Shown: positions 1-64,000 of the stretch, one piece after another | How positions within the stretch are numbered: the stretch's first letter is position 1 | Layout: every line of letters begins with the position of its first letter | Source of the DNA: Bacilli bacterium | GTDB taxonomy: Bacteria; Bacillota_I; Bacilli_A; ML615J-28; CAG-698 | Direction of reading: 5' to 3' | DNA length: 64,000 bases | NCBI GenBank assembly: GCA_028702495.1 | Contig: JAQVOS010000001.1 | Coordinates: forward strand, 10,383 to 74,382 | Notes under the pieces: model-generated | What the model saw: the letters and a program-made list of their open reading frames with translations, nothing else | The model's database searches: none | What the model was told of the DNA's origin: nothing | Program-made: the position numbers and the translations under genes

Positions 1-123
1 TTGTTCGTAGTTGGAAATCGCTTGACGCGTCAAGGATAAAACCGTCGCAAGTTCACTTTGGGTCATGTCTTTGTTTTTACGCAATCGAGATAAAAAAGCA
101 CCCCATTTTTCGGTATTAAACAT
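1..123 (-). CDS. HTH XRE-family transcriptional regulator, N-terminal part only (gene continues beyond window start)
   Basis: Reverse-strand ATG at 123-121 preceded by GGAGGAA RBS; translation MFNTEKWGAFLSRLRKNKDMTQSELATVLSLTRQAISNYEQ is a typical helix-turn-helix (HTH_3-like) motif. Confidence 0.6.
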   Translation of the reverse strand, partial: MFNTEKWGAFLSRLRKNKDMTQSELATVLSLTRQAISNYEQ

Positions 124-201
124 CTTGTGTTCCTCCAATCATTTTTTATGCTTTCATTATATCAAGAATAAAAATAATTGTCACGCAAACCTTACTTGCT
201 A

Positions 202-954
202 TCATCCTTTAAGAGTCCACTGTTTCTTTAATATCGATATCAAAAATTCAATGACCATGATAAGAATCATCAGAATAAATGTCCAAGCAAACACTTTTCC
301 CATTTCAAACTGTTGTTTTAAGAACAATAATTCACGACCAATAGAGAGGGTTGGTTGGATGATAAATTCACTCATAATCATGACTTTTAATCCGAGTCCC
401 AATGATTGGATTAACCCCGTAAATAGAAAGGGGGAAATGAGTGGTAAATATACATGACGAATGATAGGAATGTTAATGGTGGATAACATTCGTACATCAT
501 CGAGAATATTGGGATCTATCGAACGATAGCCTTGATAGATGGCTTCATACAACAATGGCAAGACGACAAATCCCGTAATAAACAAGGGACTATATTCATG
601 ACCAATTAAAACGAGCAAAATGATAATAATTGAAGCAACAGGAATGGTTTTTAAAAGGGTGATTTGAGGACGAATGAACGATGCAAAATGAGGATATTTA
701 ATTGAAAGACTCGCAAAAATGAGGGCTAAAACAAACGAGATGAGAACAGCCATTAGAATTCGAAATAAAGTGGTCGCTAAAACAAGGTAGGTATGGGGAA
801 CTATAAGTATTTGTACTAAATCTCGAAGTGTAGACCAGGGCGTTGGAAAGATAATTTCTTGATGAATCGCGAGTGAAGCCACGATCCATATGATGAGAAT
901 CATGATAATCCCCATTCCAAAAGCAAAACGATGTTTACTGAATAAAGTTTTCAT
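202..954 (-). CDS. ABC transporter permease (binding-protein-dependent inner membrane component, nitrate/sulfonate/taurine-type)
   Basis: 250-aa polytopic membrane protein; overlaps downstream end of adjacent substrate-binding lipoprotein gene by 20 nt. Confidence 0.65.
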   Translation of the reverse strand: MKTLFSKHRFAFGMGIIMILIIWIVASLAIHQEIIFPTPWSTLRDLVQILIVPHTYLVLATTLFRILMAVLISFVLALIFASLSIKYPHFASFIRPQITLLKTIPVASIIIILLVLIGHEYSPLFITGFVVLPLLYEAIYQGYRSIDPNILDDVRMLSTINIPIIRHVYLPLISPFLFTGLIQSLGLGLKVMIMSEFIIQPTLSIGRELLFLKQQFEMGKVFAWTFILMILIMVIEFLISILKKQWTLKG

Positions 955-1867
955 CGGGAATATTACCTCCTAAAATTTTAGAATTATAGGTGTTGATCAT
1001 ATTCAAATATTGCGTTAGTTGGGGTTTTATGTTAATACTTCTTGCATAAAAGATTTCACTTCGAGGAATGCTTAAAGCAATCGTTTCTTCGCCTAAACTT
1101 TGAAATAAAGGATATTTGGCAGGATCCAGTTTCACAAGAAGACTCGCGTAACTAGTAGGGTCTTCATTAAGCGCAATCACGTTATCATCAATATCTTCAA
1201 GAAGAGCAAGAATATCCTCATTCAACTCTTTTACAAAAATTCCAGCTTGAGGGATGAAGGCAATATCGTTTTCTAAAACAGTTTGAAGATTGATGATGTT
1301 TAATTCAATTCCCATTTTGTTTTCCAAGTTGGATAACACAGGTTCTGCACATAAAATGTAATCAACTGGTTGTAAACTCATGAACCGGTTGGTTACAACA
1401 TCATTGATGCTTGCTTCATAAACGATGGTTGTATTTACCTCTTGACTTGAAAGCGCTGCTTTTAAAATAATATCAGGAGTATTTCCCTCCCCATAAGAAG
1501 CCACGACTTTACCTTCTAGATCTTCTAGACTTGAAAGCGGGGTTTCTTTACGGCTAACAATATAAGAATTACCTGTCGTGAGGACGGCAGCAAAATGGTA
1601 CTCGGAAGCTCCATTCATATAAAGCTTTGCTGCCGCAGTGATAGGAGCCACAATGACATCATAATGATCTTGGACAAGCTCGCTTGTTAATACGTCAGGA
1701 CCCGATACAATCCGAAACTCTAGATCTTCGCGATCATATAACCCTCCTAAAGCGATGGAAGGAATACCCTCTGGAAACAGGATTGTTAAGGGGGACTTCG
1801 TGTTTTCCTTACAACCACTAACACTAATTGTTAACAAAATTAAGATTAAAACAAGTAACTTTTTCAT
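935..1867 (-). CDS. ABC transporter substrate-binding lipoprotein (NMT1/SsuA-like)
   Basis: N-terminal signal peptide with lipobox (LTISVSGC); size and periplasmic-binding-protein-like composition; operonic with permease. Confidence 0.6.
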   Translation of the reverse strand: MKKLLVLILILLTISVSGCKENTKSPLTILFPEGIPSIALGGLYDREDLEFRIVSGPDVLTSELVQDHYDVIVAPITAAAKLYMNGASEYHFAAVLTTGNSYIVSRKETPLSSLEDLEGKVVASYGEGNTPDIILKAALSSQEVNTTIVYEASINDVVTNRFMSLQPVDYILCAEPVLSNLENKMGIELNIINLQTVLENDIAFIPQAGIFVKELNEDILALLEDIDDNVIALNEDPTSYASLLVKLDPAKYPLFQSLGEETIALSIPRSEIFYARSINIKPQLTQYLNMINTYNSKILGGNIPDENFIQ

Positions 1868-1913
1868 AATAATACCTCTTTATAGGTTTATTTTACATGA
1901 AAATAGTAATTTT

Positions 1914-1935
1914 TATCGTAACATATGTTACGATA
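1914..1935. promoter_or_regulatory. Perfect 22-bp palindrome TATCGTAACATATGTTACGATA (core GTAAC-N4-GTTAC); candidate Crp/Fnr-family operator in the divergent intergenic region
   Basis: Read directly; same 14-bp core recurs at 1994-2007; geometry resembles FNR-type boxes (5-N4-5). Confidence 0.5.
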
Positions 1936-1960
1936 AAACGTTTTACTTTTCTTACCTACA

Positions 1961-1989
1961 TTGAATAATCAAGAGCTTTGTGCTATAAT
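1961..1989 (+). promoter_or_regulatory. Sigma-A-type promoter for the Crp/Fnr gene: TTGAAT-17bp-TGcTATAAT (extended -10)
   Basis: TTGAAT at 1961-1966, TATAAT at 1984-1989 with TGn at 1981-1983; 17-bp spacer. Confidence 0.55.
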
Positions 1990-1993
1990 TTTG

Positions 1994-2007
1994 GTAACAT
2001 ATGTTAC
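1994..2007. promoter_or_regulatory. Second copy of palindrome GTAACATATGTTAC, immediately downstream of the -10 box (predicted to overlap the transcription start of the Crp/Fnr gene)
   Basis: Read directly; centre-to-centre about 75 bp from first copy. Confidence 0.5.
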
Positions 2008-2019
2008 AAGGGGGATTTT

Positions 2020-2637
2020 ATGAATCCATTATTTGATATGATTGAAGCGAATTTTCCCAATGTTATCACTTATAAAACGTATGAACGCCAGGAAGTGATT
2101 TTTTTAGAACAAGCTTCTTGTAAAGCAGTTGGGTTTATTATAAAGGGGAAAATGCACATTCAAACATTTGGGTGTGGCGAAGATCCTTATATCATCCAAA
2201 CTTTAAATACGGGGGACACCTTTGGCGAAACCCTTCTATTTTCAAATGAAGCCACCTATCTCGGAGTCGGAATTGCGCTCGATAAAATCAAAATTGCTTA
2301 TGTGGGGCGAGGCGATTTACTTCGGATTATGCAAGAGTCTTCTCTCTTTTTAAGAAACTATCTTTTAGTAATGGCTGAAAAAAGCATCCTTCATCAGATG
2401 CGCCTGAAAGTCTTGCTACAAAAAACAATTCGTGATAAAATCCTATTTTCCCTCCATGAGCAAGCAAAAACCCAAGGTTCCCTGACGGTGCGAACACCGA
2501 CAAAAGAAGCTTGGGCAGCTTATCTAAATATTCCTCGTCCATCACTATCCCGTGAATTAATAGTAATGCGAGATGAAGGACTTCTAAAGTTGGACCGATT
2601 CTATGTGACGCTTCTAAAAGAAGTCAGTAACATTTAA
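2020..2637 (+). CDS. Crp/Fnr-family transcriptional regulator (cNMP-binding domain + C-terminal HTH)
   Basis: ATG at 2020 preceded by GGGGGA RBS; beta-roll effector-domain-like N-terminus, C-terminal HTH (…RPSLSRELIVMRDEGLL…); ORF-track N-terminal extension from 1978 lacks RBS. Confidence 0.7.
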   Translation: MNPLFDMIEANFPNVITYKTYERQEVIFLEQASCKAVGFIIKGKMHIQTFGCGEDPYIIQTLNTGDTFGETLLFSNEATYLGVGIALDKIKIAYVGRGDLLRIMQESSLFLRNYLLVMAEKSILHQMRLKVLLQKTIRDKILFSLHEQAKTQGSLTVRTPTKEAWAAYLNIPRPSLSRELIVMRDEGLLKLDRFYVTLLKEVSNI

Positions 2638-4349
2638 ATGGTAATGCTTGTTCTATATAGTTTTTCGTAATAGCCGCCTTGATGAACCAAATCTTGATGA
2701 CGACCTCTTTCTAAAATTCCATTTTGTCCTAAGACAATGATTTCATCAGCATTTTTAACCGTTGATAGACGATGGGCAATGGTGATGGTGGTGCGCCCAG
2801 CCGATAATTCTTCAAGAGATTGCTGAATCAGATTTTCTGTAATATTATCCAGAGATGAAGTCGCTTCATCGAGTATTAATATCCGTGGATTTTTTAAGAA
2901 TAAGCGAGCAATGGCAATGCGTTGCTTCTGTCCTCCTGAAAGTTTAATTCCGCGTTCTCCTACCAACGTATGATAGCCTTCATCTTGACTCATTACAAAG
3001 TCGTGGATGCGGGCTTTTTTTGCAGCCTCGATGATTTCTTCATCTGTGGCATCCACTTTGCCATATAAAATATTTTCACGAATGGTTCCATAAAATATAA
3101 TGACATCTTGTTGAACATGGCCAATGGCGCTGCGAAGATCATCTAAATCATATTCTTTCACATTCACTCCATCGACTAAAATGGCGCCTTCATTGACATC
3201 ATAGAAGCGAGGAATCAGTTTTGAAATGGTTGATTTCCCCACTCCTGTTTCTCCAACTAAAGCCACTTTTTGTCCGGCCTTAATTTTTAAATTAAAGTGA
3301 TTTAAGATATGAGTTGCTTCGCTTTGTTCATATTGAAAACTGACATTCTTAAATTCGATATCACCCTTAAAATTCGTACAATGCTGAGGATTCAAGGGGG
3401 AAACAATTTGAGAATCGATTTCCATCACCTGATAAAACTTTTCTACGCCTGAGAATCCATTTTGTAACTGTTCCATTGAATTGGTAATACGAGCAATCGG
3501 ACGAGTAAGGAAGTGAATGTAGAGGAAGAAGGTGGTTAGTTCAATGATGGTGATATCACCACTAGCGACAAAGAAACTTCCAAAAACAAGCGTAGCCACA
3601 TGGGTAAGATTCATAAAGAAATCATTCCCCGTCGAGTAAAGACCAATCTCACGGAATGTTGTGGTTCTCGCTTTTTTGAATTGCTCATTTATATTTTCAA
3701 ATTTTTCAATTTCCATCTCTTCATTGTTGAAAGCTTTTGTGAGACGAATCCCACTGAGACTACTCTCAGTGATGCTATTGAGTTCTCCTTGAGCAGTACG
3801 AGCCAAACGAAAGCCTTTCAACATTTTACTTCGTCTTGATAATGAATAAATAATCACAAAAGAAACAAAGACAAAAACAATTAAAGTAAGGAGCCAACTC
3901 GTATTTAGGAGAATGAAAAAACTTCCAATGAACATGACAATGGAAATAAAGATATCTTCAGGAACGTGGTGACTCATTTCTGATACATCATGAAGATAAG
4001 TAGTTAGATGCGTCATGAGTTCTCCTGTTTTCTTATCATCATAATACTGATAATCTAGGGATTGAAACTTCTTATATAAATCGCGTCTCATATCGCTTTC
4101 AAGTCGAATCCCCATGATATGTCCATAATATCCAATGATATAGCCTAGGAAGAACTTCAGTCCAAATAAGACAAGCAAAAAGCCCCCTAAAAGCAACACT
4201 GTTTTAGTATCCCCTACAAATTTATATAAGATCTCTTGTGTGACCTGAGGGAAGACGAGGTCAATCCCTGCAACAATCAAAGCACAAAACAAATCGAGGG
4301 TTAACAGTGCCCAATGGGGGCGATAGTAACGAATGAACTTTTTAATCAT
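2634..4349 (-). CDS. ABC exporter, fused permease/ATPase (MsbA/multidrug-like)
   Basis: N-terminal 6-TM domain, Walker A GETGVGKST, ABC signature LSGGQKQR, Walker B ILILDEATS. Confidence 0.85.
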   Translation of the reverse strand: MIKKFIRYYRPHWALLTLDLFCALIVAGIDLVFPQVTQEILYKFVGDTKTVLLLGGFLLVLFGLKFFLGYIIGYYGHIMGIRLESDMRRDLYKKFQSLDYQYYDDKKTGELMTHLTTYLHDVSEMSHHVPEDIFISIVMFIGSFFILLNTSWLLTLIVFVFVSFVIIYSLSRRSKMLKGFRLARTAQGELNSITESSLSGIRLTKAFNNEEMEIEKFENINEQFKKARTTTFREIGLYSTGNDFFMNLTHVATLVFGSFFVASGDITIIELTTFFLYIHFLTRPIARITNSMEQLQNGFSGVEKFYQVMEIDSQIVSPLNPQHCTNFKGDIEFKNVSFQYEQSEATHILNHFNLKIKAGQKVALVGETGVGKSTISKLIPRFYDVNEGAILVDGVNVKEYDLDDLRSAIGHVQQDVIIFYGTIRENILYGKVDATDEEIIEAAKKARIHDFVMSQDEGYHTLVGERGIKLSGGQKQRIAIARLFLKNPRILILDEATSSLDNITENLIQQSLEELSAGRTTITIAHRLSTVKNADEIIVLGQNGILERGRHQDLVHQGGYYEKLYRTSITI

Positions 4350-5110
4350 AATGAATCTCTTTCTCCTAAGTAATCAAAAATAGCGTCTATTAATTTCTGG
4401 TTATTGGTTGACAATAACATGAGATGTGTAATGTCATCAAATATTATCTTTTTCTTTTCAGGGCTTAAACAAAATTGGTACACTTCTTCAACTGAACCAC
4501 GTGGAACCAATTGATCCAGTTCTCCCCATAAGATGAGTGTGGGAATATTGTAAGGCTCAATGGATGAGGTGACTCGTTTAATGATTTTTCGAAAAGCTAA
4601 AAAGTATTTAGGAAGAGCGGTAACGAGAAAAGCTCTAGCTCCAAAATGAAGCGATTTTTTATCATCTTCAAAAACAAAACTTAGCTTTTTAGCAAATTTA
4701 TTTTCTTTTGAAGTTTCATGTTCCTTTTTTGCTTTTTTCAATCCTTTGAGAATGCGCCAATATATGGCTGCTTTCACGATGGGAGCTTCCAAGTTGAAAT
4801 ACTTATAAGCTGGAGCAAGTAAAACAAGACGATGGATGGGGTATTTTGATGCCAAATAAGCCCCTAACGCTCCTCCCATCGAATATCCAATAACATCAAT
4901 CGTTTGATATTTTTTTGCTAATTCTTGATAGGTTTTATCTAATAAAGCGAAGGTAGCTTCTTCAGTAAATTTTTCTTTACCAAACGCGATCCCGTGCCCA
5001 GGAAAACAAATTCGATGAACATAATCGTATTGTTTATTCAAGTCTTCAATGATGGGTTCAAAATCGTGTTTATCACTTAGAAATCCATGGAGAAGGAGAA
5101 TACATTTCAT
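4346..5110 (-). CDS. alpha/beta-fold hydrolase (esterase/lipase-like)
   Basis: Nucleophile elbow GYSMGG; start HGFLSDKHDF typical of the fold; 4-nt overlaps with both neighbours. Confidence 0.7.
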   Translation of the reverse strand: MKCILLLHGFLSDKHDFEPIIEDLNKQYDYVHRICFPGHGIAFGKEKFTEEATFALLDKTYQELAKKYQTIDVIGYSMGGALGAYLASKYPIHRLVLLAPAYKYFNLEAPIVKAAIYWRILKGLKKAKKEHETSKENKFAKKLSFVFEDDKKSLHFGARAFLVTALPKYFLAFRKIIKRVTSSIEPYNIPTLILWGELDQLVPRGSVEEVYQFCLSPEKKKIIFDDITHLMLLSTNNQKLIDAIFDYLGERDSL

Positions 5111-6036
5111 AGAGCTTCTTCTTTCACAGGTTCTGGTTTTTTGGTGAATAATTTAATGATGCGGTTCGGAATAAAACTGACAACATCCTTCATAACAACT
5201 GGAAGAGTTTGCATCGATTCTTTAATGGCTTCGCGACGAATGGCTGTTTTTGTTGCATCTTTTACATCAGAGAATAAATATCGACGTGTAATAAACCCTA
5301 TTCGAAGTGTAAGTAGAGCATTTGATATTCCTTGAAGAATAGACGATGCAATGGGTTTCATCAAAGGAATATCAGCGAAGAAATTCACTGTTGATTGAGG
5401 AAAGATATCATTAAAATCAAGTCCTTCTAATGTTTCAGCAACAAGAGCTGTTCCAACAACATTCAAGGATAGTTTTCCCAGCCGAGCATACGAAGGACGA
5501 AACCCACACTTCAAGACGATTTCTTTAATCATCTTCAAATTGACGGATAAAACGGTGAACATATCTAGTTTCCCATTTTGCGAAATGGCAGTTGAAATCA
5601 TGACGGTGGTTGCGTTACGAATAATGATGTTACGAATCTCTTTTTTAATGGCTGTATTAAAGACGTTGTTTAAAGCCACTCTTAATTCTTCTTTGTCCTT
5701 AAAACTATTATTGAGAGTTGTGGCTTCTTCTGTCGTTAAGACATTATTTTCGATGATATTTTTCGCCACACGTTTATAAACTTGAGTTCGTTTTTGATTG
5801 TTTTCTTCCATGGTGGTCGTAATGGAAAATGTTGGGGCGAAGAGTATGATACGAACGGGGTTAATAATTAAGAAATACACTAAGATGGTATAAAGTGCAT
5901 AAAAACCATACTCTACATATGGATGAAGAGTTCGTAGTTTTTCCCCAAGTGATATCGCTGAACTAATCATCATGAGAAGAACAATGATACCAACACCGAT
6001 TAAAATTAAAATCCAAAAACGATTGCGCTTATTCAT
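5107..6036 (-). CDS. YcjF/DUF697-family membrane protein
   Basis: Two N-terminal TM helices followed by a region resembling E. coli YcjF (…RNATTVMISTAISQNGKLDMFTVLSVNLKMIKEI… / …LTLRIGFIT…). Confidence 0.5.
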   Translation of the reverse strand: MNKRNRFWILILIGVGIIVLLMMISSAISLGEKLRTLHPYVEYGFYALYTILVYFLIINPVRIILFAPTFSITTTMEENNQKRTQVYKRVAKNIIENNVLTTEEATTLNNSFKDKEELRVALNNVFNTAIKKEIRNIIIRNATTVMISTAISQNGKLDMFTVLSVNLKMIKEIVLKCGFRPSYARLGKLSLNVVGTALVAETLEGLDFNDIFPQSTVNFFADIPLMKPIASSILQGISNALLTLRIGFITRRYLFSDVKDATKTAIRREAIKESMQTLPVVMKDVVSFIPNRIIKLFTKKPEPVKEEAL

Positions 6037-6045
6037 TTTGATCTC

Positions 6046-7671
6046 CTATTTTTTGCTATTTTTTTCCATCCAACCACTAATATCACTAGGATGCATTGGT
6101 CGTGCAAAGTAATACCCCTGTCCATAATCACATCCCATTTCAATAAGTGTATTAAGGATTTCCTTGGTTTCAATTCCTTCTGCTACGACTGCATATCCCA
6201 TATCATGGGCTAAGTCAATGATGGCTTTCACTAAGATTCTTGTATTGTTATTATTTACAATGTTCATGGTAAAACCACGATCAATTTTTATCTTTTTAAT
6301 TGGTAAATCACGAAGATACGCAAGGGATGAATACTCATTTCCAAAATCATCTAGTACGATGGATATTTTTTCAAGGGATAACGTTTTTAGCATGTTTTCT
6401 GCTGCTTGTTTGTTTAGCATTAGAGTGGATTCGGTAATCTCTACTTCAATCGCATAGTCTGGAAGAGCGGCCATTCTAATTTTTTCAACGATGGATTCAA
6501 TTAGGAGTGGCTCATATAAATTCCGCTGTGATATATTAACAGATATCACAAAATTGCTTCCTGTGAAATCATAAGTTTTGTAATCAGATATGACTTTCAT
6601 GCAAACCCATTCTGTGATTTGGTTAATGAGGCGTGTTTTTTCAGCGAGAGGTATAAACCCTCCTGGATAAAGGATGTTATTTTTATGTTGCCATCGTACT
6701 AAAGCTTCCATGCCTTGACAAGTATTTGTTTTCAAATCAACAATGGGTTGATATGTCATAAATAGTTGATTTTCTTTAATGGCTTGTGGTAGTTCCCCCA
6801 ATAATATAAAAGAACTTTGATCTTTTTCATGTGATTGATTATATATGGCATGTTTTAAAAAATGTTTTTTTGCATACATAGATGCAACATCGCTTTCATG
6901 AAAGCGATCCACAATATCATCTGGATTACCCGTTAAACTGACGCCAATAGAATAGTCAATATAAAGGGGAATGGTTCCACTCACAAGATTCATTTGTTCA
7001 AGATAAGCCATGAAAGGTTCAATCACGTGGTGGTATTCTTCGTGTGATAGTTCAATCCAAAAGCGTCGTTCATCAACAAAGACAGCATAAGCTTCGGGGC
7101 TTAGAAAGTTACAAATCAGTTGATGCATTTTTGCAAGAATGGCTCCATAAGCTTCATTTCCAATTAAGACAATTAATTCTTCATGATTATTAATTTGGAG
7201 CGTTAAAGCAACAAAAGGATTTGGATTATCGTTGTCTCGTTTTGCTTCTAAATAATAATTAACATTGGGAATGTTTGTTAAAACATCATGGGTATGATGT
7301 AAATGAAGGATTGCTAATTGCTTCTTCAGAAATAACAATAGATCCCCCATGGTGATTCCTATCAAAACAAAATAAAATGTTCGATATAATGAACTAGAAA
7401 ATTCTTCCCCATGACCTGGTAAAAGAACATACGTCATGAGGGGACCTATCAATAAGCCCGCAATAATTCCCGTAACACCAGCAACCCATGGACCCAAAAA
7501 TACAGCAGCAATTAACACTGTAAGATACATAGTATGTGCGAAAGCGCTTGGAATACCACCTGTAATATACACAAGAAAAGTGTTTAAAATAAGAGAAAAA
7601 GCAATGATTGCAATCGAGACGCGTTTGGCTTTTCGACCAGGATTCATAATAAACTTCAATATTTTGTTCAT
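6046..7671 (-). CDS. Membrane-anchored c-di-GMP phosphodiesterase: N-terminal TM domain, degenerate GGDEF-like middle domain, C-terminal EAL domain
   Basis: EALVRW motif and downstream EAL-domain blocks (…EITES…, …DDFGNEYSSLAYL…, …IKIDRGF…); no intact GG(D/E)EF motif in the middle domain. Confidence 0.8.
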   Translation of the reverse strand: MNKILKFIMNPGRKAKRVSIAIIAFSLILNTFLVYITGGIPSAFAHTMYLTVLIAAVFLGPWVAGVTGIIAGLLIGPLMTYVLLPGHGEEFSSSLYRTFYFVLIGITMGDLLLFLKKQLAILHLHHTHDVLTNIPNVNYYLEAKRDNDNPNPFVALTLQINNHEELIVLIGNEAYGAILAKMHQLICNFLSPEAYAVFVDERRFWIELSHEEYHHVIEPFMAYLEQMNLVSGTIPLYIDYSIGVSLTGNPDDIVDRFHESDVASMYAKKHFLKHAIYNQSHEKDQSSFILLGELPQAIKENQLFMTYQPIVDLKTNTCQGMEALVRWQHKNNILYPGGFIPLAEKTRLINQITEWVCMKVISDYKTYDFTGSNFVISVNISQRNLYEPLLIESIVEKIRMAALPDYAIEVEITESTLMLNKQAAENMLKTLSLEKISIVLDDFGNEYSSLAYLRDLPIKKIKIDRGFTMNIVNNNNTRILVKAIIDLAHDMGYAVVAEGIETKEILNTLIEMGCDYGQGYYFARPMHPSDISGWMEKNSKK

Positions 7672-7870
7672 ACTGTATAATCTCCTACTCCAAAAATGGA
7701 TTCTTGAGCGTATATCTTAATCTTATCATATCAAGAAATGCGCTTCTTGTCAATTCAAAACTATGCCTAATATATACTTTTTCATCAATCAATAGTCATA
7801 TAGAATTACAATTTTATTGTCGATTTCTTCGTAAGATGTCTCTTCATACAAACTTTTTATACACTGTCAT

Positions 7871-7898
7871 ATAAAAAGTAGGCCGTTGACGCCTACTT
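7871..7898 (-). terminator. Rho-independent terminator for lipoprotein gene (stem AAGTAGGC/GCCTACTT, U-run on minus strand)
   Basis: 8-bp stem, 7-nt loop, A-run 7871-7877 on plus strand (= T-run on minus). Confidence 0.55.
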
Positions 7899-7943
7899 GT
7901 GAAATGTTTTTATAATAATGGTATTGAATGAACTTTCATGAAC

Positions 7944-8816
7944 TTATTCAATGGAGAAATTTCTAATATAGATACCGATGGACTGAATATCAGGATCACT
8001 TAAAACACTAAAATACTGATTGATTTCTTCCATGGTACATATTTCATAGGTTATAATAAGAATATATACTCCAATAGAAGTGGTAATTCCTTCTTCTTCC
8101 ACCCCATATAAATCATATTTTTCTTGCATATAAGCATCACGCGTGTTGTTATCATACCCTTTAGGATCCATTAAGAGAACAACTTCGACATTCACAAAGG
8201 GATGAGAGAGCCTCTCTTCTACTTTAGTTATATCAGCTGGAAAGTTAAAATACTCAACGACTGCAACTTGAGTCGTTTCACCAACCACGGACTCTAGTCC
8301 TTTAATTAGATCATATTGAATAGCAAAGTAATACTCCCTTGGAGCATATAGACATATAGCTACTTCTGGTCTTTGCATATTTGCATGAACCGTGAGGATC
8401 CCATCTTCATGAAACAGGTGATGAATAACAACTTTGGTCCCCACAACGTGATCAAACTCAATGAAGAGAATTAAACCCTTTTTTTCAAAATAAGCTTCGT
8501 TATAAAAGGTGTTATCATATCCCGATTCAATAAATTCTTCATAGGATTCAAAGTGGATTAGGATGGGATAATCTATTCCTGGTTCAACCTGATGAGGTGA
8601 AGATTGAGCGAGTCGAGGATATGTCCCCATAGTAAAGGGAATCACTCCTTCCGTATCACTATGAACGAAATGTTCTTCTGAATCTATGGCCGTCTCTTCT
8701 TTTGAATATTGATTTTTATCATCATTGATAAGCGAATCTTGTGCCGGAAGTGTGCATCCTGTTAGTATTCCTAATGCAACGATAACCATCAATATTTTCC
8801 TAATTACTTGTTTCAT
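7944..8816 (-). CDS. Hypothetical lipoprotein
   Basis: Signal peptide with lipobox LTGC; no recognisable catalytic motif. Confidence 0.5.
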   Translation of the reverse strand: MKQVIRKILMVIVALGILTGCTLPAQDSLINDDKNQYSKEETAIDSEEHFVHSDTEGVIPFTMGTYPRLAQSSPHQVEPGIDYPILIHFESYEEFIESGYDNTFYNEAYFEKKGLILFIEFDHVVGTKVVIHHLFHEDGILTVHANMQRPEVAICLYAPREYYFAIQYDLIKGLESVVGETTQVAVVEYFNFPADITKVEERLSHPFVNVEVVLLMDPKGYDNNTRDAYMQEKYDLYGVEEEGITTSIGVYILIITYEICTMEEINQYFSVLSDPDIQSIGIYIRNFSIE

Positions 8817-8899
8817 CAGTCTAGCCTTCTTTCATTTGATAATACGAAGAAGACCTTTTGATTATTGGAAAAATGTTTAATGTTGTTGTTTTTTCATCT

Positions 8900-9682
8900 T
8901 CAATGAGTCGTTTCTTTAAAGAAGGCTTGTGTAAGAATTGGCAAAGTGATATCTTCTTTTACATTTTTAATAAATGTTGCCAATTCTTCTACATCAAAAT
9001 CTTGTAATGTTTTCCCCTTTTTTGAAGTTGCTGCCTTTGCATTACCCACATAATGATGAGGATAATTGGCATACCAACTAAGCCCTGTGAATAAGTTGGG
9101 AATGTGAGATAGACGCATTAAGGGCGTTACTTCTCCATCAGAGATCTCATTCATATGGATGAGATGTGGGTGATTCGCAAGAGAGATGCTGGTTTCGCAC
9201 TCACAAGCATGACCATGCCATTTCGTTGTCCTTACACTTTGATATAATTTGGTACGTGCTTCCGAACCTGGCTGATATAAATATAGCTGATAATCACGTT
9301 CTTTATCGAGTTGAGATTGGGCAAGGAATGTTAAAAAGGCGTTGTTGCCCCCATGGCCATTCACAAGAATGATTTTTTTGATACCATTACGACCCATCTC
9401 ATCAAGAAGCGATTGGACGAGTTCCATCAAAAGAGAACTTTTTATTGCAATGGTTCCTGGAAAACAGCGTGCTTCTAAAATCTGCCCGAAATAAAAGGGA
9501 GGAAAAACAAGAACCTCTTCTTTTTCACTGGCAAGTACCGCTAAGCGATGAACATTTAAAAAATCAGTTCCCAAAGGAAGATGATCTCCATGTTTTTCTA
9601 ATACTCCAAAGGTTAGAACACAAACAGGATTTCGTGTAACAACTTCATGAAATTGCTTTGATGTTAATTCTTCCCATTTCAT
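8900..9682 (-). CDS. Creatininase-family (creatinine amidohydrolase-like) metal-dependent amidase
   Basis: Family-typical blocks …LEKHGDHLPLGTD… and …VNGHGGN…; about 260 aa. Confidence 0.7.
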   Translation of the reverse strand: MKWEELTSKQFHEVVTRNPVCVLTFGVLEKHGDHLPLGTDFLNVHRLAVLASEKEEVLVFPPFYFGQILEARCFPGTIAIKSSLLMELVQSLLDEMGRNGIKKIILVNGHGGNNAFLTFLAQSQLDKERDYQLYLYQPGSEARTKLYQSVRTTKWHGHACECETSISLANHPHLIHMNEISDGEVTPLMRLSHIPNLFTGLSWYANYPHHYVGNAKAATSKKGKTLQDFDVEELATFIKNVKEDITLPILTQAFFKETTH

Positions 9683-9723
9683 ATATTATACTTCCTTTCA
9701 ATCAATTGATTCAATACAAAAAT

Positions 9724-10782
9724 TTATGAGTTAAGCAATATCTTTCTTACATAGTGTGAACTCATGCATTGTAATAGGCTTGCATAATCTAAAGAAAACG
9801 AAACAATGTCTCCGAGATGATATGTGTTGTCTTCTAATTGAATGATGAGATAATCACTATTTGACTCGAGCGATTTGATTGTCGAATCATGAGGTGTTAA
9901 ATGATTGTGATCAACATCTTGCTTTCCAATCGCAAGAATTGCACGATTCATTTCCCCACTGTTGCGAAGGATTGGCGTTTCGCCAAATGCATTTATCGAG
10001 AGGGTCCCAATCGGATGGGATGGTTTTCTTTGTATCTCCACAATCTCTGCTTCTAGTGTAAAAGCATCCTGAAACATGCCTGGAATCAAGTTACCAAAAG
10101 CTGTTTCTCGTCCCAAAAAAATCGCTTCACCAATGCGAAGATTATTAATTTGGCTAGGTAGATTATCAAGCATATAAAGGGTGGATGAATTCCCTCCTGA
10201 CACAAGATCAAGATGAATTTCAAATGCATTTTCAATTTTGTTTTTGATATCAACTAGGATTCCCATGTTCACTTGATCGGGAATAACTCCCTCTAGGCAA
10301 GTTAAATTTGTTCCGATTCCTTTTAAATGGATATTAGGGAGATGAAGAATGGCCTTAATAAGCGGCATATAATCTTCTTTATAAAACACGCCTTCACGTA
10401 AATCGCCCAAGTCAAACATGAGGATAACGTCATAATTTTTCTCTTGGCGGAATGCTTCTTGCGAAAGGGCTTCGATTGTCTTTATTTCCGATACCAAAGC
10501 AAGTGAAGAATACTTTATAACATCTTTGATTTCACTCAACATCGGAATTCTTGTGAGAGCTTTTGGTATCGAAAATTCTTGAAATTTTTTTAAATTGTCC
10601 ATCCGGGAATCAGCTAAATAGGTAAAACCTAGTGGGGCTAAAGCCCCTAGAACTTCTTTATATCCTGCTAACACTTTTCCCACCAAAAAGATTGAAGATA
10701 CGCCGTGACGTTTACACAATGATAAAATTGTTTGTGCGTTTGATATCAATTTAGGTAAAGATATCATGATTCGTGGAAACAT
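9724..10782 (-). CDS. orr: Ornithine racemase (PLP-dependent, alanine-racemase fold)
   Basis: Start ATG (MFPRIMISLPKL…) with GGGAGGA RBS embedded in the 3' end of the upstream gene; alanine-racemase-like size (352 aa); last gene of the ornithine cluster as in Clostridium sticklandii. Confidence 0.65.
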   Translation of the reverse strand: MFPRIMISLPKLISNAQTILSLCKRHGVSSIFLVGKVLAGYKEVLGALAPLGFTYLADSRMDNLKKFQEFSIPKALTRIPMLSEIKDVIKYSSLALVSEIKTIEALSQEAFRQEKNYDVILMFDLGDLREGVFYKEDYMPLIKAILHLPNIHLKGIGTNLTCLEGVIPDQVNMGILVDIKNKIENAFEIHLDLVSGGNSSTLYMLDNLPSQINNLRIGEAIFLGRETAFGNLIPGMFQDAFTLEAEIVEIQRKPSHPIGTLSINAFGETPILRNSGEMNRAILAIGKQDVDHNHLTPHDSTIKSLESNSDYLIIQLEDNTYHLGDIVSFSLDYASLLQCMSSHYVRKILLNS

Positions 10783-10784
10783 TC

Positions 10785-12146
10785 CTATTCCTCCCATCCA
10801 ATACTCTTTAACATCAAGATAAGACTTGCTTTGGGATTGACTTTCGCAAGCACACCGCATGAAGCCAAAATATAGTCTTGATCAATCCAAATGGTGGTTC
10901 CTTCTTCTGGTTTTAGGCTGCTCCCATCTTTTTGCATTAAATAGTTTTTAATAAGACTCATCCGATTAGGAAGTTGTGTGAGAGCCCCTCCTGTTGCAAC
11001 AAAGTTTTTAATTCTACGTAAATCTTTGCCTTCGATGAGATTGGAGTAATGCTTTCCTTGATAAGAGTAACGCATAAATCCTGCATGACGACGAATCCCT
11101 ACCTTTAGAGCCTCGTAAGTAAGACGCTCCGTCAAAGCAATTTGATTTTGATCGGGAATCGGCAAATAGTTTTCTAATAAACTATTTAATTCTTTTTGAT
11201 CGATATGAAGTGCTCGACAAAGGACATCTTCTCCAATGAGTTTTACCAAATGATATCGATTAATATATACTCCCAAATCCCCTTCAACCGTTCTTTTCGC
11301 AAAGGGTTCTGGTGTAATTGAAACATTGGTATCGGTATTTTTGGCTTCACCAATCGAAACGACATCTGTAGTAGCTCCTCCGATATCACAACAAATAATT
11401 TCTCCAATTTGATCGTGTAATAAGCGACAAGCTTCATACACAGCTCCTGGTGTCGGAATAATGATTCCATCTACCATTTGTCGGATGTGACTCATTCCTT
11501 TTGCTTCGGTAATATGTTCCTCAAAAATTCGATGAATGATTTGACGAACACCTTCAATATTAATTTCATCAATTTTAGGATATACATTCTCCCCAATCAA
11601 TAAATGGGATTCTTCTCCTGCCAATCGAAATGCTTCCCGAACGGCGATATGATTTACACAATTTCCCGCATAGAGAACAGGTATTCCTAATTTTAAATTT
11701 GCGATGCGTTTTGCGTTTTCTAAGGCTGTCTCATTTTCACCATAATCAACTCCACCCGCAATCATAATGATGTTTAATTGGAGCTTTTTGATTTCTTCGA
11801 GCTCCGAATCGTTCAATATCCCTGAGGTGACCATTTTAACATTTGCCCCAGCTCCTAAAGCAGCTTCCTTCGCAGCTTTGACGGTCATGTCATAGACAAG
11901 ACCATGAACACTCATTTTAAGTCCTCCAGCAGCAGAGGAAGAAGCTAGAACAAGACGTGCTTCTATTTTGTTTTTAGTTTTAATTTCATAATCTAGAATC
12001 GCATTTTGAAGCCCAATCCGAACATCTTCGATGGTTGTTGGGGCTATACCCTGACCTAAAAAAATTGGATTATGATCAAGATGATCAAAAACATTAACGG
12101 TTGTTGTCGTACTTCCAATTTCTGCAATCAAACAATCGACTTTCAT
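10785..12146 (-). CDS. MutL/GlmL-like protein (glutamate-mutase accessory/reactivase-like; actin/hexokinase-fold ATPase) of the ornithine aminomutase cluster
   Basis: 453 aa, ATGA overlap with oraE; position between oraE and orr matches the C. sticklandii cluster. Confidence 0.55.
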   Translation of the reverse strand: MKVDCLIAEIGSTTTTVNVFDHLDHNPIFLGQGIAPTTIEDVRIGLQNAILDYEIKTKNKIEARLVLASSSAAGGLKMSVHGLVYDMTVKAAKEAALGAGANVKMVTSGILNDSELEEIKKLQLNIIMIAGGVDYGENETALENAKRIANLKLGIPVLYAGNCVNHIAVREAFRLAGEESHLLIGENVYPKIDEINIEGVRQIIHRIFEEHITEAKGMSHIRQMVDGIIIPTPGAVYEACRLLHDQIGEIICCDIGGATTDVVSIGEAKNTDTNVSITPEPFAKRTVEGDLGVYINRYHLVKLIGEDVLCRALHIDQKELNSLLENYLPIPDQNQIALTERLTYEALKVGIRRHAGFMRYSYQGKHYSNLIEGKDLRRIKNFVATGGALTQLPNRMSLIKNYLMQKDGSSLKPEEGTTIWIDQDYILASCGVLAKVNPKASLILMLKSIGWEE

Positions 12147-14326
12147 AAAACTTCTTCCATTTTTTTCATTAAGAAAGTCGCAACATGGGCTCCTTTGGTT
12201 CCACGACCAAAACCAGCGTCGACTCCTTGCTTAATGGCAAGGTCATGAGTCACTTGGGTTCCACCCACAACGAAAATCAAACTTTTACGAACCCCTCGTT
12301 CAATGGCATACTCATGTAGTTTCTTCATATTCAAGTAGTGAACATCATTATGCGAAATAATGGTTGACATGAGAATGGCTTGAGATTTGGTTTCAATGGC
12401 AGCATCAATGAATTTTTGAATGGGAACAGATGTTCCAAGATATTCTACTTCAATTCCATATTTTTCGATACCACCATGTTTGATATCGATGATTTCTCTT
12501 AAGCCAACAGAATGCTCATCTTCTCCTGCGGTACCAGCAACAATCTTACAATGGTGTGTTTTAAAAAAACTTGTTAACTCTTCATCACTTGCAACATAGG
12601 GTTCTTCACGAAGCGTGAGGGTTGATGTATCTATACTAAAACTCACACGTCCTTTGATTTGAATCCGCGTTCCTTCGGATGGATGAAGGATTTCTTTATG
12701 AATAATTTCAACATCAAGCAAGTTCATTTTCTTTCCAATTTCAAGACTTGCTGCTTCTGCTAGTCTTAAACTGGTTGGAAGTGTGATATCAACGACCACA
12801 ATTCCATCGCCACACCACTGGACTTCTGGTATAATCTCGGAAGTGTTGCGATAGGGAGCCACTTCTTCAAGCCGATGATGAACATTATCCTCATCGAGTT
12901 CATCGATGAATATAATCTTATTGGGGTCTTCAAAAGTAGAACCCCCAATTAAATCCGAAGGATTCTTGACGCCATATAGTTCATAATGATTGACCCCAAA
13001 ATGAGCGGTAACAGGGGCTAAATAATCTGGATCACGTTTATAAATGGTATTTGCACCCACGCCGCTCTGTTCACGTCTTACGATGCCATCCCCATTTCTT
13101 TCAGGATAAAATCCTGAATCCACGAAGAACCCTGCTTCAACAGCCGCAAAGTATCCACCCGCTTCAAGAAGTTCTTCTAAAAAGAGAACCGCTCTTTCTT
13201 TTAATTCGCGAACACGAATCTTCATGATGCCTTCATGACGAACTTCAACCAACTCCTTTAATCCATCAAGACCTGCAAATGCTTGTTTTGCGGTATCACA
13301 TGCTTCAATATTGTACATATGCCATGGAACATTTCGTCCCTCATCAGGCGTTATCGTCGATTGAATATCTGCAGATGTTAGGGTAGAAATAAGAAGATTC
13401 ATGACATGGGTCACGGTTGCTTCACGAGTTGAAGACTCCATGTATTTTGTATTCATTTGAGCACGAATTTTAAATGCATCAAAAAACTCTCTTAATGCCA
13501 CCGCATAAGGTAAGTTAATTCGTAAATCAGGTGCAGGAGGTGCAATCGGTGGCACTGAAGACAGGGCTATTAAATCAGATTTCATGCCAACTTTTAATGA
13601 GAATGCGCAATTTATCGCATGCTGAACGAGAAGTTCAGGCATGACTTTCCATGCAATCTTGGCGGTAGCATTCGCATTATGGGCTCCATCAATCTGAAGC
13701 ATATTTGCCCACGCCATAATGTGTTTTGACTCTGCAGCATCAACAAATGAACGAACCATATTAATATTTCGATATAAGACATTATATTGAGGGTCCTGGT
13801 GAGCTCCATTAACGCCTTCTTCAGCAAACATGACAGCAATCTCAGGACCTGCAACACCCGATACATAGGAGTGATAATTGATCGGACGACCCACTTCATC
13901 TTCAATCAAATCGAGTGCTTTTCTCTGCGCTCGGACTTGTTTTCTTGTAATGGGAATACCTCCAACTCCTTGCGGTGTTCCTTCAATGAGTCCGTCAAAA
14001 TGAGATTGGCCTGCGGTACGAATGACCATCATATGATCGGCTCCATGCCACGCTGCCATCCTCATGCGTCGAATATCATCTTCGAAACGTCCTGAAGCAA
14101 TTTCGGTTGTAATGGTTTGAATGGGCTGAGGATCAATGGACCCTACATATTTGGCTGCAGGAAGAGGGATACTTTCCTTTAAATTTTTTGAAGTGTTGTA
14201 ATAAATATAATCATTTAATTTTTGATGTTTGACCGCTTCACGCCATACCCACCCTCTTCTTCGGGGGCGATAGTTCTCAAGATTGGCGAGAATCTTTTCA
14301 ATATTAATGGGGGTATCTTTATTCAT
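12143..14326 (-). CDS. oraE: D-ornithine 4,5-aminomutase subunit E (PLP- and adenosylcobalamin-binding)
   Basis: 727 aa from ATG at 14326 (GGAGGT RBS); C-terminal Rossmann-type B12-binding domain (…LIFVVGGTQVTHD…); upstream small oraS. Confidence 0.75.
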   Translation of the reverse strand: MNKDTPINIEKILANLENYRPRRRGWVWREAVKHQKLNDYIYYNTSKNLKESIPLPAAKYVGSIDPQPIQTITTEIASGRFEDDIRRMRMAAWHGADHMMVIRTAGQSHFDGLIEGTPQGVGGIPITRKQVRAQRKALDLIEDEVGRPINYHSYVSGVAGPEIAVMFAEEGVNGAHQDPQYNVLYRNINMVRSFVDAAESKHIMAWANMLQIDGAHNANATAKIAWKVMPELLVQHAINCAFSLKVGMKSDLIALSSVPPIAPPAPDLRINLPYAVALREFFDAFKIRAQMNTKYMESSTREATVTHVMNLLISTLTSADIQSTITPDEGRNVPWHMYNIEACDTAKQAFAGLDGLKELVEVRHEGIMKIRVRELKERAVLFLEELLEAGGYFAAVEAGFFVDSGFYPERNGDGIVRREQSGVGANTIYKRDPDYLAPVTAHFGVNHYELYGVKNPSDLIGGSTFEDPNKIIFIDELDEDNVHHRLEEVAPYRNTSEIIPEVQWCGDGIVVVDITLPTSLRLAEAASLEIGKKMNLLDVEIIHKEILHPSEGTRIQIKGRVSFSIDTSTLTLREEPYVASDEELTSFFKTHHCKIVAGTAGEDEHSVGLREIIDIKHGGIEKYGIEVEYLGTSVPIQKFIDAAIETKSQAILMSTIISHNDVHYLNMKKLHEYAIERGVRKSLIFVVGGTQVTHDLAIKQGVDAGFGRGTKGAHVATFLMKKMEEVL

Positions 14327-14693
14327 GATGACCTCCAAAACTTTTGATAACTTTATCCCAACCTTCTCCATTGATAAGAGCAAGCCCCGCTTCGCGAATC
14401 GGTAGGGAGGCTAGTTGATGATATCGAAAAACAACATGACCGGCTCCCTTTCCCATCAGTTCATGAGCCATCACTTTTTCAACGAGGGCTTTGGCCTCAA
14501 GGGAGGAGAATCCCATTCGTAGTAAAACACTGCGTTCGAGAGAAGGACTGGTATGTGTTTTTGCAAGATCAACTAAGGGTTCTACTGCTTGATTGGCTAA
14601 GCACCAAAAAGTGGCCTTTAATTCTTCATCGGATAAAGAGGCCAGATGTTTACGTCTTGCCTCAAAATCATCGCTTCTAGCTATTATTTTCAT
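14319..14693 (-). CDS. oraS: D-ornithine 4,5-aminomutase subunit S
   Basis: 124-aa protein; ATG at 14693 overlaps ortB stop (ATGA); size/position as OraS. Confidence 0.65.
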   Translation of the reverse strand: MKIIARSDDFEARRKHLASLSDEELKATFWCLANQAVEPLVDLAKTHTSPSLERSVLLRMGFSSLEAKALVEKVMAHELMGKGAGHVVFRYHQLASLPIREAGLALINGEGWDKVIKSFGGHHE

Positions 14694-16099
14694 ACCTTCC
14701 ACCTCAATTCTTTTTCTTGTAATAGCGAGAAGAGTTCTACTTCGCTTACTTTTAATTCTTCTTGTAAATACACTAAATCATCGCTTGTTAAAACAATCTC
14801 TTTTGTCACATTCGCTCCTAAATATGAGAGTCGTACACGATGTAAATCTACATCTTGAACATGAATAAGACTTGGATGTTCTGGAAGAATGATAGACTGT
14901 CCTGGAACTTCTGTTCTAGGATTTCCAAATTCAAGTTTAATTCCTTGTTTTCTAGCGAATGATAACTGGGCTTGATGATGTTTTCCTGCACCCGTATATT
15001 CGGTTTCTTGAACGACGATTACTTGATCTTGACGCAGTTCTTGAGCCAAAGAGAAAGCACAAGCGAGTGAGACATTCCCTGCAGGACCTCGTTCAATCCC
15101 TTCTAAAAGGGCCAAGGTTTCTGTCATAAAGAACACTTCTCCTTGAGTCATCGTAACATAACGATCAATATAACGTAGGGGACGTGCAGCAGAACGTGGC
15201 ACATCACTTCGATCAGGTTGCATCATAAAAGGAAGACCAAAACCCGTGTGGCCTGTTGTAAAGGATTTTCGATTAAAATCATAGTCGCTTGCCATATGTA
15301 AGCCAACAAGATTGACACTAGCACCCACAATCTCGACAGGGTCTGTCGTTGCTCGTTTGATTCCACGTGCGGTTCCGGTTAGGTTTCCCCCTCCAGCATT
15401 GGTACATACAACCATATCGGGTGAACGCCCGATTTGCTTCATACAATCTTCGATAACTTCTATTCCTAAAGTTTCAATTCCTAGGATTCCATAGGGGGTG
15501 TATAAAGAAGCATTAAAATAACCAGTCTCTTCTAATAATTGTAAGAATACATAAAAAAGTTCGGGACCAACCGATAGCTGAACGACCTCAGCTCCATACG
15601 CTTCACATGCTCGTGCTTTTTCTATAATTTCTGGTTGACCAATGCCGCGAGAATCATAGCACTCCTGAACAATGATGCAGGGAAGATTTAGTTTAGCAGC
15701 TTGCGAAGCCACTGCTGCTCCATAGTTTCCACTTGTAGCAGCAATCACACCAGGATAACCAAGCCGTTTTGCATGGTAACAGGAGATGGCAGCACGTCTG
15801 GCTTTAAAACTTCCCGAGTCATTGAGGGCTTCATCTTTGATAAAGATTCTAGCACCTTTCCCAGGTTGACTACAACGTCTTGCTAAAGCGGTGATATTTT
15901 TTAGTTCTTTTAGGGGAGTTTTTCCAACTCCATGCTCTAATTGAATTTTTTTCACCATGTTAATCGGATATCCATGGTCCTTCATTAAGGATTCGTATTG
16001 AAATCCAATTTGAGATCTTTCATACTGAGAATAATCAATCCCAATAGCTTTTTTCATAATCTCGTTCTTACGAGCCATGACACGATCGTATTTATTCAT
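14690..16099 (-). CDS. ortB: 2-amino-4-ketopentanoate thiolase beta subunit (PLP-dependent, Trp-synthase-beta fold)
   Basis: 469 aa with PLP-fold motifs; follows ortA. Confidence 0.7.
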   Translation of the reverse strand: MNKYDRVMARKNEIMKKAIGIDYSQYERSQIGFQYESLMKDHGYPINMVKKIQLEHGVGKTPLKELKNITALARRCSQPGKGARIFIKDEALNDSGSFKARRAAISCYHAKRLGYPGVIAATSGNYGAAVASQAAKLNLPCIIVQECYDSRGIGQPEIIEKARACEAYGAEVVQLSVGPELFYVFLQLLEETGYFNASLYTPYGILGIETLGIEVIEDCMKQIGRSPDMVVCTNAGGGNLTGTARGIKRATTDPVEIVGASVNLVGLHMASDYDFNRKSFTTGHTGFGLPFMMQPDRSDVPRSAARPLRYIDRYVTMTQGEVFFMTETLALLEGIERGPAGNVSLACAFSLAQELRQDQVIVVQETEYTGAGKHHQAQLSFARKQGIKLEFGNPRTEVPGQSIILPEHPSLIHVQDVDLHRVRLSYLGANVTKEIVLTSDDLVYLQEELKVSEVELFSLLQEKELRWKV

Positions 16100-16379
16100 G
16101 AGAAGACCTCACAAGCGTTTCAATGCGTAAAAGTTCAGGAACAAATTCACCATAACTATGACGATATGTTGGATTGACTTCAATCAATTTACCTTCTTCT
16201 AAACGATGCGTTTTGGTTTTGATATGAACCCAATCAAACATCTCTGCATCTTCTAAAAGGGTTCCTTTGACCCACATTTTAAGAGGAGTCTTTTTCGTAT
16301 CTTCGGGTATATGAGAACTTCGCTCTTGAGGCTCTAAAACAATGCGCTCAATGAGAACCCAACTTCCTTTTTGAATCAT
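16092..16379 (-). CDS. ortA: 2-amino-4-ketopentanoate thiolase alpha subunit
   Basis: 95 aa from ATG at 16379 (MIQKGSW…), ATGA overlap with ord stop, GAGGAAAAG RBS. Confidence 0.6.
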   Translation of the reverse strand: MIQKGSWVLIERIVLEPQERSSHIPEDTKKTPLKMWVKGTLLEDAEMFDWVHIKTKTHRLEEGKLIEVNPTYRHSYGEFVPELLRIETLVRSSHE

Positions 16380-17419
16380 ATCTTTTCCTCCACAAGAGCT
16401 CGTACATCCCCACAAATGGCGCGAGGAACGGGAAGATCTAGCATCGTTTTTAAGCCTGGAGTCGCATTCAGGAGGAGAGGAATCATATTAACACAAATGG
16501 CAATCGTTCCCATGCCACCTTCCACTTCAGGACTAATCGACATTTTAATATTGGGACTCCCTGCTAGGGTGATATAGTCTCCGGTTGTGATACCTCCAAG
16601 ATGAGGTTCAATTTGTTGGGGGTGATGTAAATGAAAGAATGTTTTACCATCTTTCACCCCTTCAGCTTCCATATCAATTCCGCATACATGTCCTGCTTTC
16701 GCAAACCCATGTGGGGAGGTTCGATCCACATCGGTGATAATGGGTTTCATGGTTTGACTAACGACTACATCCTTTAATCCAAGACCCTCACTCATCATCG
16801 AAATCGACTCCCAAAAACCAATGTGACCAGAAATCTGTGTGCATTTGGCATCATATTCTTCGATTGACAAGCCTACTCCTTGTTCTTCCATCACCGCCTT
16901 GCCAAAAGGGGATAAAGAGTTCACACGGGATACCTCAATATTTTTCACATCACTCATGACTCCTGTTAAAAACAACACGAGTAAATCCATCATCATTCCC
17001 GGATTGACCCCTGTTCCGAGAATCCGAACATGATAAGCTTTTGCAAGTTCATCCATTTTTTTAGATAGCTCAGGGTTTGCTGCATAAGGATAAGCCATTT
17101 GTTCAGCCGTTGATATGACATTAATTCCATGTTTTACAAGCCACTCAATTTTAGGGTAAGCTTTCTCAGTAAAAGAATCTGTTGCAAGTAAACAAATATC
17201 AGCCCTTTCCCAATGGGGAATATCAGTCACTGAAGATGCAATCCGTGCATCCTCAGCATAATCACTTATTAATTCCTTGATGGATTTTCCAATGAGAGCA
17301 GGATTCATATCCACTGCTCCAAGAATTTGAAAACCCTGCTTATGGGCAATCATCTGGGCCATTCCTTTACCCATAGCTCCAAAGCCCCAAATCATCACTT
17401 TAATCTTTTCTTGTCTCAT
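16376..17419 (-). CDS. ord: 2,4-diaminopentanoate dehydrogenase (DapB-like NAD(P) oxidoreductase)
   Basis: N-terminal Rossmann motif IWGFGAMGKG; 347 aa; context between arcC and ortA. Confidence 0.7.
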   Translation of the reverse strand: MRQEKIKVMIWGFGAMGKGMAQMIAHKQGFQILGAVDMNPALIGKSIKELISDYAEDARIASSVTDIPHWERADICLLATDSFTEKAYPKIEWLVKHGINVISTAEQMAYPYAANPELSKKMDELAKAYHVRILGTGVNPGMMMDLLVLFLTGVMSDVKNIEVSRVNSLSPFGKAVMEEQGVGLSIEEYDAKCTQISGHIGFWESISMMSEGLGLKDVVVSQTMKPIITDVDRTSPHGFAKAGHVCGIDMEAEGVKDGKTFFHLHHPQQIEPHLGGITTGDYITLAGSPNIKMSISPEVEGGMGTIAICVNMIPLLLNATPGLKTMLDLPVPRAICGDVRALVEEKI

Positions 17420-18348
17420 ATATCCTCCTCAGTAATTATCGTTCCACATCTTCCTTTTAAAGCCTCGTTAGCTTCTTCAAGGGAAGTAATAATAGCCATG
17501 CGATGGGAATTTCCACGAACAAATTCAACGCTTGCTTCTACCTTAGGAAGCATACTTCCCTTCGCAAAATGTCCTTCTTCGATATAGCGAAGCGCCTCAC
17601 TCACTGATAAATGGCGAAGCGCACATTCCTTAGGTGTTCTATAATGAAGGACCACATAAGGAACGGTTGTTAAAATGAGTAAAATGTCAGCATCAATTCT
17701 GCGTGCTAAAAAACTGCTCACATAATCCTTATCAATGACAGCATCGACCCCAACCCATTCATTGCTTTTCAAGACAACAGGAATGCCTCCACCCCCACAA
17801 CAAATAAGGGTGACCTTTTCTTTTAACAATGCTGTAATCACGTCTTCTTCAAGAATCCCAATCGGAAGCGGTGAAGGGACAACTCTTCGATATCCGCGCT
17901 TTGCATCTTCAATAAATGTATAACCTCGCGCGCGTTCTAAATTACGCGCTTCTTCTTCGGTATAAAAACCACCAATGGGCTTTGTTGGAGTGAGAAAATG
18001 AGGGTCGTTTTCATCAACTTCCACTTGAGTTAAGAGGGTTGCCACGGAATGCTCTTCTTTTAAACAATTTTTTAAAGCTTTTTGTAAATGATACCCAATA
18101 TACCCCTGACTCATTGCTCCACATTCAGGAAAAGGCATCGTGAATAGTTTATCATTCACACGACTAGACTCGGAAAAGGCAAGATGAATGGCACCCACTT
18201 GGGGACCATTTCCATGCGTGATCACGAGTTCATGACCCACAAGAATCATTTCTTTTAAAATCGCAACTGTTTTATAAACATTCTTACTTTGCTCCTCTGG
18301 GGTTTGCCCTAAAGCATTGCCCCCTAGGGCAACCACAATGCGACTCAT
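17416..18348 (-). CDS. arcC: Carbamate kinase
   Basis: N-terminal [10 protein letters not shown] motif of amino-acid-kinase family; 310 aa. Confidence 0.85.
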
Positions 18349-19346
18349 ACCTCACCACCAAGAGATGCTACCATCACCGCTTTAATTGTATGTAGACGAT
18401 TCTCAGCTTCATCAAATACCACAGATTGGCTAGATTCAAAGACTTCATCAGTCACTTCCAAACCAACGAGTCCATATTCTTCGAAAACTTCTTTGCCCAT
18501 CGTTGTTTCAAGATTGTGAAAACTAGGTAAACAATGTAAGAAAATCGCATTTTTATCAGCAAGTTGCATTACATCTTTCCTCACTTGATAGGGTTTAAGG
18601 AGAGCGATTCGCTCGCCCCATACGCTATGATCTTCGCCCATTGAAACCCAGACATCCGTGGTAATAACATCTACTCCTTTTACCCCTATAGCGATATCTT
18701 CTGTAAAGAGAAGATGAGCTCCCGTTTCATGTGCTATTTCTCTTGCCTTCTCGATGAGAGTTTCTTCTGGCCATAACACGCGAGGTGCAACAAGACGAAA
18801 ATCAAGTCCCATTTTAGCAGCTCCAATTAAGAGTGAGTTTCCCATGTTATAACGAGCATCGCCCAAGTAAGCCATTTTAATTCCTTTTAAGGCTCCTTTA
18901 TGTTCTAGGATGGTGAGGAAATCAGCGAGTATTTGGGTGGGATGATAACGATCAGTTAATCCATTCCATACCGGAACCCCTGAATACTTAGCCAATATTT
19001 CTACAGATTCTTGATGATATCCTCGAAATTCAATACCATCAAACATCCGACCTAAAACACGAGCAGTATCTTTGATGCTTTCTTTCTTTCCCATTTGAGA
19101 CCCACTAGGGCCCAGATAAGTCGCATGCATTCCTTGATCATACGCTGCCACTTCGAAAGCACAACGTGTTCTCGTCGAATCTTTCTCAAAAATAAGGGCA
19201 ATATTTTTCCCCACACAACGCTTCTTTTCAATCCCTTGTTGTTTTTCGAATTTCAGTTGTTGGGCTAGGTTTAGTAGATATAATATCTCTTCTGGTGCAT
19301 AATCAAGTAGTGTTAGTAAACTCCTGTTTTTTAGATTCATAGTCAT
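18345..19346 (-). CDS. arcB: Ornithine carbamoyltransferase (catabolic)
   Basis: STRTR carbamoyl-phosphate motif and HCLP ornithine-binding motif; 333 aa. Confidence 0.9.
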
Positions 19347-19355
19347 TTCCTCAAT

Positions 19356-20585
19356 CTATTCAATGTCATCACGGATAAAGGGCATACTCATACAACGAGG
19401 TCCACCTCTTCCGCGTGATAATTCACTCGATGGAATGGGATAAATCTTGATTCCATGTTCTTCAAGTAGATGGTTGGTGATGTGATTTCGCTCATACACA
19501 ATCACTTCTCCTGGAGCAATCGCCATCGTGTTAACTCCATCATTCCATTGCTCACGATCTGATGCAATGGCATCGCCACCCCCACAAGGGATAAGCGTCA
19601 CAGGTCGCTTTAAGTAATGCGATAAGATCGCGTCTAGCTTTTTCTCAATTGGTTTGACAAATAGTTTCAAATCCCGTTTTGGATCTTTCATTAATTCGAA
19701 AACGCGCATCGACTGATTGATATCACTATGGATGGTGAACTTGTCATAATCAACCTGGGTAAAAACTGTATCTAGGTGCATAAAAGCTCTTGTTTTAGGA
19801 ATGTCAAAGGCGAGTACTTTTTCAAAAGTTGTATTGTTGAAATAGAGAAGTTGTTTGGCAAGACGTTCAATTGAAGCAGGGTGTGTTCTTTGGGAGACTC
19901 CCACAGCTACAATTTTATCGTTTAGCACCATGATGTCTCCTCCTTCAATCGAAGTCGAAGCATCTCTTTTATAATAAATCGAAGGCATTGGATTTCCATA
20001 ATGAGGATGATACCTGAAAATATATTCTCCAAAAATACTCTCACGACTACGACTAGAGGCATACATTTTCCCGAGCATAACTCCTTTACCAATAATGGTA
20101 AAGGGATCTCTCGTAAAATATAGATTAGGCATAGGATCTGTGACAAATGGATAATCACGAATATAATCGGATAACGTTCTTTTAGTGAAATTGGGGATAT
20201 CCACTTTTCTAATTCCAGCCATCATTTTCGCAATCATATCACGGGTTGGAAGTGCCTCTAAATAAGTGCGCAAAATGGAACTCAATGTTTCACTGGTCAC
20301 ATTCGATTCTTTAATAAATTGATTAATAAAGGCTTCTTTCACATTCAGCCCTGAATCAAGGGTCTCTTCAATTAAATCCACCAAATATAGAACTTCAATT
20401 CCTTTGCTTTGGTAAAAGCAAGATAAGGCTTGATGTTCTTCTTTGGCTCGTTCTAACCATGGGATGTCATCGAACAATAATTGTTCTAACATCTTGGGCG
20501 TTAAATGTTCTAATTCTTGTCCTGGTTCATGCAATAGGACACATTTTAAGCGACCAATCTCCGAATTAATTCGTAAAGAATCCAT
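19356..20585 (-). CDS. arcA: Arginine deiminase
   Basis: 409 aa; C-terminal GGGPRCMSMP catalytic-Cys region typical of ADI. Confidence 0.85.
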   Translation of the reverse strand: MDSLRINSEIGRLKCVLLHEPGQELEHLTPKMLEQLLFDDIPWLERAKEEHQALSCFYQSKGIEVLYLVDLIEETLDSGLNVKEAFINQFIKESNVTSETLSSILRTYLEALPTRDMIAKMMAGIRKVDIPNFTKRTLSDYIRDYPFVTDPMPNLYFTRDPFTIIGKGVMLGKMYASSRSRESIFGEYIFRYHPHYGNPMPSIYYKRDASTSIEGGDIMVLNDKIVAVGVSQRTHPASIERLAKQLLYFNNTTFEKVLAFDIPKTRAFMHLDTVFTQVDYDKFTIHSDINQSMRVFELMKDPKRDLKLFVKPIEKKLDAILSHYLKRPVTLIPCGGGDAIASDREQWNDGVNTMAIAPGEVIVYERNHITNHLLEEHGIKIYPIPSSELSRGRGGPRCMSMPFIRDDIE

Positions 20586-20658
20586 AATTCCTCCTCATTA
20601 TGCTTTTATTATAACATAAAAACGTTTTCAATTAAAGGGGGAATCGTGAGTGACACCT

Positions 20659-20696
20659 AAAATAAAAGGGATAGAAAGTAAAATTACTTTCTATCC
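20659..20696 (-). terminator. Rho-independent terminator after crtO-like gene (GGATAGAAAGTA/TACTTTCTATCC stem, U-run on minus strand)
   Basis: 12-bp perfect stem, 4-nt loop, followed on the minus strand by TTTTATTTT. Confidence 0.65.
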
Positions 20697-21200
20697 GACT
20701 TGTTTGTATTGACGATTGGGGTGTTTTTCAAGCAAGTGTTTGATGCGTGGACGATTATAGCGCTGCACAATAATGCAGGGCATATTGACGATAAGACTAT
20801 ACACGAGCATCATCCAACCAACATAGAATGGCGTGAATAAGAAGAAGATCCAAAATAAGAGAATGGGTCCAATATGGGTTGCTTCCCCACGACAAGACTC
20901 AACAAGAAATTTTTCCAGATTTTCATCACGATAATCTTCTAAATGCTTCTTTTGATATCCTTTTTTTCGCCAAACAGCACCTCCATCTGGCAGAAGATGC
21001 TTCCACGATTTCACTTTAAAAAGAGTTTGATACAACTCACCCTCTTTTTCAAATGCATGACTTCGATAAACCCAATGATCGGGGTGAAACAAGCGTTTCG
21101 GTAGATTCAACATGAGTAGGGCACACCCTGATTGAATAATAGGCCATACAATAAAACATAGAAGAATGGTCAGTTCATCACTTAAAAAGAGAACTCTCAT
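20691..21200 (-). CDS. crtO: Glycosyl-4,4'-diaponeurosporenoate acyltransferase-like membrane protein
   Basis: 169 aa; C-terminal …IIVQRYNRPRI… matches the conserved IIVQRYNRPRL block of S. aureus CrtO; ATGA overlap with upstream GT2. Confidence 0.65.
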   Translation of the reverse strand: MRVLFLSDELTILLCFIVWPIIQSGCALLMLNLPKRLFHPDHWVYRSHAFEKEGELYQTLFKVKSWKHLLPDGGAVWRKKGYQKKHLEDYRDENLEKFLVESCRGEATHIGPILLFWIFFLFTPFYVGWMMLVYSLIVNMPCIIVQRYNRPRIKHLLEKHPNRQYKQVG

Positions 21201-22306
21201 GATGGATTCCTCGAACGAATGGTTCTATCTTTCCAAATGACAGGTCGTTTAAATATTTTCTTCACCAGAGATAAGGTGAATAAAACAACAAAAAAGGTAA
21301 ATATGATGGGATATAATACAAGACCCCCCCATTGATTGTGTCCTATTTGATGCGATATTTTTCGTAATATTGGTATCCACAAACGAGTGCCAATTCCGAA
21401 AACAAGAGCCCACCACTCAAGTCCTAAAAGACTATAACGAACAATTTGAATAGGTCCTGATAGGATGGATGCAATGAAGAAGAATACCCCGAGCGAAAGC
21501 ATGAAAGGTGTTTTCATCGCACCAGCAGCCATATTCTTCGTCCAGCCTTGAATTAGCGTCTTAATTCCCAAAGGATACATACGAAAATTTAGCCCAACAT
21601 CTCCGACATAAGTTTGAAAAGAAAGCCCTTTGCGTCGCAACACTTGGCCTAAACTCATGTCTTCAACAATGCTATCTTTAACGCTTTCGTGTCCGCCAAT
21701 CGCAAAATAATCCTTTTTTGATATGAGAATGATGGGGCCATAACAACCAATTGGTTTTTGTTTAGGAATTGCAGTTTGATTGGCAGCAATTTGAATAAGA
21801 TTAAACGGAAGTGATAATTGTTCATATGCGCGTTGTGTTGCATGATAGGGTTGTACTGAAATCGTACATTTCTCTTTTTGATAGAGAGAAGCAAGTCTCA
21901 TAATTGCTTCATGATCAAGACGAACATCACTATCCAAAAACAAATAGACTTCTCCAGTTGCTATCTGACTTCCTTGCCATAAAGCCCAGGACTTACCAAT
22001 CCAACCTTTCGCTTTTTCTTTAATTTCAAGGATTCGAATTGGGTATTCTTTCGCAATAGCGACCGTTTTATCAGTTGAGTCATCATCCACAACAATCACC
22101 TCATGAGGAATGAGAGTTTGCTGCATGAGATCTTGAAGCAATAGTCCAATGGTATGTTCTTCATTCCGACAAGGAATGATGACTGACACTCGTAAAGATG
22201 GATCGTTTAGAGTAACATGAGGAATTTTGGGAATTTTATAAAATAAAATTCCTGCAGCCACGAGTCCGACAAAAACAATAACAAGACGAAGGATGAGAAG
22301 AAACAT
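21197..22306 (-). CDS. crtQ: Family-2 glycosyltransferase (CrtQ-like, 4,4'-diaponeurosporenoate glycosyltransferase)
   Basis: GT2 motifs VSVIIPCRNEE…VVDDDSTD; N-terminal TM helix plus C-terminal TM bundle. Confidence 0.65.
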   Translation of the reverse strand: MFLLILRLVIVFVGLVAAGILFYKIPKIPHVTLNDPSLRVSVIIPCRNEEHTIGLLLQDLMQQTLIPHEVIVVDDDSTDKTVAIAKEYPIRILEIKEKAKGWIGKSWALWQGSQIATGEVYLFLDSDVRLDHEAIMRLASLYQKEKCTISVQPYHATQRAYEQLSLPFNLIQIAANQTAIPKQKPIGCYGPIILISKKDYFAIGGHESVKDSIVEDMSLGQVLRRKGLSFQTYVGDVGLNFRMYPLGIKTLIQGWTKNMAAGAMKTPFMLSLGVFFFIASILSGPIQIVRYSLLGLEWWALVFGIGTRLWIPILRKISHQIGHNQWGGLVLYPIIFTFFVVLFTLSLVKKIFKRPVIWKDRTIRSRNPS

Positions 22307-22310
22307 ATCA

Positions 22311-23864
22311 TCACTTCCTTTTCTTGATAATCTTGTCAGCAGCTAATTTTCCTGTCAAAATCGAAACAGGCATTCCAGCAGGACTAAAAGTCCATTGACC
22401 GCATTGATAGATGTGGGGGATGGTTGTTCGAATGGATTTTCTAATTTGGGGAAAACGATGTTCTGAAGGGATGACCTCATTCGCAAATGACCACCCTGTG
22501 ATGGCTCCATCTGCATTAGAAGTTAATGATTCAATCGTAAGCGGTGTCGAACAACTTTCAAAAACAATCAAGTTTGATAAATCTGGAAGAACACTTTTTT
22601 CTAGAACATCTTTCACTTTTTTAAGAATAAACTTTTTAAATTCTTCCATTTGACGATGATCACTAAAACGTGCTGTCAAATCATAATCAAATAGTGTGCT
22701 AACAATCAAGCTCGATTGCCCATCGGGAGCAAGAGATGGATCCCTTAGTGAGGGACAAGAAATTTCATAAGTTGTATAATCCAAATATTGACTCACCCAT
22801 GTAGATAGATTAGGTGCATCTTTCCAAGTAGAAAGGTTGTGTAGTCCTCGCGAATCAGGAGTATAAAAGCTGTGGATTCCCACATACTTTAATAGCTTTT
22901 CACTATTCATGCGAATGCCAAAATAACAGGTTAGAATCGAATCACTACCATGGCTTTTATTCATTAAAGCACTTAACTTTCTTCCTTTTCTTGAAGGAAG
23001 ATGAGCGAGATTGCGATAAAGAGTCTTAATATTCGCAGCCCACACCAAATCATGATATCCAATGACTTCTTTTGCCTCGGTTGTAATGGTTTTTTGTTTT
23101 TGATCGACTGCTATCACACGTGTTTTACAAGCGATCTCGCCACCATATTTTAGGATCACTTCTTCTAATTTTTTTGTAAGCGTTCCTGTTCCTCCTAAAG
23201 GATAGCGATAATCCGTATAAAACCCAAAATAACTCAGAGCAAAGAAAGCAGGCGTGTTTTTAAAAAAGTGCTGAGTAATCATATCGATTAAAGATTGGTT
23301 CTGAGTAAATTGTTTAAGATAAGTTACGACATCTCCGTGAAAGGCTTTCACCTTTTTCATACTACGATTATATTTGATAAGCCATGGAAGAAGGGTGTGA
23401 AGCAGATACTTAGAATCTAGCTTTCCTTCTAAAAACAAGGGGTTTTCGATTCCATATAAAACATCCATATACATCATGACTTGTCGTATTTTTTCAGTAA
23501 TAATGTCAATGGCATTTTTTTCATCAGGAAAATGCGATTTCAAAAGTTTGGCATAGTCATTCAATGATTCTTTATTGTCAATGGAAATCATATCATTTTT
23601 GATTCCAATCTGAACAGGATTCGAAATAAATGTCATATCAATTCCTAAGGACTTAATCATTGGTAATAGAATTCCTGAATCTTCAAACGCACGAATCCCC
23701 TGATCAAAAGAAAATCCTTCGCGTTCAAATGTTCCGACAAGCCCACCTACTTTTTCTTGTTGTTCACATAAGAGAACACGTACACCCGCCTTGGCAAGAT
23801 AGGCAGTGGCAGTTAATCCAGCAATGCCACCCCCTACAACAATCACATCATAGGAACGCATCAT
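22311..23864 (-). CDS. FAD-dependent desaturase/oxidase of the phytoene-desaturase (CrtI/CrtN/CrtP) family
   Basis: N-terminal dinucleotide fold VIVVGGGIAGLTA; about 517 aa as for CrtN/CrtP. Confidence 0.7.
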   Translation of the reverse strand: MMRSYDVIVVGGGIAGLTATAYLAKAGVRVLLCEQQEKVGGLVGTFEREGFSFDQGIRAFEDSGILLPMIKSLGIDMTFISNPVQIGIKNDMISIDNKESLNDYAKLLKSHFPDEKNAIDIITEKIRQVMMYMDVLYGIENPLFLEGKLDSKYLLHTLLPWLIKYNRSMKKVKAFHGDVVTYLKQFTQNQSLIDMITQHFFKNTPAFFALSYFGFYTDYRYPLGGTGTLTKKLEEVILKYGGEIACKTRVIAVDQKQKTITTEAKEVIGYHDLVWAANIKTLYRNLAHLPSRKGRKLSALMNKSHGSDSILTCYFGIRMNSEKLLKYVGIHSFYTPDSRGLHNLSTWKDAPNLSTWVSQYLDYTTYEISCPSLRDPSLAPDGQSSLIVSTLFDYDLTARFSDHRQMEEFKKFILKKVKDVLEKSVLPDLSNLIVFESCSTPLTIESLTSNADGAITGWSFANEVIPSEHRFPQIRKSIRTTIPHIYQCGQWTFSPAGMPVSILTGKLAADKIIKKRK

Positions 23865-25708
23865 TATGACTCCTCCTTTTTGATATATTTCATAATCTTC
23901 TCTATTTGAATTCCAACTCCGCCTTCACGACACCAAATACAACGTTCTTCGAACGTATGTATTGCATCAAAAGAAACCTTGCTTTTAGCAAGAGCTTTTT
24001 TAGCTCCCTGCCAATTACCGAGGACGACTCGACGCATGATGCCACGAGCATCGAGGTCATGCACTCTAACACATGTTGGATGTTCACATAGGCGACAACG
24101 ATTGGCTTCTTCACGAATCGTGCGTTCTTCTTTTGAAGATTCACGGAATAACTCGCTTTTTTTAAAAGGGGGAGCAACAAGATGTACTTGTTCTTTGATA
24201 TTGGAATCAAACACAAAAGGCACCATTTTATATTTTCTCAAAATCACATTGGCTGCAGTTAATCCTGAGGTAGTAACCGTAGGCGTCCCTGTCCCCATGA
24301 CAGTGGATTCTCCAGAACAAAAAACATTACTCCATTTTGTTCTAATATGTTGACGATGGAACATATGTTGTCCTAACATTTGTTTTGGTCCCGCCACCGC
24401 TCCCTTATTTTTAAGGCAATAACGTTCAATGGTTCTTGGGGTTGCAAGTTCTGTATAGCGTACTTCCTTTTTGAAGCCTGGAAAACGACGTTCAATCACA
24501 TCAAGAAGTCGTTTAACTTCTTTATCTTTTTGAGTGCGATAAGTTTCTTTATTATGTGACCACTCTTCAAATGAAGGTCCAACAGCGATGACAATGTGCT
24601 CATCCTCTTGACATAATGTTTTATCATCAATCGACATAATATACAAGGTAACTTCACTTTCATCGAGTTGTTTAGGATTTCCAACTACCATTTCAATGGC
24701 GGCAGTATCATCAGGTATAACACTTTTAGAAACAGCGGTATATAAGACGACACTTGGGTACGTTGGCACTTGCTTTCTAAAAGTTTCACGAATTTTTAGG
24801 CTTGTTAAAGAAGGGTCTATTAATTTATCATAGAAATTCCAAACAGTTCCTGTATAAACGATATCGCGAGCAGACAAAGTGGTGCCATCATCTAAAAGAA
24901 CACCTGTGGCTTCGTTTTTCTCAAATAAAATCTTTTCGACTTCATGAGAATAGATCATATCTCCCCCGTGTTCTTCAATGACTTTCTCGAGTTTTCCAGG
25001 TAGATAAAGGGTTGAGCCTGCAGGGTAGTAACTACCTCCTACATGATTATCAACAAACATGACTGCTGCTAAAACAGCAGGAGCTTCTTCCACAGTTGCA
25101 TAACAGTAAGTAGAGGTTAGTTTATCGAAAAAATTAAAAATCTCTGGATTTTTAAAATATTGCTTCAGTAAACTTTTGGCACTTTGATTGAGTAAACTTA
25201 AAAATTTAATATAGGAAAAGGGATGTTTTAACATGCTTTTTAAAGCCAGCCTCGGGTTCGTTTCCTCAGGACTTGTATAGGTGGGATTCTCAACCATAAC
25301 ATGGGTGTACATCCTCATCATATCGCGATAAAACCGATGAATGTTTCCCGCTTCATCGGGAAATACACCGGCTAGTTCATCTGCAAATTTTTCTACATCA
25401 GCCCAAAAACGAATTCTTTTGCCTTCATAATTGACAACATATAATAAATCATGTTTGATGATATCGATGGGTTCTTCTAACACGTTGAAGACAAAACGAT
25501 GAGCATTAAATCCGCGTTCACCAAATCCATACAACATCGTTGATCCTTGATCAAAGATTCGATTTCCCCTTTTAAAGATTCCACAAGATCCTCCAGGGTT
25601 ATAGTTGTTATCAATCACTCCAACTTTCAGTCCTCTTTTTGCTAATAAACTTCCGGCGGTCAATCCTGAAAGTCCGCCACCAATGATTAGTACATCATAA
25701 TTTATCAT
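23864..25708 (-). CDS. Phytoene-desaturase-family FAD oxidoreductase with C-terminal cysteine-rich (putative Fe-S, GltD/NfnB-N-terminal-like) extension
   Basis: N-terminal VLIIGGGLSGLTA FAD fold; about 500-aa desaturase core plus a roughly 110-aa tail containing CRLCEHPTC…GNWQGAKKAL…CIWC. Confidence 0.6.
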   Translation of the reverse strand: MINYDVLIIGGGLSGLTAGSLLAKRGLKVGVIDNNYNPGGSCGIFKRGNRIFDQGSTMLYGFGERGFNAHRFVFNVLEEPIDIIKHDLLYVVNYEGKRIRFWADVEKFADELAGVFPDEAGNIHRFYRDMMRMYTHVMVENPTYTSPEETNPRLALKSMLKHPFSYIKFLSLLNQSAKSLLKQYFKNPEIFNFFDKLTSTYCYATVEEAPAVLAAVMFVDNHVGGSYYPAGSTLYLPGKLEKVIEEHGGDMIYSHEVEKILFEKNEATGVLLDDGTTLSARDIVYTGTVWNFYDKLIDPSLTSLKIRETFRKQVPTYPSVVLYTAVSKSVIPDDTAAIEMVVGNPKQLDESEVTLYIMSIDDKTLCQEDEHIVIAVGPSFEEWSHNKETYRTQKDKEVKRLLDVIERRFPGFKKEVRYTELATPRTIERYCLKNKGAVAGPKQMLGQHMFHRQHIRTKWSNVFCSGESTVMGTGTPTVTTSGLTAANVILRKYKMVPFVFDSNIKEQVHLVAPPFKKSELFRESSKEERTIREEANRCRLCEHPTCVRVHDLDARGIMRRVVLGNWQGAKKALAKSKVSFDAIHTFEERCIWCREGGVGIQIEKIMKYIKKEES

Positions 25709-25881
25709 ATGTATATCCTTTGCCTTTAATGTCTCATTATAACATGGTTTTTAAAAGTTTTCTATCAAAATGCGTAGAAAACAACTCTTCATACTCATTT
25801 TAATCAGATAATAAAAAAGGCATATCATTTGCACTATTTTGTAAAGTAAGGCATAATAGAATCAATGATCGAGGTGATGAT

Positions 25882-26856
25882 GTGTTTCAATTACATATTG
25901 ATAAAAAGCCACCAACAACAGTTACTAAAGTAACAGTTTATGATCTCATCATTATTGGGGGTGGCCCTGCTGGTCTTAATGCAGCCCTTTATGCCAAGCG
26001 TAAAGGATTAAACGTCCTTCTTCTCGCAAAAGAAATTGGCGGACAACTTCATAACACAAGCATTGTTGATAACTATTTGGGATTTAAGGAAATAGAAGGA
26101 AAAGACTTGTCCAATACTTTTTTGCATCATCTCGAAACCTTATCTGTTCCAATAATGACTAATATAACTGTGAAGAATCTAGCATATCAAAAGGATATCT
26201 TTACCATTCAAGTTTCTGCAAGCCAATCCTATCAAGCTAGAACTGTTCTCCTTACAACGGGAGGTGCTCCAAGAAAGCTCAATATCCCTGGCGAAAAAGA
26301 GTATCAAAACAAAGGGGTCTCATATTGTACGACATGTGATGCTCCATTCTTCAAAGGAAAACATGTTATTGTTGCTGGGGGTGGAAATAGCGCTGCTGAA
26401 GCCATTATAGATCTTGCTGCTTGGGCTAGTAAAACAACACTTGTTCATCGAAGCGAATGGCGAGCCGATGATATCATTTTGCAAAAAGTAAAAACAATTC
26501 CTAATTTAACCATTCATCTACAAACACAAATCACAAGGATTTATGGAGATGACTTCATGAAAGGAATCAATGTTTTTGATAAAGTAACCGGTAAGGAAAG
26601 TTCCATTCTTGCTGATGGCATCTTCATCGAAATTGGGACCATTCCGAATAGTGATTTAGTAAAGGGTTTAGCAACCCTCAATGAAATTGGAGAAGTCATC
26701 GTTGACTCCAATCAAATGACGTCTTTCCCTGGATTATTTGCTGCAGGAGATGTCACAGCATCCCCTCATAAACAAATTGTTACCTCGATCGCCCAAGGAG
26801 CCATTGCTGCTTTAGGTGTGACACAATATTTAAATTTAAAGGAGAATAAAATATGA
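25882..26856 (+). CDS. Thioredoxin-reductase-like FAD/NAD(P) pyridine nucleotide-disulfide oxidoreductase
   Basis: GTG start with GAGGTGA RBS; IIIGGGPAGLNAA FAD motif, redox-active CTTC, second Rossmann VAGGGNSA. Confidence 0.75.
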   Translation: MFQLHIDKKPPTTVTKVTVYDLIIIGGGPAGLNAALYAKRKGLNVLLLAKEIGGQLHNTSIVDNYLGFKEIEGKDLSNTFLHHLETLSVPIMTNITVKNLAYQKDIFTIQVSASQSYQARTVLLTTGGAPRKLNIPGEKEYQNKGVSYCTTCDAPFFKGKHVIVAGGGNSAAEAIIDLAAWASKTTLVHRSEWRADDIILQKVKTIPNLTIHLQTQITRIYGDDFMKGINVFDKVTGKESSILADGIFIEIGTIPNSDLVKGLATLNEIGEVIVDSNQMTSFPGLFAAGDVTASPHKQIVTSIAQGAIAALGVTQYLNLKENKI

Positions 26857-27491
26857 ACCTATTACCAGAAGATATCCAACAACAAATTCAAGAATATTTA
26901 AACTTTATGAAAGATAAAGTAACCATCGTCCTTTTTACAAAGGAAGAACCTTGTGAAACTTGCGAAGAAACCACCGATCTTCTTCGTCAAATTGCATCCT
27001 TATCCACTCAACTCGAACTCGTAGAAAAGTCTTTTACGAAAGACACTGATGATGTTAAAAAATATCACATTGAGCGCGTTCCAAGTTTTGTGTTACTGGA
27101 TGCAAAAGGGGAATACCATGGAGTGAAATTTAGTGGAATTCCTGGAGGACATGAAATCAATTCCTTTTTAGGGGCCTTGATTGACATGTCTGGGATGGAT
27201 TATGGTTTTGATGACGAAACCATCAAACGTATTCAAGCAATTAAGACACCTACCAACATTAAAGTCTTTGTGACTTTATCGTGCCCTCATTGCCCTGGAG
27301 CTGTTCAAACCGCTCATCGTATGGCGATGCTAAATAAGAACATTGAAAGTGAAATGATTGAAGCCCAAACCTTCTATGATTTGGCCATGCAATATAAGGT
27401 TTCGGGTGTTCCTAAAATCGTTATTAATGAAACTCAAGAACTGGTTGGAAATCAACCTATTGAATCATTCCTTGAACAACTAGAAAAGTAA
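26853..27491 (+). CDS. Double-thioredoxin-fold protein disulfide oxidoreductase-like protein (AhpF-N-terminal/PDO-like; CETC and CPHC motifs)
   Basis: Two CxxC motifs in separate halves; ATGA overlap with upstream reductase. Confidence 0.55.
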   Translation: MNLLPEDIQQQIQEYLNFMKDKVTIVLFTKEEPCETCEETTDLLRQIASLSTQLELVEKSFTKDTDDVKKYHIERVPSFVLLDAKGEYHGVKFSGIPGGHEINSFLGALIDMSGMDYGFDDETIKRIQAIKTPTNIKVFVTLSCPHCPGAVQTAHRMAMLNKNIESEMIEAQTFYDLAMQYKVSGVPKIVINETQELVGNQPIESFLEQLEK

Positions 27492-27513
27492 CCATAAATC
27501 ATTTTTCGATGAT

Positions 27514-27546
27514 AAAAGGTACTCTGCTGCACAGAGTACCTTTTTA
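27514..27546. terminator. Bidirectional rho-independent terminator between convergent genes (GGTACTCTG/CAGAGTACC stem flanked by A-run and T-run)
   Basis: 9-bp stem, 5-nt loop, TTTTT downstream and AAAA upstream. Confidence 0.65.
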
Positions 27547-27548
27547 CA

Positions 27549-29330
27549 TTATTTATTCTTTTGATATAAGTTTTTTTGAGTGTTAAACATATTGGCATAT
27601 AATCCATTAATCATTAACATCTCTTCATGAGTTCCTTGTTCAGCAATTTTACCTTTATCAATGAGATAAATGTAATCTGCATCTACAACAGTGGATAAGC
27701 GATGAGCAATGATAATCATTGTTTTGTCGGTTGCTTTAAGAATGAGTTTATTAATTCTTTCTTCTGATAATGGATCAAGCGAACTGGTTGGTTCATCTAA
27801 GATGTAGATATCTGCTTTACTCGCAAAGACACGTGAGATGGCGATGCGTTGAACTTCACCTCCGCTGAATACAGCTCCATCACGATTAAATTCTCGTGTG
27901 ACAGGTGTATGGATCCCCATTGGAAGTGTTTCCACTTTTTTCTTCATGCCAACCTTATCCAAAGCTTCCCAAACAATGGCCTCATCCTCAGGAGTTTCTA
28001 CTTTTCTCATGAGCACATTTTCACCAATTGTTAATGCATAGATTTGGAAATCCTGGAAGACTACCGAATACTTCTCACGAATGGATGTTGCATCCATTTC
28101 TTTATACTCGATATCATTCATTAGAAGGGTTCCCATCGTTGGACGATAGAAATGGAGGAGGAGTTTTGTAAGCGTGGTTTTTCCACCCCCATTGGGTCCA
28201 ACAATCGCGATTTTTGAACCTCGTTTTAAATTAAAACGAATTTGATTTAAACTAAAGAAATCAACACCTGCATATTGGAATGATAAATTGTCAAGTTTGA
28301 GATCACGGAATGTTTCAATTGATTGCCCTTTTTGAGTTTCCAAAACGGGTTGATATTCAATAAACCACAAGAAGTCACCAATGTAGAAGGAGTTTTCTCT
28401 TAATGAATTGAGGAAGTTGACAGAATCGACAAAATGAGAGAAGAATTGCAAAGCAGCATTGATTGTTGAAGCAAAAACGCTGACTTTCATTCCTTCAAAG
28501 AATAGTTGATAGGTAAGATAGGCATAAGTTGATCCTTGCTCAATCAGTCCTTTGGAGACATTATTAATCGAGCGAAGGGCAACAACAGTTCGATGGGTTT
28601 TTGCATATTTTTGGTTGATAATATTTGCACTTTCGCGATATCGTTTGATGAGTAATTCACTGATGGGAGTGGTTTTAATTTCTCCCGCGAATTTTTGACG
28701 ATAAAAGGTTCGATTGATGTAATTATACATCCGTCGATCTGTTTCTGTTTCTTTACTCCACAAATACCATTTCTTATTAATCGAGCTTACAATGACTAAA
28801 TTGATAATCGATGATATCAAAATAATGACAATTAAAATAGGATCTGTGACAATAATGAGGGTCCCAATGGCGATAGTAGACGTAACCGATGTTGCGAATT
28901 TTATGAGTTCTTCAAAGACACGAATCCCTCTAAATACACTTTCTCGCAAGGCACGAGAATAGTTATCATAGAACTCTGGATTATCAAATGATTCCATATC
29001 GATGTATTTGACTTTTTTGAAGATGAAATTTTGCATCTTTTTCACAAATACAGCCCGATATCGTGGACTAATATAAGCGTTATAACTGGTTCGAACGAGA
29101 ATTGTAATCGTAACGACCACCAAATACCATAAGAGAGATGTAAATAAGAGTCCGATGGCTTCGCCACTCATAACCGATTCAATGGCGCGCTTGATGATAA
29201 GAATCTTACTTACCGACAGAACCACCGAGGCAGCGATATGAAGGATAGATGCAATCACATAGATAGGACAAAAGCGGAAGACATAACCCAAGACCTGAGT
29301 AATATTCTTAACGATCTTCATGATTTTCAC
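27549..29330 (-). CDS. ABC exporter, fused permease/ATPase (heterodimer partner B)
   Basis: TM domain, Walker A GPNGGGKTT, signature FSGGEVQR, Walker B IYILDEPTS. Confidence 0.85.
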   Translation of the reverse strand: MKIMKIVKNITQVLGYVFRFCPIYVIASILHIAASVVLSVSKILIIKRAIESVMSGEAIGLLFTSLLWYLVVVTITILVRTSYNAYISPRYRAVFVKKMQNFIFKKVKYIDMESFDNPEFYDNYSRALRESVFRGIRVFEELIKFATSVTSTIAIGTLIIVTDPILIVIILISSIINLVIVSSINKKWYLWSKETETDRRMYNYINRTFYRQKFAGEIKTTPISELLIKRYRESANIINQKYAKTHRTVVALRSINNVSKGLIEQGSTYAYLTYQLFFEGMKVSVFASTINAALQFFSHFVDSVNFLNSLRENSFYIGDFLWFIEYQPVLETQKGQSIETFRDLKLDNLSFQYAGVDFFSLNQIRFNLKRGSKIAIVGPNGGGKTTLTKLLLHFYRPTMGTLLMNDIEYKEMDATSIREKYSVVFQDFQIYALTIGENVLMRKVETPEDEAIVWEALDKVGMKKKVETLPMGIHTPVTREFNRDGAVFSGGEVQRIAISRVFASKADIYILDEPTSSLDPLSEERINKLILKATDKTMIIIAHRLSTVVDADYIYLIDKGKIAEQGTHEEMLMINGLYANMFNTQKNLYQKNK

Positions 29331-31098
29331 CTAAATACTTACTGGCTTGAGAAATAAACATTTCTTTATATTTTCCATTTAAAGCAAGAAGTTCATCGTG
29401 TCTTCCATGTTCGATGATTTCTCCTTCTTCAAAGAGATAGATATGATCCGCATTCACAGTGGTTGTGAGACGATGGGAAATAAAGACAATCGTACGATCG
29501 CGTCCTAATGCAAGCATGTTTTGATAGACTTGAGCTTCGGCTAAAGGATCAAGAGCACTGCTCGGTTCATCGAGAATAAAGAGGTTATAATTTTGGGCAT
29601 ATCCTCTGGCAATGGCAAGACGTTGCATTTGTCCTCCCGAGAATATTGCACCTGTTTTATTGAATTCACGCGTCACTTGCGTATTTATTCCTTCAGGCAA
29701 TTGATTCACATACGTATCAAGGCCACTAAAGGCCAAGGCTCGACGAACCAAATCGATATCTTCATCGGTTTCTGGTTTTCGGAAGATGACATTTTCAGCG
29801 ATCGATACGGCATAAACTTCCACGTTTTGAAACACCGCTCCGACTTGTTTTCGTAAGGAGGTGGCATTGGTTTCTTTGTAATCTTGACCATTGATGAGAA
29901 TTGTTCCCTCTTCAACATCGTAAAGGCGTAAAAGAAGTTTCACTAAGGTCGTTTTACCCGCTCCATTGGAGCCAACGATGGCAATCTTTTCACCCTTTTT
30001 AATTTCCATATGAATGTTTTTTAAGACAGGGTGTCGCCCATCGTAGGAGAATGTTGCTCCTTTTACTTCCAAGTGTTGAAAGGGGGTAGCAAGCGGGGTA
30101 AAGGGAAGACCTTCAATTTTTGATTCCATTTGTAAGACTTCATAAGGAATCTTACATTCAACCGCACTATTTTGTAAGTCACCAATCGAGGAAACAAACG
30201 AAGATACCAAGGTGGATAGTGTGGTTGCAGCAACCGTCAGGGAAGCAAAAGCAGCATTGCTGAAGTTTTCAATGGTGACAAAAGCAAGAACCCCTAAGGT
30301 GATGGGATAAATGGAGGTTATTAGTAAGTCCCCAATATAGTGAAGAATGGTCTTCTTTTTAGTGATATCATCAATGACTGCAATGATTTCATCACTTGCT
30401 TTTAAATTGTTTTCAAGAAGAATTCCTTCAATTTGTGTGGTCTTTAAATCTGCCATTGCATCTTTAATAAAGAAGGTCCGATTAATGTATCCTCGTTCGC
30501 GATAGAATGGACGTTGACGATTGAGGGTTTCATGATTCATCTTCCCAATTTTGATGCGAAGAATCATGTAAATAGCACCAATTAAAACTGCATAAACGAC
30601 GGCTAAATAATGCATTGTAAAAATGACAATAAAGACACTGACACTTTGTACAATAATACGAGCAACATTATTAATGCCCATGGCGCTTTGATAGATGTAT
30701 TGTGTTCCATCTTCTAATGCTCGAGTATAGTCATTTAAAAACTTGGGATTCTCATGAAAATCATAATCAATAGAATCGAGTTTTTGAAAAAACATAATGG
30801 ATAAATCTGCTTTAAAATTACGCTCAACATAACTGTTGTAGTAAGCAATGATGATATCTAAAAAGTTACAAGCAACATAAATAAGTCCCATCACTACAAT
30901 CACAATGATTGCTTCTTTGAAACGATTCTCATCGGATCCCTGAGATTCAAAAATAACCACTAATCGGTCAATGATTCGGATCGGAATAAGGGTGGTAATT
31001 GTTGCAACCGCAATACTTAAAAGTTGAATGAGAATATCATAAGGATATTTACTAATTAATAAATGATACGATTTTAGGGCATTTTTCACTTTTGGCAA
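29308..31098 (-). CDS. ABC exporter, fused permease/ATPase (heterodimer partner A)
   Basis: TM domain, Walker A GSNGAGKTT, signature FSGGQMQR, Walker B LFILDEPSS; overlaps partner gene. Confidence 0.85.
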   Translation of the reverse strand: MPKVKNALKSYHLLISKYPYDILIQLLSIAVATITTLIPIRIIDRLVVIFESQGSDENRFKEAIIVIVVMGLIYVACNFLDIIIAYYNSYVERNFKADLSIMFFQKLDSIDYDFHENPKFLNDYTRALEDGTQYIYQSAMGINNVARIIVQSVSVFIVIFTMHYLAVVYAVLIGAIYMILRIKIGKMNHETLNRQRPFYRERGYINRTFFIKDAMADLKTTQIEGILLENNLKASDEIIAVIDDITKKKTILHYIGDLLITSIYPITLGVLAFVTIENFSNAAFASLTVAATTLSTLVSSFVSSIGDLQNSAVECKIPYEVLQMESKIEGLPFTPLATPFQHLEVKGATFSYDGRHPVLKNIHMEIKKGEKIAIVGSNGAGKTTLVKLLLRLYDVEEGTILINGQDYKETNATSLRKQVGAVFQNVEVYAVSIAENVIFRKPETDEDIDLVRRALAFSGLDTYVNQLPEGINTQVTREFNKTGAIFSGGQMQRLAIARGYAQNYNLFILDEPSSALDPLAEAQVYQNMLALGRDRTIVFISHRLTTTVNADHIYLFEEGEIIEHGRHDELLALNGKYKEMFISQASKYLGENHEDR

Positions 31099-31177
31099 CT
31101 CCTAAATAAATGATAACCAATTATAGCATATAAAACCATTGTTTGCAAACTGTAATTCATGAAAAAAAGGTGATTTC

Positions 31178-31885
31178 TCACCCAATCAAACGAATTAAAT
31201 AGTAGAGGATAACGATGAATAAACTTGGAATCATATTCGCAATTTTCAGTTTTTCTCCTCTTAAAAAATTGAGTCCAATACAAGCCACAATGGTATAACC
31301 AACCGCATTAAAAGAATCCATAAATGCTTGACTCATAAAATCCCCTAAAGCCCAGGATAGTAAGGTAATGCTTCCTTGATAGAGAAGGACGAGAATGCTT
31401 GAAAATAAAACCCCGATTCCTAAAGTAGAAGCAAGTATCATCGCTGTAATCCCGTCAATGGCCGCTTTGAGATATAATACATTTTGATCTCCACTAGCAG
31501 CATTAATAGAACCAATAATTGCCATAGCTCCGACACAGAAAATTAATGAAGCAGTAATAAACCCTTCAGAGAACGCTCCTTTATTCATTTTCTTTTCAAT
31601 GACTTTCCCAAACCGAAAAAGGCGATCATCAATTTTTAACATTTCGCCAATAAAAACTCCCACTACTAAACTTACAAGTAATAGTAGTTCATCATGAGAA
31701 GTAAGACGTCCTCCTTCCATTGTGACCATGGATTTTAACACCCCGATAATTCCGAAGATTAAAACGACAATTCCGACGACTTTTAAGATGGATTCTAATA
31801 TGTCTTTTTTAATCCATTTTCGAAAAACAATTCCAAGTAATCCACCGACAATGATGGATCCAAAATTTGCTAAATTACCTAGCAT
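31178..31885 (-). CDS. DUF554-family membrane protein
   Basis: Glycine-rich polytopic membrane protein MLGNLANFGSIIVGGLLG…; start chosen at internal ATG to avoid 40-nt overlap. Confidence 0.5.
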   Translation of the reverse strand: MLGNLANFGSIIVGGLLGIVFRKWIKKDILESILKVVGIVVLIFGIIGVLKSMVTMEGGRLTSHDELLLLVSLVVGVFIGEMLKIDDRLFRFGKVIEKKMNKGAFSEGFITASLIFCVGAMAIIGSINAASGDQNVLYLKAAIDGITAMILASTLGIGVLFSSILVLLYQGSITLLSWALGDFMSQAFMDSFNAVGYTIVACIGLNFLRGEKLKIANMIPSLFIVILYYLIRLIG

Positions 31886-33015
31886 ATTAACTCCTTTTCG
31901 TAACGGGTTTCGCGACACTGGGCAAATTTTTGATATCGAATAATTGCCCTTTGAATGTCGTTGATATAGGCACGATACTCATCCTTTTCAAACCAAATGT
32001 TCTTAACGATTAAAACACCTTCTCCTTTAGGAGTCGAGAGTTCAATCCGCCCGATAAAGGTTGTTCCTCGTAAGATGGGTAAAGTATAATATCCAAATTG
32101 GCGCTTTGCTTCAGGTGTATAAATTTCCCAAGTGTAAGAAAAATCAAATAAAGCTTTAATCCATTTACGATCCCAAATAAAACTGTCCAAGGGAGCAATA
32201 AATTCTACTCTTACCTCAGCCTCATCACCCAGTTCATTCCAATAATGGGCATCTTCTTTCACATAGAGACAACGTTCTTTTATGCATTCTACTTCACAAG
32301 TACAGATTCGACCTTCTTCTAGTAATTCCCCGATGAGGTCTTTTCTATCTTTTGTAAGGAAAGATAATCCTAAATAGGCATCTGATGGCCGATCCCATAG
32401 AAGGCCTATCGCTTTAATTCGGCGATAGATAAGATGCTTATAAATCGTATGAAGATCATATTCTTTAAGTTCGAGAAACCCCAATTCACTAGCCAGTGAA
32501 AAATAGCGAATATTTCGATTTCGATGATGGATTAAAATTTGACCTCGCTGATAGAGCGAATCTAGGGAGGCTCTTACCTCTTTCGTTTTTCCCCAAAAAT
32601 GCATAATATAGTTTTTGTTATCAAAGTCTTGCGAAGAAATAGGACCTTGGGTACGAACGATATCAAGGGTTTCTTCATCCATGTGGGATACTTTGAAATA
32701 AGTATCGACCGTTTTCTCAAATACTTGGCGAATCGGGAAGAAATAGGGCCACTCACTGGTCTCATAGATGCAGAGGTTTTTATCATATTGTTCTAGTAAG
32801 GTTCGCTTTTCATATAGTTCATCCAATAGCATGGACTTTTGATATCCCAAAATTCGACTATTAAGTAAAATATCGGGATTTCTTCCACAAACATCGACTG
32901 GATCAAACTGAATCGAAGTGAGGGCGTGAACTACCTCTACAACATTCTTAAAATAATCACCTATGAGGTGATGCTTTTTAAGCATGAACAATTTAGCCCT
33001 TTCTTTTGATATCAT
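31879..33015 (-). CDS. YcaQ/AlkZ-family winged-helix DNA glycosylase-like protein (interstrand crosslink repair family)
   Basis: 378 aa; Q36-F-D38 matches the YcaQ-type QxD catalytic motif near the N-terminus; overall similarity in spacing to E. coli YcaQ. Confidence 0.5.
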   Translation of the reverse strand: MISKERAKLFMLKKHHLIGDYFKNVVEVVHALTSIQFDPVDVCGRNPDILLNSRILGYQKSMLLDELYEKRTLLEQYDKNLCIYETSEWPYFFPIRQVFEKTVDTYFKVSHMDEETLDIVRTQGPISSQDFDNKNYIMHFWGKTKEVRASLDSLYQRGQILIHHRNRNIRYFSLASELGFLELKEYDLHTIYKHLIYRRIKAIGLLWDRPSDAYLGLSFLTKDRKDLIGELLEEGRICTCEVECIKERCLYVKEDAHYWNELGDEAEVRVEFIAPLDSFIWDRKWIKALFDFSYTWEIYTPEAKRQFGYYTLPILRGTTFIGRIELSTPKGEGVLIVKNIWFEKDEYRAYINDIQRAIIRYQKFAQCRETRYEKELIC

Positions 33016-33154
33016 ACTTCTTCTCCGTTTTGATTATTATAAACGAATTTATTGATTTATACAATGATTATATCAAAAAAGGTCCCCAAGTGAAGGAATA
33101 CCTCTTTACTAGAGAGCCCAAACCGCAAAGGACCTTTTTTTATAACCACTACAT

Positions 33155-33367
33155 TTATTCTTTAACTTCAACAATTTTCTTTACTTTCTTTTTGAGTTCG
33201 ATTCGAGGAACGATGATAACTCTTCCACATCCACAACATTCTAATTTATAATCAACTCCTGTTTTTAAGACTTTCCAATTTTTAGAACCACAAGGATGGA
33301 CTTTCTTAAATTCGAGGATTTCATCTAATTGATATAGATTAGCGTTCATCATGAGGGGGCACTTCAT
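33155..33367 (-). CDS. DUF951-family small protein (Bacillus YyzM-like) with Cys-rich zinc-ribbon-like motif
   Basis: 70 aa; HPCGSKNW…CCGCGR pattern; location next to mscS/parA/rsmG as in Bacillus ori region. Confidence 0.5.
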   Translation of the reverse strand: MKCPLMMNANLYQLDEILEFKKVHPCGSKNWKVLKTGVDYKLECCGCGRVIIVPRIELKKKVKKIVEVKE

Positions 33368-34139
33368 CTTGGGAAAGATGATATCCTTTTTCGAGAATAA
33401 CTTCTAGAACCACTCTTTTGATGGCTCGTTCTACTTCAGATTGCTGTTCACTCAACGTTTTGGCGGTGATGGTAATGACAATGCCTGTTTGTGTCAAATC
33501 GGTCATACCAATTACATTGGGGCCTTCTACGATTTGCGGGAAAGAATCTACCAATAAAGGAAGTCGTTCCTGAAGAATCGCAATCATCTCATCAATTGGA
33601 GTATTGTGATTAACCGTAATCGAACAACTGGCCAGAGAATAGTGACGTGAGTAATTGATTACTTCTGAGACTTCTCCGTGGGCAAAAATCTTAAGTTCCC
33701 CTTGTTGATTTAAAAGATGAGTTGAACGCGTTCTAATGGCGATGACTTTGCCTTTAAATCCCTTTATTTCAACAATGTCATCCACTTCATAATAGTTTCC
33801 GAAAATGATGACAATGCCTGATAGAATATCATGGATGAGTTTATGTGCTGATATTCCGATGATGATGGCAATAATTCCGAGTCCCCACAAGAGGGCAGTG
33901 ATGTTAAAACCCCAAACACCCAAAATAGCAAGAATGATCACTAATATGATGAAATAGGTAAGGATTTTTTTGAGTAAGAGAGCGACTGATGAAGCCCTTT
34001 TATTGGCTGCTTTAAGTCGGGCTTGGTGCGTGACAATATGAAGAAAAATCAATAAAATGGCGGCAACCAAACCAATAATGATGGTAATAATAATCGATCT
34101 TTGATATTCATTGAAAAAATTTTTAATCCATTCAATCAT
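33339..34139 (-). CDS. Small-conductance mechanosensitive channel (MscS family)
   Basis: 266 aa, three N-terminal TM helices then MscS beta-domain-like region. Confidence 0.7.
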   Translation of the reverse strand: MIEWIKNFFNEYQRSIIITIIIGLVAAILLIFLHIVTHQARLKAANKRASSVALLLKKILTYFIILVIILAILGVWGFNITALLWGLGIIAIIIGISAHKLIHDILSGIVIIFGNYYEVDDIVEIKGFKGKVIAIRTRSTHLLNQQGELKIFAHGEVSEVINYSRHYSLASCSITVNHNTPIDEMIAILQERLPLLVDSFPQIVEGPNVIGMTDLTQTGIVITITAKTLSEQQSEVERAIKRVVLEVILEKGYHLSQDEVPPHDER

Positions 34140-34169
34140 TTTAATACCTCCTCAAATAAACTAGTATTT

Positions 34170-34946
34170 TCAAGCACGATGGTTGGCAATAATTTCTAAT
34201 GCGAGTTCGCGATACTCTTTGCTACCTCGTGAGTTGTAGGCAAACTTTAAAACACTTTTTCCATACATCGGAGCTTCCTGTAAATGGCTTGAGCGATTGA
34301 TGATGGTTTTGAATGTTTTTTCGGGAAACAACTCATGTACTTTATCAGCAATTTTATATCCAAAAACATTGCGATTATCTAATTTTGTAAGAAGGATTCC
34401 TTCAACAGTGAGGGTTCCTTTTATCTTTTTCTTTTCACTTTGGATTTGATTGATTTTTTGAACCATTTGTGTCAGGGCATCATAAGCAAAAAAATCACAT
34501 TCAACGGGGATGATGACGGAGTCACTTGCGAACAAAGCATTATCAACAATCACCCCAAGAGATGGGGGACAATCGAGAAGGATGTAGTCATAATCATCTT
34601 CAACTTGAGTGAGTTTCCGAGCAAGAATAAGAGACTTATTTGTCTCATTCGCGAGACTCCCTTCCATACGAGATAAATGGATTGAAGCTGGAATAATATG
34701 AAAGTTGCGATCGATGGTTTCATAAATGGTTTCGCGAATGTCTATTTCGGTCGCGAGCAATTCATAAGAGGTAGCTTCTACCAATTCTCTTGAAAGCCCT
34801 AATCCAATCGTTGCATTAGCTTGTTCATCGAGATCAATTAAAAGGACGGTTTTATTCTCGTTGGCAAGAGCTGCCCCTAAATTGATGGCGGTCGTTGTTT
34901 TGCCAACCCCACCCTTTTGATTGGCAATGGCAATGATTTTCCCCAT
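34170..34946 (-). CDS. parA: ParA/Soj-family chromosome partitioning ATPase
   Basis: Deviant Walker A KGGVGKTT; 258 aa. Confidence 0.85.
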   Translation of the reverse strand: MGKIIAIANQKGGVGKTTTAINLGAALANENKTVLLIDLDEQANATIGLGLSRELVEATSYELLATEIDIRETIYETIDRNFHIIPASIHLSRMEGSLANETNKSLILARKLTQVEDDYDYILLDCPPSLGVIVDNALFASDSVIIPVECDFFAYDALTQMVQKINQIQSEKKKIKGTLTVEGILLTKLDNRNVFGYKIADKVHELFPEKTFKTIINRSSHLQEAPMYGKSVLKFAYNSRGSKEYRELALEIIANHRA

Positions 34947-34963
34947 AAAAACTCCCTCTCTTC

Positions 34964-35605
34964 TTATAAAGGTTTCTTTTTCATCGTCGCAAAAGGACGC
35001 GGATATTCTTTGGCTGTTGCTTCATTTTTACGAATGGTGATGAGGGTTCTTTTACCCATACCACTGCTTAATTCATAAGGAGTGATACGAACAACACTCG
35101 CATGAAGACAATTTAGAGCATGAGTTATGCCTTTTAACTCTTCTTCAAAATCGGGCCCTTTCATCGCAACGAGGACTCCATTTACTTTTAGTAACGGAAT
35201 GCATAATTCAAGGAGCATGGATAAGGATCCCACAGCTCGTGAAGTTGCAACATCGAATGTTTCTCGTAATGAAGAGCAATTCTCTGCTCGGTCATTTACT
35301 ATTATAACATCTTTTAAATCGCATTTCAAAACCAATTGGTTTAAAAAAACACATTTTTTTCCTGTAGGCTCAATTAAGGTCACTTTTAGATGAGGATAGA
35401 CAATCTTGAGTGGGACGCCTGGAAAGCCTGCTCCCGTTCCTACATCTACTAAAGTTGTAACTTTTGATAAATTGATGGCTTTTCCAAGAGCTAGAGAATC
35501 TTCAAAATGTTTGATGGTAACTTCATTGTAATCTGTAATGGAGGTTAGATTATACTTCTCATTTTCACTGACTAAAAAATCATAATATGTTTTAAAGCAA
35601 TCCAT
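34964..35605 (-). CDS. rsmG: 16S rRNA (guanine527-N7)-methyltransferase
   Basis: SAM motif DVGTGAGFPG; 213 aa; downstream of mnmG. Confidence 0.85.
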   Translation of the reverse strand: MDCFKTYYDFLVSENEKYNLTSITDYNEVTIKHFEDSLALGKAINLSKVTTLVDVGTGAGFPGVPLKIVYPHLKVTLIEPTGKKCVFLNQLVLKCDLKDVIIVNDRAENCSSLRETFDVATSRAVGSLSMLLELCIPLLKVNGVLVAMKGPDFEEELKGITHALNCLHASVVRITPYELSSGMGKRTLITIRKNEATAKEYPRPFATMKKKPL

Positions 35606-37466
35606 TTCTTTTCACACTTTCTAAATAGACGAGAAGAATGGAAATATCACTGGGATTAACACCACTAATGCGTGATGCTTGACCAATGGTTTCAGGATGA
35701 ACTTTTTTCAGTTTATCTTTTGCTTCTTTCGCAATGTTGAGAATGGCATCATAGTTGATATTATCAGGAATTTTCTTTGATTCCATAATGGCCATACTTT
35801 TAGCAGCTTTTAATTCTTTTTGAATGTATCCTTCATATTTTATGGCTATTAGAATTTCTTCTTCTAGATGATGATCGATATCAAAAAAGATACCACTTAA
35901 GATTCGAACATCATTTAAATCAATATCAGGACGACGAAGTAGTTCGTAAGCACTCATCTTATCGTGAATGATGGCTTTCTCATGTTCTTCAAGATAAGCA
36001 ATGGTGTCTTCTTTAGGCGTCAGTTTTAAATCTTTTAGTAAAGCAATGGTGTCTTCTTTTAAAGCCTTCTTTGCTTGATAGCGTTGATATCGTTCCTCTG
36101 AGATGAGTCCCATTTCATATCCTTTTGAAAGCAAGCGTTCTTCCGCGTTGTCATGACGCAAGAGAAGACGAAATTCCGCCCGAGAAGTGAGCATCCGATA
36201 AGGATCTCTCACGCCCTTGGTAATGAGATCATCAATTAGAACGCCAATGTATGCTTCATCCCGCTTTAGAATGAGTGGAGATAGATTCGATAATTTACGA
36301 CTCGCATTGATTCCAGCAATGAGCCCTTGGCAAGCAGCTTCTTCATATCCGCTGGTTCCATTTACTTGTCCAGCAAAGAACAGATTGTCAATTTTCTTTG
36401 TTTCAAGTGTATTTTTGAGTTCAAGAGGATTGATGGCGTCATACTCAATGGCATAAGCATATTTACGAATTATGGCGTCTTCTAGACCTGGAATCGTCCG
36501 CACAATGATGTCTTGCACTTCATGAGGAAGACTTGTTGAAAAACCTTGAACATATACTTCATCAAGCTCTAAACTTTCTGGTTCGATAAATATTTGGTGT
36601 CGTTCTTTATCAGCAAAACGAACAATTTTATCTTCAATGGAAGGGCAATATCGTGGTCCTACTCCAGTGACAAGCCCTGAATACATACTCGATTTATGAA
36701 TATTTTCGCGAATAATGCGATGGGTTTCTGGACTTGTGTATGTTAAGTAACATGGAACATGGTTAGAAAAAGGAATGACATCTGTGGTTTCTTCAGAAAA
36801 ACGCCAAGGAGTCTTATCTCCTTCTTGAATCGTCATGGCTTCATAATGAAGAGAATCTTTCGCTAGTCGTGGGGGGGTCCCCGTTTTTAAGCGAATGAGC
36901 TCAAGTCCAAGACTACGGAGAGAAGCACTCAGTTTTGTCGTTGTTCTTTCATTATCGGGTCCTGATGGATGAGCGTGTGATCCACATAATATTTGACTTG
37001 ATAAATAGGTGCCAGAGGCAATAATAATACTTTTTGTTTTGATGGTTACACCATTTTCAACTTTAATTCCAATCGCATGACCATCTTCAACAATAATCTC
37101 TTCAACAAGACCTTCACGAACTTCGAGATTAGGAGTCGATAAAACAATTTCACGCATGGTTCGCGAATAGGCTAACTTATCTGATTGACAGCGAAGGGCT
37201 CGAACAGCGGGGCCTTTTGATCCGTTGAGCATCTTAATTTGGAGAAGAGTTTGATCCGCTACTTTTGCCATTTCTCCCCCAAGAGCATCAATTTCTCGAA
37301 CGATGATGCCTTTGGCAGGTCCGCCAATCGAGGGGTTACAAGGCATGCTAGCAATATAGTTGATGGAACCTACCATCATGAGGGTATGATATTGTAATCG
37401 GCTACAGGCCAAGGCTGCTTCACATCCCGCATGTCCTCCACCAATAACGATGATATCGTATTCCAT
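35592..37466 (-). CDS. mnmG: tRNA uridine 5-carboxymethylaminomethyl modification enzyme MnmG (GidA)
   Basis: YDIIVIGGGHAGCEAA FAD motif; 624 aa. Confidence 0.9.
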   Translation of the reverse strand: MEYDIIVIGGGHAGCEAALACSRLQYHTLMMVGSINYIASMPCNPSIGGPAKGIIVREIDALGGEMAKVADQTLLQIKMLNGSKGPAVRALRCQSDKLAYSRTMREIVLSTPNLEVREGLVEEIIVEDGHAIGIKVENGVTIKTKSIIIASGTYLSSQILCGSHAHPSGPDNERTTTKLSASLRSLGLELIRLKTGTPPRLAKDSLHYEAMTIQEGDKTPWRFSEETTDVIPFSNHVPCYLTYTSPETHRIIRENIHKSSMYSGLVTGVGPRYCPSIEDKIVRFADKERHQIFIEPESLELDEVYVQGFSTSLPHEVQDIIVRTIPGLEDAIIRKYAYAIEYDAINPLELKNTLETKKIDNLFFAGQVNGTSGYEEAACQGLIAGINASRKLSNLSPLILKRDEAYIGVLIDDLITKGVRDPYRMLTSRAEFRLLLRHDNAEERLLSKGYEMGLISEERYQRYQAKKALKEDTIALLKDLKLTPKEDTIAYLEEHEKAIIHDKMSAYELLRRPDIDLNDVRILSGIFFDIDHHLEEEILIAIKYEGYIQKELKAAKSMAIMESKKIPDNINYDAILNIAKEAKDKLKKVHPETIGQASRISGVNPSDISILLVYLESVKRNGLL

Positions 37467-37570
37467 TTAATCACCTGTTTCTTCTCGTTTATTCTACCAC
37501 ATCTTGTCCTATTTGTCATGAGTTCATCGATTATTTTTTAAGGAGAGATTCTATCCCAACCCTTTTTTCA

Positions 37571-37601
37571 ATATCAAAAAAGATGTGATTTCTCACATCT
37601 T
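37571..37601 (-). terminator. Rho-independent terminator downstream of lipoprotein gene (AAGATGTGA/TCACATCTT stem)
   Basis: 9-bp stem, loop TTTC, A-run on plus strand 37571-37580 (= U-run on minus). Confidence 0.6.
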
Positions 37602-37610
37602 CCTGTTTAG

Positions 37611-38324
37611 TTATCTTGTAAAATATCCCATAGACCATATTTCATAAACCATTGAATCCGCTGTATAGAAACGATTGTTGAAGGCTTCGTTCAAGGTGAA
37701 ATTACCATGTTTTTCATTCGACTGATATCGAATACTAAAGACGGCTGCCTTGTGGTTGCTAGGAAATGGTTGACTATAAGTGATGGTGATTAGCCCTTCT
37801 ACAACATTGCTAACAAATGAACCCGTCAATCCTTCTGCTTTTACAACTTCTACATTGGTTACTTCATCGGGATTAAACTGATATTGAAGTTGAAAACTAG
37901 CAAAAGATCCATCTCCTGTGGTGCAATAAATAGCTTCGTATGTTCCTTCGTTTTCCTCAACCACATTATAGAGCACAAGATTAGGTAAATGATTATTAAC
38001 TGCTGTTGGCGCAGTTAAAGTGATTTCTGCAAGTAGTTTTCTCCCTTCACAAGTGATTTCGATATAATGTTCACCTGTTGTTAATAAGAGATCAAAATCA
38101 TAATCTGAGAGCATGTCTCTCGTTAGTGGAACTTCCTTGGTTGTGTTATCACTATATTCAATGGTTAATTTGATATCTTCTAACAAAAAACCATCGAATG
38201 AATATTCATATACTCCATTATTTTCGCTAAATATGAGACCAGTCATAGTGACTTCTGGAGGTTTTTTACAGGCAGTAAGCATAAGTAAGGCACTAAGCAG
38301 AATAAGAACTATTAGTTTTTTCAT
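37611..38324 (-). CDS. Hypothetical lipoprotein
   Basis: Signal peptide/lipobox LTAC; 13-nt gap to upstream large surface protein gene. Confidence 0.5.
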   Translation of the reverse strand: MKKLIVLILLSALLMLTACKKPPEVTMTGLIFSENNGVYEYSFDGFLLEDIKLTIEYSDNTTKEVPLTRDMLSDYDFDLLLTTGEHYIEITCEGRKLLAEITLTAPTAVNNHLPNLVLYNVVEENEGTYEAIYCTTGDGSFASFQLQYQFNPDEVTNVEVVKAEGLTGSFVSNVVEGLITITYSQPFPSNHKAAVFSIRYQSNEKHGNFTLNEAFNNRFYTADSMVYEIWSMGYFTR

Positions 38325-38336
38325 ACTGATTTCCTC

Positions 38337-41300
38337 CTATCTTACTTCCACAGTAATGGTTGTTACTTTATTAATAAGTTCAGTTAATGTATGCCCAATG
38401 AGAATGAGATTTCCTGATCCGGTTGTAAAGCGAATGATGTGATCGGTTGCGGTTCCAAACGTATTGTTGGCAATGGTAGCACTTCCATTGGTTCCCATTT
38501 CTAAATTACAATTTCCAAAAATACTACCAGTTGTTACATTGTTACTGATAAGAAGATTCTTAAGGGTTGTTCTGAAGCGGATGCTTTCAGCTGCCTGACC
38601 TATATCACGATAACGATTACTGATAACAGAATTTGTACTAATAGATGTAAATTTATTATAGGAGATGACAAAGTTCTCAAGGGTTGTGTCTGCAATACTA
38701 TTCCCGAGTCGAATGATTCCAGTGTGACTTGCAAGTCCACGTGAAGTAATAATGTTGTAACTGATTTCAACATTCGATATATTAGCTCCACCTGTCACAT
38801 AAACCAAGCCTGTGTAGTTTCCAGATTGCGAGGTGTCATACTTAAATTCCAATCCACGTATGGTAACATCGCTTGCAGTAATACCAACTGTCCCTGTAAG
38901 GATGGCTTCTTCGCTTCTCGCAAGTGTACCATTAGGATCAATATCATCATTTAATCCAACAAGGTTGATGGCTTTATTAATCATGCAGTCCCCATTGTAC
39001 GTTCCAGGAAGAATGGTAATGGTTCCCCCGGCTACAGTTGCATCAATGGCTGCTTGAATGGTGGAATAAATGGTTCCACCAATTCGATAATCAATGCCAT
39101 CAATGGTGATTGACGTGGCTTGAGTATCACTATAAACAAAGACATTTCCTTCTAAAGTTGTTAAATCATGAATAAGTATTTCAAAGGTATCTATGATTGA
39201 TGTATCAATTTTAGAAGTCGCTGTAACAATGAGTGTTCCAGCCTTTTTACAAGTAATAACACCCTCGTCAATATCCGCTAACTCTAAGTCATTGACGCTC
39301 CAGGTTACTTCTTGTAGTGTTTGAATAGGGTCAAGTTTGACGGTTAAATTGACTATTTTCCCAATTTGAGATGTATTCTCACCTTGAATCGTAAGTTTAG
39401 TTGGTAATGCTTCAACAATCATGGTAACAGTTAAATCACTTGTGATATAACTTAAGTCCTTATCCCACTTTACAAATTGAAATCCTGGAAGGATCCCAAT
39501 CGTTGGTGGCTCAACCGATGATCCTGATAGAACATCTTCTTCAGCGAGTGTGATTCCGTCATAGTCAACAAATGTGACAGTCACTTTCTTTTTGGTAATG
39601 GTTTCATAGTATTCACTGAAATACAAATGAACATAGGTAGCATCCTTCATATCTACCACTCCATCTTGAGTGATATCAGCAAGGCGGAGGGCACCACTTT
39701 CAAGGAGTGTAATCCCTGTAACATGTTTTTGAATCGCTTCAACATCACTAACATTCACGACTCCATCGAAATTGACATCTCCAAAAGTTTCATATTGGGC
39801 GTAATACCTTGAAGATGGGCTATTATTTGAATCTCTTATGTCAATGATACTTTCATTCGTTACCCCTGTTAACACACATTCAAGATCGCTTGCTGATACT
39901 TCTTGGAACGGAACCCCATCAACATATACCCATACGTTGAGTGCAAGGTCCGAACCACTGTAATCCCAGGTTACTTTGTAAGTTCCCACATCGTTTTCTA
40001 CTCTTACATTGGCGATTAAATCAAATTTTTCGGATGATATTGGAATGGGGATCGTGACTGTCGTTGCATCCTTATAATAGATTTTAACACTCACAGCGGA
40101 CATTCCGCTTATATTAGATAATCCAAAACTAGTTTGATTTTTCTTCTTCAAAGGATTGGTTGCAAGAATGTTATTCTCTTCATCTAAATATTCAATACGA
40201 TAAACATAACCCACTCCTACTTTTGAACAACTGATCATTCCAGCATCATCAAGAAGAGTACTATGATGAAACGCGAAACTTTTTTCAAATGCTTCTTTAT
40301 CTAAGTTTTCCATTGGAATAACAGAACGTTTCGCAGGAATCTCTGTCGTATCCAAAATGGTGCCCGTTCTGTCAAGAAGTCTTGTGGTGACCTTCTGTCC
40401 ATTCACTGTGACAAGAATGGCTCCGACTGTGCTTCCACCCTCAGTAAACCGATAAGCAATTTTATCGGTATTATAGGAGAGGGTAGCATCCATCGCTTGC
40501 CCTCGCTCGTTATCAGCTGATGGGGCTTGCATATAGACCGTTCCTTTAGTCGAATCCGTGGAAACGACACCTTGATATAATGGATAGCTTCTCACATAAA
40601 TATGATTATTCCCAGCCATCGCTAAATCAACACCATACTGATCAAAGAGTGCTTTCCAACGATCATATCCTGATGACTTGGAAGCTCCATTTATTCCATT
40701 AAACCATTCATAATGTTGGGCAACAAAAATGTATTGGGAGGGATTACTCTCAACCACTTGACAGAACCACTCTTGCGCTTTAATCACTTCAGCGGGGTCG
40801 GACAAGCTTTCCGTATTAAAATTGATGAATAATACATTATTATATTTGAAGTAGTAACATACTCCTTCTTCGCCATTATATCCATTTAAAGGAAAGTTAT
40901 TGACTGATTTAAAAAATTGGTTGCTGTTTTTGGAGTTGGTTCGATCCATATTATCATGGTTGCCATTCACACTAGCCCATAGGTAATTTCCGTAATGGTC
41001 ATTCGTATACATATCTTTCCAGAACGAATAACTACCACCCCAAGCAGCCACATCACCAGTAGAGTACATCATATCAACACTAGGGTCAATTCCAAGAGCT
41101 GTATCAATCATCCCCATCGCATTGATGAGTCGCCCTGGCAATGGTAAATAAGCATGCCAATCGCTTATCCATACGAAACTGAATTCTTCAGCTCCTGCCG
41201 TTTTAAAATAATGAGTACTACTCATCGTAGAAGAACCGACTTGATACATATATTCGGTATCACTTTCCAAATCGGTTAAATTAGCGGTACATGTCTGAAT

Positions 41301-41615
41301 ATTTGGATTTTCAGTAACATCTGCTCCGCTCGCAGTTTTAGATGACATTCCATCAAAGACGCTACTTGCTTTACAGACACCTGGAGAGGTCGTCGCTTCT
41401 GCCCATTCGGTATCACTTTTCTCGGTGTAGATAATTTGACCGCCACTGATTCCCTGATCCATATGCCAACTGATATTCATCTCAGTCGATGCATCTTCAC
41501 CGGGATTTGTAATGATGGTATAAGCATCAGATTCAATAGCGTTGAGTTTGAATGGATTAACAATGAGTAAAAGTGTTAAGGCCAAAAACAAAATTAAAAC
41601 CTTTTTCATATGCAT
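38337..41615 (-). CDS. Large secreted multi-domain protein: purple-acid-phosphatase-like metallophosphoesterase, Listeria-Bacteroides repeat, type-I dockerin-like segment, Ig-like (Big_2-like) domain, C-terminal parallel beta-helix
   Basis: Signal peptide MHMKKVLILFLALTLLLIV; GNHDNMD metallophos motif; dockerin-like DVNFDGVVNVSDVEAIQKHV…ADITQDGVVDMKDATYVHLY; PbH1-like NxxxN repeats in the C-terminus. Confidence 0.6.
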   Translation of the reverse strand: MHMKKVLILFLALTLLLIVNPFKLNAIESDAYTIITNPGEDASTEMNISWHMDQGISGGQIIYTEKSDTEWAEATTSPGVCKASSVFDGMSSKTASGADVTENPNIQTCTANLTDLESDTEYMYQVGSSTMSSTHYFKTAGAEEFSFVWISDWHAYLPLPGRLINAMGMIDTALGIDPSVDMMYSTGDVAAWGGSYSFWKDMYTNDHYGNYLWASVNGNHDNMDRTNSKNSNQFFKSVNNFPLNGYNGEEGVCYYFKYNNVLFINFNTESLSDPAEVIKAQEWFCQVVESNPSQYIFVAQHYEWFNGINGASKSSGYDRWKALFDQYGVDLAMAGNNHIYVRSYPLYQGVVSTDSTKGTVYMQAPSADNERGQAMDATLSYNTDKIAYRFTEGGSTVGAILVTVNGQKVTTRLLDRTGTILDTTEIPAKRSVIPMENLDKEAFEKSFAFHHSTLLDDAGMISCSKVGVGYVYRIEYLDEENNILATNPLKKKNQTSFGLSNISGMSAVSVKIYYKDATTVTIPIPISSEKFDLIANVRVENDVGTYKVTWDYSGSDLALNVWVYVDGVPFQEVSASDLECVLTGVTNESIIDIRDSNNSPSSRYYAQYETFGDVNFDGVVNVSDVEAIQKHVTGITLLESGALRLADITQDGVVDMKDATYVHLYFSEYYETITKKKVTVTFVDYDGITLAEEDVLSGSSVEPPTIGILPGFQFVKWDKDLSYITSDLTVTMIVEALPTKLTIQGENTSQIGKIVNLTVKLDPIQTLQEVTWSVNDLELADIDEGVITCKKAGTLIVTATSKIDTSIIDTFEILIHDLTTLEGNVFVYSDTQATSITIDGIDYRIGGTIYSTIQAAIDATVAGGTITILPGTYNGDCMINKAINLVGLNDDIDPNGTLARSEEAILTGTVGITASDVTIRGLEFKYDTSQSGNYTGLVYVTGGANISNVEISYNIITSRGLASHTGIIRLGNSIADTTLENFVISYNKFTSISTNSVISNRYRDIGQAAESIRFRTTLKNLLISNNVTTGSIFGNCNLEMGTNGSATIANNTFGTATDHIIRFTTGSGNLILIGHTLTELINKVTTITVEVR

Positions 41616-41723
41616 TCATCCTTTCTAAATACACACCATTATAACACGGGCGTATTTACATGACAATACCTTACCAAAAAATTGGTTTAATTATTTGTTT
41701 ATTTTCTTGTTTCATTCAATTTC

Positions 41724-41752
41724 TTGACAGACCCAATTGATTTGATTATAAT
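41724..41752 (+). promoter_or_regulatory. Consensus sigma-A promoter TTGACA-17-TATAAT for pepF
   Basis: TTGACA 41724-41729, TATAAT 41747-41752. Confidence 0.6.
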
Positions 41753-41784
41753 AGGAACAAACTATCAAAGAAAGGATATTTACT

Positions 41785-43539
41785 ATGTATACTTGGAATT
41801 TAAATCGTCTTTATCAGGGACTTGATGATCCTAAATGGATCGAAGATTTATCTCGGGCGGATGCACTGATTGAAAAGCAACGCACACTCATGGAAAATTC
41901 CCATGATGTTCCCCCTCTTCAATTTTTAAAAGAAGCACTACTCCTAGATGAAGAATTGAGTTCTCTTTTTGCAATGCTTTTTCAATACGTGAGCCTCACG
42001 CTTGCAACCGATGTTGCCAACACTACTTTCAACAATGCAATGATGATGCTTCGCAAAAAAGCAATTCAGACAACTCTTCCTGAAACTCAATTTAAAAAAT
42101 ACGTTTCTTCGCTCGATGGTTTAGAAACCATCATTGAGGAAGACCCCTTTTTTCAAGAATATCGCTTTGCTCTCTTAGAAATCAAAGATGAAGCTCGTCA
42201 TTTGATGTCAAATGAAGAAGAAGTTTTAGCCTCTGAACTTGCTCAAAGTGGAGGATCTCTCCATGGTAAAATGCAAGGTGATTTAACATCAACTTTAGAA
42301 GTCGCTTATCAAGATAAAAAGGTGAATCTCTCCCATATCCGTAATCTCGCATATGATGCAGATCCAACCGTTCGTAAAGCGGCTTATTTATCTGAAATGA
42401 AGAGTTATGATGCCATTGCAAAGCCCATGAGTTATGCCCTTCATGGAATCAAAAAAGAAGTACTAACACTATCTAAAAAACGTGGCTTCGCTTCTCCTTT
42501 AGATGAAACACTTTATAAGAGTCGCCTAACACCCAAAGCTTTAGACGCCCTCATCCAAGCGATGGAAGAATCACTCCCTGCTTTTCGGCATTATCTTAAG
42601 CGTAAAGGAACCTTGTTAGGACATGCAAACGGGCTTCCTTTCTATGACCTATTTGCCCCCATGGGGAACCTGACCTCCACTTATACCATTCCTGAAGCTC
42701 AAGCATTTATCTCAAAACATTTTGCGACTTTTTCTTCAGACTTAGAAGCTATGGCAAATCGTGCCTTCACTGAGGATTGGGTGGATTATCTTCCTAAAGA
42801 GGGAAAACGCGGTGGTGCTTTTTGTAGTTCCATCTATCCCCTTCACGAAAGTCGAATCCTAACCAATTTTGGTGGTACCATGGGTGATATCTCTACCCTC
42901 GCTCATGAACTAGGTCATGCTTATCATAATGTTCACATTGGAAAAGAACGCATCCTCAATACTTCTTATCCCATGCCAATCGCTGAAACAGCTTCAATTT
43001 TCTGTGAAACCTTAGTCAAACGAGCTGCTTTCAATGAAGCAAAAACCAAAGAAGAAAAAATCGGTATGATTGAACAAGAGCTGCAAGATTCAACCCAAGT
43101 CATTGTTGATATCTTGAGTCGTTATTACTTTGAATCAGCAGTCTTTAAACGAAGCGAAAATGAATTCTTAAATGAGAAAACTCTCGATACCATCATGAAA
43201 GAAGCGCAACTTGCAACCTATGGTGACGGTCTAGACCCTAATGCATTACATCCTAAAATGTGGATTAATAAGGGTCACTACTATTCTACAGGACGCAGTT
43301 TCTATAATTTTCCTTATGCTTTTGGCTTGTTATTTGCGAAAGGTATTTATGCCCAATATCAAAAGAAAGGTCCTACTTTTGTTAAATCAATTCAGGAATT
43401 ACTTCGTGTAACTGGAAAAGCAACACTTGTTGATGTAGCAAAATCAATTGATATCGATATCGAACAAATCGACTATTGGCGCAGTGCTTTAGGTGTTATT
43501 AAAGAAGACGTTGATCTTTTCTTAGAACTCACAAAATAG
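41785..43539 (+). CDS. pepF: Oligoendopeptidase F (M3B family zinc metallopeptidase)
   Basis: HELGHAYH zinc-binding motif; 584 aa; N-terminus MYTWNLNRLY typical of PepF. Confidence 0.85.
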   Translation: MYTWNLNRLYQGLDDPKWIEDLSRADALIEKQRTLMENSHDVPPLQFLKEALLLDEELSSLFAMLFQYVSLTLATDVANTTFNNAMMMLRKKAIQTTLPETQFKKYVSSLDGLETIIEEDPFFQEYRFALLEIKDEARHLMSNEEEVLASELAQSGGSLHGKMQGDLTSTLEVAYQDKKVNLSHIRNLAYDADPTVRKAAYLSEMKSYDAIAKPMSYALHGIKKEVLTLSKKRGFASPLDETLYKSRLTPKALDALIQAMEESLPAFRHYLKRKGTLLGHANGLPFYDLFAPMGNLTSTYTIPEAQAFISKHFATFSSDLEAMANRAFTEDWVDYLPKEGKRGGAFCSSIYPLHESRILTNFGGTMGDISTLAHELGHAYHNVHIGKERILNTSYPMPIAETASIFCETLVKRAAFNEAKTKEEKIGMIEQELQDSTQVIVDILSRYYFESAVFKRSENEFLNEKTLDTIMKEAQLATYGDGLDPNALHPKMWINKGHYYSTGRSFYNFPYAFGLLFAKGIYAQYQKKGPTFVKSIQELLRVTGKATLVDVAKSIDIDIEQIDYWRSALGVIKEDVDLFLELTK

Positions 43540-43542
43540 TTG

Positions 43543-43570
43543 AAAAACTCCACCATCGAGGTGGAGTTTT
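43543..43570. terminator. Bidirectional rho-independent terminator (AAAACTCCACC/GGTGGAGTTTT)
   Basis: 11-bp stem incorporating A/T runs on both sides, loop ATCG. Confidence 0.7.
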
Positions 43571-43573
43571 ATC

Positions 43574-44101
43574 TTATAATTTATAGTTCGATAGCTGATA
43601 TTTTTCTTCAAATCCAGGAACTAAAGCATTGACTTTTTCTTTGAGTTCAGTAATAATTTCTACGTTTGAATGTAATGAATACTTCACAACAGCAGCACTA
43701 AATGCTTCTGCATCGACTTCTATCCCCCACCTGAAATCATCTGTTAATTTATCATTAATGGATGTTTTTTGATTGATTTCTTGATTCCACTTAAGATAAG
43801 TGGCTTCATCAATCTCACACTTTTTATTGTGAGTTCGATACCATTTTAATTGCATGAATTGATAAAGGTGACGCGCTTCGTGACATAAAACACCAATAAG
43901 TTCGGTGGCAGATGCTCTTTGCAGCCATTTGCTAGAAGCATAAATCAAACTCGGTTCATTGACGCGCGTGTATGCACGAACGAGTCCTTTTGTATCATTT
44001 TCAATTTCAATAATTTGAATTTTCGGTGGTTTATAACCAAAGCAAGAAGCACATAACAAAGTCGCAAAAGTAGCATGTTTTTCAATTAATTCAAATGTCA
44101 T
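43574..44101 (-). CDS. Hypothetical small protein with HExxH (HEARH) putative zinc-metallopeptidase motif
   Basis: 175 aa; single HEARH motif; no TM segments. Confidence 0.35.
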   Translation of the reverse strand: MTFELIEKHATFATLLCASCFGYKPPKIQIIEIENDTKGLVRAYTRVNEPSLIYASSKWLQRASATELIGVLCHEARHLYQFMQLKWYRTHNKKCEIDEATYLKWNQEINQKTSINDKLTDDFRWGIEVDAEAFSAAVVKYSLHSNVEIITELKEKVNALVPGFEEKYQLSNYKL

Positions 44102-44113
44102 AATATTCCTTTC

Positions 44114-44554
44114 TTATTGTGGTAATTTCCCTCGCTTTGGGATTATCCATACTCCCAAAGCGGCAATAGTTGCCCCAATCATATCAATTCCAACATCATC
44201 GATGAGGCCAGCTCTTCCTGGAATGGCGGTTTGAATCACTTCATCCGCAATAGCAACCGTCAAGGTGTATATGAAAATACGAACAAAACGATTGAATTGA
44301 GTGGGGGCATTTGGTATTTCTTGAAAGACTAAAAGACTAGCCAAAATAAAAAACTCTCCTACATGGGCTCCTTTACGTACAAAAAGCGAAACGGTCTCAG
44401 GATTTGGCTCCATTCCTAACCATTCGAGAAAGGAGATTATGAGTTGAGCTACACGTCCACTGGTAGCACTAGAGACAACTCCTGATTGAAGGGAATTGAA
44501 AAAGATAAAAGCAATCCAAAGTCCAATACAAATCCATAGAATGGTTTTTTTCAT
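44114..44554 (-). CDS. VanZ-like family membrane protein
   Basis: 146 aa, four TM helices, composition typical of the VanZ family. Confidence 0.5.
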   Translation of the reverse strand: MKKTILWICIGLWIAFIFFNSLQSGVVSSATSGRVAQLIISFLEWLGMEPNPETVSLFVRKGAHVGEFFILASLLVFQEIPNAPTQFNRFVRIFIYTLTVAIADEVIQTAIPGRAGLIDDVGIDMIGATIAALGVWIIPKRGKLPQ

Positions 44555-44677
44555 GATTGTCCTCCTAATCTCTAGATGTTATTATTATACTTTATAATTG
44601 ACAGTTATTCAATCTCAAAACCGAATTTTTTTGCTTCTAAGATAATATTATGTTATAATGTTTCTCGTATTCTTTTC

Positions 44678-44706
44678 TTGACAAATTTTTAATCTCATGA
44701 TAAAAT
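44678..44706 (+). promoter_or_regulatory. Sigma-A promoter TTGACA-17-TAAAAT upstream of degV
   Basis: TTGACA 44678-44683, TAAAAT 44701-44706. Confidence 0.5.
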
Positions 44707-44755
44707 GTTTCTCATATCAATCACTTTGATATTCAAACTATTATAAAGGAGAAAT

Positions 44756-45616
44756 ATGATGAATCAAAAAATTGCCATTTTAACGGACTCTTCCTCTGCC
44801 ATTTATTCGTATCCCCATTCCTATAAAAACTTATTCATGATTGATTTACCCTGTTTTTTAGGAGAAGTTATGTTTACCGATTTTGCACATAATCAGAATG
44901 ATCAATTCTTTCAAGCCCTCGAAGGAGCTACAGATATCCCCAAAACTTCACAACCCTCCGTTGGAGAAATGCTCGTTCAATATGAAGCGATTCGTGATGC
45001 GGGCTATACCCATATCATTTTTTTGCCCATCTCGCGTGAACTCAGTGGAACCTACCAAAATGCTCACCTTGCAAAAGAGATTGTGAAAGGAATCGAAGTC
45101 ATCATTATTGACACTCTAACCACAACCTCTATCCTCCTCGAAATGTCCTTATTTGCTGCTAAATGGTCTAATGAAGGAAAAACCGTCGAAGAAATCGTCA
45201 CACAAATCGAAGATTTGAAAACTCGCTGGGGATATTATGTCACTGTCTCTGATCTCACCGCCCTCGTGAAAAACGGAAGATTATCCAATGCGAAAAGCTT
45301 TATCGCCAATCTCTTTCATATCAAACCCATCATTCGCTTTACCAAGGAAGGAAAACTCGTAGGTCTTCAAAATGTAAGAACATTTAAAAGGGCTTTAAAA
45401 GTTGTTGTTGACTTGCTCAAACAAGAAGCCTCGCCCACTGCAAAAATTCATTTGGTTTATGCAAAGGAATCACCCGAAGTTCGCTTTGCTTATGATTTAT
45501 TACAAGATTCTTTTCCTCATCAACCAATATACAAGTATTCCCTACCCGCAACCATTGTTGCTCATGTCGGCTTAGGAGCGATTGGTATTGGTTATTTAGA
45601 TACATCTCTTTCTTGA
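44756..45616 (+). CDS. DegV-family fatty-acid-binding protein
   Basis: N-terminal KIAILTDSSS motif; 286 aa. Confidence 0.8.
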   Translation: MMNQKIAILTDSSSAIYSYPHSYKNLFMIDLPCFLGEVMFTDFAHNQNDQFFQALEGATDIPKTSQPSVGEMLVQYEAIRDAGYTHIIFLPISRELSGTYQNAHLAKEIVKGIEVIIIDTLTTTSILLEMSLFAAKWSNEGKTVEEIVTQIEDLKTRWGYYVTVSDLTALVKNGRLSNAKSFIANLFHIKPIIRFTKEGKLVGLQNVRTFKRALKVVVDLLKQEASPTAKIHLVYAKESPEVRFAYDLLQDSFPHQPIYKYSLPATIVAHVGLGAIGIGYLDTSLS

Positions 45617-45626
45617 AAGGAAATTT

Positions 45627-46151
45627 ATGAAACTCCTGAGAATGTCAAAAATTGCCCTTTTCACTAGTATTTTATCCATTGGAACAGTATTAATTCCTCC
45701 GATACCCATCGGTGAAATTAATATTACCCTCCAAACTCTCATCATCATGATATGTGGACTCTTATTATCACCTCTTGATGCCTTTATTGCGGTGGTATTG
45801 TATCTTCTTTTAGGGATAATAGGGCTTCCTGTTTTCAGTGGATTTAAAAGTGGCTTGGGTGTATTACTTGGACCATCAGGAGGATATCTCTTCTCATTTC
45901 CCATTGCTAGTTTCCTAATCAGTCTCTTTACAAAATCCCAAAAGTTTGTTCCTTCTTTAATCATCACCTTTGTTTTTGGAGTTTTGTTTGTTCATCTCAT
46001 TGGAGCCATTTTCATGGGACTTTATCTAGAAAAAAGTTTCTTATTAGTGTTCCCCATGGTTGCTATTTTCATCCCTTTCGATATCGTAAAGTGTTTTATT
46101 GCTTCCATGCTCTCCCATCGGCTTCGCCTCATACCTTATTTTAAACGCTAA
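45627..46151 (+). CDS. bioY: Biotin ECF-transporter S component BioY
   Basis: 174 aa, five to six TM helices; conserved BioY-like blocks (…GLPVFSG…, …LGPSGGYL…). Confidence 0.7.
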   Translation: MKLLRMSKIALFTSILSIGTVLIPPIPIGEINITLQTLIIMICGLLLSPLDAFIAVVLYLLLGIIGLPVFSGFKSGLGVLLGPSGGYLFSFPIASFLISLFTKSQKFVPSLIITFVFGVLFVHLIGAIFMGLYLEKSFLLVFPMVAIFIPFDIVKCFIASMLSHRLRLIPYFKR

Positions 46152-46155
46152 AAGT

Positions 46156-46182
46156 AAAATCATTGGTACATCCAATGATTTT
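46156..46182 (+). terminator. Hairpin AAAATCATTGG/CCAATGATTTT after bioY (weak terminator)
   Basis: 11-bp stem, 5-nt loop, short T-run. Confidence 0.45.
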
Positions 46183-46183
46183 C

Positions 46184-46212
46184 TTGATTTAAAACGCTAC
46201 TTTTGCTATAAT
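46184..46212 (+). promoter_or_regulatory. Sigma-A promoter TTGATT-17-TATAAT for LRR lipoprotein gene
   Basis: TTGATT 46184-46189, TATAAT 46207-46212. Confidence 0.5.
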
Positions 46213-46233
46213 AAGTCACGTTGAGGTATGATT

Positions 46234-47277
46234 ATGAAAAAATTATTATGGATGATACTAGCTATTCTTTTAGTAGGATGTACTGATACAACGTCTATTA
46301 CCATCTCATTTCAATCAAATGGGGGCGAACAATTAGTGCCCATAATTGCCCTTCCCAATGAAGTTATTTCTCTTCCCACACCCGTAAAAATTGGACATAC
46401 TTTTGATGGGTGGCAACTTGGAAGTGACATTTTCACGACAGAAGCTTCCTTTGCCTCAGATACCACTTTGTATGCACGATGGACAAAAAACACATACATC
46501 GTAACTTTTATAGATTATAACAGCGATATACTGTCCACCCAATCCGTACGTTACCAAGAAAATGCAACACCACCAACTAGCCCTAATCGTAGTGGATATA
46601 CGTTTATCGGCTGGGATGGTTCCTTTAAGAACATCCTCACGAATACAACACTTCAAGCCATCTATCAAGAAGCAACCGAAGGCCTCATTTTTGAAGAACG
46701 TGATGAAGGATATATCGTGACAAGTTACGAAGGAAGTGCGACTTCGATTGCAATTCCAAGCATTTACAACGGACGAGATGTTGTTGCCATTGGGGTCGAT
46801 GCTTTCTTAGAAAATAAGACCCTTGTATCGGTTCATTTACCAGAGTCTTTGAAGGATATTGGCAATCGTGCTTTTTATGAATGCACCCTCTTATCCACCA
46901 TCAACATCCCATCATCCGTACTTCGCATTGGTCGTGCAGCCTTCTATAACTGTGAATCTTTGATTTCCATCACCATTCCTTCTCCTTTAGTGGATGAGAG
47001 CGCCTTCCATTATTGCTCAAATTTGAAAAATATTACCCTCCTCAATACCGTCACTACCCTTGCGAATTCTTGCTTTTATGGATGCAGTGATCTCGTTTCA
47101 ATTTATATTCCCAGCAGTGTTACTTCAATCGATAATCATCTCTTTAGTTGGTGCCCCTCACTTGTAAATGTGTATACCGATGCAGAAAATGTTAGTAACC
47201 TCCAAGCCATGAGAGATGAGATTGAACTTGTTTACCTTAATGCTAATTTTCACATTTTAGCCCTTCCACCTCAATAA
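46234..47277 (+). CDS. Surface lipoprotein with Listeria-Bacteroides (flg_new) repeats and BspA-type leucine-rich repeats
   Basis: Lipobox LLVGCTD; GYTFIGWDG repeat signature; repeated …AFYxCxxLxSIxIPSSV… LRR_5-like units; second ATG chosen for RBS spacing. Confidence 0.6.
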   Translation: MKKLLWMILAILLVGCTDTTSITISFQSNGGEQLVPIIALPNEVISLPTPVKIGHTFDGWQLGSDIFTTEASFASDTTLYARWTKNTYIVTFIDYNSDILSTQSVRYQENATPPTSPNRSGYTFIGWDGSFKNILTNTTLQAIYQEATEGLIFEERDEGYIVTSYEGSATSIAIPSIYNGRDVVAIGVDAFLENKTLVSVHLPESLKDIGNRAFYECTLLSTINIPSSVLRIGRAAFYNCESLISITIPSPLVDESAFHYCSNLKNITLLNTVTTLANSCFYGCSDLVSIYIPSSVTSIDNHLFSWCPSLVNVYTDAENVSNLQAMRDEIELVYLNANFHILALPPQ

Positions 47278-47295
47278 CCCGAGGTGGTTTTTTTA
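47266..47295 (+). terminator. Rho-independent terminator (CCACCTC/GAGGTGG + TTTTTTT)
   Basis: 7-bp GC-rich stem followed by T7. Confidence 0.7.
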
Positions 47296-47375
47296 TAAAA
47301 ACAACTAGTACCCCTTTGAATTTACTTTAATAATTCAATTAGTCATGATATAATATAACAAACTAGAGGTGTTCC

Positions 47376-48209
47376 ATGTATAAAATTCTTGAAAAACAGC
47401 GTCTTCATCCAACGGTCACTTATATGAAAATTGATGCTCCCTTGGTGAGTCGCAATGCTAAAGCGGGACAGTTTGTCATTTTACGATCTCGTCCTGAAGG
47501 CGAACGCATTCCCTTAACCATTTATGAAGCGAAAGACCAAACCATTTCAATTATATATCAAGTCGTCGGTGCATCCACTCGTTATCTTGATCAACTTGAG
47601 GTGGGTGATTCCCTAGTGGATGTTGCTGGTCCACTAGGCGTTGCAACCAAACTTGATTATGGAAATCGTATCGTGGTTGTGGGGGGTGGCTTAGGCTGTG
47701 CCATAGCTTACCCAATCGTACGTGCTTTAAAAGAAGCAGGAAAAGATGTTACTTCCATCATTGGTTTTAGATCTGGTGATCTCGTGATTCTAGAAAAGGA
47801 ATTTTCGTCCTCTTCAAAGACCATTGTTGTCACGGATGATGGCAGTTATGGTGAAAAGGGCGTGGTTACGATGCCTCTCGAACGCCTCTTAAAAAAAGAG
47901 TCCATTGATGTTGTCTATGCCGTCGGGCCCCTCGTGATGATGAAATATGTATCTCTTCTTACAAAACAGTATCAAGTAAAAACCATCGTATCGATGAATT
48001 CCATTATGGTAGATGGAACAGGCATGTGTGGCGGCTGTCGTTTAACCATCGATGGAAAGGTAAAATTTGCTTGTGTGGATGGTCCTGATTTTGATGGTCA
48101 TCTTGTCGATTTCGATGAAGCCATTGCCCGCTCAACGCTATACGCAAAACAAGAAAAGAGACGGGATGAGGCGATGTGTAATCTCTTACGGAAGGTGCCC
48201 CATGAATAA
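47376..48209 (+). CDS. nfnA: NADH-dependent reduced ferredoxin:NADP+ oxidoreductase subunit A (FAD/[2Fe-2S]; DHODH electron-transfer-subunit-like)
   Basis: C-terminal CGGC…C 2Fe-2S pattern (…MCGGCRLTIDGKVKFACVDGP…); 277 aa; immediately followed by GltD-like subunit. Confidence 0.7.
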   Translation: MYKILEKQRLHPTVTYMKIDAPLVSRNAKAGQFVILRSRPEGERIPLTIYEAKDQTISIIYQVVGASTRYLDQLEVGDSLVDVAGPLGVATKLDYGNRIVVVGGGLGCAIAYPIVRALKEAGKDVTSIIGFRSGDLVILEKEFSSSSKTIVVTDDGSYGEKGVVTMPLERLLKKESIDVVYAVGPLVMMKYVSLLTKQYQVKTIVSMNSIMVDGTGMCGGCRLTIDGKVKFACVDGPDFDGHLVDFDEAIARSTLYAKQEKRRDEAMCNLLRKVPHE

Positions 48210-49569
48210 TCGTCAACCTATGCAATCTCAAAACCCTAAAACAAGACGAGCCAATTTTGATGAAGTGAATTTAGGCTATACCCAGGAAATGGCCGTTCTT
48301 GAAGCAACACGTTGCCTTCAATGTAAACATAAACCTTGTGTTGCAGGTTGTCCTGTGAACATACAAATTCCTGCCTTTATTCATGAAATCATCCAAGGAA
48401 ATATCCAAGGCGCTTACAACATTATTACTGAAGATAACCTCTTCCCTGGAATTTGTGGGAGAGTTTGTCCTCAAGAAAGCCAATGCGAGCATTTATGTGT
48501 CCGCGGAATCAAGGGACTAAGTGTTGCAATTGGTCATCTTGAACGATTTGTTGCCGATCATGTCCCTACATGTGAGGTCGTAATACCTCTAAAGAATTTA
48601 TCTAAGGTGGCCATTGTTGGATCAGGTCCTGCGGGACTCACCTGTGCCAATGAACTTGCAAAAGCTGGCTACCAAGTGACAATTTTTGAAGCCCTTCATG
48701 CTCCTGGTGGCGTCTTAATGTATGGAATTCCTGAATTCAGACTTCCAAAAGCCATTGTGATTAATGAAATTCAAAAGCTAAGAGCCATGGGAGTTGATAT
48801 CATCACCAATGCGATCATTGGAAAAACTCTGACCATTCCTCAATTATTTGAAGATGGATATCAAGCCATCTTCCTTGGAAGTGGGGCTGGATTACCTAAG
48901 TTTATGGACATTCCTGGTGAGCAATATAAAGGAGTCTTTTCAGCAAATGAATATCTAACCCGAATCAATCTCATGAAAGCTTATGACCCAAAAAGTGATA
49001 CTCCTCTATACCCGGCCAAAAAAGTTTGTATCATCGGTGGAGGAAATGTAGCGATGGATGCCGCACGATGTGCCCTTCGTTTGGGCTCAGAGCAAGTCAT
49101 GATTGTCTACAGGCGGACAGAAGAAGAAATGCCAGCAAGAATTGAAGAAATTGCTCATGCAAAAGAAGAAGGTATTGATTTCAAGTTTCTTACAAATCCA
49201 GTTGCAATTCACGCAAGTAATACGCAAGAAGTGACAGCCCTTGAATGCATCCAAATGGTTTTAGGAGAAGCTGATGCTTCTGGAAGAAGAAAACCCATTC
49301 CCGTTCCAAATTCTAATTTTTCAATTCCTTGTGATGAAGTGATTATGGCATTAGGAAATCATCCCAATCCTCTTCTTACAAAAGAAACAAAAGGATTAAT
49401 GACTGACAAATATGGATGTTTTGTTGTAAATGAACACTTAATGACTTCTATACCTGGTGTTTTTGCGGGAGGAGATGCCGTCACGGGTGCTGCAACTGTC
49501 ATTTTAGCAATGGAAGCAGGAAAAATTGCTAGTCAATCAATTAAAAAATACTTAAAGGCCAAAGAATAA
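48202..49569 (+). CDS. nfnB: NfnB / glutamate-synthase-small-subunit-like NADPH oxidoreductase ([4Fe-4S] + FAD + NADPH)
   Basis: N-terminal CLQCKHKPCVAGCP and CPQESQCEHLC cluster motifs; GSGPAGL and GGGNVAMD dinucleotide folds; ATG at 48202 overlaps nfnA stop. Confidence 0.7.
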   Translation: MNNRQPMQSQNPKTRRANFDEVNLGYTQEMAVLEATRCLQCKHKPCVAGCPVNIQIPAFIHEIIQGNIQGAYNIITEDNLFPGICGRVCPQESQCEHLCVRGIKGLSVAIGHLERFVADHVPTCEVVIPLKNLSKVAIVGSGPAGLTCANELAKAGYQVTIFEALHAPGGVLMYGIPEFRLPKAIVINEIQKLRAMGVDIITNAIIGKTLTIPQLFEDGYQAIFLGSGAGLPKFMDIPGEQYKGVFSANEYLTRINLMKAYDPKSDTPLYPAKKVCIIGGGNVAMDAARCALRLGSEQVMIVYRRTEEEMPARIEEIAHAKEEGIDFKFLTNPVAIHASNTQEVTALECIQMVLGEADASGRRKPIPVPNSNFSIPCDEVIMALGNHPNPLLTKETKGLMTDKYGCFVVNEHLMTSIPGVFAGGDAVTGAATVILAMEAGKIASQSIKKYLKAKE

Positions 49570-49586
49570 TATTAATCAAATCCAAA

Positions 49587-49838
49587 CAAAAAAGTCTATA
49601 TTTTGATATAGACTTCAGCCTGTTGACAAACTCCTTTTTTGAAAAGAGTAAAAAAAGGAGTTTTTGATTTTTCCCACATTAGCTTTATTTGGATTACTTA
49701 TTAATATTCAATTCCAATATTTAATTACAAAAGGCAACATATTTTCCCACTTTATTAAAAGTTGTAACAAAAATGAAATGAGCGTTGACTTTGTCAACGC
49801 TCTGAAGTCTATATTTTGATATAGACTTTTTTTATAGT
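49587..49838. repeat. About 250-bp element bounded by inverted roughly 40-bp repeats, each containing the palindrome AGTCTATATTTTGATATAGACT (49593-49614 and 49805-49826); internal hairpin terminators
   Basis: Left AAAAAAGTCTATATTTTGATATAGACTTCAGCCTGTTGACAAA is the near-reverse-complement of right …TTGTCAACGCTCTGAAGTCTATATTTTGATATAGACTTTTTT; lies between convergent genes. Confidence 0.5.
49631..49672 (+). terminator. Rho-independent terminator for nfnB (CTCCTTTTTT/AAAAAAGGAG stem + T-run)
   Basis: 10-bp stem, 10-nt loop, followed by TTTTTGATTTTT. Confidence 0.6.
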
Positions 49839-49860
49839 AATAGTAGTAGTGATACTATTA

Positions 49861-50388
49861 TTATTGATATTGTTGTTGCTCTTGTTGTTCAAGACCTAAA
49901 TGTTCGGTTAAACGAGCATAAATGGCATCATATCCAGCTGCTTGAAAGGTCGCTTTAGTTGCTCCTTCGAGGGTTGTGCCAATACTAATTAAAGCCGCTG
50001 TTTCGCCAATGTATAACATATCGAAATCTTCAACGCCATCCACCCAGAATGTTCCACTGTCTCCCTGACCAGGTCCCCACCCTTTACGAGCTTCGCTATA
50101 GGTCCGATAAATACCTTCATTGGCCGGATCTGATAAGTTGACCGCATAAATTGTTGATTTCCCTTCGTATTCTTTGGGTTCATCGCGTAAGAGTTCCAAA
50201 TAAGTAATGACGAGGGGTTTTACACTTTCGCAATCAGGACAATCATCGCGATAGAACACGACAAAATAGGTCCCTCCTTGCGTAAAAATGTCTTGACCGG
50301 ATAAAAATGTAACTTTTGTTTCTTTTTTACAACCACCTAAGGTGAGGGCTAGTATCGAAACGAGGACTAGCATAATGAGTTTTTTCAT
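49861..50388 (-). CDS. Thioredoxin-fold lipoprotein with CPDC motif (bacteriocin-transport-accessory-protein-like)
   Basis: Lipobox LTLGGC; …VVFYRDDCPDCESVKP… thioredoxin-like motif; Q/E-rich C-terminal tail. Confidence 0.5.
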   Translation of the reverse strand: MKKLIMLVLVSILALTLGGCKKETKVTFLSGQDIFTQGGTYFVVFYRDDCPDCESVKPLVITYLELLRDEPKEYEGKSTIYAVNLSDPANEGIYRTYSEARKGWGPGQGDSGTFWVDGVEDFDMLYIGETAALISIGTTLEGATKATFQAAGYDAIYARLTEHLGLEQQEQQQYQ

Positions 50389-51461
50389 GAGTTTTCTTTC
50401 CTTTCCTCTAATATGTAACTTATGATATTTTTTTCTTCTTCATGGATCATCATCTTGGTATCGCGATGCGGGTCTCGAATAAACCCACAATGGATTAATA
50501 CCTTTCCTGAGGCAACATTTTCCTGAACGTGGGACGCATAGATAGTCGTTTTTCCCATATCCTTTAATCGCTCGATGAAGCCGATAACTGCTTCTTTGGC
50601 ATATCCTTTACCCCAATATGCTTCAGAAATCGCATAGACAATTTGACAAGTCGTTTGACTTAAATCATATCGTGATAATCCAATATAACCAATTACCTTA
50701 TTTTCTAACTTATCTTCAATTGCTAAGCGATAAATCAAGCCTTTTGCGTATTCAGCTCGCGTTTTTTGAATTAAATCAATGGATTCTTGAATATTCTTAT
50801 GAGCTTCCCACCCCATGTATTTTGCAACATGGATGTTTGAAGCCATTTCATAATAATCAAGGGCATCAAATTCTATTAATTCACGGATGATTATGCGCGA
50901 AAGGGTGATTTTTGCAAAGAAAATAGACTCTTTTGCTTCGTGAAGTTTGAACAGTTTCATCATGCGCGTATACTCACTCCTTGAAAGGGTCAAATACCCT
51001 CTTCCTCCATGACAGTTTGTATAATAACATTTTTGCTTTAAAACAACACTTTTAATGAAAAGAACAACTCCTAATCCTGCGAATAAAATCGCGAGTAAAA
51101 GATAGAATCCTCTCATCATGTCATTTTCAAAAGCGAACGCGAAATTTCGGTTAATTTGATAACTTGTTATCCCAAGAAAAACTATAAGCGAAAGTGTTGA
51201 AAACACAATACAGGGCAAAATAAGGGCTGAAAAACTACTCTTTAGAATGTTTTTAGAAAACATAGTCCGAATATAGGCGGTAGAATGAAATTCACCCCTA
51301 ATTTTTAGTTTACACTGATTTTCATCTAAAACAGCAAAGTTACTGAGACGACAAAACCAATCTTTTTCGGAGTATTTTTGGTCACGATAAACATAACCAT
51401 TTCCTTTTTGATAAAGGATTTGTTTTTCACTAGAACGTTTCCAACCATTTCGTGTTTTCAT
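50385..51461 (-). CDS. Membrane-anchored GNAT-family N-acetyltransferase (N-terminal PH-like region + TM helices, C-terminal RimL-like GNAT domain)
   Basis: C-terminal …GYIGLSRY…AISEAYWGKGYAKEAV… acetyl-CoA-binding motif; two central hydrophobic helices; ATGA overlap with downstream lipoprotein. Confidence 0.6.
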   Translation of the reverse strand: MKTRNGWKRSSEKQILYQKGNGYVYRDQKYSEKDWFCRLSNFAVLDENQCKLKIRGEFHSTAYIRTMFSKNILKSSFSALILPCIVFSTLSLIVFLGITSYQINRNFAFAFENDMMRGFYLLLAILFAGLGVVLFIKSVVLKQKCYYTNCHGGRGYLTLSRSEYTRMMKLFKLHEAKESIFFAKITLSRIIIRELIEFDALDYYEMASNIHVAKYMGWEAHKNIQESIDLIQKTRAEYAKGLIYRLAIEDKLENKVIGYIGLSRYDLSQTTCQIVYAISEAYWGKGYAKEAVIGFIERLKDMGKTTIYASHVQENVASGKVLIHCGFIRDPHRDTKMMIHEEEKNIISYILEERKENS

Positions 51462-51512
51462 ATGATTTATTATACCCTAAAAGTATTTTTTTTGGAAGAG
51501 ATTTTCAAAAGT

Positions 51513-53930
51513 TCATCTCTTTATATGAAGATTGCGGAGCCTAAGAGCATTGAGTACCACTGAAACAGAGCTAAATGCCATCGCAAAAGCTGCAATCATG
51601 GGGTTTAAAAGTAGCCCAAAGAAGGGATATAAGATTCCTGCAGCGATTGGAATCCCAATTATGTTGTATCCAAATGCCCAAAAGAGGTTTTCTTTGATGT
51701 TTTTAATCGTTTTTTTACTAAGATAAATAGCAAGAGCAACATCGCGTAAGTCCGATTTCATGAGGACAATATCTGCACTCGACATCGCAATTTGGGCTCC
51801 GCTAGCCATCGCAATGCCAATATCACTTTTTGAGAGGGCAACAGAATCATTGATTCCATCCCCAACCATGGCAACTTTCCCGAATTCATCATGGAGTTTA
51901 TCTAAAATAGTTCCTTTTTCTTCGGGTAATACTCCATAAAAATAGTGATTTATTCCTACTTCACGAGCGACATGACGTGTTGCTTCTTCGTGATCGCCAC
52001 TAATGAGCGCAACTATTAGCCCCATTTGCTTTAGTAGTTTCACGCCTTCATAGCTTGACTCTTTGATGGTGTCTGATAAACTGACAAAACCGATGACTTC
52101 TTCTCCTTGACTACATAAAATGAGGGCTCGTCCCTGTTTTTCTTCTTCATTAATGGCTTCTTGAATCTCTTGAGATATCCTCTTTTCTTTCATAAAGGAA
52201 GCATTTCCCACTAAAATGGGGGTCTTATTCACAATTCCAGCAAGACCAAGTCCCTGATAAACGGTGAACTCCTCTACATTCAAGATCTTCACTTCTTTTA
52301 AAGTAGCATCTTTCATAATCGCTTTGGCTAAGGGATGATGTGACTTTGCTTCAAGTGAGGCCATTAAGGTAAGAAGTTCGTTTTCACCCACCACTGGACT
52401 CACAATCCGACATACTTCGACGCTGCCACTGGTAATGGTTCCGGTTTTATCCAAAGCAACCGCTTTTACACGATGCGTTTCCTCAAGAATTTGGGCATTC
52501 TTTATGAGAATACCCTGGCTAGCTCCAAGGCCTGTTCCAACAATGATGGCAATTGGAGTGGCAAGTCCTAGACTGCAAGGACATGCAATAACAAGGACTG
52601 ATACCATAATCTGTAGCCCGAATCCAAGATCTTTTGCAACAATCCACCACACAATTCCTGCAAGAATGCTGATTCCTAAAACGATGGGAACAAAAACTCC
52701 CGACACTTCATCGGCTAAACGAGCAATAGGAGCTTTAGAATTTTGAGCTTCTTCAACAAGTTTAATCATTTTCGATAAAATGGTTTCATTATCAATCGTA
52801 GTGACTTCTACTTTTAAGTATCCTGATAAGCAAATGCTAGCACCCACCACTTGACTGCCTATTCCTTTATCAATGGGTAAACTCTCCCCTGTTAACATCG
52901 CTTCATCGACCGAGGCTGCTCCTTCAATCACAATCCCATCGGTTGGAATTGGACTCCCTGCAGCCACAAGAATGATGTCTCCGATACGAAGGGTTTCAAC
53001 ACCTACTTCATGATGCCCACCTTCATCCACTAAAATGGCTGTTTGTGGAGCCAGATCAGATAGTTTTTGTAGAGCATCTTTTGCTTTTCCTTTAGAAATG
53101 TTTTCCAAAGTTTTTCCAAGCATGACTAGAGTAATAATGACAGCTACAGCTTCATAATATAAATGCATAGAGCTCTCTTGGTTACCTCGTATCAAAGTGA
53201 TTGTTGAGGCAAGACTAAACAAGAAGGCAGCAGTGGTTCCTAATGTGACTAGTGAGTCCATATTCGGATGCCACTTTATGAGATTTTTAAAGCCTCTTAT
53301 AAAAATATGTCGTCCTAAAATCATTACTATGAGAGTAAGTCCTAATTGAATGAGAGCTCCTATCCATCCATGTTCTTCTATTGTCATCCACGAAAATATG
53401 GGAAGTCCTATCATTGGACCCATGGCAATATAAAGTAGTAACAAGGAAAGACCGATATTAATCCACAAACGCAAAGGAAAAGAATATTTTTTTCCCTTAT
53501 AATCCTTCTTTTGGATTTCTAAAATTTCATATCCCAAGTCAACAATCATGTCTTTAATGGTATCAAAACTTATTTCTTCGGGGTTGCAAGAAAGACTCGC
53601 TTCTTCACTAGCATAATTCACTGTTGCACTCATGATTCCTGGCATTTTAAGTAGGGCATCTTCAATTGTTTTGCTACAAACAACACAACTCATCCCACTG
53701 ATTTTTAGTCTCATTTCTTTTGACTTGGATACGACTTCATAGCCTGCTTCATGAATGGTCTTTTTGAAGACTACTTCATCAAAGGTATCCTCAATCGTCA
53801 TCATAAGTGTTTCACTCGCAAAATTGAGATTTGCTTCCACAACACCAGGAAACTCTTTTGTTATGTCAAGAATGGTATTGCTACAAACAACACAACTCAT
53901 TCCTAATACTTGATAGGTCTTTTTTATCAT
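51513..53930 (-). CDS. copA: Copper-translocating P1B-type ATPase with two N-terminal HMA domains
   Basis: Two GMSCVVCS metal-binding motifs, CPC transmembrane motif, DKTGT phosphorylation site, GDGINDS hinge. Confidence 0.9.
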   Translation of the reverse strand: MIKKTYQVLGMSCVVCSNTILDITKEFPGVVEANLNFASETLMMTIEDTFDEVVFKKTIHEAGYEVVSKSKEMRLKISGMSCVVCSKTIEDALLKMPGIMSATVNYASEEASLSCNPEEISFDTIKDMIVDLGYEILEIQKKDYKGKKYSFPLRLWINIGLSLLLLYIAMGPMIGLPIFSWMTIEEHGWIGALIQLGLTLIVMILGRHIFIRGFKNLIKWHPNMDSLVTLGTTAAFLFSLASTITLIRGNQESSMHLYYEAVAVIITLVMLGKTLENISKGKAKDALQKLSDLAPQTAILVDEGGHHEVGVETLRIGDIILVAAGSPIPTDGIVIEGAASVDEAMLTGESLPIDKGIGSQVVGASICLSGYLKVEVTTIDNETILSKMIKLVEEAQNSKAPIARLADEVSGVFVPIVLGISILAGIVWWIVAKDLGFGLQIMVSVLVIACPCSLGLATPIAIIVGTGLGASQGILIKNAQILEETHRVKAVALDKTGTITSGSVEVCRIVSPVVGENELLTLMASLEAKSHHPLAKAIMKDATLKEVKILNVEEFTVYQGLGLAGIVNKTPILVGNASFMKEKRISQEIQEAINEEEKQGRALILCSQGEEVIGFVSLSDTIKESSYEGVKLLKQMGLIVALISGDHEEATRHVAREVGINHYFYGVLPEEKGTILDKLHDEFGKVAMVGDGINDSVALSKSDIGIAMASGAQIAMSSADIVLMKSDLRDVALAIYLSKKTIKNIKENLFWAFGYNIIGIPIAAGILYPFFGLLLNPMIAAFAMAFSSVSVVLNALRLRNLHIKR

Positions 53931-54223
53931 GATTCTAATCGACCAAATAATGCGATGACTTCTTCAATAATGGCATCATTTCCTCGTAAGAGTTCTTCTT
54001 TAATACAAGTTTTTAAGTGGTTTTTCAAAACAAACCGTCCCAAACTCTTGATGGAGTGTTCTACTGCTGAGATTTGAATCAAAATGTCGTCACAATATAC
54101 ATCCTTTTCAATCATTTGCTGAATTCCTTTGAGTTGTCCTTCGATACGATTTAATCGATTGTTCATTTGTCGCTTTTCGTTCACATCTCGATGTTTTATT
54201 TTACAGTTTTCCATATTATTCAC
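53927..54223 (-). CDS. csoR: CsoR-family copper-sensing transcriptional repressor
   Basis: 98 aa; conserved Cys…His…Cys arrangement (YCDDIL…AVEHS…KTC); ATGA overlap with copA. Confidence 0.75.
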   Translation of the reverse strand: MNNMENCKIKHRDVNEKRQMNNRLNRIEGQLKGIQQMIEKDVYCDDILIQISAVEHSIKSLGRFVLKNHLKTCIKEELLRGNDAIIEEVIALFGRLES

Positions 54224-54232
54224 CTCATCACA

Positions 54233-54262
54233 AGTATATACCCAACGGGGTATATTGTCAAA
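54233..54262 (-). promoter_or_regulatory. csoR-copA promoter (TTGACA-17-TATACT on minus strand) with CsoR-type operator ATATACCC-AACG-GGGTATAT (54236-54255) in the spacer
   Basis: Inverted repeat read directly; closely resembles the B. subtilis copZA operator (…ATACCC…GGGGTAT…). Confidence 0.6.
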
Positions 54263-54338
54263 TGAATTGCTTCAAGCCATTTTGCAATAAAAAACAACCT
54301 TTTTAAGAAGGTTGTTTTAATCGGTTGAATCAACCTCG

Positions 54339-54941
54339 TTATTCCTTAGGCGATTCAATTCGGGATTCCCATTCTAAATAGTATGCAAGGATATCTTCAA
54401 AAGTTCCTTGGTTATGGTGCTGTAATTGAAAAGCATCAAGATATTCTTTGAAGAGAATATTATAGTAGTTTTTTCGTTCATCAATTGATTGATGGTTTAT
54501 CAAGACTTCATAGTTTTCTGAAAAAATTATGATATTAAACGCTAAAGAAGCCGCCTGTTTTTTAAGACTAGTTCCTTTTTTGGCGAGTTCTTCATTCAGA
54601 GCAAATTCATTATCCCACTCTTTTTTCACAATCAAAAATGTTTTTCGTGTTGTGAAATACCGCCAAATCATGAGTCCTATACAAAGAAGGTAAAAACAAA
54701 AAAATAGATCAACAAATATATTCCCCAAATTTTGATACAAGAATAAGAAGGCAAGTAAGAGACCAATACCTGCATACAATGTTTGATGAAGATGATCATC
54801 ACACTTTTTCTTCGCCTCGCGATATCGCCCTTCAAATTGGAGGGAAGTGTCTTCTGTCCTTTTTGCAAGTTCTTTTGTCGTAAGGTCGAGTTCATGCATG
54901 GTATTCAAATACCCATTTCTAGCTCGTAGAAGGATTCTCAT
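54339..54941 (-). CDS. Hypothetical membrane protein (two central TM helices)
   Basis: 200 aa; ATGA overlap with upstream zinc-ribbon membrane protein gene. Confidence 0.4.
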   Translation of the reverse strand: MRILLRARNGYLNTMHELDLTTKELAKRTEDTSLQFEGRYREAKKKCDDHLHQTLYAGIGLLLAFLFLYQNLGNIFVDLFFCFYLLCIGLMIWRYFTTRKTFLIVKKEWDNEFALNEELAKKGTSLKKQAASLAFNIIIFSENYEVLINHQSIDERKNYYNILFKEYLDAFQLQHHNQGTFEDILAYYLEWESRIESPKE

Positions 54942-55774
54942 ATGATAAAGCCCTCCTGAATATACATGATGAAATCATATCCTGACGTGAGAATGCGTAA
55001 GCAGTGTTTGGCAAAGTTAGCTGATTCTGGCAAGAGTACAACATAAGTGGTAAGGAGTAAGATGATAAAACCGACGATGAGAATAAAGGGGAACTTCACC
55101 TTTTTATAAAGTAAAAACGAAGTCGATACAGCTAGTAAGTAAGAAGGAATTATGAAGATAAAAACGAACCCAAAATAGCGGACTTCTAAGCCAAAACTAA
55201 AGAGTCCAATTAAAAAGGTAAGAATAAAAAGCACCCCAGCTAATATCCCAAAAATCACGGCATTTCGCCTATAAACAATGGGACGAACCTCATCGCTAAA
55301 TACCATAGGAATCGCAAGACTAGAGAATAGTTCTTCATCTTTTACACGTTCAGAATTTGAATAACTATCTTCCCTAAATAAAGTATGAATGATTTTCAAA
55401 TAAGGCTCTTCATCCATTTTTTGACGTATCAAAAAACGCTCCAAGGCTCCCACTTTTTTTGCTTTCGTGTGATGAATGATATGAATTGCAACTTCGTGAA
55501 GAAGATTAGGAGTCGTATCAAGAATCAAATCATAACGATTGGGATCTCCTTGGGCATAAAACAAATAGTATTTTACAACATCATTTTTTGGGTTTTCATT
55601 TAGGTATTCGCGTGCATATTCTTGAATTATTTCAAGATTATCAAGTCTTACACCACACATCATCATGCGATACGCATAACTGAGGGTATCACCCTCACTC
55701 ACGCGATTTCCACAGTGACAACAAACTTCAGTTATCGTCAAGCGATTACAAAAAGGACATAGTTTTTCTTCCAT
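54938..55774 (-). CDS. Hypothetical membrane protein with N-terminal zinc-ribbon (CPFC…CCHC) and C-terminal 4-TM region
   Basis: Start at MEEKLCPFCN (GGGGG RBS); the ORF-track N-terminal extension is the translation of an upstream promoter. Confidence 0.45.
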   Translation of the reverse strand: MEEKLCPFCNRLTITEVCCHCGNRVSEGDTLSYAYRMMMCGVRLDNLEIIQEYAREYLNENPKNDVVKYYLFYAQGDPNRYDLILDTTPNLLHEVAIHIIHHTKAKKVGALERFLIRQKMDEEPYLKIIHTLFREDSYSNSERVKDEELFSSLAIPMVFSDEVRPIVYRRNAVIFGILAGVLFILTFLIGLFSFGLEVRYFGFVFIFIIPSYLLAVSTSFLLYKKVKFPFILIVGFIILLLTTYVVLLPESANFAKHCLRILTSGYDFIMYIQEGFII

Positions 55775-55799
55775 AGAAAGAACCCCCAATGATGTTATT

Positions 55800-55828
55800 A
55801 TTATAACACCAAACGGGGGTTCTTTCAA
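55800..55828 (-). promoter_or_regulatory. Consensus sigma-A promoter TTGAAA-17-TATAAT (minus strand) between ABC pair and zinc-ribbon membrane protein gene
   Basis: Minus-strand TTGAAA at 55828-55823 and TATAAT at 55805-55800. Confidence 0.55.
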
Positions 55829-55834
55829 GAAAAA

Positions 55835-57646
55835 TCAAGCGAAAGACTCAGGACTATCCTCTGATTTTGCTTGCAGTCGATAGTTTTTAGCCTGGGAAGT
55901 AAACAAGCGATAATAGAGGCTATCTTTCTTCTTCATCAGTTCTTTATGAGGAGCATAGTCAGCAACTTTGCCACCATCTATGATGAGTATTTTATCACAA
56001 AAGACAGAACTTGACATTCGATGGGAAATATAGATGGCTGTTTTATTTGTGACTAGTTCATTGAATTGTTGATAAATTTCAGCTTCAGCGATGGGATCTA
56101 GAGCACTCGTTGGTTCATCAAGAATCACAAGATCACTGTTTTTATAAAGAGCCCTAGCAATCGCAAGTTTTTGTTGCTGCCCACCCGATAATTCTAGCCC
56201 ATCAGGATCATAGGCTTTGTTTAAAACGGAGTCGAGTTTTTGAGGAAGGGAGGCTACTTTTTCTTCTAAACCTACCTCGCGAATGACTTCTTCTAAACGA
56301 GAAGAATCCATTTCTTTGTCCCCAGCAATGTTGTTGGCTAGTGAATAAGCAAAAAGACGATAATCTTGAAACACCGCTGAAATGTGGGTCAAGTAGTCGA
56401 GATAATCATATTCTTCAATTGGGCATCCATTGACTAGAATCGCCCCACTGGTAGGTGCATAAAAACGACACAAGATCTTAATGAGCGTGGTTTTACCAGC
56501 TCCATTCAGTCCAACAATTGATATCTTTTCGCCCCGATGAATCACAGCATTAATGGATGATAACACAAAGACTTCACTCTTGGGGTATTTAAAAGAGAGG
56601 TCACGAAATTCAATTGTCTCAATCACACCCACTTTTTTGTCTGTTGCGTGAGTTAATGCTTCAGGTAGCTCCATAAATTCAACCAGCGGTGAAAGGTAAC
56701 TTAGCATTTGTCCAATCACCATGAGATTGTCTACGAGATCAGAAAACGCCTGTGAAAAAGAAAGAGCAGATGTTGTGTACATCGTAAAATCTCCAATGGA
56801 GATTTTGGCTCCCCAAGAAGCGCTAAAGACACGAAAGCCAACATATAAATAAACGAGCCCCATTTGAATATAATTGATGAATTTAAAGACCCCTGTTACA
56901 AGTCCAGCTTTCTTAAAAAAAACGCCAAACTCCTCATTGATTTCCTTGTTAAAACGTCTGACTTTATCTAAAAAAATAGGGGACATTTGATCAAGTCGCA
57001 TCTCTTTTGATAAGGTAAAATTAAAGGTTTGCTGTAAGTAATACCCATATTTACGATTGATGGGAAGAAGATTTTCATAAAAACGGACTTGATATTTTTT
57101 AAATAAATGATTAATGAACATGGCGCAAATGATTCCAATAAAGAGAACCAAAACCAAAACATAACTAAGGGTAAACATAATCACGACTAATCCGATTAAT
57201 GTGAAAACATTGGATACGGTTTTAGAAAAAGCGTTGATAATGTTAACGAGAGCACCTTGATTCGTACAGGCGAATAAGGCTCGCTCTTTTAAGTCTAAAT
57301 AATAAGGGTCTTCTAAATATTGATAATCCACAGCCATGATTTTTTCAGCCATGATTTCATGAATACGACGTTCAATATAGGCATTTTTTACATCTAATAA
57401 TCGTTTATAAATTCGATCTAAAAAATTGAACAAAAGATTCGCTCCAACGATGAGACAAAACCATTGAATTAAAAGGGCTGTGTCTTGATTTCCTAGTAAT
57501 TCTTCAATTAGATATTTGGGTAAAATGACATTAAGCAAGATGCGAATACTTGAAAATAAAGACCCAAGGATAATCATCCAAACATAACTTTTGGATGCCT
57601 TTTGCATGATGGAAAAAAGAATTTTCAGTTTTTTAGTTACCTTCAT
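55835..57646 (-). CDS. ABC exporter, fused permease/ATPase (heterodimer partner B)
   Basis: Walker A GLNGAGKTT, signature LSGGQQQK, Walker B LVILDEPTS; start MKVTKK with GGAAGGTGA RBS. Confidence 0.85.
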   Translation of the reverse strand: MKVTKKLKILFSIMQKASKSYVWMIILGSLFSSIRILLNVILPKYLIEELLGNQDTALLIQWFCLIVGANLLFNFLDRIYKRLLDVKNAYIERRIHEIMAEKIMAVDYQYLEDPYYLDLKERALFACTNQGALVNIINAFSKTVSNVFTLIGLVVIMFTLSYVLVLVLFIGIICAMFINHLFKKYQVRFYENLLPINRKYGYYLQQTFNFTLSKEMRLDQMSPIFLDKVRRFNKEINEEFGVFFKKAGLVTGVFKFINYIQMGLVYLYVGFRVFSASWGAKISIGDFTMYTTSALSFSQAFSDLVDNLMVIGQMLSYLSPLVEFMELPEALTHATDKKVGVIETIEFRDLSFKYPKSEVFVLSSINAVIHRGEKISIVGLNGAGKTTLIKILCRFYAPTSGAILVNGCPIEEYDYLDYLTHISAVFQDYRLFAYSLANNIAGDKEMDSSRLEEVIREVGLEEKVASLPQKLDSVLNKAYDPDGLELSGGQQQKLAIARALYKNSDLVILDEPTSALDPIAEAEIYQQFNELVTNKTAIYISHRMSSSVFCDKILIIDGGKVADYAPHKELMKKKDSLYYRLFTSQAKNYRLQAKSEDSPESFA

Positions 57647-59432
57647 GCGCTTCACCTTCCTGATAGTATTTTCCTTGAACAACAAACATGTGATAGTATT
57701 CTTTTTTTAATCCCATGAGTTCATCATGGGTTCCATATTCTGCTAACTCTCCATGAGAGAAAAGGGCTATATGATCACAAAACTTGGTACTAGCCAAACG
57801 ATGGGAAATATAGATGGCTGTTTTATGGCTAACGAGTTCATTAAAGTTTTGATAAATTTCAGCTTCTGCCAAGGCATCAAGAGCGGCGGTTGGCTCATCT
57901 AAAATGATGGCGTTTCCATTTTTATAAAGCGCTCTTGCAATCAACAGTTTTTGATTCTCACCCCCGCTAAAAATAGCTCCATTTTCATCAATCACTTTTA
58001 ACATCATTGTGTCTAGTTTTTTAGGAAAGGCTTCCACTTTTTCCTTTAAACCAACTCGTTCTAAACAATCCCAAATTCGCACCTCATCATTGGAATGCTG
58101 GAGGGTAATGTTTTCACGAATGGTAAAGGCTAAAACATTGATGTCTTGAAATACAACCGAAAACATTTTATAATACTCTTCTTGATTAAAAGAATTGATA
58201 TCTACTCCATTAATGAGAATACGTCCTTCGGTTGGACGAAATAGTCTTGTAATGAGCTTCACAAGGGTTGTTTTTCCTGCTCCATTAATTCCAACAAAAG
58301 CAACCTTTTCTTTCGCATGGATGGTGAGATTTAAATCCTTGATGATCCATTGATCGGACTTTGGATATTTAAAACTGACTTGGTCAAATTGAATGGAAAA
58401 TGTCTCATCGATTAAGTGTGGTAATTCTCCAGTTTTTGTATTAAATTCTTTGGCCATAAATTCATAATAATCATTGACATATTGTCCTTCACCGACGATA
58501 AAAGAAAAATTTGTACTAACACTTTTAAACACGGTTGTGAGGGCTAAAGAAGCCCCGATATAGAGTGAGAAATCAGCAATGCTCATACCATCAATTACTT
58601 TTGTGATCAGAATATAATAGAGGAGAGCGTCCGCAATGAGGACAAACAACAAGTCGACAAGTGCAAGTAAAAATTCTTTGTTTTTAATCTTTCGGAAAAC
58701 CGTAATATAGCTTTTAATTTCTCCTAAGTAACTAGCAGCGATTTTATCTTGAAAGCGATATAAGCGAATATCTTTTCCATACGCGAAATCATGGGTCATA
58801 TTCGTAAAATAGTTTATTTTACGTCTTGCGTGTGCAAGAGGTTCTTTATGCTTATACTCGAACTTACGAGCGATAATCGAGCCCATTAATCCAATGGCAA
58901 CACTTGCGATAATGGCAACAAATACGAGCCAGTCAAGTTTTAAAATAATCACGGTATAAAAAATGATGGATATCATGTTCGCGAATAGAGGAAACAGTTG
59001 CATCATAATGGCTTCAAATCCTTCACTCGATCCATTAACAGCTCGTAGAGCATCTTCATTCGAATCAAGAAAAGCAGAGTCTTCCATATAGGGATAATCT
59101 AATAAATTAAATTTATGAAAAATATCTGTTAATAGATTAATTCGTACCGCAATGATATCTCCTCGTGCCACACTATTGATGTACTCCACAATGACGCTTA
59201 GAATGGCAATTCCAACAACAATCAGTCCAACCTTTAAAGCTAAATCGACATATCGTAGGGCGGGATCTAAAAGACCCGATATTACAATTTTTGGAATGTA
59301 AACCGCAATGACTGGTAAAAATCCCGCAATGAGGGTATAAATTGCGAAATAAATGAAAACTTGGGGTTTTGCTTTTTTGACCTCAAGAATAATTCTATTC
59401 ATTGTTTTATAAAAGGGATACTTTTTTTGCAT
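57633..59432 (-). CDS. ABC exporter, fused permease/ATPase (heterodimer partner A)
   Basis: Walker A GINGAGKTT, signature FSGGENQK, Walker B AIILDEPTA. Confidence 0.85.
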   Translation of the reverse strand: MQKKYPFYKTMNRIILEVKKAKPQVFIYFAIYTLIAGFLPVIAVYIPKIVISGLLDPALRYVDLALKVGLIVVGIAILSVIVEYINSVARGDIIAVRINLLTDIFHKFNLLDYPYMEDSAFLDSNEDALRAVNGSSEGFEAIMMQLFPLFANMISIIFYTVIILKLDWLVFVAIIASVAIGLMGSIIARKFEYKHKEPLAHARRKINYFTNMTHDFAYGKDIRLYRFQDKIAASYLGEIKSYITVFRKIKNKEFLLALVDLLFVLIADALLYYILITKVIDGMSIADFSLYIGASLALTTVFKSVSTNFSFIVGEGQYVNDYYEFMAKEFNTKTGELPHLIDETFSIQFDQVSFKYPKSDQWIIKDLNLTIHAKEKVAFVGINGAGKTTLVKLITRLFRPTEGRILINGVDINSFNQEEYYKMFSVVFQDINVLAFTIRENITLQHSNDEVRIWDCLERVGLKEKVEAFPKKLDTMMLKVIDENGAIFSGGENQKLLIARALYKNGNAIILDEPTAALDALAEAEIYQNFNELVSHKTAIYISHRLASTKFCDHIALFSHGELAEYGTHDELMGLKKEYYHMFVVQGKYYQEGEAHEGN

Positions 59433-59529
59433 GATTAAGAAGTCCTTCCAAATGATTCGTTTTCTTTTTTAGTTAGTTTAACACGATTTGTATATACATG
59501 TCAATCTATTTTTAATTACAAAAAAGTTA

Positions 59530-59565
59530 GATAATGCACTTATCTAACTCTTTTGTAATATTTAC
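59530..59565 (-). terminator. Rho-independent terminator (GTTAGATAA/TTATCTAAC stem + U-run on minus strand)
   Basis: 9-bp stem, 5-nt loop, plus-strand A-run upstream. Confidence 0.6.
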
Positions 59566-59855
59566 CTATTTCTTTTTCTTGTACTTAGCGAGTCGTTCTT
59601 GTTCAAGAGCTTTTTGTTCCTCTAGTTTGGCTTGCTTTACTTCAGATATTTTCATGATGGGAATAATGGCAACAAGCATGAGTAAACTAATGCCAAGAAA
59701 GACGAGTCCAAAGATATCTAAGGTCTGATATGCTGCGGTGATGTTGTCAGGATCGACTGATTGAACAATAAAACGAATGATGTAGTATAAGATGGCGACG
59801 AGGGCGAAACTCCCTGCAACCATATACCATACTTTTAAAAATTTGGTCTTCACAT
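59566..59855 (-). CDS. Small membrane protein (two TM helices, lysine-rich coiled C-terminal tail)
   Basis: GTG start 6 nt after AGGAGG RBS; the longer ORF-track version would overlap degV by 58 nt. Confidence 0.45.
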
Positions 59856-59863
59856 TATGCCTC

Positions 59864-60724
59864 CTATTTTTGTAATTTGTAATAACCAATTCCAAGGATT
59901 CCACATCCAATATGAGCTCCAACAGCTGGAGTAATCATATGAACTTCAATGGTTTTTTTGATGGTAATTTTTTCTTCTAATTCTTTTGCAAGTGCTTTTG
60001 CATCTTCTTCACGAACGGTGTGGAATACAAAGACTTTTAATTCTTTCGCATCTTTGATTTCATCTAAAATTAAGTTCTTAATCCGTTCAATGGCTGCATG
60101 ATGCGTTCTTACTTTTTCGAAACTGATGATTTTACCTTCTTTATTCATTTCAAGAACGGGTTTAATTCGCATAAGTCCGCCTAAAAAGCCAGCGGCACCA
60201 CTGATGCGGCCATTTTTCACAAGGTAACTAAGATCATCTACCACAAAATAAGCATGGCTATTATCGATGAGTTCGTAACTTCTTTTTAGAATTTCATCTA
60301 CGCTTGCATGTGATGCGGCCATTTCTTTTGCTGTGACAGCTAAAAAGCCTTGAAGGTATGTTGCTGTTTTGGTATCAACAACATGAATTTTTAATTTTCC
60401 TTCAAATTCATCCCGAAGTGTTTCGACCATTTGTCCGATGGAACTTAGCTGATAAGAGATTGAATACATAATCACATCGGTGTAGCCTTCACTAACTAGT
60501 TTTTCTAATAACTCCATGGCTTCCCCAACGGTTGGGGCTGATGTCGATGGAATGAAAGAATCTTGTTGTAAACGACGATAGAATTCCTCAGCGCGAATAT
60601 CAATACCGTCAACTAGGTGTTCGTGTTCGAAATTTATAATGGATCGAAGGACGGGAATTTCAGGATCCCGGCCAAGATAATCAAGACCCGCATTAACATC
60701 GGATATGATTGCTATTTTTTCCAT
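59864..60724 (-). CDS. DegV-family fatty-acid-binding protein (second paralogue)
   Basis: 286 aa; N-terminal KIAIISDVNAG. Confidence 0.8.
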   Translation of the reverse strand: MEKIAIISDVNAGLDYLGRDPEIPVLRSIINFEHEHLVDGIDIRAEEFYRRLQQDSFIPSTSAPTVGEAMELLEKLVSEGYTDVIMYSISYQLSSIGQMVETLRDEFEGKLKIHVVDTKTATYLQGFLAVTAKEMAASHASVDEILKRSYELIDNSHAYFVVDDLSYLVKNGRISGAAGFLGGLMRIKPVLEMNKEGKIISFEKVRTHHAAIERIKNLILDEIKDAKELKVFVFHTVREEDAKALAKELEEKITIKKTIEVHMITPAVGAHIGCGILGIGYYKLQK

Positions 60725-60768
60725 GGTTTCCTCCTAATGTATTATTATTATATCACAATTTCCTAACT

Positions 60769-63700
60769 TTACAAGCCTTCATTATAAAAATACTCTGGGT
60801 GTTCCTTCATATCTTCAAATAATGTTATAAACGTCCCAATCCATTTTTGATCTTTTTGCCGTTTGGGAAGAATGATATGAATTTTTCGTCCACGATATTC
60901 AAATTTAAAGAGGGGGCTAAGTTGGTTTGCGCGCTGGAATAATTTTGCTCCATTCATGGTCTCAGAACGTTCGCGCAAGAAGTGAACACGTACTTCATGT
61001 GGAGATTCTTTCACATCTTCAATTCCACATTGACTCATGAGATAGTCGAGATACTTTTTTTCCATGTAAAAAGCAATCTCTGGCGTCAATTTCCCAAAAC
61101 GATCCAAGAGTTCTTCTTTCAAGTGTTCTTTATCTTCTTTCGTTTTAATGCTTGCAATAGCTTTGTGAATATAAATTTTTACTTCATCATCACCCACATA
61201 AATCTCGTCCACATGTTTTGAAACTTCGATGTCCCATGATTTGTCTTCACTTTCGGGTTTTTTAATTCCTTGAGCTTCACGCATTGCATCAGCAAGTAAT
61301 TTCATATACATATCAAGTCCGATAGAATCGATAAAACCTGATTGTTCGCGTCCTAAAATGTCTCCAGCTCCACGGATGGCCAGGTCTCGAAGCGCAATCT
61401 TATATCCACTTCCAAGCGTTGTAAATTCTTTAATGGCATTGAGGCGTTTTGACCCCGATTCCGTTAATACCTTATTTTCTTCAAACATAAAGTAAGCATA
61501 GGATACTCGATCACTTCTACCAACACGTCCTCGAATTTGATACATCTGAGCAAGACCCAATCTATCTGCCATATCCACAATCAAGGTATTGGTATTGGGA
61601 ATATCAATTCCTGTTTCAATGATGGTGGTACAAAGTAAGACATCGTATTCGCGATCGATAAAAGCAGAAATCGCATCTTCTAAAGCAGTTCGATCCATTT
61701 GTCCATGAGCAATCAAAATACGTGCTTCCGGGACCAATCGTTGAAGACGGCGAAGAACACGATCAAGATCACTAATGCGATTATGCAAATAGAAGACTTG
61801 TCCCTCTCGTCCTAATTCGCGATAAATGGCTTCACGAATGATGGTATCATTTTGTTCAAGAACATAAGTTTGAACGGGATAGCGATTTTGGGGAGGAGTT
61901 TCAATGAGGGATAATTGACGAACGCCCATGAGGGCCATCTGGAGAGTCCGAGGAATGGGGGTGGCGGTTAAAGTTAAGACATTCACATTATGTTTAAGTT
62001 GTTTAATTTTTTCTTTATGAACAACCCCAAAACGTTGTTCCTCATCAACGATGAGCAATCCTAATTTTTTGAATCTTATCTCTTCGCCTAATAGTTTATG
62101 AGTACCAATTACAATATCGAGAACACCACTTTTGAGTTGTGTGGTCACTTCCCGCTGAACACTAGGGTCAACCATGCGATTGAGAAGACCTACACTCACG
62201 CCATAGGAAGCAAAGCGTTCTTTGAAGTTTAAGTAATGTTGTCGCGTAAGAATGGTAGTGGGGGCAAGATAGGCGACTTGTTCACCCGCTAAGACGGTTT
62301 TTAAGGCAATACGCATCGCAACTTCAGTTTTACCGTAACCGACATCACCGCACACCAATCGATCAACAATAATACCTTCTTCCATATCAGTTTTAATGGC
62401 TTCAATACTTTTTAATTGATCGGGTGTTTCAACATAATCAAAGTCTTCTTCAAAACTTTTTTGGATTTCATCATCAGCTCCATATTGCGTGCCTTTGGCT
62501 TCTTCCCTTAATGCTTGTACTTTAATCAAATCACGAGCAATACTTTCAAGTTTTTCTTTGACTCTGGCTTTTCTTTGTTCCCATTCTTTCGTACCAATTG
62601 CACTGAGTCGTGGGGTGCTTCCTTCGGTTCCTTGATATCGTTCTAGAAGATTGATTTTTTCAACTGGAATATAAAGCTCCATGTTCGAATAACGAAGCAT
62701 GATATAATCGTTTTTCACATCTTGTAATTCGACCGTTTTAATACCCAAATATTCCCCAATTCCATAATCGAAATGAACAACAAAATCACCAGGTTTTAGT
62801 TCATCCACATCATGGAGCGGACTGGCTTCTTGATAAGCACTACGATACTTTGCTTTACGAGGACGATACTTCTTAAAAATACTCGATTCATGAATCACTT
62901 CAAAGCCATCGGTAAAACCAAAACTAACACCATTAGGAACATGAGCAATCATGATTTTTTTGGATGAATATCTTCCATCATAAGGACTCGATTCAAGACC
63001 TCGATCTTTTAAAATTTCCTCCAATAAAGCAACCGTTTCTTTTGTCGATCCCGTTAATATAATAGGACGTGTAATGGTCTTTAAATCTAAGGATAAATTC
63101 TGTAAATCATTGGCATAATCAATGATGCTATATCCATGTAAGTCAAACATAAAATCAAGCGAATATCCCACCAAACTACTGCGAAATTCCGAAAGGAATA
63201 TTTGAGTTGAATGAAGCGGAAACATCGATGCAAAATCATCATAATATAAACATTTTATGGAAGATTTATTAGGTTTGTTTTGAAGATAATCTGTCACTTC
63301 TAAAACGAGTTTTTGATAACTTTCCTCACATCGCTTTACTTCTTCATAGAGAATTATTTTTTGGTCTAAATAGTCGAGTAAACTGCTGATTTTAGGACTC
63401 ACATATCCAATCAAACGATGAAGTCGATCGAGGTGTTGGTAATTCCGAAAATCACTAAAATCCTCTTCCATCGCATCGGTTGCACCCGCTTCACGAAGGC
63501 GTGCAATGATGGCTTCCGGATCTGAATAGATGAGTTCATTCATGGGGTCAATCGTCACTTCTTGAAGGGGTGTTTTTGTCTTTTGGGTGATGGGGTCATA
63601 GGTCTTAATATATTCAATTTCGATATCGAATAAATCAACACGAATGGGTTCATCACGATTAATTGGAAAGATATCAATGATTTCTCCACGCACAGAAAAT

Positions 63701-63999
63701 TCACCCACAGCCTGAGTGATGCCTACTTTTCGATACCCACTCTCGACGAGTTTTCGAATGAATTCCTTGGGGTTGATGGTACTATTTTTTTGAAGCGTGA
63801 TGATGTGGTCGAGGATGACCTCAGGAGGTAAAAGGGGACGTACTAGAGCTCCGACATGAGTCACGATAATCTTTGCTTGATGAGACAAAATTGCGTTCAC
63901 TGTATGGAGACGCTCATAGCGAAATTCATTCGAAGCCGCTAGTAACTCCGTTGCAACAACATCATCAGTTGCATAAAAATGTACCGATTCATATCCCAT
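60769..63999 (-). CDS. mfd: Transcription-repair coupling factor Mfd (N-terminus probably extends beyond window end)
   Basis: Superfamily-2 helicase motifs (GDVGYGKTEV, DEEQRFG, TATPIPRT), CarD/TRCF domain, C-terminal TRCF domain; in-window ATG at the very edge is probably internal because Mfd normally carries about 70-100 further N-terminal residues. Confidence 0.85.
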   Translation of the reverse strand: MGYESVHFYATDDVVATELLAASNEFRYERLHTVNAILSHQAKIIVTHVGALVRPLLPPEVILDHIITLQKNSTINPKEFIRKLVESGYRKVGITQAVGEFSVRGEIIDIFPINRDEPIRVDLFDIEIEYIKTYDPITQKTKTPLQEVTIDPMNELIYSDPEAIIARLREAGATDAMEEDFSDFRNYQHLDRLHRLIGYVSPKISSLLDYLDQKIILYEEVKRCEESYQKLVLEVTDYLQNKPNKSSIKCLYYDDFASMFPLHSTQIFLSEFRSSLVGYSLDFMFDLHGYSIIDYANDLQNLSLDLKTITRPIILTGSTKETVALLEEILKDRGLESSPYDGRYSSKKIMIAHVPNGVSFGFTDGFEVIHESSIFKKYRPRKAKYRSAYQEASPLHDVDELKPGDFVVHFDYGIGEYLGIKTVELQDVKNDYIMLRYSNMELYIPVEKINLLERYQGTEGSTPRLSAIGTKEWEQRKARVKEKLESIARDLIKVQALREEAKGTQYGADDEIQKSFEEDFDYVETPDQLKSIEAIKTDMEEGIIVDRLVCGDVGYGKTEVAMRIALKTVLAGEQVAYLAPTTILTRQHYLNFKERFASYGVSVGLLNRMVDPSVQREVTTQLKSGVLDIVIGTHKLLGEEIRFKKLGLLIVDEEQRFGVVHKEKIKQLKHNVNVLTLTATPIPRTLQMALMGVRQLSLIETPPQNRYPVQTYVLEQNDTIIREAIYRELGREGQVFYLHNRISDLDRVLRRLQRLVPEARILIAHGQMDRTALEDAISAFIDREYDVLLCTTIIETGIDIPNTNTLIVDMADRLGLAQMYQIRGRVGRSDRVSYAYFMFEENKVLTESGSKRLNAIKEFTTLGSGYKIALRDLAIRGAGDILGREQSGFIDSIGLDMYMKLLADAMREAQGIKKPESEDKSWDIEVSKHVDEIYVGDDEVKIYIHKAIASIKTKEDKEHLKEELLDRFGKLTPEIAFYMEKKYLDYLMSQCGIEDVKESPHEVRVHFLRERSETMNGAKLFQRANQLSPLFKFEYRGRKIHIILPKRQKDQKWIGTFITLFEDMKEHPEYFYNEGL

Positions 64000-64000
64000 A

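Follow-up and report, generated by a model that had tools for sequence, protein, structure and literature searches.

The window analyzed here, a stretch of 64,000 nucleotides, carries a member of an operon family that is widespread among anaerobic bacteria and has spread laterally. Its first gene product, FAD614, is predicted to be a CrtISO-like flavoprotein fused to a domain of the GltD/NfnB/DPD type, in which four Cys residues would ligate a single Fe-S cluster. The likeliest function of this self-contained four-gene operon, with a probability of roughly 45%, is in our view the conversion of a polyene or isoprenoid lipid, independently of oxygen, into an acylated glycolipid. The first-pass annotation had read the cluster as a staphyloxanthin-like cassette lacking crtM; it is rather a member of this operon family, for which no linked synthase was seen in the loci searched.

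Operon layout, host context and spread

The four open reading frames were confirmed on the minus strand at 20691-25708 (Table 1). They are predicted to form one operon, as judged from a promoter-like site, a terminator-like hairpin and coupled junctions. The promoter-like site is the top-scoring match in the region (10/12, a consensus match only), and AAAGGCAAAGGA precedes the ATG of the FAD614 gene at 25708. The stop codon of FAD614 overlaps the start of FAD517 (TAATG), and that of GT369 overlaps the start of CrtO169 (ATGA).

Table 1. Predicted features of the operon (positions in the window)
Feature	Position	Strand	Description
Promoter-like site	25736..25764	-	TAGAAA, 17-nt spacer, TATAAT, extended -10 TG; upstream of the FAD614 gene
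FAD614 (614 aa)	23864..25708	-	CrtISO/CrtH-like flavoprotein (residues 1 to ~495) with C-terminal Fe-S domain
Fe-S domain of FAD614	23867..24196	-	Residues ~505-614; invariant Cys538-x2-Cys541-x4-Cys546 and Cys590
FAD517 (517 aa)	22311..23864	-	Second CrtI-superfamily flavoprotein, own family
GT369 (369 aa)	21197..22306	-	CrtQ-type membrane glycosyltransferase, family 2
CrtO169 (169 aa)	20691..21200	-	PF18927 (CrtO-family) membrane acyltransferase
Terminator-like hairpin	20669..20696	-	12-bp stem followed by T-run; overlaps the crtO-like stop codon; consensus match only

Elsewhere in the window, profile scores exceeded the cutoffs (in brackets) for OraE (1315 bits [800]), OrtB (801 [550]), Ord (453 [400]) and ArcA (516 [489]), and an Nfn/GltD-type pair is also encoded. 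These genes bear out the anaerobic host context proposed initially. The oxygen paradox raised with it, an O2-requiring CrtP step set against anaerobic gene content, is real, and the Fe-S-bearing flavoprotein is a plausible way around it.

A relative was found in 289 species, and the best 80 of the 289 all belong to anaerobic lineages; for at least three carrier strains, the record bears no metagenome-assembled label. Cultured carriers include Peloplasma aerotolerans M4Ah, Eubacteriaceae bacterium ES3 and Ruminococcaceae bacterium HV4-5-B5C, and complete genomes of carriers include CP130741.1, OY771363.1, OY776214.1 and OY762290.1. The order FAD614-FAD517-GT2-CrtO occurs in 36 of these 80 loci, and FAD517-GT2-CrtO in a further 16. 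UvdE and DUF1722 genes lie inside the cluster in 22 of the 80 loci. This co-transcription of a UV-damage endonuclease with the operon in many relatives hints at a protective function under light or oxidative stress. DegV adjoins the module in 10/80 loci, a placement that fits fatty-acid chemistry and counts against the tailoring of a polyene or isoprenoid lipid.

The two flavoproteins and the Fe-S domain of FAD614

Profile searches placed both flavoproteins in the CrtI/amine-oxidase superfamily. The best curated family for FAD614 was carot_isom (TIGR02730), aligned over the full length with 254 bits (E 3e-75), below the equivalog cutoff of 586.9 bits; the CrtD model gave 157 bits. On crtI_fam (TIGR02734), FAD614 and FAD517 scored 121 and 104 bits and failed to reach the cutoff of 238.1 bits, whereas S. 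equorum CrtN (426 bits) and CrtP (328 bits), used as positive controls, passed it. Both proteins score highest on carotenoid-specific models, yet remain under every curated cutoff. The solved structures nearest to FAD614 are the carotenoid desaturases 4REP and 4DGK; the predicted full-length model of FAD614 is poor (pLDDT 60.6). Relatives of FAD614 (~614 aa, 63-67% identical) occur across Clostridia, Bacilli and Anaerolineae, with MDD4211801.1 as an exact match. Members of the FAD517 family (~523 aa, 50-58% identical) are all uncharacterized.

The two proteins had been described as CrtN/CrtP-family desaturases, an assignment that we reject. In addition to missing the TIGR02734 cutoff, FAD614 and FAD517 are only 22-23% identical to CrtN/CrtP (E 1e-13 to 1e-15; FAD614 against CrtN, E 5e-15; FAD517 against CrtP, 23%, E 3e-13) and are farther from these enzymes than CrtN and CrtP are from each other (E 1e-60). 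The identity between FAD517 and FAD614 themselves is 23% (E 2e-25). All 111 CrtI-superfamily reading frames in the related loci belong to the FAD614 or the FAD517 family, and none is CrtN/P-like.

The C-terminal Fe-S domain of the 614-residue protein had been overlooked in the first-pass annotation. The Fer4_20 profile matched this region over positions 12-106 of 113 with a borderline score of 22.8 bits (E 8e-5), just under the Pfam gathering cutoff of 25.8 bits. The match corresponds to the Fer4_20/GltD-NfnB-DPD fold, with the conserved Cys ligands in register. Dihydropyrimidine dehydrogenase (DPD) carries two clusters, one of them bound by C79, C82, C87 and C140; the FAD614 domain lacks the ligands for the second and keeps one four-Cys ligand set. 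Note that the Fe-S domain is N-terminal in GltD, NfnB and DPD, whereas FAD614 has it at the C-terminus, attached to a flavoprotein of the CrtI superfamily.

Tailoring enzymes, backbone synthase and substrate

GT369 scored 88 bits on GT2 and 36 bits on GT21, and aligned with authentic CrtQ over its full length (35% identity over 332 aa, E 4e-54), upholding its earlier description as a CrtQ-like GT2. It has DDD at residue 74, DSD at residue 125 and three hydrophobic helices. In the NCBIfam scan no curated CrtQ model matched GT369, and its weak matches followed the same pattern as those of authentic CrtQ. We conclude that GT369 is a CrtQ-type GT2.

CrtO169 scored 118 bits on PF18927 (gathering cutoff 27.3), compared to 97 bits for authentic CrtO, and is 36% identical to S. 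equorum CrtO (E 2e-27), so that its designation as a CrtO-like acyltransferase of 169 residues also stands. Its hydrophobic helices indicate a multi-pass membrane topology, and E101, E106, H109 and QRYNR (146-150) are conserved without exception in the family members compared from staphylococci, cyanobacteria, Vescimonas and anaerobes. The motif PCIIVQRYNRPR is common to CrtO169 and S. equorum CrtO (VPCIIVQRYNRPK); S. equorum, not S. aureus, was compared. The IIVQRYNRPR block had been cited as support for CrtO identity. It is indeed shared with the staphylococcal (S. equorum) protein, but it is a hallmark of PF18927 as a whole and is present, too, in a protein of Vescimonas whose partners are a diacylglycerol-type (MGDG-synthase-type) glycosyltransferase and DegV. 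Hence the block is no proof that the substrate is a carotenoid, membership in the family does not reveal the acceptor, and a PF18927 'CrtO' annotation alone should not be taken as a sign of carotenoids.

The Vescimonas pairing is also consistent with a non-isoprenoid substrate, for which no isoprenoid synthase would be required. Here the flavoproteins would isomerize or saturate unsaturated fatty acids, the GT2 would form a glucosyl ester and the PF18927 enzyme would add a second acyl chain, in the handling or detoxification of free fatty acids. CrtQ chemistry, the esterification of a carboxylate in the staphyloxanthin pathway, and the DegV fatty-acid-binding genes flanking the module in 10 of the 80 loci would fit this scheme. 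We nevertheless regard it as improbable: most loci are without DegV, in the window DegV is far from the operon, and both flavoproteins score best on carotenoid-specific models and structures. Moreover, the FAD-dependent fatty-acid isomerase of Cutibacterium acnes was absent among the listed fold matches and the best 60 of 78 sequence matches.

We searched for the enzymes of backbone synthesis using as probes a PDB-validated CrtM (checked on PDB 4E9U and S. equorum CrtM) and the CrtM and AldH of S. equorum. In agreement with the initial observation, phmmer and a scan of PROSITE patterns over all reading frames of the window detected neither CrtM nor AldH homologues (S. equorum AldH, no phmmer match at E <= 0.01). 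A crtM directly outside the window had been named as an observation that would overturn the first reading; no squalene/phytoene synthase (PF00494) was found in the window or ~1 and 3.5 kb past its edges, nor in 88 related loci totalling 1.26 Mb. This search covered ~68 kb of the source genome. Since the related copies searched are likewise without a linked synthase, the absence of crtM characterizes the operon family as a whole, and what points to a carotenoid substrate is homology only. We reject a staphyloxanthin operon that lost crtM, given that the flavoproteins are not CrtN/CrtP and none of the 88 loci has a linked synthase. Clostridia have been described as containing carotenoid amino oxidases while lacking CrtM, HpnD and Sqs, and these oxidases 'could have other functions' (PMC9907078).

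A genuine staphyloxanthin-like C30 pathway, as first proposed, would place crtM, and perhaps a canonical crtN, elsewhere in the genome, with FAD614 and FAD517 replacing CrtN and CrtP. GT369 and CrtO169 are true homologues of CrtQ and CrtO, the set of two amine-oxidase-type enzymes, a glycosyltransferase and an acyltransferase mirrors C30 operons (PMC9907078), and the genome stretch inspected is ~68 kb only. Furthermore, the obligate anaerobe Eubacterium limosum has a functional crtM-crtN (PMC11611032), and Eubacteriaceae bacterium ES3, of the same family, carries FAD517-GT2-CrtO. We consider this pathway unlikely, however, because the flavoproteins fail the family model that authentic CrtN and CrtP pass, canonical CrtN/P lies near none of the modules, and no synthase was detected in the window, its flanks or the sequence around the 88 related modules. 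A genome-wide survey likewise found no trans-IPPS HH enzyme in Clostridia (PMC9907078). In addition, the known route depends on O2 for its CrtP step and on an aldehyde dehydrogenase for its AldH step, and the window search gave no AldH.

That no genome seen has a linked synthase would also agree with the tailoring of scavenged lipids, such as plant or algal carotenoids, retinoids or isoprenoid alcohols (e.g. phytol). Digesters, sediments and guts are rich in such lipids. In this scheme, FAD614 would be a saturase or isomerase that resembles RetSat and is driven by ferredoxin, and the GT2 and acyltransferase would produce a membrane glycolipid. FAD614 falls on the CrtISO side of the superfamily, which also includes retinol saturase (RetSat); an Fe-S relay domain would suit a reductase with low-potential donors, and the carriers come from biomass-degrading anaerobic habitats, as judged from record titles. 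Against this, no transporter or binding protein is consistently linked to the module in the related loci, and the UvdE association points to stress protection, not nutrient handling, making scavenging a rather remote explanation.

For the likeliest function, oxygen-independent lipid tailoring by the operon itself, we envisage that the two soluble flavoproteins would perform redox or isomerization reactions on the double bonds of a hydrophobic polyene or isoprenoid lipid. The Fe-S cluster would relay electrons between the flavoprotein and a ferredoxin-type partner, in place of the O2 or quinone used by CrtI/CrtN/CrtP, the direction and the partner being guesses. The GT2 would next attach a hexose to the lipid, and the PF18927 enzyme would esterify the sugar with a fatty acid, resulting in a membrane-anchored acylated glycolipid of the staphyloxanthin type.

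More tentatively, and with distinct doubt, we propose that anaerobes of several phyla possess an undescribed oxygen-independent polyene-lipid pathway, in which a CrtISO-like flavoprotein is wired by its own [4Fe-4S] cluster to ferredoxin-type partners and an acylated glycolipid is formed under light or oxidative stress. As its backbone would come from no known head-to-head prenyl synthase, an unrecognized synthase or scavenged isoprenoids would have to supply it. If FAD614 couples polyene redox chemistry to ferredoxin-type carriers, this would be, to our knowledge, the first oxygen- and quinone-independent solution in the superfamily, and would bear on how carotenoid-type lipids could arise or be altered before oxygen was available, or in its absence. 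The role of carotenoid-type amino oxidases in Clostridia and other anaerobes lacking the backbone enzyme is a published open question (PMC9907078); the operon recasts it as a compact, testable four-gene unit with relatives in hundreds of species.

Comparison with known systems

As staphyloxanthin reference we used crtOPQMN and aldH of Staphylococcus, from S. equorum plasmid pC2014-2. Both systems contain a CrtQ-type GT2 (35% identity, full length), a PF18927 CrtO (36%) and two amine-oxidase-fold flavoproteins per operon, and the product class, an acylated glycosyl lipid, is presumed to be the same. In contrast to the reference, the window is without crtM and aldH, one of its flavoproteins, which are only 22-23% identical to CrtN/CrtP, bears an Fe-S domain, the genes are arranged in a different order, and the hosts are anaerobic.

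CrtISO/CrtH (TIGR02730; cyanobacteria, plants, green sulfur bacteria) is the best curated family for FAD614, although the score is far under the cutoff. CrtISO/CrtH and RetSat act on polyene double bonds with reduced FAD and consume no O2. We know of no CrtISO or RetSat with a C-terminal Fe-S domain as on FAD614, and, unlike these enzymes, FAD614 comes from non-phototrophic anaerobes, where its gene is accompanied by those of a GT2 and an acyltransferase.

Precedents for O2-free acylated carotenoid glycosides exist in strict anaerobes, namely the carotenoid glycoside esters made with CruC/CruD in green sulfur bacteria and the OH-diaponeurosporene glucoside esters of heliobacteria. These organisms are phototrophs with complete backbone pathways. 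The CruD acyltransferase is, as far as we know, not a PF18927 protein, and the window operon encodes no hydratase (CrtC or CruF).

Orphan 'CrtN-like' amino oxidases have been noted in Clostridia and Fusobacteria (PMC9907078) and in gut Bacteroides and C. perfringens (PMC11611032). Like FAD614 and FAD517, they are products of CrtI-superfamily genes in anaerobes without a head-to-head prenyl synthase; linkage of the FAD614 and FAD517 families to a CrtQ/CrtO pair is not reported in either paper. The thresholds applied to clostridial CrtN in the PNAS study are far stricter than the similarity of FAD614 and FAD517 to CrtN. The two families therefore seem to form an additional set, not described so far, beside these orphan oxidases.

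Organization of the operon and its surroundings

The flavoproteins FAD614 and FAD517, the GT2 protein GT369 and the CrtO-like protein CrtO169 are encoded in an operon of four core genes only. The ORFs run head to tail on the minus strand, with the same boundaries as the four-gene cluster described in the first-pass annotation. They are joined, in order, by TAATG, a 4-nt gap and ATGA, indicating translational coupling. The GC content of the operon is that of the flanking DNA, and an Rfam scan of the whole window found no RNA family. The proteins match NCBI 'Bacilli bacterium' MAG records (MDD4211798, MDD4211800 and MDD4211801), located on a contig of 89.8 kb.

The anaerobic gene context noted earlier was confirmed: OraE, OrtB, Ord and ArcA exceeded the curated cutoffs of their NCBIfam models, and the window also contains an Nfn/GltD-type pair. 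Directly downstream of the operon lies a complete-looking arginine-to-ornithine fermentation block, in which ArcA, OTC and carbamate kinase are followed by Ord, OrtB, OraS/OraE, a MutL-type reactivase and ornithine racemase (433 bits, just below the cutoff of 480). Note that OTC, carbamate kinase and OraS were identified by eye from translations only. A split AhpF-like pair, divergent from the operon, combines a thioredoxin-reductase-like protein with a protein disulfide oxidoreductase (PDO; 245 bits, cutoff 185); this pair did not recur as a neighbour in related loci. The window also encodes a 1092-aa secreted protein in which a type I dockerin (38.8 bits) accompanies a purple-acid-phosphatase/metallophosphatase domain; the dockerin is unexpected in a genome labelled Bacilli. 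With its listed TTG start at 48067, the NfnB/GltD-type ORF shares 143 nt with the NfnA-type gene that precedes it; the true start of the ORF is probably further downstream.

Features of the operon and its neighbours in the window
Feature	Position	Strand	Remarks
FAD614	23864-25708	minus	614 aa ORF
FAD517	22311-23864	minus	517 aa ORF
GT369	21197-22306	minus	369 aa ORF
CrtO169	20691-21200	minus	169 aa ORF
Promoter-like site, extended -10	25764-25736	minus	just upstream of first ATG; pattern match only
Hairpin, 12-bp stem and T-run	20696-20669	minus	covers last stop codon; pattern match only
Fermentation block	9724-20585	minus	
Split AhpF-like pair	25882-27491	plus	
Dockerin protein	38337-41615	minus	
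NfnB/GltD-type ORF	47376-49569 (together with the preceding NfnA-type gene)	plus	

The two flavoproteins and the Fe-S domain of FAD614

FAD614 and FAD517 had been assigned to the CrtN/CrtP desaturases, a reading that did not hold. Both fell below the TIGR02734 (crtI_fam) cutoff of 238 bits, with 121 and 104 bits, respectively, whereas authentic CrtN and CrtP from a Staphylococcus equorum plasmid passed it with 426 and 328 bits. By BLASTP, FAD614 is only 22% identical to CrtN (E 5e-15) and FAD517 23% to CrtP (E 3e-13); E values were 1e-60 for CrtN versus CrtP and 2e-25 for FAD517 versus FAD614. The top curated family for FAD614 was carotenoid isomerase (carot_isom), aligned over the full length with 254 bits (FAD517, 91; CrtN, 84; CrtP, 97), which places FAD614 on the CrtISO/CrtH side of the superfamily. 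The closest solved structures for both proteins are the carotenoid desaturases 4REP and 4DGK. The AlphaFold model of full-length FAD614 was of low confidence (pLDDT 60.6) and served only to confirm the general carotenoid-desaturase fold. Each protein belongs to a tight, wholly uncharacterised family, that of FAD614 being 63-67% identical, always ~614 aa and with a mean column identity of 80%, and that of FAD517 50-58% identical and ~523 aa. A search of a plasmid collection with both proteins returned nothing above 26% identity. Judged by these sequence comparisons, FAD614 and FAD517 appear to represent two novel CrtI-superfamily flavoprotein families.

FAD614 has an extra C-terminal domain (residues ~505-614) with four invariant cysteines, C538-x2-C541-x4-C546 and C590, conserved in each of 26 family members compared; several members have these four alone. 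The isolated domain scored 22.8 bits against Pfam Fer4_20, just below the cutoff of 25.8, with nearly the whole profile covered. Its alignment with the Fe-S domain at the N terminus of the window's NfnB/GltD-type protein was in register (hhalign E 1.5e-4), and that with residues 69-116 of DPD was weak (E 0.19). Modelled by itself, it reached a pLDDT of 81.7. In DPD, C79, C82, C87 and C140 are the ligands of one of two N-terminal [4Fe-4S] clusters, and this is the same pattern as that retained in FAD614. The domain is predicted to be of the GltD/NfnB/DPD Fe-S type. A single-sequence search of 1.84 billion representatives gave 44 matches, mostly fragments, and the full-length ones, such as P0369 (622 aa), carry the domain C-terminally. 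Among these representatives the domain was seen only in the FAD614 family or its fragments, with no other architecture evident. To our knowledge, no CrtI-superfamily enzyme characterised so far carries an Fe-S domain of this kind.

Tailoring enzymes and the search for a backbone synthase

The proposed CrtO-like and CrtQ-like identities were supported. CrtO169 matched Pfam PF18927 with 118 bits (cutoff 27.3). For comparison we used the authentic staphyloxanthin operon of the S. equorum plasmid (aldH ... crtN-crtM-crtQ-crtP-crtO-TspO): CrtO169 shares 36% identity with the CrtO of that operon (E 2e-27), and GT369 is 35% identical to its CrtQ across the full CrtQ length (E 4e-54). The operon encodes CrtQ- and CrtO-type tailoring enzymes. 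The motif PCIIVQRYNRP, which includes most of the block originally cited for CrtO, does occur in the authentic CrtO, but it is invariant across the entire PF18927 family. Vescimonas fastidiosa, a strict anaerobe of the gut, encodes a PF18927 protein that matches the family just as well (107 bits); its gene is flanked by one for a DegV fatty-acid-binding protein and one for an MGDG-synthase-type (GT28) glycosyltransferase (pMM35_01; locus L090, 8061-10487). This operon suggests a route to an acylated glycosyl-diacylglycerol, and it shows that a 'CrtO' annotation is not specific to carotenoids. On a plasmid of the cyanobacterium Picosynechococcus sp. PCC 7003 (L091, 5886-7471), a bare GT2-PF18927 pair adjoins IS200/IS605 genes, a setting which suggests mobility of the two tailoring genes as one module. 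The GT28 partner and the bare pair together indicate that PF18927 marks a glycolipid-sugar acyltransferase, not carotenoids as such. A fatty-acid-derived aglycone is a live alternative for the operon studied here.

No backbone synthase was found linked to the operon in the window, just beyond its edges or in the related loci. The probe was S. aureus CrtM, corrected against PDB 4E9U (4 mismatches in 287 residues), and its reach included phytoene synthase, YisP and HpnC. When all frames of the window and of 88 loci (1.26 Mb in total) were searched with it by phmmer, no homologue was detected. Marginal matches adjoining crtO in two related loci (L062 and L067) proved to be signalling proteins of the PAS/HD-GYP type rather than synthases. 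S. equorum CrtM, AldH and TspO as queries also gave no matches, and crtM and aldH are absent from the window, as first reported. The window edges were extended through Logan contigs, with a positive control scoring E 8e-82. No crtM immediately outside the window was found: ~1 kb before its start (HTH regulator) and 3.5 kb past its end (mfd, pth, folD and FTHFS) contained no synthase. Of the CrtI-superfamily ORFs in related loci, 111 of 111 fell within either the FAD517 or the FAD614 family. An unlinked crtM elsewhere in the genome is a live explanation, as is the scavenging of isoprenoids.

Distribution among anaerobes and proposed function

A genome scan with a CrtO alignment detected relatives in 289 species. 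The best 80, for which architectures were counted, were all from anaerobic lineages (Clostridia, Oscillospiraceae, Christensenellaceae, Anaerolineae, Dehalococcoidales, Acholeplasmataceae, Thermotogaceae and Cryosericum). Three carriers have no MAG label: Peloplasma aerotolerans M4Ah, Ruminococcaceae bacterium HV4-5-B5C and Eubacteriaceae bacterium ES3. FAD614-FAD517-GT2-CrtO was present in the same order and strand at 36 of the 80 species loci, FAD517-GT2-CrtO at 16 and GT2-CrtO only at 17; the operon is broadly conserved in anaerobes. In the reverse direction, FAD614-FAD517 was found without the GT2/CrtO pair, and FAD614 also occurred alone. Since the flavoprotein pair and the GT2/CrtO pair each occur separately, the system consists of two modules. 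Short FAD614/FAD517 fragments beside intact GT2-CrtO (L054 8375-8806, L060 7343-7823, L074 9449-9868 and L080 2291-2536) resemble copies of the flavoprotein module undergoing decay.

Recurrent neighbours at the 80 loci were a 268-aa multi-pass membrane protein without Pfam match (25 loci), the UV-damage endonuclease UvdE fused to DUF1722 (22), DegV (10), a Rieske/VanA_C oxygenase-type protein (8), TetR (7) and PAS/HD-GYP (7). The UvdE-DUF1722 fusion and the membrane protein lie directly upstream of the module on the same strand (e.g. L017 3330-5427, L088 3375-5449 and L070 5112-7289). Because TspO adjoins crtO in staphylococci, the membrane protein was compared with TspO, and a relationship was rejected (hhalign probability 0.3%). 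The Rieske/VanA_C gene is located just upstream of FAD614, often with a TetR regulator (L006 8995-9966, L018, L024, L034, L035, L043, L055 and L085). That anaerobes carry an enzyme of this O2-dependent type hints at a use in micro-oxic conditions.

Clostridia and Fusobacteria contain carotenoid amino oxidases in the absence of CrtM/HpnD/Sqs, and Santana-Molina et al. (2022, PMC9907078), who reported this, concluded that the oxidases 'could have other functions'. In Eubacterium limosum a canonical crtM-crtN is functional, yet no pigment is formed anaerobically, and orphan crtN-like genes occur in further gut anaerobes (Matsumoto et al. 2024, PMC11611032). Our literature search found no description of this operon or of an Fe-S-fused CrtISO. 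The yellow 'carotenoid-like' pigment of cellulolytic clostridia ('yellow affinity substance') was considered as product and discarded, as it is an unrelated aryl-polyene polyketide (PMC11839114).

We propose that the flavoproteins would act on a polyene or isoprenoid lipid by redox or isomerisation chemistry that does not depend on O2, with the Fe-S cluster exchanging electrons with a ferredoxin-type partner. The GT2 would then place a hexose on the lipid, which the PF18927 enzyme would acylate. The linkage to UvdE suggests a role in stress protection. The operon makes the published open question of anaerobe carotenoid oxidases without a synthase directly testable, and the Fe-S-fused CrtISO-like enzyme is a second reason for interest. 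In conclusion, the first-pass observation is confirmed and its interpretation supported in part: the operon is better described as a member of an uncharacterised, widely distributed anaerobe operon family than as a staphyloxanthin cassette lacking crtM.

Follow-up and report, generated by a model that had tools for sequence, protein, structure and literature searches.

A YcaQ-like DNA glycosylase gene beside an ABC exporter pair in an uncultured Bacilli lineage is probably an accessory insertion and not part of a resistance cassette

The analyzed 64-kb stretch of DNA (hereafter the window) carries on its reverse strand a compact array of four genes, which respectively encode a 378-residue protein of the HTH_42 DNA glycosylase superfamily (31879..33015), a 235-residue DUF554 membrane protein (31178..31885) and two ABC half-transporters, each of which combines a transmembrane and a nucleotide-binding domain in one chain, namely ABC1 (593 residues, 29308..31089) and ABC2 (590 residues from a likely ATG start at 29321, 27549..29321), whose genes would then overlap by 14 nt. 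Upstream lies a DUF951 gene (33352..33155) with a terminator hairpin on the same strand (33075..33140, -22.2 kcal/mol, followed by a U-run), which isolates the glycosylase gene, hereafter ycaQ, from the preceding mscS and DUF951 genes. Downstream, a strong bidirectional terminator (27514..27544, -20.8 kcal/mol, z-score -6.6) separates ABC2 from a convergent thioredoxin-like gene. A link of the ABC pair to the thioredoxin reductase and thioredoxin-like genes, along the lines of CydDC-like thiol export, was considered and rejected, as these genes are convergent, lie behind the strong terminator and do not adjoin the pair in the outgroup locus L095. An earlier note on this DNA had placed all four genes in a single operon and suggested that they might constitute an efflux-plus-repair module conferring resistance to an alkylating natural product.

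The 378-residue protein gives a nearly full-length match to the AlkZ-like/HTH_42 profile PF06224 in Pfam (121 bits, with the cutoff at 25.9; residues 30-363 cover profile positions 2-328 of 329), and an identical protein is named at NCBI as 'crosslink repair DNA glycosylase YcaQ family protein [Bacilli bacterium]'; none of the NCBIfam models matches either the glycosylase or the DUF554 protein. An AlphaFold model (pLDDT 91.1, pTM 0.91) displays the typical HTH_42 fold of three winged-helix motifs and a C-terminal beta subdomain, and its best Foldseek match is AlkX (9ZD6_A, E 1e-22, TM 0.82), with further matches to AlkZ (5UUJ, TM 0.65) and to the C-terminal domain of Lhr. Likewise, 9ZD6 was the only match in sequence searches of the PDB, whether with the single protein or with a profile of 14 sequences; AlkZ went undetected by the profile at E <= 1 and surfaces by fold comparison alone. 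Identity to E. coli YcaQ is about 20%, that to Thermobifida AlkX (TfuAlkX) is 18% in the structural alignment, and a scan of reference genomes with the single glycosylase query returned one locus.

The N-terminal catalytic motif is Q36-F-D38 (codons at 32902..32910, reverse strand), which aligns with Q45-I-D47 of E. coli YcaQ and Q56-I-D58 of TfuAlkX (9ZD6) and is invariant across 64 homologues. In E. coli YcaQ the substitutions Q45A and D47A each abolish the unhooking of interstrand crosslinks (ICLs; PMC7367128), and the Q-Phi-D motif defines the YcaQ-like (YQL) subfamily (PMC9040887). The (Q/H)-Phi-Q motif of the AlkZ-like (AZL) subfamily is absent, the third position being Asp38, invariant across the clade. 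A second conserved element is the equivalent of the AlkX DNA-binding loop, encoded by the codons of F292-Y309 (32089..32142, reverse strand), where the phmmer alignment to 9ZD6 places FSYTWEIYTPEAKRQFGY opposite FHYRLEIYVPAAKRVHGY. In its core, WEIYTPEAKR versus LEIYVPAAKR, Y299 corresponds to TfuAlkX Y326, E297 to E324 and R305 to R332; Y299, E297 and P301 are invariant in the 64 homologues, and R305 is invariant in 14 homologues and nearly so in the 64. The role of this loop and its tyrosine has been described for AlkX (PMC13303869). Thus, the identification as a YcaQ/HTH_42 protein, which the earlier note had drawn from the QxD motif and proposed to check by HMM search and structural modelling, is borne out by the PF06224 match, by the alignment of the QxD with the catalytic residues and by a model that fits AlkX better than AlkZ; both the HTH_42 match and the register of the motif, on which that note had made its identification depend, were found. 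The same YcaQ-type identification already stands in the NCBI annotation, and the gene is genuinely of this type but unremarkable.

By homology, the concave surface formed by the three winged-helix motifs would bind duplex DNA, with the Q36-x-D38 motif and the Y299 loop positioning the lesion. The enzyme would then hydrolyse the N-glycosidic bond of N7-alkylguanines and unhook N7-linked interstrand crosslinks, and the resulting abasic sites would pass to base excision repair, amounting to a general and not a toxin-specific defence. Two sites differ from those of TfuAlkX: the conserved E101-A102 in the wing of the first winged-helix motif (WH1) is replaced by N80-L81, and W124 in alpha-F, the putative ICL or crosslink sensor, by F99. 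The AlkX authors suggest species-specific tuning of substrates in precisely this region, and elsewhere in this Firmicutes-type YcaQ clade the neighbours include genes for Ogt-type methyltransferase, NUDIX and GNAT proteins. Together with the low identity to E. coli YcaQ and TfuAlkX, these features could indicate that the clade prefers another substrate to nitrogen-mustard-type ICLs, such as other N7 or N3 adducts of a bulky or cationic kind, or damage arising from gut or anaerobic metabolism. However, the catalytic QxD and the loop tyrosine are retained, the E101A substitution in TfuAlkX is without effect and A102 works via its main-chain atoms. Moreover, in A. baumannii AlkX, which is active, the sensor residue is Ser and Ala stands in place of E101 (PMC13303869), so neither the sensor Trp nor E101 is strictly defining for YQL proteins, and all YQL enzymes assayed to date excise 7mG and unhook NM-ICLs (PMC9040887). 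We therefore consider a divergent substrate preference unlikely, even though it is the best-surviving of the alternatives.

The DUF554 protein shows a full-length match to PF04474 (214 bits), and the literature on this family, including E. coli YqgA and B. subtilis YdfK, establishes no function for it. Its likely start is the ATG at 31885, which is just preceded by AAGGAG and is consistent with the public assemblies, where an identical 235-residue gene is called. The overlap with ycaQ that the earlier note had reported therefore stands, with its extent refined from 40 nt to the 7 nt ATGCTAG around the ycaQ stop; the junction reads AAGGAGttaatATGctag. This 7-nt overlap is kept in both ycaQ-bearing lineages, namely the window and its sister locus L005, a conservation compatible with selection for co-expression. 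Orthologues of the DUF554 protein, ranging from 95 down to 49% identity, occur across MAGs of Bacilli and Acholeplasmataceae, and 5 of the 6 DUF554-bearing lineages examined (window and L005 counted) are without ycaQ. The DUF554 gene is a vertically inherited resident of the site. In the outgroup L095 it is coupled likewise to DUF951, at a distance of 10 bp, so that close spacing characterizes the site itself. Farther afield within the Bacilli, in L096 and L097, the DUF554 gene is preceded by one encoding an EEP-superfamily protein (PF03372); a reading of this protein as an AP endonuclease, which would have tied DUF554 to repair, was set aside, its NCBIfam hits being weak, generic and far below the cutoffs.

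Upstream of ycaQ we found two overlapping promoter candidates (33036..33094, reverse strand), namely TTCACT-16-TGaTATAAT (33094..33067) and TTGTAT-17-TATAAT (33064..33036). The former contains the extended -10 element to which the earlier note had pointed, TGATATAAT at 33075..33067, with TTCACT 16 nt upstream of it; the sequence is present as claimed but is missing from the sister genome, where only the downstream TATAAT (33041..33036) and the TTG of its -35 element are conserved. Promoter-like matches in the region number 22, as against 21.6 in shuffled sequences, and in the face of this lack of enrichment it is conservation alone that lends weight to such candidates. SOS regulation of ycaQ was likewise considered and discarded: no LexA box or Cheo-box lies near the gene, and the 12 matches in the whole window fall below the shuffle mean of 15.4.

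The DUF554 gene ends in an intrinsic-terminator-like hairpin (31161..31183, reverse strand; GGGTGA-GAAA-TCACCT followed by T7). It is short, with a stem of 6-7 bp and folding energies of -7.6 to -9.4 kcal/mol across four lineages (window, L005, L094 and L095), and its structure is kept in all of them with a variable loop and, in the outgroup L095, a wholly different stem sequence. Transcription from ycaQ-DUF554 may read through it into the ABC genes. Immediately beyond lies an extended -10 promoter that would serve the ABC pair itself (31120..31148, reverse strand; TTGCAA-17-TGcTATAAT); its TTTGCA and TGnTATAAT elements are invariant in the same four lineages, some of them lacking ycaQ, and its spacer is variable. 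The likely start of ABC1 is a GTG at 31089, so that the pair does follow the DUF554 gene as the earlier note had described, at a gap of 88 nt instead of 80. The co-operonic arrangement that it had assumed for the pair is not upheld, as the conserved hairpin with its U-tract and the conserved extended -10 promoter separate DUF554 from ABC1. Judged on sequence, with an internal terminator, an internal promoter and a gene order that is not co-conserved, ycaQ, DUF554, ABC1 and ABC2 fail to qualify as a single operon, and the ABC pair is probably a separate transcription unit with its own promoter behind a short terminator.

The two ABC proteins are 32% identical to each other and both contain the nucleotide-binding domain PF00005 (111 bits in ABC1), with Walker A, SGGQ and the Walker B glutamate all present in ABC1 and canonical motifs in ABC2. 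Matches to the transmembrane-domain family PF00664 are weak, as in ABC1, or absent, implying divergent transmembrane domains, and yet both proteins align over their full length to Sav1866 and MsbA, and their nucleotide-binding domains are closest to those of TM288 and ABCB1. The two adjoining, overlapping paralogous genes with fused domains resemble known exporters of the Sav1866, MsbA and TM287/288 type and point to an ABCB-type (type IV fold) heterodimer; the earlier note's description of an exporter pair thus holds for two half-transporters with intact nucleotide-binding motifs, the heterodimer being drawn from gene arrangement. Heterodimers of the TM287/288 type have one degenerate ATP site, whereas both ATP sites of the present pair look catalytically competent.

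We then compared the locus across genomes, gathering distant YcaQ-like loci by a profile scan of metagenome contigs, supplemented by look-ups of exact proteins. The resulting 88 distant loci comprise 85 with homologues of 31-41% identity (700 kb of flanking DNA) and the outgroups P0004, P0008 and P0009. DUF554 was found in none of the 88, and an adjoining full-length ABC exporter pair in only one (L089, immediately upstream of the YcaQ-like gene); the three outgroups, which are the nearest ones, have neither as neighbours. When the ORFs within 3 kb of the gene were clustered for 78 loci, no family recurred in more than 5, and hence no conserved partner for the clade emerged. Only in two closely related lineages is ycaQ linked with DUF554 and the ABC genes. 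L094 and L095 retain the DUF951-DUF554-ABC-ABC order with no trace of ycaQ, and by percent identity, the measure on which relationships among the four lineages rest, L094 is nearer to the window over eight shared genes than is the ycaQ-bearing sister L005. Window and sister differ far more in YcaQ (55% identity) than in the ABC proteins (86%), which points to different evolutionary rates. Few genes of the surrounding core region, which lies near the origin, are as well conserved as the ABC pair.

Based on these observations we propose, with a probability of roughly four in five, that the enzyme is a YcaQ-like (YQL/AlkX-type) HTH_42 glycosylase whose gene is an accessory insertion by position and forms no functional cassette with the exporter. 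In this scenario a few members of an uncultured Bacilli lineage acquired ycaQ in their origin-proximal core (mnmG-rsmG-parA-mscS-DUF951), at the junction of DUF951 and DUF554. The gene brought or gained its own promoter and is translationally coupled via the 7-nt overlap to the resident DUF554 gene as a two-gene unit; the ABC pair is an older and highly conserved unit, present with or without ycaQ. Given this insertion site and the independent, older ABC unit, the adjacency of repair gene and exporter reflects where ycaQ landed.

Considerably less probable is a novel departure of one of two kinds: either partial read-through of the weak terminator creates a new lineage-specific stress unit, in which glycosylase, membrane protein and exporter deal with the same electrophilic compound, or the clade, with its N80-L81 and F99, reads a lesion class undescribed for YcaQ and AlkX. 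Slightly more doubtful still is that the products of ycaQ and DUF554 truly work together in this lineage without involvement of the ABC pair, the membrane protein serving the same stress response by, for instance, transporting a by-product of repair or an alkylating compound. The conserved overlap, with a strong ribosome-binding site within the 3' end of ycaQ, and the terminators flanking the two-gene unit would fit such a pairing; against it stand the vertical inheritance of a DUF554 gene that mostly occurs without ycaQ, its absence from all 88 other YcaQ-like loci, its equally close coupling to DUF951 in L095 and the want of any known function for the family. The reading of ycaQ, DUF554 and the ABC pair as one cassette that provides resistance or self-resistance, by efflux plus repair, to a natural product with alkylating or crosslinking activity is the least tenable: the genes are tightly packed on one strand with only a weak terminator between DUF554 and ABC1, L089 offers a similar juxtaposition and AZL genes, whose motif is (Q/H)xQ, do lie in biosynthetic clusters with ABC transporters as neighbours (PMC9040887), but this transfers an AZL property to a QxD protein of the YQL subfamily, whose members are reported always to lie outside clusters and to have a general repair role (PMC9040887; PMC13303869), and it is further countered by the narrow linkage, the DUF554-ABC-ABC block lacking ycaQ in L094 and L095, the ABC pair's own conserved promoter and a high background of ABC exporters (five genes within the window). 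Nor does the setting suggest a genotoxin: the 64-kb window, which is the part of the genome covered, contains neither PKS nor NRPS genes nor any others for the biosynthesis of a genotoxin, its only secondary-metabolite-like set is of the C30 carotenoid type, its annotation and the syntenic loci show housekeeping and catabolic genes only, and ycaQ itself sits outside any biosynthetic cluster of the window, in the mnmG-rsmG-parA core region.

Among characterized systems the gene is closest to those of E. coli YcaQ and of Acinetobacter and Thermobifida AlkX, with which it shares the Pfam family, the aligned QxD, the loop tyrosine and the fold, as well as its occurrence as a single gene outside clusters, with a sigma-70-type promoter, no LexA box and functionally unrelated neighbours that are co-transcribed. 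In E. coli, ycaQ belongs to the msbA-lpxK operon, and msbA too encodes an ABC exporter, a parallel to the present locus that looks coincidental. With Streptomyces sahachiroi AlkZ and other AZL proteins it has the superfamily fold in common but differs in motif, and the present gene is single-copy in a window that lacks the genotoxin cluster in which AZL genes neighbour ABC transporters. The DUF554 gene resembles others of the YqgA and YdfK family, and is here part of the lineage-conserved DUF951-DUF554-ABC-ABC order.

Beyond the correct annotation of the gene the significance of the locus is small. It does illustrate that proximity of an HTH_42 glycosylase gene to ABC exporter genes is no ground for assuming a genotoxin-resistance module unless the catalytic motif is AlkZ-like and the linkage is conserved. 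The neighbourhoods of the Firmicutes-type YcaQ clade are very variable, unlike the invariant ones of Streptomyces YQL genes, and the gene can be both gained and lost at a single site, as would suit a dispensable repair enzyme of general purpose. What is really conserved at this locus, within a core region near the origin in uncultured Bacilli of this lineage, is the unit of the DUF554 gene and the divergent ABC pair.

Four minus-strand ORFs fill positions 33015..27549, the first of which, ycaQ (33015..31879), encodes a 378-aa protein matched over its whole length by PF06224 ('DNA glycosylase AlkZ-like', HTH_42) with a score of 121 bits (cutoff 25.9). In alignment its Q36-F-D38 corresponds to Q56-I-D58 of Thermobifida fusca AlkX and to Q45-I-D47 of E. 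coli YcaQ (sequence taken from MG1655), in which Q45A and D47A abolish unhooking of interstrand crosslinks (PMC7367128); Q36 and D38 are invariant in 64 homologues. The sole PDB sequence match is AlkX (9ZD6; E 5.6e-22 with the single protein, 2.5e-56 with a profile). An AlphaFold model with an input alignment of 64 sequences is confident (pLDDT 91.1, pTM 0.91), and Foldseek ranks 9ZD6 AlkX/YcaQ (TM 0.82) above AlkZ 5UUJ (TM 0.65) and then the Lhr C-terminal domain. F292-Y309 aligns with the DNA-binding loop of AlkX, its Y299 matching the tip tyrosine Y326 and being likewise invariant in the 64 homologues. The protein differs from AlkX in having F99 in place of the putative crosslink sensor W124 and N80-L81 in place of the WH1 pair E101-A102, neither of which is strictly needed in the characterised enzymes (PMC13303869). 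The profile and the structural model thus bear out the earlier note's assignment of this protein to the HTH_42 family, and the alignments its reading of the N-terminal QxD as the catalytic motif. Identification as a predicted HTH_42 glycosylase of the QxD type is correct and already public: the NCBI entry for the identical protein reads 'crosslink repair DNA glycosylase YcaQ family protein [Bacilli bacterium]'.

Q-Phi-D is the signature of the YcaQ-like subfamily (YQL) and (Q/H)-Phi-Q that of the AlkZ-like subfamily (AZL) (Bradley et al. 2022, PMC9040887), and it is AZL genes that are enriched in genotoxin clusters, with ABC transporters among their neighbours (PMC9040887; repeated in the 2026 AlkX paper, PMC13303869). 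Both papers place YQL genes always outside such clusters and ascribe to them a general role in repair. Because the window protein bears the YQL signature, the premise that AlkZ homologues act as self-resistance determinants beside exporters belongs to AZL proteins instead. The annotated genes of the 64-kb window include no PKS, NRPS or other genes for making a genotoxin.

The DUF554 gene (PF04474, 214 bits) starts at ATG 31885 (-), with AAGGAG five bases ahead of it, and shares 7 nt with the 3' end of ycaQ, its TAG included. The first ABC half-transporter gene, ABC1, most likely starts at GTG 31089 (-), with AGGAG nine bases before it, and ABC2 at ATG 29321 (-), overlapping ABC1 by 14 nt; these three starts were refined by sequence inspection and public gene calls. 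Pfam finds PF00005 in both ABC products, but PF00664 only weakly in one and not in the other. NCBIfam has no model for the ycaQ or DUF554 products and gives only generic sub-threshold exporter matches for ABC1 and ABC2. GC content is even across the window.

The 88-nt DUF554-ABC1 spacer contains a short hairpin with a U-tract overlapping the DUF554 stop (31183..31161, -) and a predicted extended -10 promoter, TTGCAA-17-TGcTATAAT (31148..31120, -). We aligned this spacer across four lineages, namely the window, its ycaQ-bearing sister L005, and L094 and L095, which lack ycaQ. TTTGCA and TGnTATAAT are invariant in all four while spacer and flanks vary, with indels; the hairpin is preserved in three with differing loops, and L095 has an entirely different stem (ACGACT/AGTCGT), again followed by a T-run, the fold energies being -7.6 to -9.4 kcal/mol throughout. 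As promoter motifs and hairpin are kept amid varying surroundings, they are probably functional elements, which indicates that the ABC pair would form a transcription unit of its own rather than being co-operonic with ycaQ-DUF554 as had been claimed. Some read-through from DUF554 into ABC1 is possible, since the hairpin is short. The pair ends at a predicted strong bidirectional terminator (27514..27544; -20.8 kcal/mol, z -6.6). The promoter proposed upstream of ycaQ, TGATATAAT, is present (33075..33067, with TTCACT 16 nt upstream), directly 3' of the terminator that closes the small DUF951 gene upstream, but the sister genome lacks it. What the sister does share with the window is a TATAAT at 33041..33036, whose -35, at a spacing of 17 nt, contains TTG. 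There is no LexA-type box near ycaQ.

The closest relatives of the window YcaQ are 56% (P0002) and 55% (P0003) identical, and the next 43%. The sister locus (L005/L006; YcaQ 55%) is collinear throughout (mnmG-rsmG-parA-mscS-DUF951-ycaQ-DUF554-ABC-ABC, then thioredoxin-system genes and a carotenoid-type desaturase), which is whole-region synteny and not specific ycaQ linkage. Across 85 loci carrying 31-41% identical homologues (700 kb of flanks; at least 2.5 kb downstream in 46 and upstream in 47), a DUF554 homologue occurs in none and a full-length ABC exporter pair adjoins in one (L089); neither neighbour is found at the nearest outgroup loci (P0004, P0008, P0009). When ORFs within 3 kb were clustered for 78 loci, no neighbour family was common to more than 5, and this YcaQ clade is without a conserved partner gene. 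Repair- or sanitation-type neighbours occur beside other members of the clade: an Ogt/MGMT-type methyltransferase (PF01035; L091 3936..4445) 430 bp downstream, and, in the P0005 lineage, a GNAT gene and a NUDIX hydrolase gene that overlaps the start of ycaQ (L007 7263..8001). In E. coli K-12 (L003 1622..5622) ycaQ lies in one operon directly 3' of the ABC exporter gene msbA and lpxK, a superficially similar adjacency generally held to be functionally unrelated.

The window has five ABC exporter genes: the pair at 27549..31089, a second, paralogous one at 55835..59432, and one unpaired gene at 2634..4349. At this unusually high density it is no surprise to meet an exporter close to any given gene. 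The second pair (-) consists of overlapping half-transporters that share 27-35% identity with the pair at 27549..31098 and likewise have no significant PF00664 match; the PF00664 domain of the fifth gene (-) is normal. The remaining genes are housekeeping or catabolic: thioredoxin reductase, a thioredoxin-like protein, a C30-carotenoid-type set, the arginine deiminase pathway, ornithine fermentation, peptidase M3, DegV, BioY, a P-type ATPase and an EAL-domain protein. The carotenoid set (20691..25708, -), of staphyloxanthin type and in an uncultured Bacilli MAG, comprises two CrtN/CrtP-like FAD desaturases (517 and 614 aa, the latter with a Cys-rich C-terminal extension), a family-2 glycosyltransferase and a CrtO acyltransferase (PF18927). 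At 9724..20585 (-) ADI, ornithine carbamoyltransferase and carbamate kinase adjoin ornithine-fermentation genes (a 746-aa aminomutase with a B12-binding domain, a MutL-like PF13941 protein, 2,4-diaminopentanoate dehydrogenase and a PLP enzyme), which together resemble a full arginine-to-ornithine Stickland-type route. A 1092-aa metallophosphatase (38337..41615, -) combines a purple-acid-phosphatase N-terminal domain with a dockerin type I domain; such a protein is unusual in a MAG of Bacilli type and may point to surface anchoring of a cellulosome-like kind.

Seen from DUF554, MAGs of Bacilli and Acholeplasmataceae supply a dense series of orthologues whose identity falls from 95 to 49%. L094 (DUF554 75%) has mnmG-rsmG-parA-mscS-DUF951, a 556-bp AT-rich spacer and DUF554-ABC-ABC, and tblastn found no ycaQ remnant in it; the non-coding spacer (6445..7000, 28% GC) sits exactly at the window's ycaQ site and may be a deletion scar, or regulatory or small-RNA sequence. 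In L095 (DUF554 64%) 10 bp separate DUF951 from DUF554-ABC-ABC, an order thus kept down to about 60% identity, and in the more distant L096-L098 neither ABC nor ycaQ adjoins DUF554. Identities for mnmG, rsmG and parA (79, 69 and 88% for window and L094; 76, 63 and 83% for window and L005; 75, 64 and 82% for L005 and L094) suggest the grouping ((window, L094), L005), with L095 outside, so that ycaQ would have entered this site either twice, or once with a later loss from L094. Under either history ycaQ is accessory and DUF554-ABC-ABC the stable unit; consistent with this, the ABC proteins are 86% identical to those of the sister lineage, exceeding parA and mnmG, whereas YcaQ is 55% identical. 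Against L005 and L094 the ABC pair (27549..31089) is 86-88% identical, compared with 76-79% for mnmG and 55% for YcaQ, and is under strong constraint.

Other features of these loci include rsmG-parA(soj)-mscS-DUF951 (window 33339..35605, -) with no parB/spo0J adjoining parA, as also in L005, L094 and L095, and a 365-aa EEP-family (PF03372) gene directly 5' of DUF554 in L096 (5883..7714) and L097 (5902..7705). An alpha/beta hydrolase lies 3' of DUF554 in L097 and L098 (L098 7001..8466), 3' of the ABC pair in L095, and beside the window's fifth ABC gene (4346..5110). On a 1.8-Mb Bacilli contig, L098, BREX defence genes (PglZ, BrxL and Eco57I-type methyltransferase; 11..4261) are found on the upstream side of DUF554.

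The QxD subfamily, the separate ABC unit, the unconserved linkage and the lack of genotoxin genes in the window leave the proposed efflux and repair resistance cassette unsupported. The observation behind it was real, and concerns an uncharacterised protein of a kind already known. Our best explanation is that a general-purpose YcaQ-type glycosylase gene was inserted 5' of a resident DUF554 gene, upstream of a lineage-conserved ABC exporter pair that would be independently transcribed. By homology, the glycosylase would act on N7-alkylguanines and N7-linked crosslinks by cleaving their glycosidic bond, and its products would enter base excision repair.

Follow-up and report, generated by a model that had tools for sequence, protein, structure and literature searches.

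A secreted, dockerin-bearing phosphoesterase and a lipoprotein with a divergent cohesin are encoded as an adjacent gene pair in uncultured Bacilli

The two-gene locus

On the minus strand of the window (the whole 64-kb stretch of DNA that was analysed), a gene for a predicted secreted phosphoesterase with a purple acid phosphatase (PAP) fold and a dockerin (38337..41615) is followed by the gene for a 237-aa lipoprotein with a divergent cohesin (37611..38324). All features described below lie on this strand. The enzyme gene was identified via its ORF, Pfam matches and an AF2 model (pLDDT 85.2), and its 1092-aa ORF at 38337-41615 is exactly the one that an earlier sequence-only reading had claimed. 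Translation yields 1092 aa from the ATG at 41615 and 1090 aa from the ATG at 41609. The second of these (MKKV...) appears to be the likelier true start because the Shine–Dalgarno (SD) sequence AAAGGA lies 9 nt 5′ of it but just 3 nt 5′ of ATG 41615; the relatives P0001-P0003 are called as 1090-aa genes. Secretion had been claimed as well, and the sequence supports it: residues 1–25 (41541..41615; MHMKK, a hydrophobic core and ...KLNA↓IE) read as a Sec signal peptide, judged by eye from the sequence and the AF2 model. The model shows a helix at residues 3–19, followed by low confidence at 23–25, and no lipobox was found when this signal peptide was read.

The second gene (MDD4211813.1, PHY42_00215) was identified via its ORF, an exact-sequence look-up and an AF2 model; its product is annotated in GenBank as a hypothetical protein. 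Sequence reading indicates a lipoprotein signal peptide (38268..38324) with the lipobox L-T-A-C19, which conforms to the pattern [LVI][ASTVI][GAS]C (MKKLIVLILLSALLM-LTAC19; acylation is predicted). The lipobox Cys is invariant in 13 lipoprotein sequences and at least 90% conserved in 32. This lipobox confirms the downstream lipoprotein gene that had been proposed, although the gap between the genes is 12 nt and not 13 nt.

At the junction (38325..38339) the TAG stop of the enzyme gene is overlapped by the SD sequence AGGAGGA, with a 12-nt spacer (...AGA TAG GAGGAAATCAGT ATG). By its sequence the junction is coupled and bicistronic, gene 2 being predicted to be translationally coupled to gene 1. 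A putative promoter, TTGTCA-17 nt-TATAAT with an extended −10 element (TGT), lies upstream of the enzyme gene (41638..41666); it is recognized by its consensus match alone, which covers 11 of 12 positions plus the TG. Ten nucleotides past the lipoprotein stop we read a terminator-like hairpin, AAGATGTGA-GAAA-TCACATCTT, followed by a T-run (37576..37601); the palindrome was reported on the plus strand, and its T tail on the minus strand was identified by eye. Together, these signals delimit a predicted two-gene operon from 41666 to 37576 (minus strand), whose genes would be co-transcribed.

Modules of the enzyme

The enzyme runs from the signal peptide through a PAP-fold metallophosphoesterase, two beta-sandwiches, a dockerin, a Listeria-Bacteroides-like repeat and a Big_2-like domain to a beta-helix. 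The inventory of the sequence-only reading (PAP-like metallophosphoesterase, type I dockerin, Big_2-like domain and beta-helix) is supported by these results, and the HMM domain scan that it had suggested placed Pur_ac_phosph_N, Metallophos and Dockerin_1 above their gathering cut-offs. The PAP N-terminal, FN3-like domain (PF16656) spans residues 35–139 (41199..41513) with 45.3 bits against a Pfam cut-off of 30, and Metallophos matches residues 146–339 with 45.3 bits against 21.5. The binuclear metallophosphoesterase catalytic domain as a whole covers residues 146–430 (40326..41180) and carries D152xH154, GD188, GN219H220D221, H301 and GN336xH338; the GNHDNMD motif noted before was located at residues 218–224.

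The N-terminal PAP domain followed by a metallophosphoesterase fold identifies the fold as that of PAPs. In PAPs the invariant metal ligands D, D, Y, N, H, H and H are held by the motifs DxG / GDxxY / GNH(D/E) / VxxH / GHxH, and the tyrosine of GDxxY gives true PAPs their purple colour. This set of seven ligands is incomplete in the family studied here, which has D152xH154, GD188xxA191, GN219H220D221, H301 and GN336xH338 when mapped by motif position, not by residue-level structural superposition. Ala191 is found in 117 and Asn336 in 115 of the 121 aligned sequences, and overall the substitutions that deviate from PAPs are kept in 115–120 of them. Plant-type PAPs (kidney-bean PAP, 6ofd/4dhl; wheat phytase, 6git; lupin PPD1, 3zk4) show ∼15% identity to the window enzyme and differ at three points: their motif I is DxG whereas the enzyme has DxH, the Tyr of GDxxY is replaced by Ala191, and the first His of GHxH by Asn336. 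As judged from these motifs, the enzyme has a PAP fold with a predicted generic binuclear site and is missing the tyrosine that serves true PAPs as chromophore.

Two beta-sandwich spacer domains without an assigned family follow at residues 440–606 (39798..40298) according to the AF2 secondary structure; a Pfam scan of residues 430–610, ahead of the dockerin, was blank even at E ≤ 10. The dockerin itself (residues 612–666; 39618..39782) comprises two Ca-binding loops and three helices. Dockerin_1 (PF00404) matches residues 612–665 at E 1.1e-9, its 38.8 bits lying above the 22.9-bit cut-off, and a regex search found both 12-residue Ca loops complete, DVNFDGVVNVSD at 613 and DITQDGVVDMKD at 647, which bears out the type I dockerin-like double Ca-binding repeat that had been claimed. 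The two segments each combine an EF-hand-like 12-residue Ca2+ loop (D1, N/D/T3, D5, D12) with a helix, and the AF2 model places helices at residues 622–632, 640–646 and 656–666. D613, D624, D647 and D658 are invariant across 35 family sequences, and both loops as well as helix residues are conserved across the enzyme family. A profile of this family matched ∼25 solved dockerins in the PDB (best E 5.8e-10). On the strength of these sequence matches we take the module to be a genuine dockerin. Its internal, not C-terminal, placement is atypical. For many dockerins outside cellulosomes, no partner is known to date.

The Listeria-Bacteroides repeat had been placed before the dockerin. We found none there; a candidate Listeria-Bacteroides-repeat/MucBP-like beta domain lies after the dockerin at residues 677–736 (39408..39587), where the matches are weak and below the Pfam cut-offs: Flg_new (PF09479) at ∼679–723 with 16.8 bits against 27 (E 0.0074) and MucBP with 19.5 bits against 23 (E 0.0018). 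Its family consensus contains a GYxFxGWDxD...ITSDL motif. The Big_2-like Ig domain (PF02368; residues 740–815, 39171..39398) is borderline: searched in isolation, the segment scored 22.0 bits where the cut-off is 22.8, and precomputed PF02368 matches are recorded for the homologs P0003 and P0005. The C-terminus (residues 819–1092; 38340..39161) is predicted to be a right-handed parallel beta-helix of the pectin-lyase-like type, with the conserved blocks VLPGTY, HTGIIRLGN, NSxISNRxRD and NLE(M/L)G. The beta-helix is confined to a small sub-clade (the window, P0001-P0004, P0006 and L003), and in dozens of other relatives that bear the gene pair the enzyme stops after the repeat that follows the dockerin. 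The conserved core therefore consists of phosphoesterase, dockerin and cohesin lipoprotein.

The divergent cohesin and the gene pair in relatives

Behind the lipobox, the lipoprotein carries a Big_3-like Ig stalk domain (residues ∼26–105; 38010..38249), for which the family profile matches the Ig-like domain of 2l7y with E 0.02. Big_3 matches were obtained in 4 of 13 family members; in some relatives the stalk is duplicated or Flg_new repeats stand in its place. For the remainder (residues ∼113–237; 37614..37988), the AF2 model, which is moderately confident (mean pLDDT 78.7, pTM 0.57), predicts the nine-stranded flattened beta-sandwich (jelly-roll) of the cohesin fold. The Pfam Cohesin model (PF00963) gave no match to the window lipoprotein at E ≤ 1, and among 13 lipoprotein relatives a single one reached E 0.0097. 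With Pfam and NCBIfam together, a weak Ig_2 match and signal-peptide noise were all that the window lipoprotein returned, and a profile of the whole lipoprotein searched against the PDB matched the Ig-like stalk alone and no cohesin.

Just two routes revealed the cohesin, structure prediction and a domain-only profile (A5). Searched against 1.84 billion sequences, this profile matched multi-copy proteins with library-wide E values of 7.7e-9 to 7e-5. PF00963 is present in 7 of 10 tested matches (41.6–174 bits), and in P0184, P0188 and P0190 the Pfam cohesin spans the residues that A5 matched. Significant sequence homology to accepted cohesins was found in this way; against PDB sequences, the top two matches of the domain-only profile were cohesins as well (E 0.014 and 0.078). 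We conclude from the model and the profile that the downstream lipoprotein carries a divergent cohesin that Pfam does not detect. The profile can serve as a search tool that finds further candidates overlooked by standard annotation, and a concrete, testable role is given to a conserved family that is labelled hypothetical in GenBank and cannot be classified by Pfam.

In each of the 14 independent loci with readable flanks, the gene directly after that of the dockerin enzyme encodes a cohesin lipoprotein. These loci (the window, L001-L006, L015, L019, L029, L031, L041, L042/43 and L044) come from uncultured gut or rumen Bacilli/Acholeplasma-like MAGs. This adjacency is preserved although the flanking genes vary from locus to locus, and at L047 a lipoprotein-sized match to the cohesin profile also follows a dockerin PAP. 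Relatives were found when the genome collection was scanned with the family alignment as query, whereas a single protein as query found none.

Other relatives lack the dockerin. At L024, L025 and L032-L035 no cohesin lipoprotein lies downstream, and the enzyme homologs end in a Cys, a hydrophobic helix and a basic tail. The similarity of these tails to MYXO-CTERM, JDVT-CTERM and PGAP-CTERM is weak and stays under the cut-off in each case; by their composition alone the tails look like anchors. No such hydrophobic C-terminal anchor occurs among the listed dockerin-bearing proteins (P0001-P0059). Many Bacteroidota homologs of the enzyme carry the T9SS sorting domain PF18962. The catalytic core is orthologous (27–54% identity) in the Bacteroidota and the Acholeplasmatales-like MAG homologs, but the former have the T9SS C-terminal sorting domain and the latter Cys, TM and basic tail, i.e. 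a covalent or intrinsic anchor where the window pair would have a non-covalent cohesin–dockerin bridge. On this sequence pattern, surface anchors appear to swap among relatives of the enzyme, between dockerin plus lipoprotein, C-terminal anchor and T9SS.

Surface display and its alternatives

We consider it probable that the two-gene operon displays the enzyme on the cell surface via a private cohesin–dockerin pair. The best reading of the sequence is a non-cellulosomal 1:1 pair, with the phosphoesterase carried on a lipid-anchored stalk through predicted binding. Both proteins would be exported, and the lipoprotein, with its lipid-modified Cys19, its Ig-like stalk and its one cohesin, would be acylated and retained in the outer leaflet of the cytoplasmic membrane. 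Ca2+ binding would fold the dockerin, which would then dock onto the cohesin, so that the phosphoesterase, bound through its central part, stays close above the membrane surface. Extracellular phosphoesters could be hydrolysed there, releasing phosphate and dephosphorylated products beside the transporters of the cell, and the pair may in this way have a nutrient-scavenging role. Teichoic acid, eDNA and phosphorylated glycans had been suggested by the sequence-only reading as possible targets.

The dockerin might instead be a Ca2+-stabilised linker or ligand-binding module and the lipoprotein a functionally linked accessory that does not dock, such as an adhesin or substrate-binding protein whose cohesin-like sandwich has another ligand. 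Peer et al. reportedly described in 2009 that non-cellulosomal dockerin- and cohesin-like modules are widespread, most of them so far without a demonstrated partner, and the remoteness of the sequence match between lipoprotein and cohesins is consistent with such an accessory. A mirror-tree comparison is compatible with it as well: pairwise divergence of dockerin and cohesin correlated with a rho of 0.40 compared with 0.75 for catalytic domain and cohesin, so no special dockerin–cohesin correlation was seen. However, this alternative hardly accounts for the finding that precisely these two kinds of module strictly occur together, nor for the C-terminal membrane anchors that replace dockerin and lipoprotein in relatives, and the family-wide conservation of the Ca loops and helix residues speaks against it. 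We regard this explanation as unlikely.

The dockerin could also plug into a scaffoldin encoded elsewhere as cellulosome-type cargo, the downstream lipoprotein being unrelated. The module is a canonical type I dockerin, and the distant relatives L026 and L027 from Eubacteriales combine a PAP catalytic domain and a C-terminal dockerin without an adjacent lipoprotein. As 64 kb of the genome were open to inspection, further cohesins or dockerins may be encoded outside this stretch. Within the window, an unfiltered HMM search of the six-frame translation found exactly one dockerin and one cohesin-like domain, and Pfam on ∼50 ORFs, regex and the six-frame HMM search together revealed no further ones. 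The cohesin search that the sequence-only reading had called for led to the lipoprotein encoded 12 nt downstream and predicted to be co-transcribed. That reading was right to infer, in general terms, a cohesin from the dockerin, but the scaffold it expected elsewhere is replaced by the adjacent lipoprotein as the cohesin carrier, a gene that it had noted without linking it to the dockerin. The suggestion of cellulosomal cargo fared worse, as neither the window nor the flanking regions of the related paired loci yielded a CAZyme, CBM, GH or multi-cohesin scaffoldin; the sole dockerins in those flanks are the PAP enzymes. If a cellulosome is defined as a scaffoldin with at least two cohesins plus dockerin-fused glycoside hydrolases (PMC13487519), the 64-kb window contains none. 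The conservation of the enzyme–lipoprotein pair in 14/14 loci likewise argues against a remote scaffoldin, and so does the host: the uncultured Bacilli/Acholeplasma-like lineage is no known cellulosome producer, and a rumen survey detected neither cohesins nor dockerins in Tenericutes (PMC6487960, Table 2). Taken together, a scaffoldin encoded elsewhere seems decidedly improbable.

That the pair works but serves the beta-helix as main effector (a polysaccharide lyase/hydrolase or adhesin), with the phosphoesterase as auxiliary, can be set aside as highly implausible, since the beta-helix is limited to its small sub-clade and shows conserved blocks alone, with no assignable catalytic residues.

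Surface display through a private pair is not a new kind of biology; it extends the known cohesin–dockerin principle to a predicted membrane-lipid anchor instead of SLH/sortase, to a phosphoesterase cargo and to uncultured Acholeplasma-like gut Bacilli. The closest known anchors are OlpA and OlpC of Clostridium (Acetivibrio) thermocellum, single-cohesin surface proteins that bind type I dockerins of enzymes directly (3ul4, 4dh2). SLH domains fasten both to the wall, and a review names these domains as the general means of cellulosome anchoring (PMC5817068), whereas the lipoprotein would be held by its N-terminal lipid. Other differences of the window pair are its cargo (a phosphoesterase in place of a CAZyme), the internal position of the dockerin, the dedicated adjacent genes and a cohesin so divergent that the Pfam model misses it. 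ClcC-ClcD of Cellulosilyticum lentocellum, which stands between ‘cellulosome’ and ‘non-cellulosomal module’, is likewise a reduced 1:1 cohesin–dockerin system with a catalytic dockerin protein (PMC13487519). However, it acts on cellulose, with a GH5 enzyme and a cohesin protein that bears a CBM, while the window pair has no carbohydrate-active core, is predicted to be lipid-anchored and comes from Acholeplasma-like or uncultured Bacilli. Further non-cellulosomal cohesins, those of Archaeoglobus fulgidus (2xdh), Clostridium perfringens glycosidase (2vo8, 2w1n, 2o4e) and the Ruminococcus bromii amylosome (7uvg, 7urp), are none of them described as lipoprotein-anchored and dedicated to a phosphoesterase. 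In our literature search, whose incomplete coverage makes it weak evidence, we found no paper that joins cohesin/dockerin with a lipobox, Acholeplasma/Mollicutes-type taxa or PAP. With the genes for cohesin and dockerin adjacent and in a 1:1 ratio, cognate partners can be read from the locus without screening. This recommends the pair as a clean natural system in which to study specificity and as a compact, orthogonal tether for displaying proteins on surfaces.

More tentatively, lipoprotein-anchored cohesins invisible to Pfam might constitute an unrecognised display system of Acholeplasma-like/uncultured gut Bacilli in which a membrane lipid replaces the wall anchor, a possibility that we hold with some doubt. 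Some members of the Acholeplasma-like lineage have no cell wall for SLH or sortase anchors. If this broader proposal is true, the phosphoesterase pair would be the founding member, open to direct testing, of a larger group of such tethers, in a lineage previously thought to be without cohesin–dockerin modules. Within the 64-kb window we saw neither lgt nor lspA, no peptidoglycan genes and no RNA families or tRNAs. Related loci lie in MAGs labelled Acholeplasma or Acholeplasmataceae, and the L044 locus carries Peptidase_M23 and SpoIIID genes.

Modules and active site of the enzyme

The open reading frame at 38337..41615 (-) is present as the sequence-only reading had described it, with a length of 1092 aa, and both major modules claimed for it pass the curated Pfam cut-offs: a PAP-like part (Pur_ac_phosph_N at residues 35–139, Metallophos at 146–339) and Dockerin_1 at residues 612–665 (38.8 bits against a cut-off of 22.9, E 1.1e-9). 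The dockerin bears two complete calcium loops of 12 residues each (DVNFDGVVNVSD and DITQDGVVDMKD), and the profile of the enzyme family matches ∼25 solved dockerin structures (best E 5.8e-10). An AlphaFold2 model based on an alignment of 35 sequences (mean pLDDT 85.2) displays a signal peptide (1–25), an FN3-like PAP N-domain (30–140), a catalytic domain (145–430), two beta-sandwich domains (440–606), a three-helix dockerin (612–666), a small beta domain (677–736), an Ig-like domain (740–815) and a beta-helix (819–1092); the beta-helix contains the invariant polar blocks VLPGTY, HTGIIRLGN, NSxISNRxRD and NLE(M/L)G. Some details of the initial description had to be corrected. Resemblance to a Listeria-Bacteroides repeat was found, albeit below threshold, but it lies after the dockerin and not before it; for residues 430–610 on the N-terminal side, Pfam gave no match even at E<=10. 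The Big_2-like module is borderline (22.0 versus 22.8 bits), with Big_2 on record for the homologous proteins P0003 and P0005. The spacer to the lipoprotein gene measures 12 nt instead of 13 nt.

The frame opens with two in-frame ATGs (MHMKK..., 41607..41615 (-)). Since the Shine-Dalgarno sequence AAAGGA is separated by 3 nt from the first ATG and by 9 nt from the second, translation probably starts at ATG 41609 and yields a product of 1090 aa, in agreement with the gene calls of close relatives (1090 aa). The exact 1092-aa sequence was absent from the protein collection searched.

A large-database search returned the family mostly as proteins of ∼710–750 aa composed of PAP_N, Metallophos and an internal dockerin; the long C-terminal extension of Big_2 and beta-helix is carried by only a few members (P0001–P0004, P0006 and, among the genomes, the one at locus L003). 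Among species-representative genomes, the MAGs that encode a dockerin-bearing member are labelled Bacilli, Acholeplasmataceae or Acholeplasma sp. and originate from rabbit, goat rumen and comparable samples; homologs lacking the dockerin are found in Bacteroidota, Verrucomicrobiota and others. Canonical purple acid phosphatases are characterized by the motifs DxG, GDxxY, GNH(D/E), VxxH and GHxH. In contrast, 121 aligned sequences of this family display D152xH154, GD188xxA191, GN219H220D221, H301 and GN336xH338: the first motif is a generic DxH, and from these differences it follows that the family lacks both the chromophoric tyrosine and one of the histidine ligands. A true purple acid phosphatase was rejected on these grounds; judged by its motifs, the enzyme is a PAP-fold binuclear metallophosphoesterase.

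A divergent cohesin in the downstream lipoprotein

The next gene (37611..38324 (-)) encodes a 237-aa lipoprotein identical to MDD4211813.1 (PHY42_00215), annotated in GenBank as "hypothetical protein". Its N-terminus MKKLIVLILLSALLMLTAC constitutes a lipobox. Its cysteine is shared without exception by 13 sequences, and across 32 its conservation is at least 90%. Comparison with Pfam and NCBIfam gave nothing meaningful. The C-terminal half looked cohesin-like on visual inspection, which prompted further tests. With a profile of this domain the best two matches among PDB sequences were cohesins, 2xdh (E 0.014) and 4uyp (E 0.078), both aligned in register; the two matches are weak but concordant. 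A domain-only profile (A5) run against 1.84 billion representatives gave 51 matches at E<=1e-3: ∼30 are of lipoprotein size and the remainder are long proteins with several tandem stretches each. Ten long proteins (E 7.7e-9 to 7e-5 in the A5 search) were scanned with Pfam, and seven contain PF00963 Cohesin above cut-off (41.6–174 bits) overlapping the A5-matched stretch, for example at 167–240 against 163–254 in P0184, 566–628 against 545–627 in P0188 and 316–381 against 290–386 in P0190. Because A5 matches coincide with PF00963 domains, the homology extends to the sequence level; the lipoprotein domain is homologous to cohesins, significantly so by sequence and fold. The N-terminal domain is Big_3-like. 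Since it is duplicated or swapped for Flg_new repeats in some relatives, this region fits a stalk of variable length.

In P0188 and P0190, Pfam cohesin repeats occur together with a C-terminal T9SS sorting domain (Por_Secre_tail), and P0188 contains BACON domains in addition. Both proteins presumably carry their cohesins in a non-cellulosomal setting and are anchored via type IX secretion, a system characteristic of Bacteroidota. Another protein, P0203 (L048:5001-7502, 833 aa), holds cohesin-like and dockerin modules within a single polypeptide: a match to the divergent-cohesin profile at residues 60–173 as well as Pfam Dockerin_1 and Big_2. This suggests that divergent cohesins of this type are built into further architectures; an unannotated 288-aa gene precedes it with a 9-nt gap.

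Gene pairing and alternative anchors

Enzyme and lipoprotein genes show an operon layout, with signals that are consensus matches: a near-consensus promoter-like site TTGTCA-17-TGTTATAAT at 41666..41638 (-), a Shine-Dalgarno sequence of the lipoprotein gene (AGGAGGA) overlapping the TAG stop of the enzyme gene, and a hairpin of 9 bp with a subsequent T-run at 37601..37576 (-), 10 nt past the lipoprotein stop. The mnmG gene has promoter-like sites of its own. Using HMMs built here, we found the lipoprotein gene directly downstream of the dockerin enzyme in every locus with both flanks readable (the window, L001–L006, L015, L019, L029 and L031). A reverse search from three lipoprotein homologs placed the enzyme directly upstream in L041, L042/43 and L044, bringing the independent paired loci to 14; in L047 a lipoprotein-sized match to the cohesin profile follows a 1087-aa PAP-dockerin protein. 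As the flanking genes vary between loci, the adjacency is selected and not inherited synteny. L031 (CAZFAM010000014.1) carries the full pair under the MAG label 'uncultured Bacteroidales', whereas all other pair-bearing MAGs of the genome scan are labelled Bacilli or Acholeplasma(taceae); its label may reflect a binning or labelling error, or transfer.

Within 828 kb of loci, other dockerins were found only in Eubacteriales PAP-like proteins and neighbouring ORFs (L026, L027). These are MAG proteins of ∼525–534 aa with the dockerin at the extreme C-terminus (L026:10001-11590, L027:122-1726 and L027:10007-11584, two of them in one locus), the first and last with PAP-family matches. Since no cohesin lipoprotein adjoins any of them, they look like conventional dockerin cargo.

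Dockerin-less enzyme homologs from MAGs labelled Acholeplasmatales, Mollicutes, Bacilli, Bacillales and "Coprobacillus" have no cohesin lipoprotein downstream. Their C-terminus instead consists of a conserved Cys, a hydrophobic helix and finally an Arg/Lys tail, e.g. ...KKGCGAGAVQMVWTLVTTLGLVFIFRRRKF or GCGAGAVQMVW...FRRRKF (L024:9938-12607, L025:8306-10525, L032:5769-8291, L033:10004-12394, L034:10007-12511 and L035:9908-12445). Their similarity to MYXO-CTERM, JDVT-CTERM and PGAP-CTERM is weak and in each case below cut-off; these C-termini may represent a sorting or lipidation signal of Acholeplasmatales-like Bacilli that has yet to be described. Many Bacteroidota homologs bear a T9SS C-terminal sorting domain, and none of the dockerin-bearing proteins among P0001–P0059 has a hydrophobic C-terminus. 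Because dockerin, Cys-helix-basic tail and T9SS domain alternate among homologs, we infer that three interchangeable devices would retain the enzyme at the surface. The dockerin and cohesin-lipoprotein pair stands in the place of an anchor, which is the strongest indirect argument for a tether.

A putative tether and its genomic setting

We consider it likely that the cohesin lipoprotein holds the dockerin enzyme. Both proteins would be exported by Sec; the lipoprotein would be acylated at Cys19 and stay in the membrane, and the dockerin would take up Ca2+ and dock onto the cohesin. The enzyme would then sit above the membrane, attached through its central part; in this sub-clade the phosphoesterase would lie to one side of the attachment point and the beta-helix to the other. 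It could cleave extracellular phosphoesters near the cell's transporters. Module identities, pairing, operon layout and alternative anchors are read directly from the genes; binding, lipidation, localisation and physiological role are what we infer from them. It is possible that one or both modules are non-docking, and a mirror-tree comparison of dockerin and cohesin was uninformative. The sequence-only reading had concluded that a dockerin implies a cohesin, on a scaffold elsewhere in the genome. Its premise holds, and its observations stand with minor corrections; its interpretation is supported in part. A distant scaffoldin is possible, the inspected sequence being 64 kb, but is unnecessary given the adjacent cohesin; an unfiltered search of the window's six-frame translation gave a single dockerin and a single cohesin-like domain. 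A glycan-centred role of the beta-helix would be limited to the small sub-clade possessing it.

The tether would resemble OlpA and OlpC, which serve C. thermocellum as surface anchors with one cohesin each, and ClcC-ClcD, a minimal pair described recently (PMC13487519). It differs from these in its predicted lipid anchor instead of SLH, its phosphoesterase instead of CAZyme cargo, its internal instead of C-terminal dockerin and its host lineage. Cellulosomes are generally anchored via SLH domains (PMC5817068), and Tenericutes yielded neither cohesins nor dockerins in a metagenome survey of the rumen (PMC6487960, Table 2). Judged by the window and the flanks of the paired loci, we rejected a cellulosome as the identity of this system, which belongs to the loosely defined non-cellulosomal cohesin-dockerin modules. 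Our literature search, of incomplete coverage, found no description of any lipoprotein cohesin or any dockerin-bearing PAP-like enzyme. Most non-cellulosomal modules reportedly lack an assigned function (Peer et al. 2009). More speculatively, and rather doubtfully, Acholeplasma-like gut Bacilli, of which some are wall-less, could use lipid-anchored, Pfam-invisible cohesins as a general display system. Related MAG labels include Acholeplasma, and one related locus contains an M23 peptidase and spoIIID. In these Bacilli orders peptidoglycan was lost on several independent occasions (PMC10868615).

Of eight proteins from the window that were looked up, six are identical to GenBank entries (range MDD4211801–MDD4211825). 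The pair is flanked by housekeeping genes downstream (mnmG, rsmG, parA) and a divergent M3 oligoendopeptidase upstream, with ABC transporters, mfd and an arginine-deiminase/ornithine-fermentation cluster farther away; the window contains no tRNAs or Rfam matches. By Pfam domains the contiguous cluster (9724..20585 (-)) comprises, all on the (-) strand, arginine deiminase (19356–20585), ornithine carbamoyltransferase (18345–19346), amino-acid (carbamate) kinase (17416–18348), 2,4-diaminopentanoate dehydrogenase (16376–17419), a PLP enzyme (14690–16099), B12-dependent ornithine/lysine aminomutase (12143–14383, plus a small ORF 14319–14702), a MutL-like protein (10785–12146) and an alanine-racemase-fold protein (9724–10860), which fits an amino-acid metabolism that yields ATP, as is typical of reduced Bacilli/Mollicutes-like organisms. 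Several ORFs of 175–296 aa (49861..50388 (-), 54339..55828 (-) and 7944..8816 (-)) match no Pfam family; the first shares with the lipoprotein profile only a signal-peptide-like N-terminus (E 0.0013, residues 1–86). The 349-aa product of 46228..47277 (+) contains leucine-rich repeats of the BspA type (LRR_5, E 5e-51) as well as Listeria-Bacteroides repeats (Flg_new, E 2.5e-17) and is probably a further surface or adhesion protein. A cNMP-binding-domain protein (1978..2637 (+)) and a 541-aa EAL-domain protein (6046..7671 (-), E 5e-69, c-di-GMP phosphodiesterase domain) are located in this otherwise reduced-looking genome segment.
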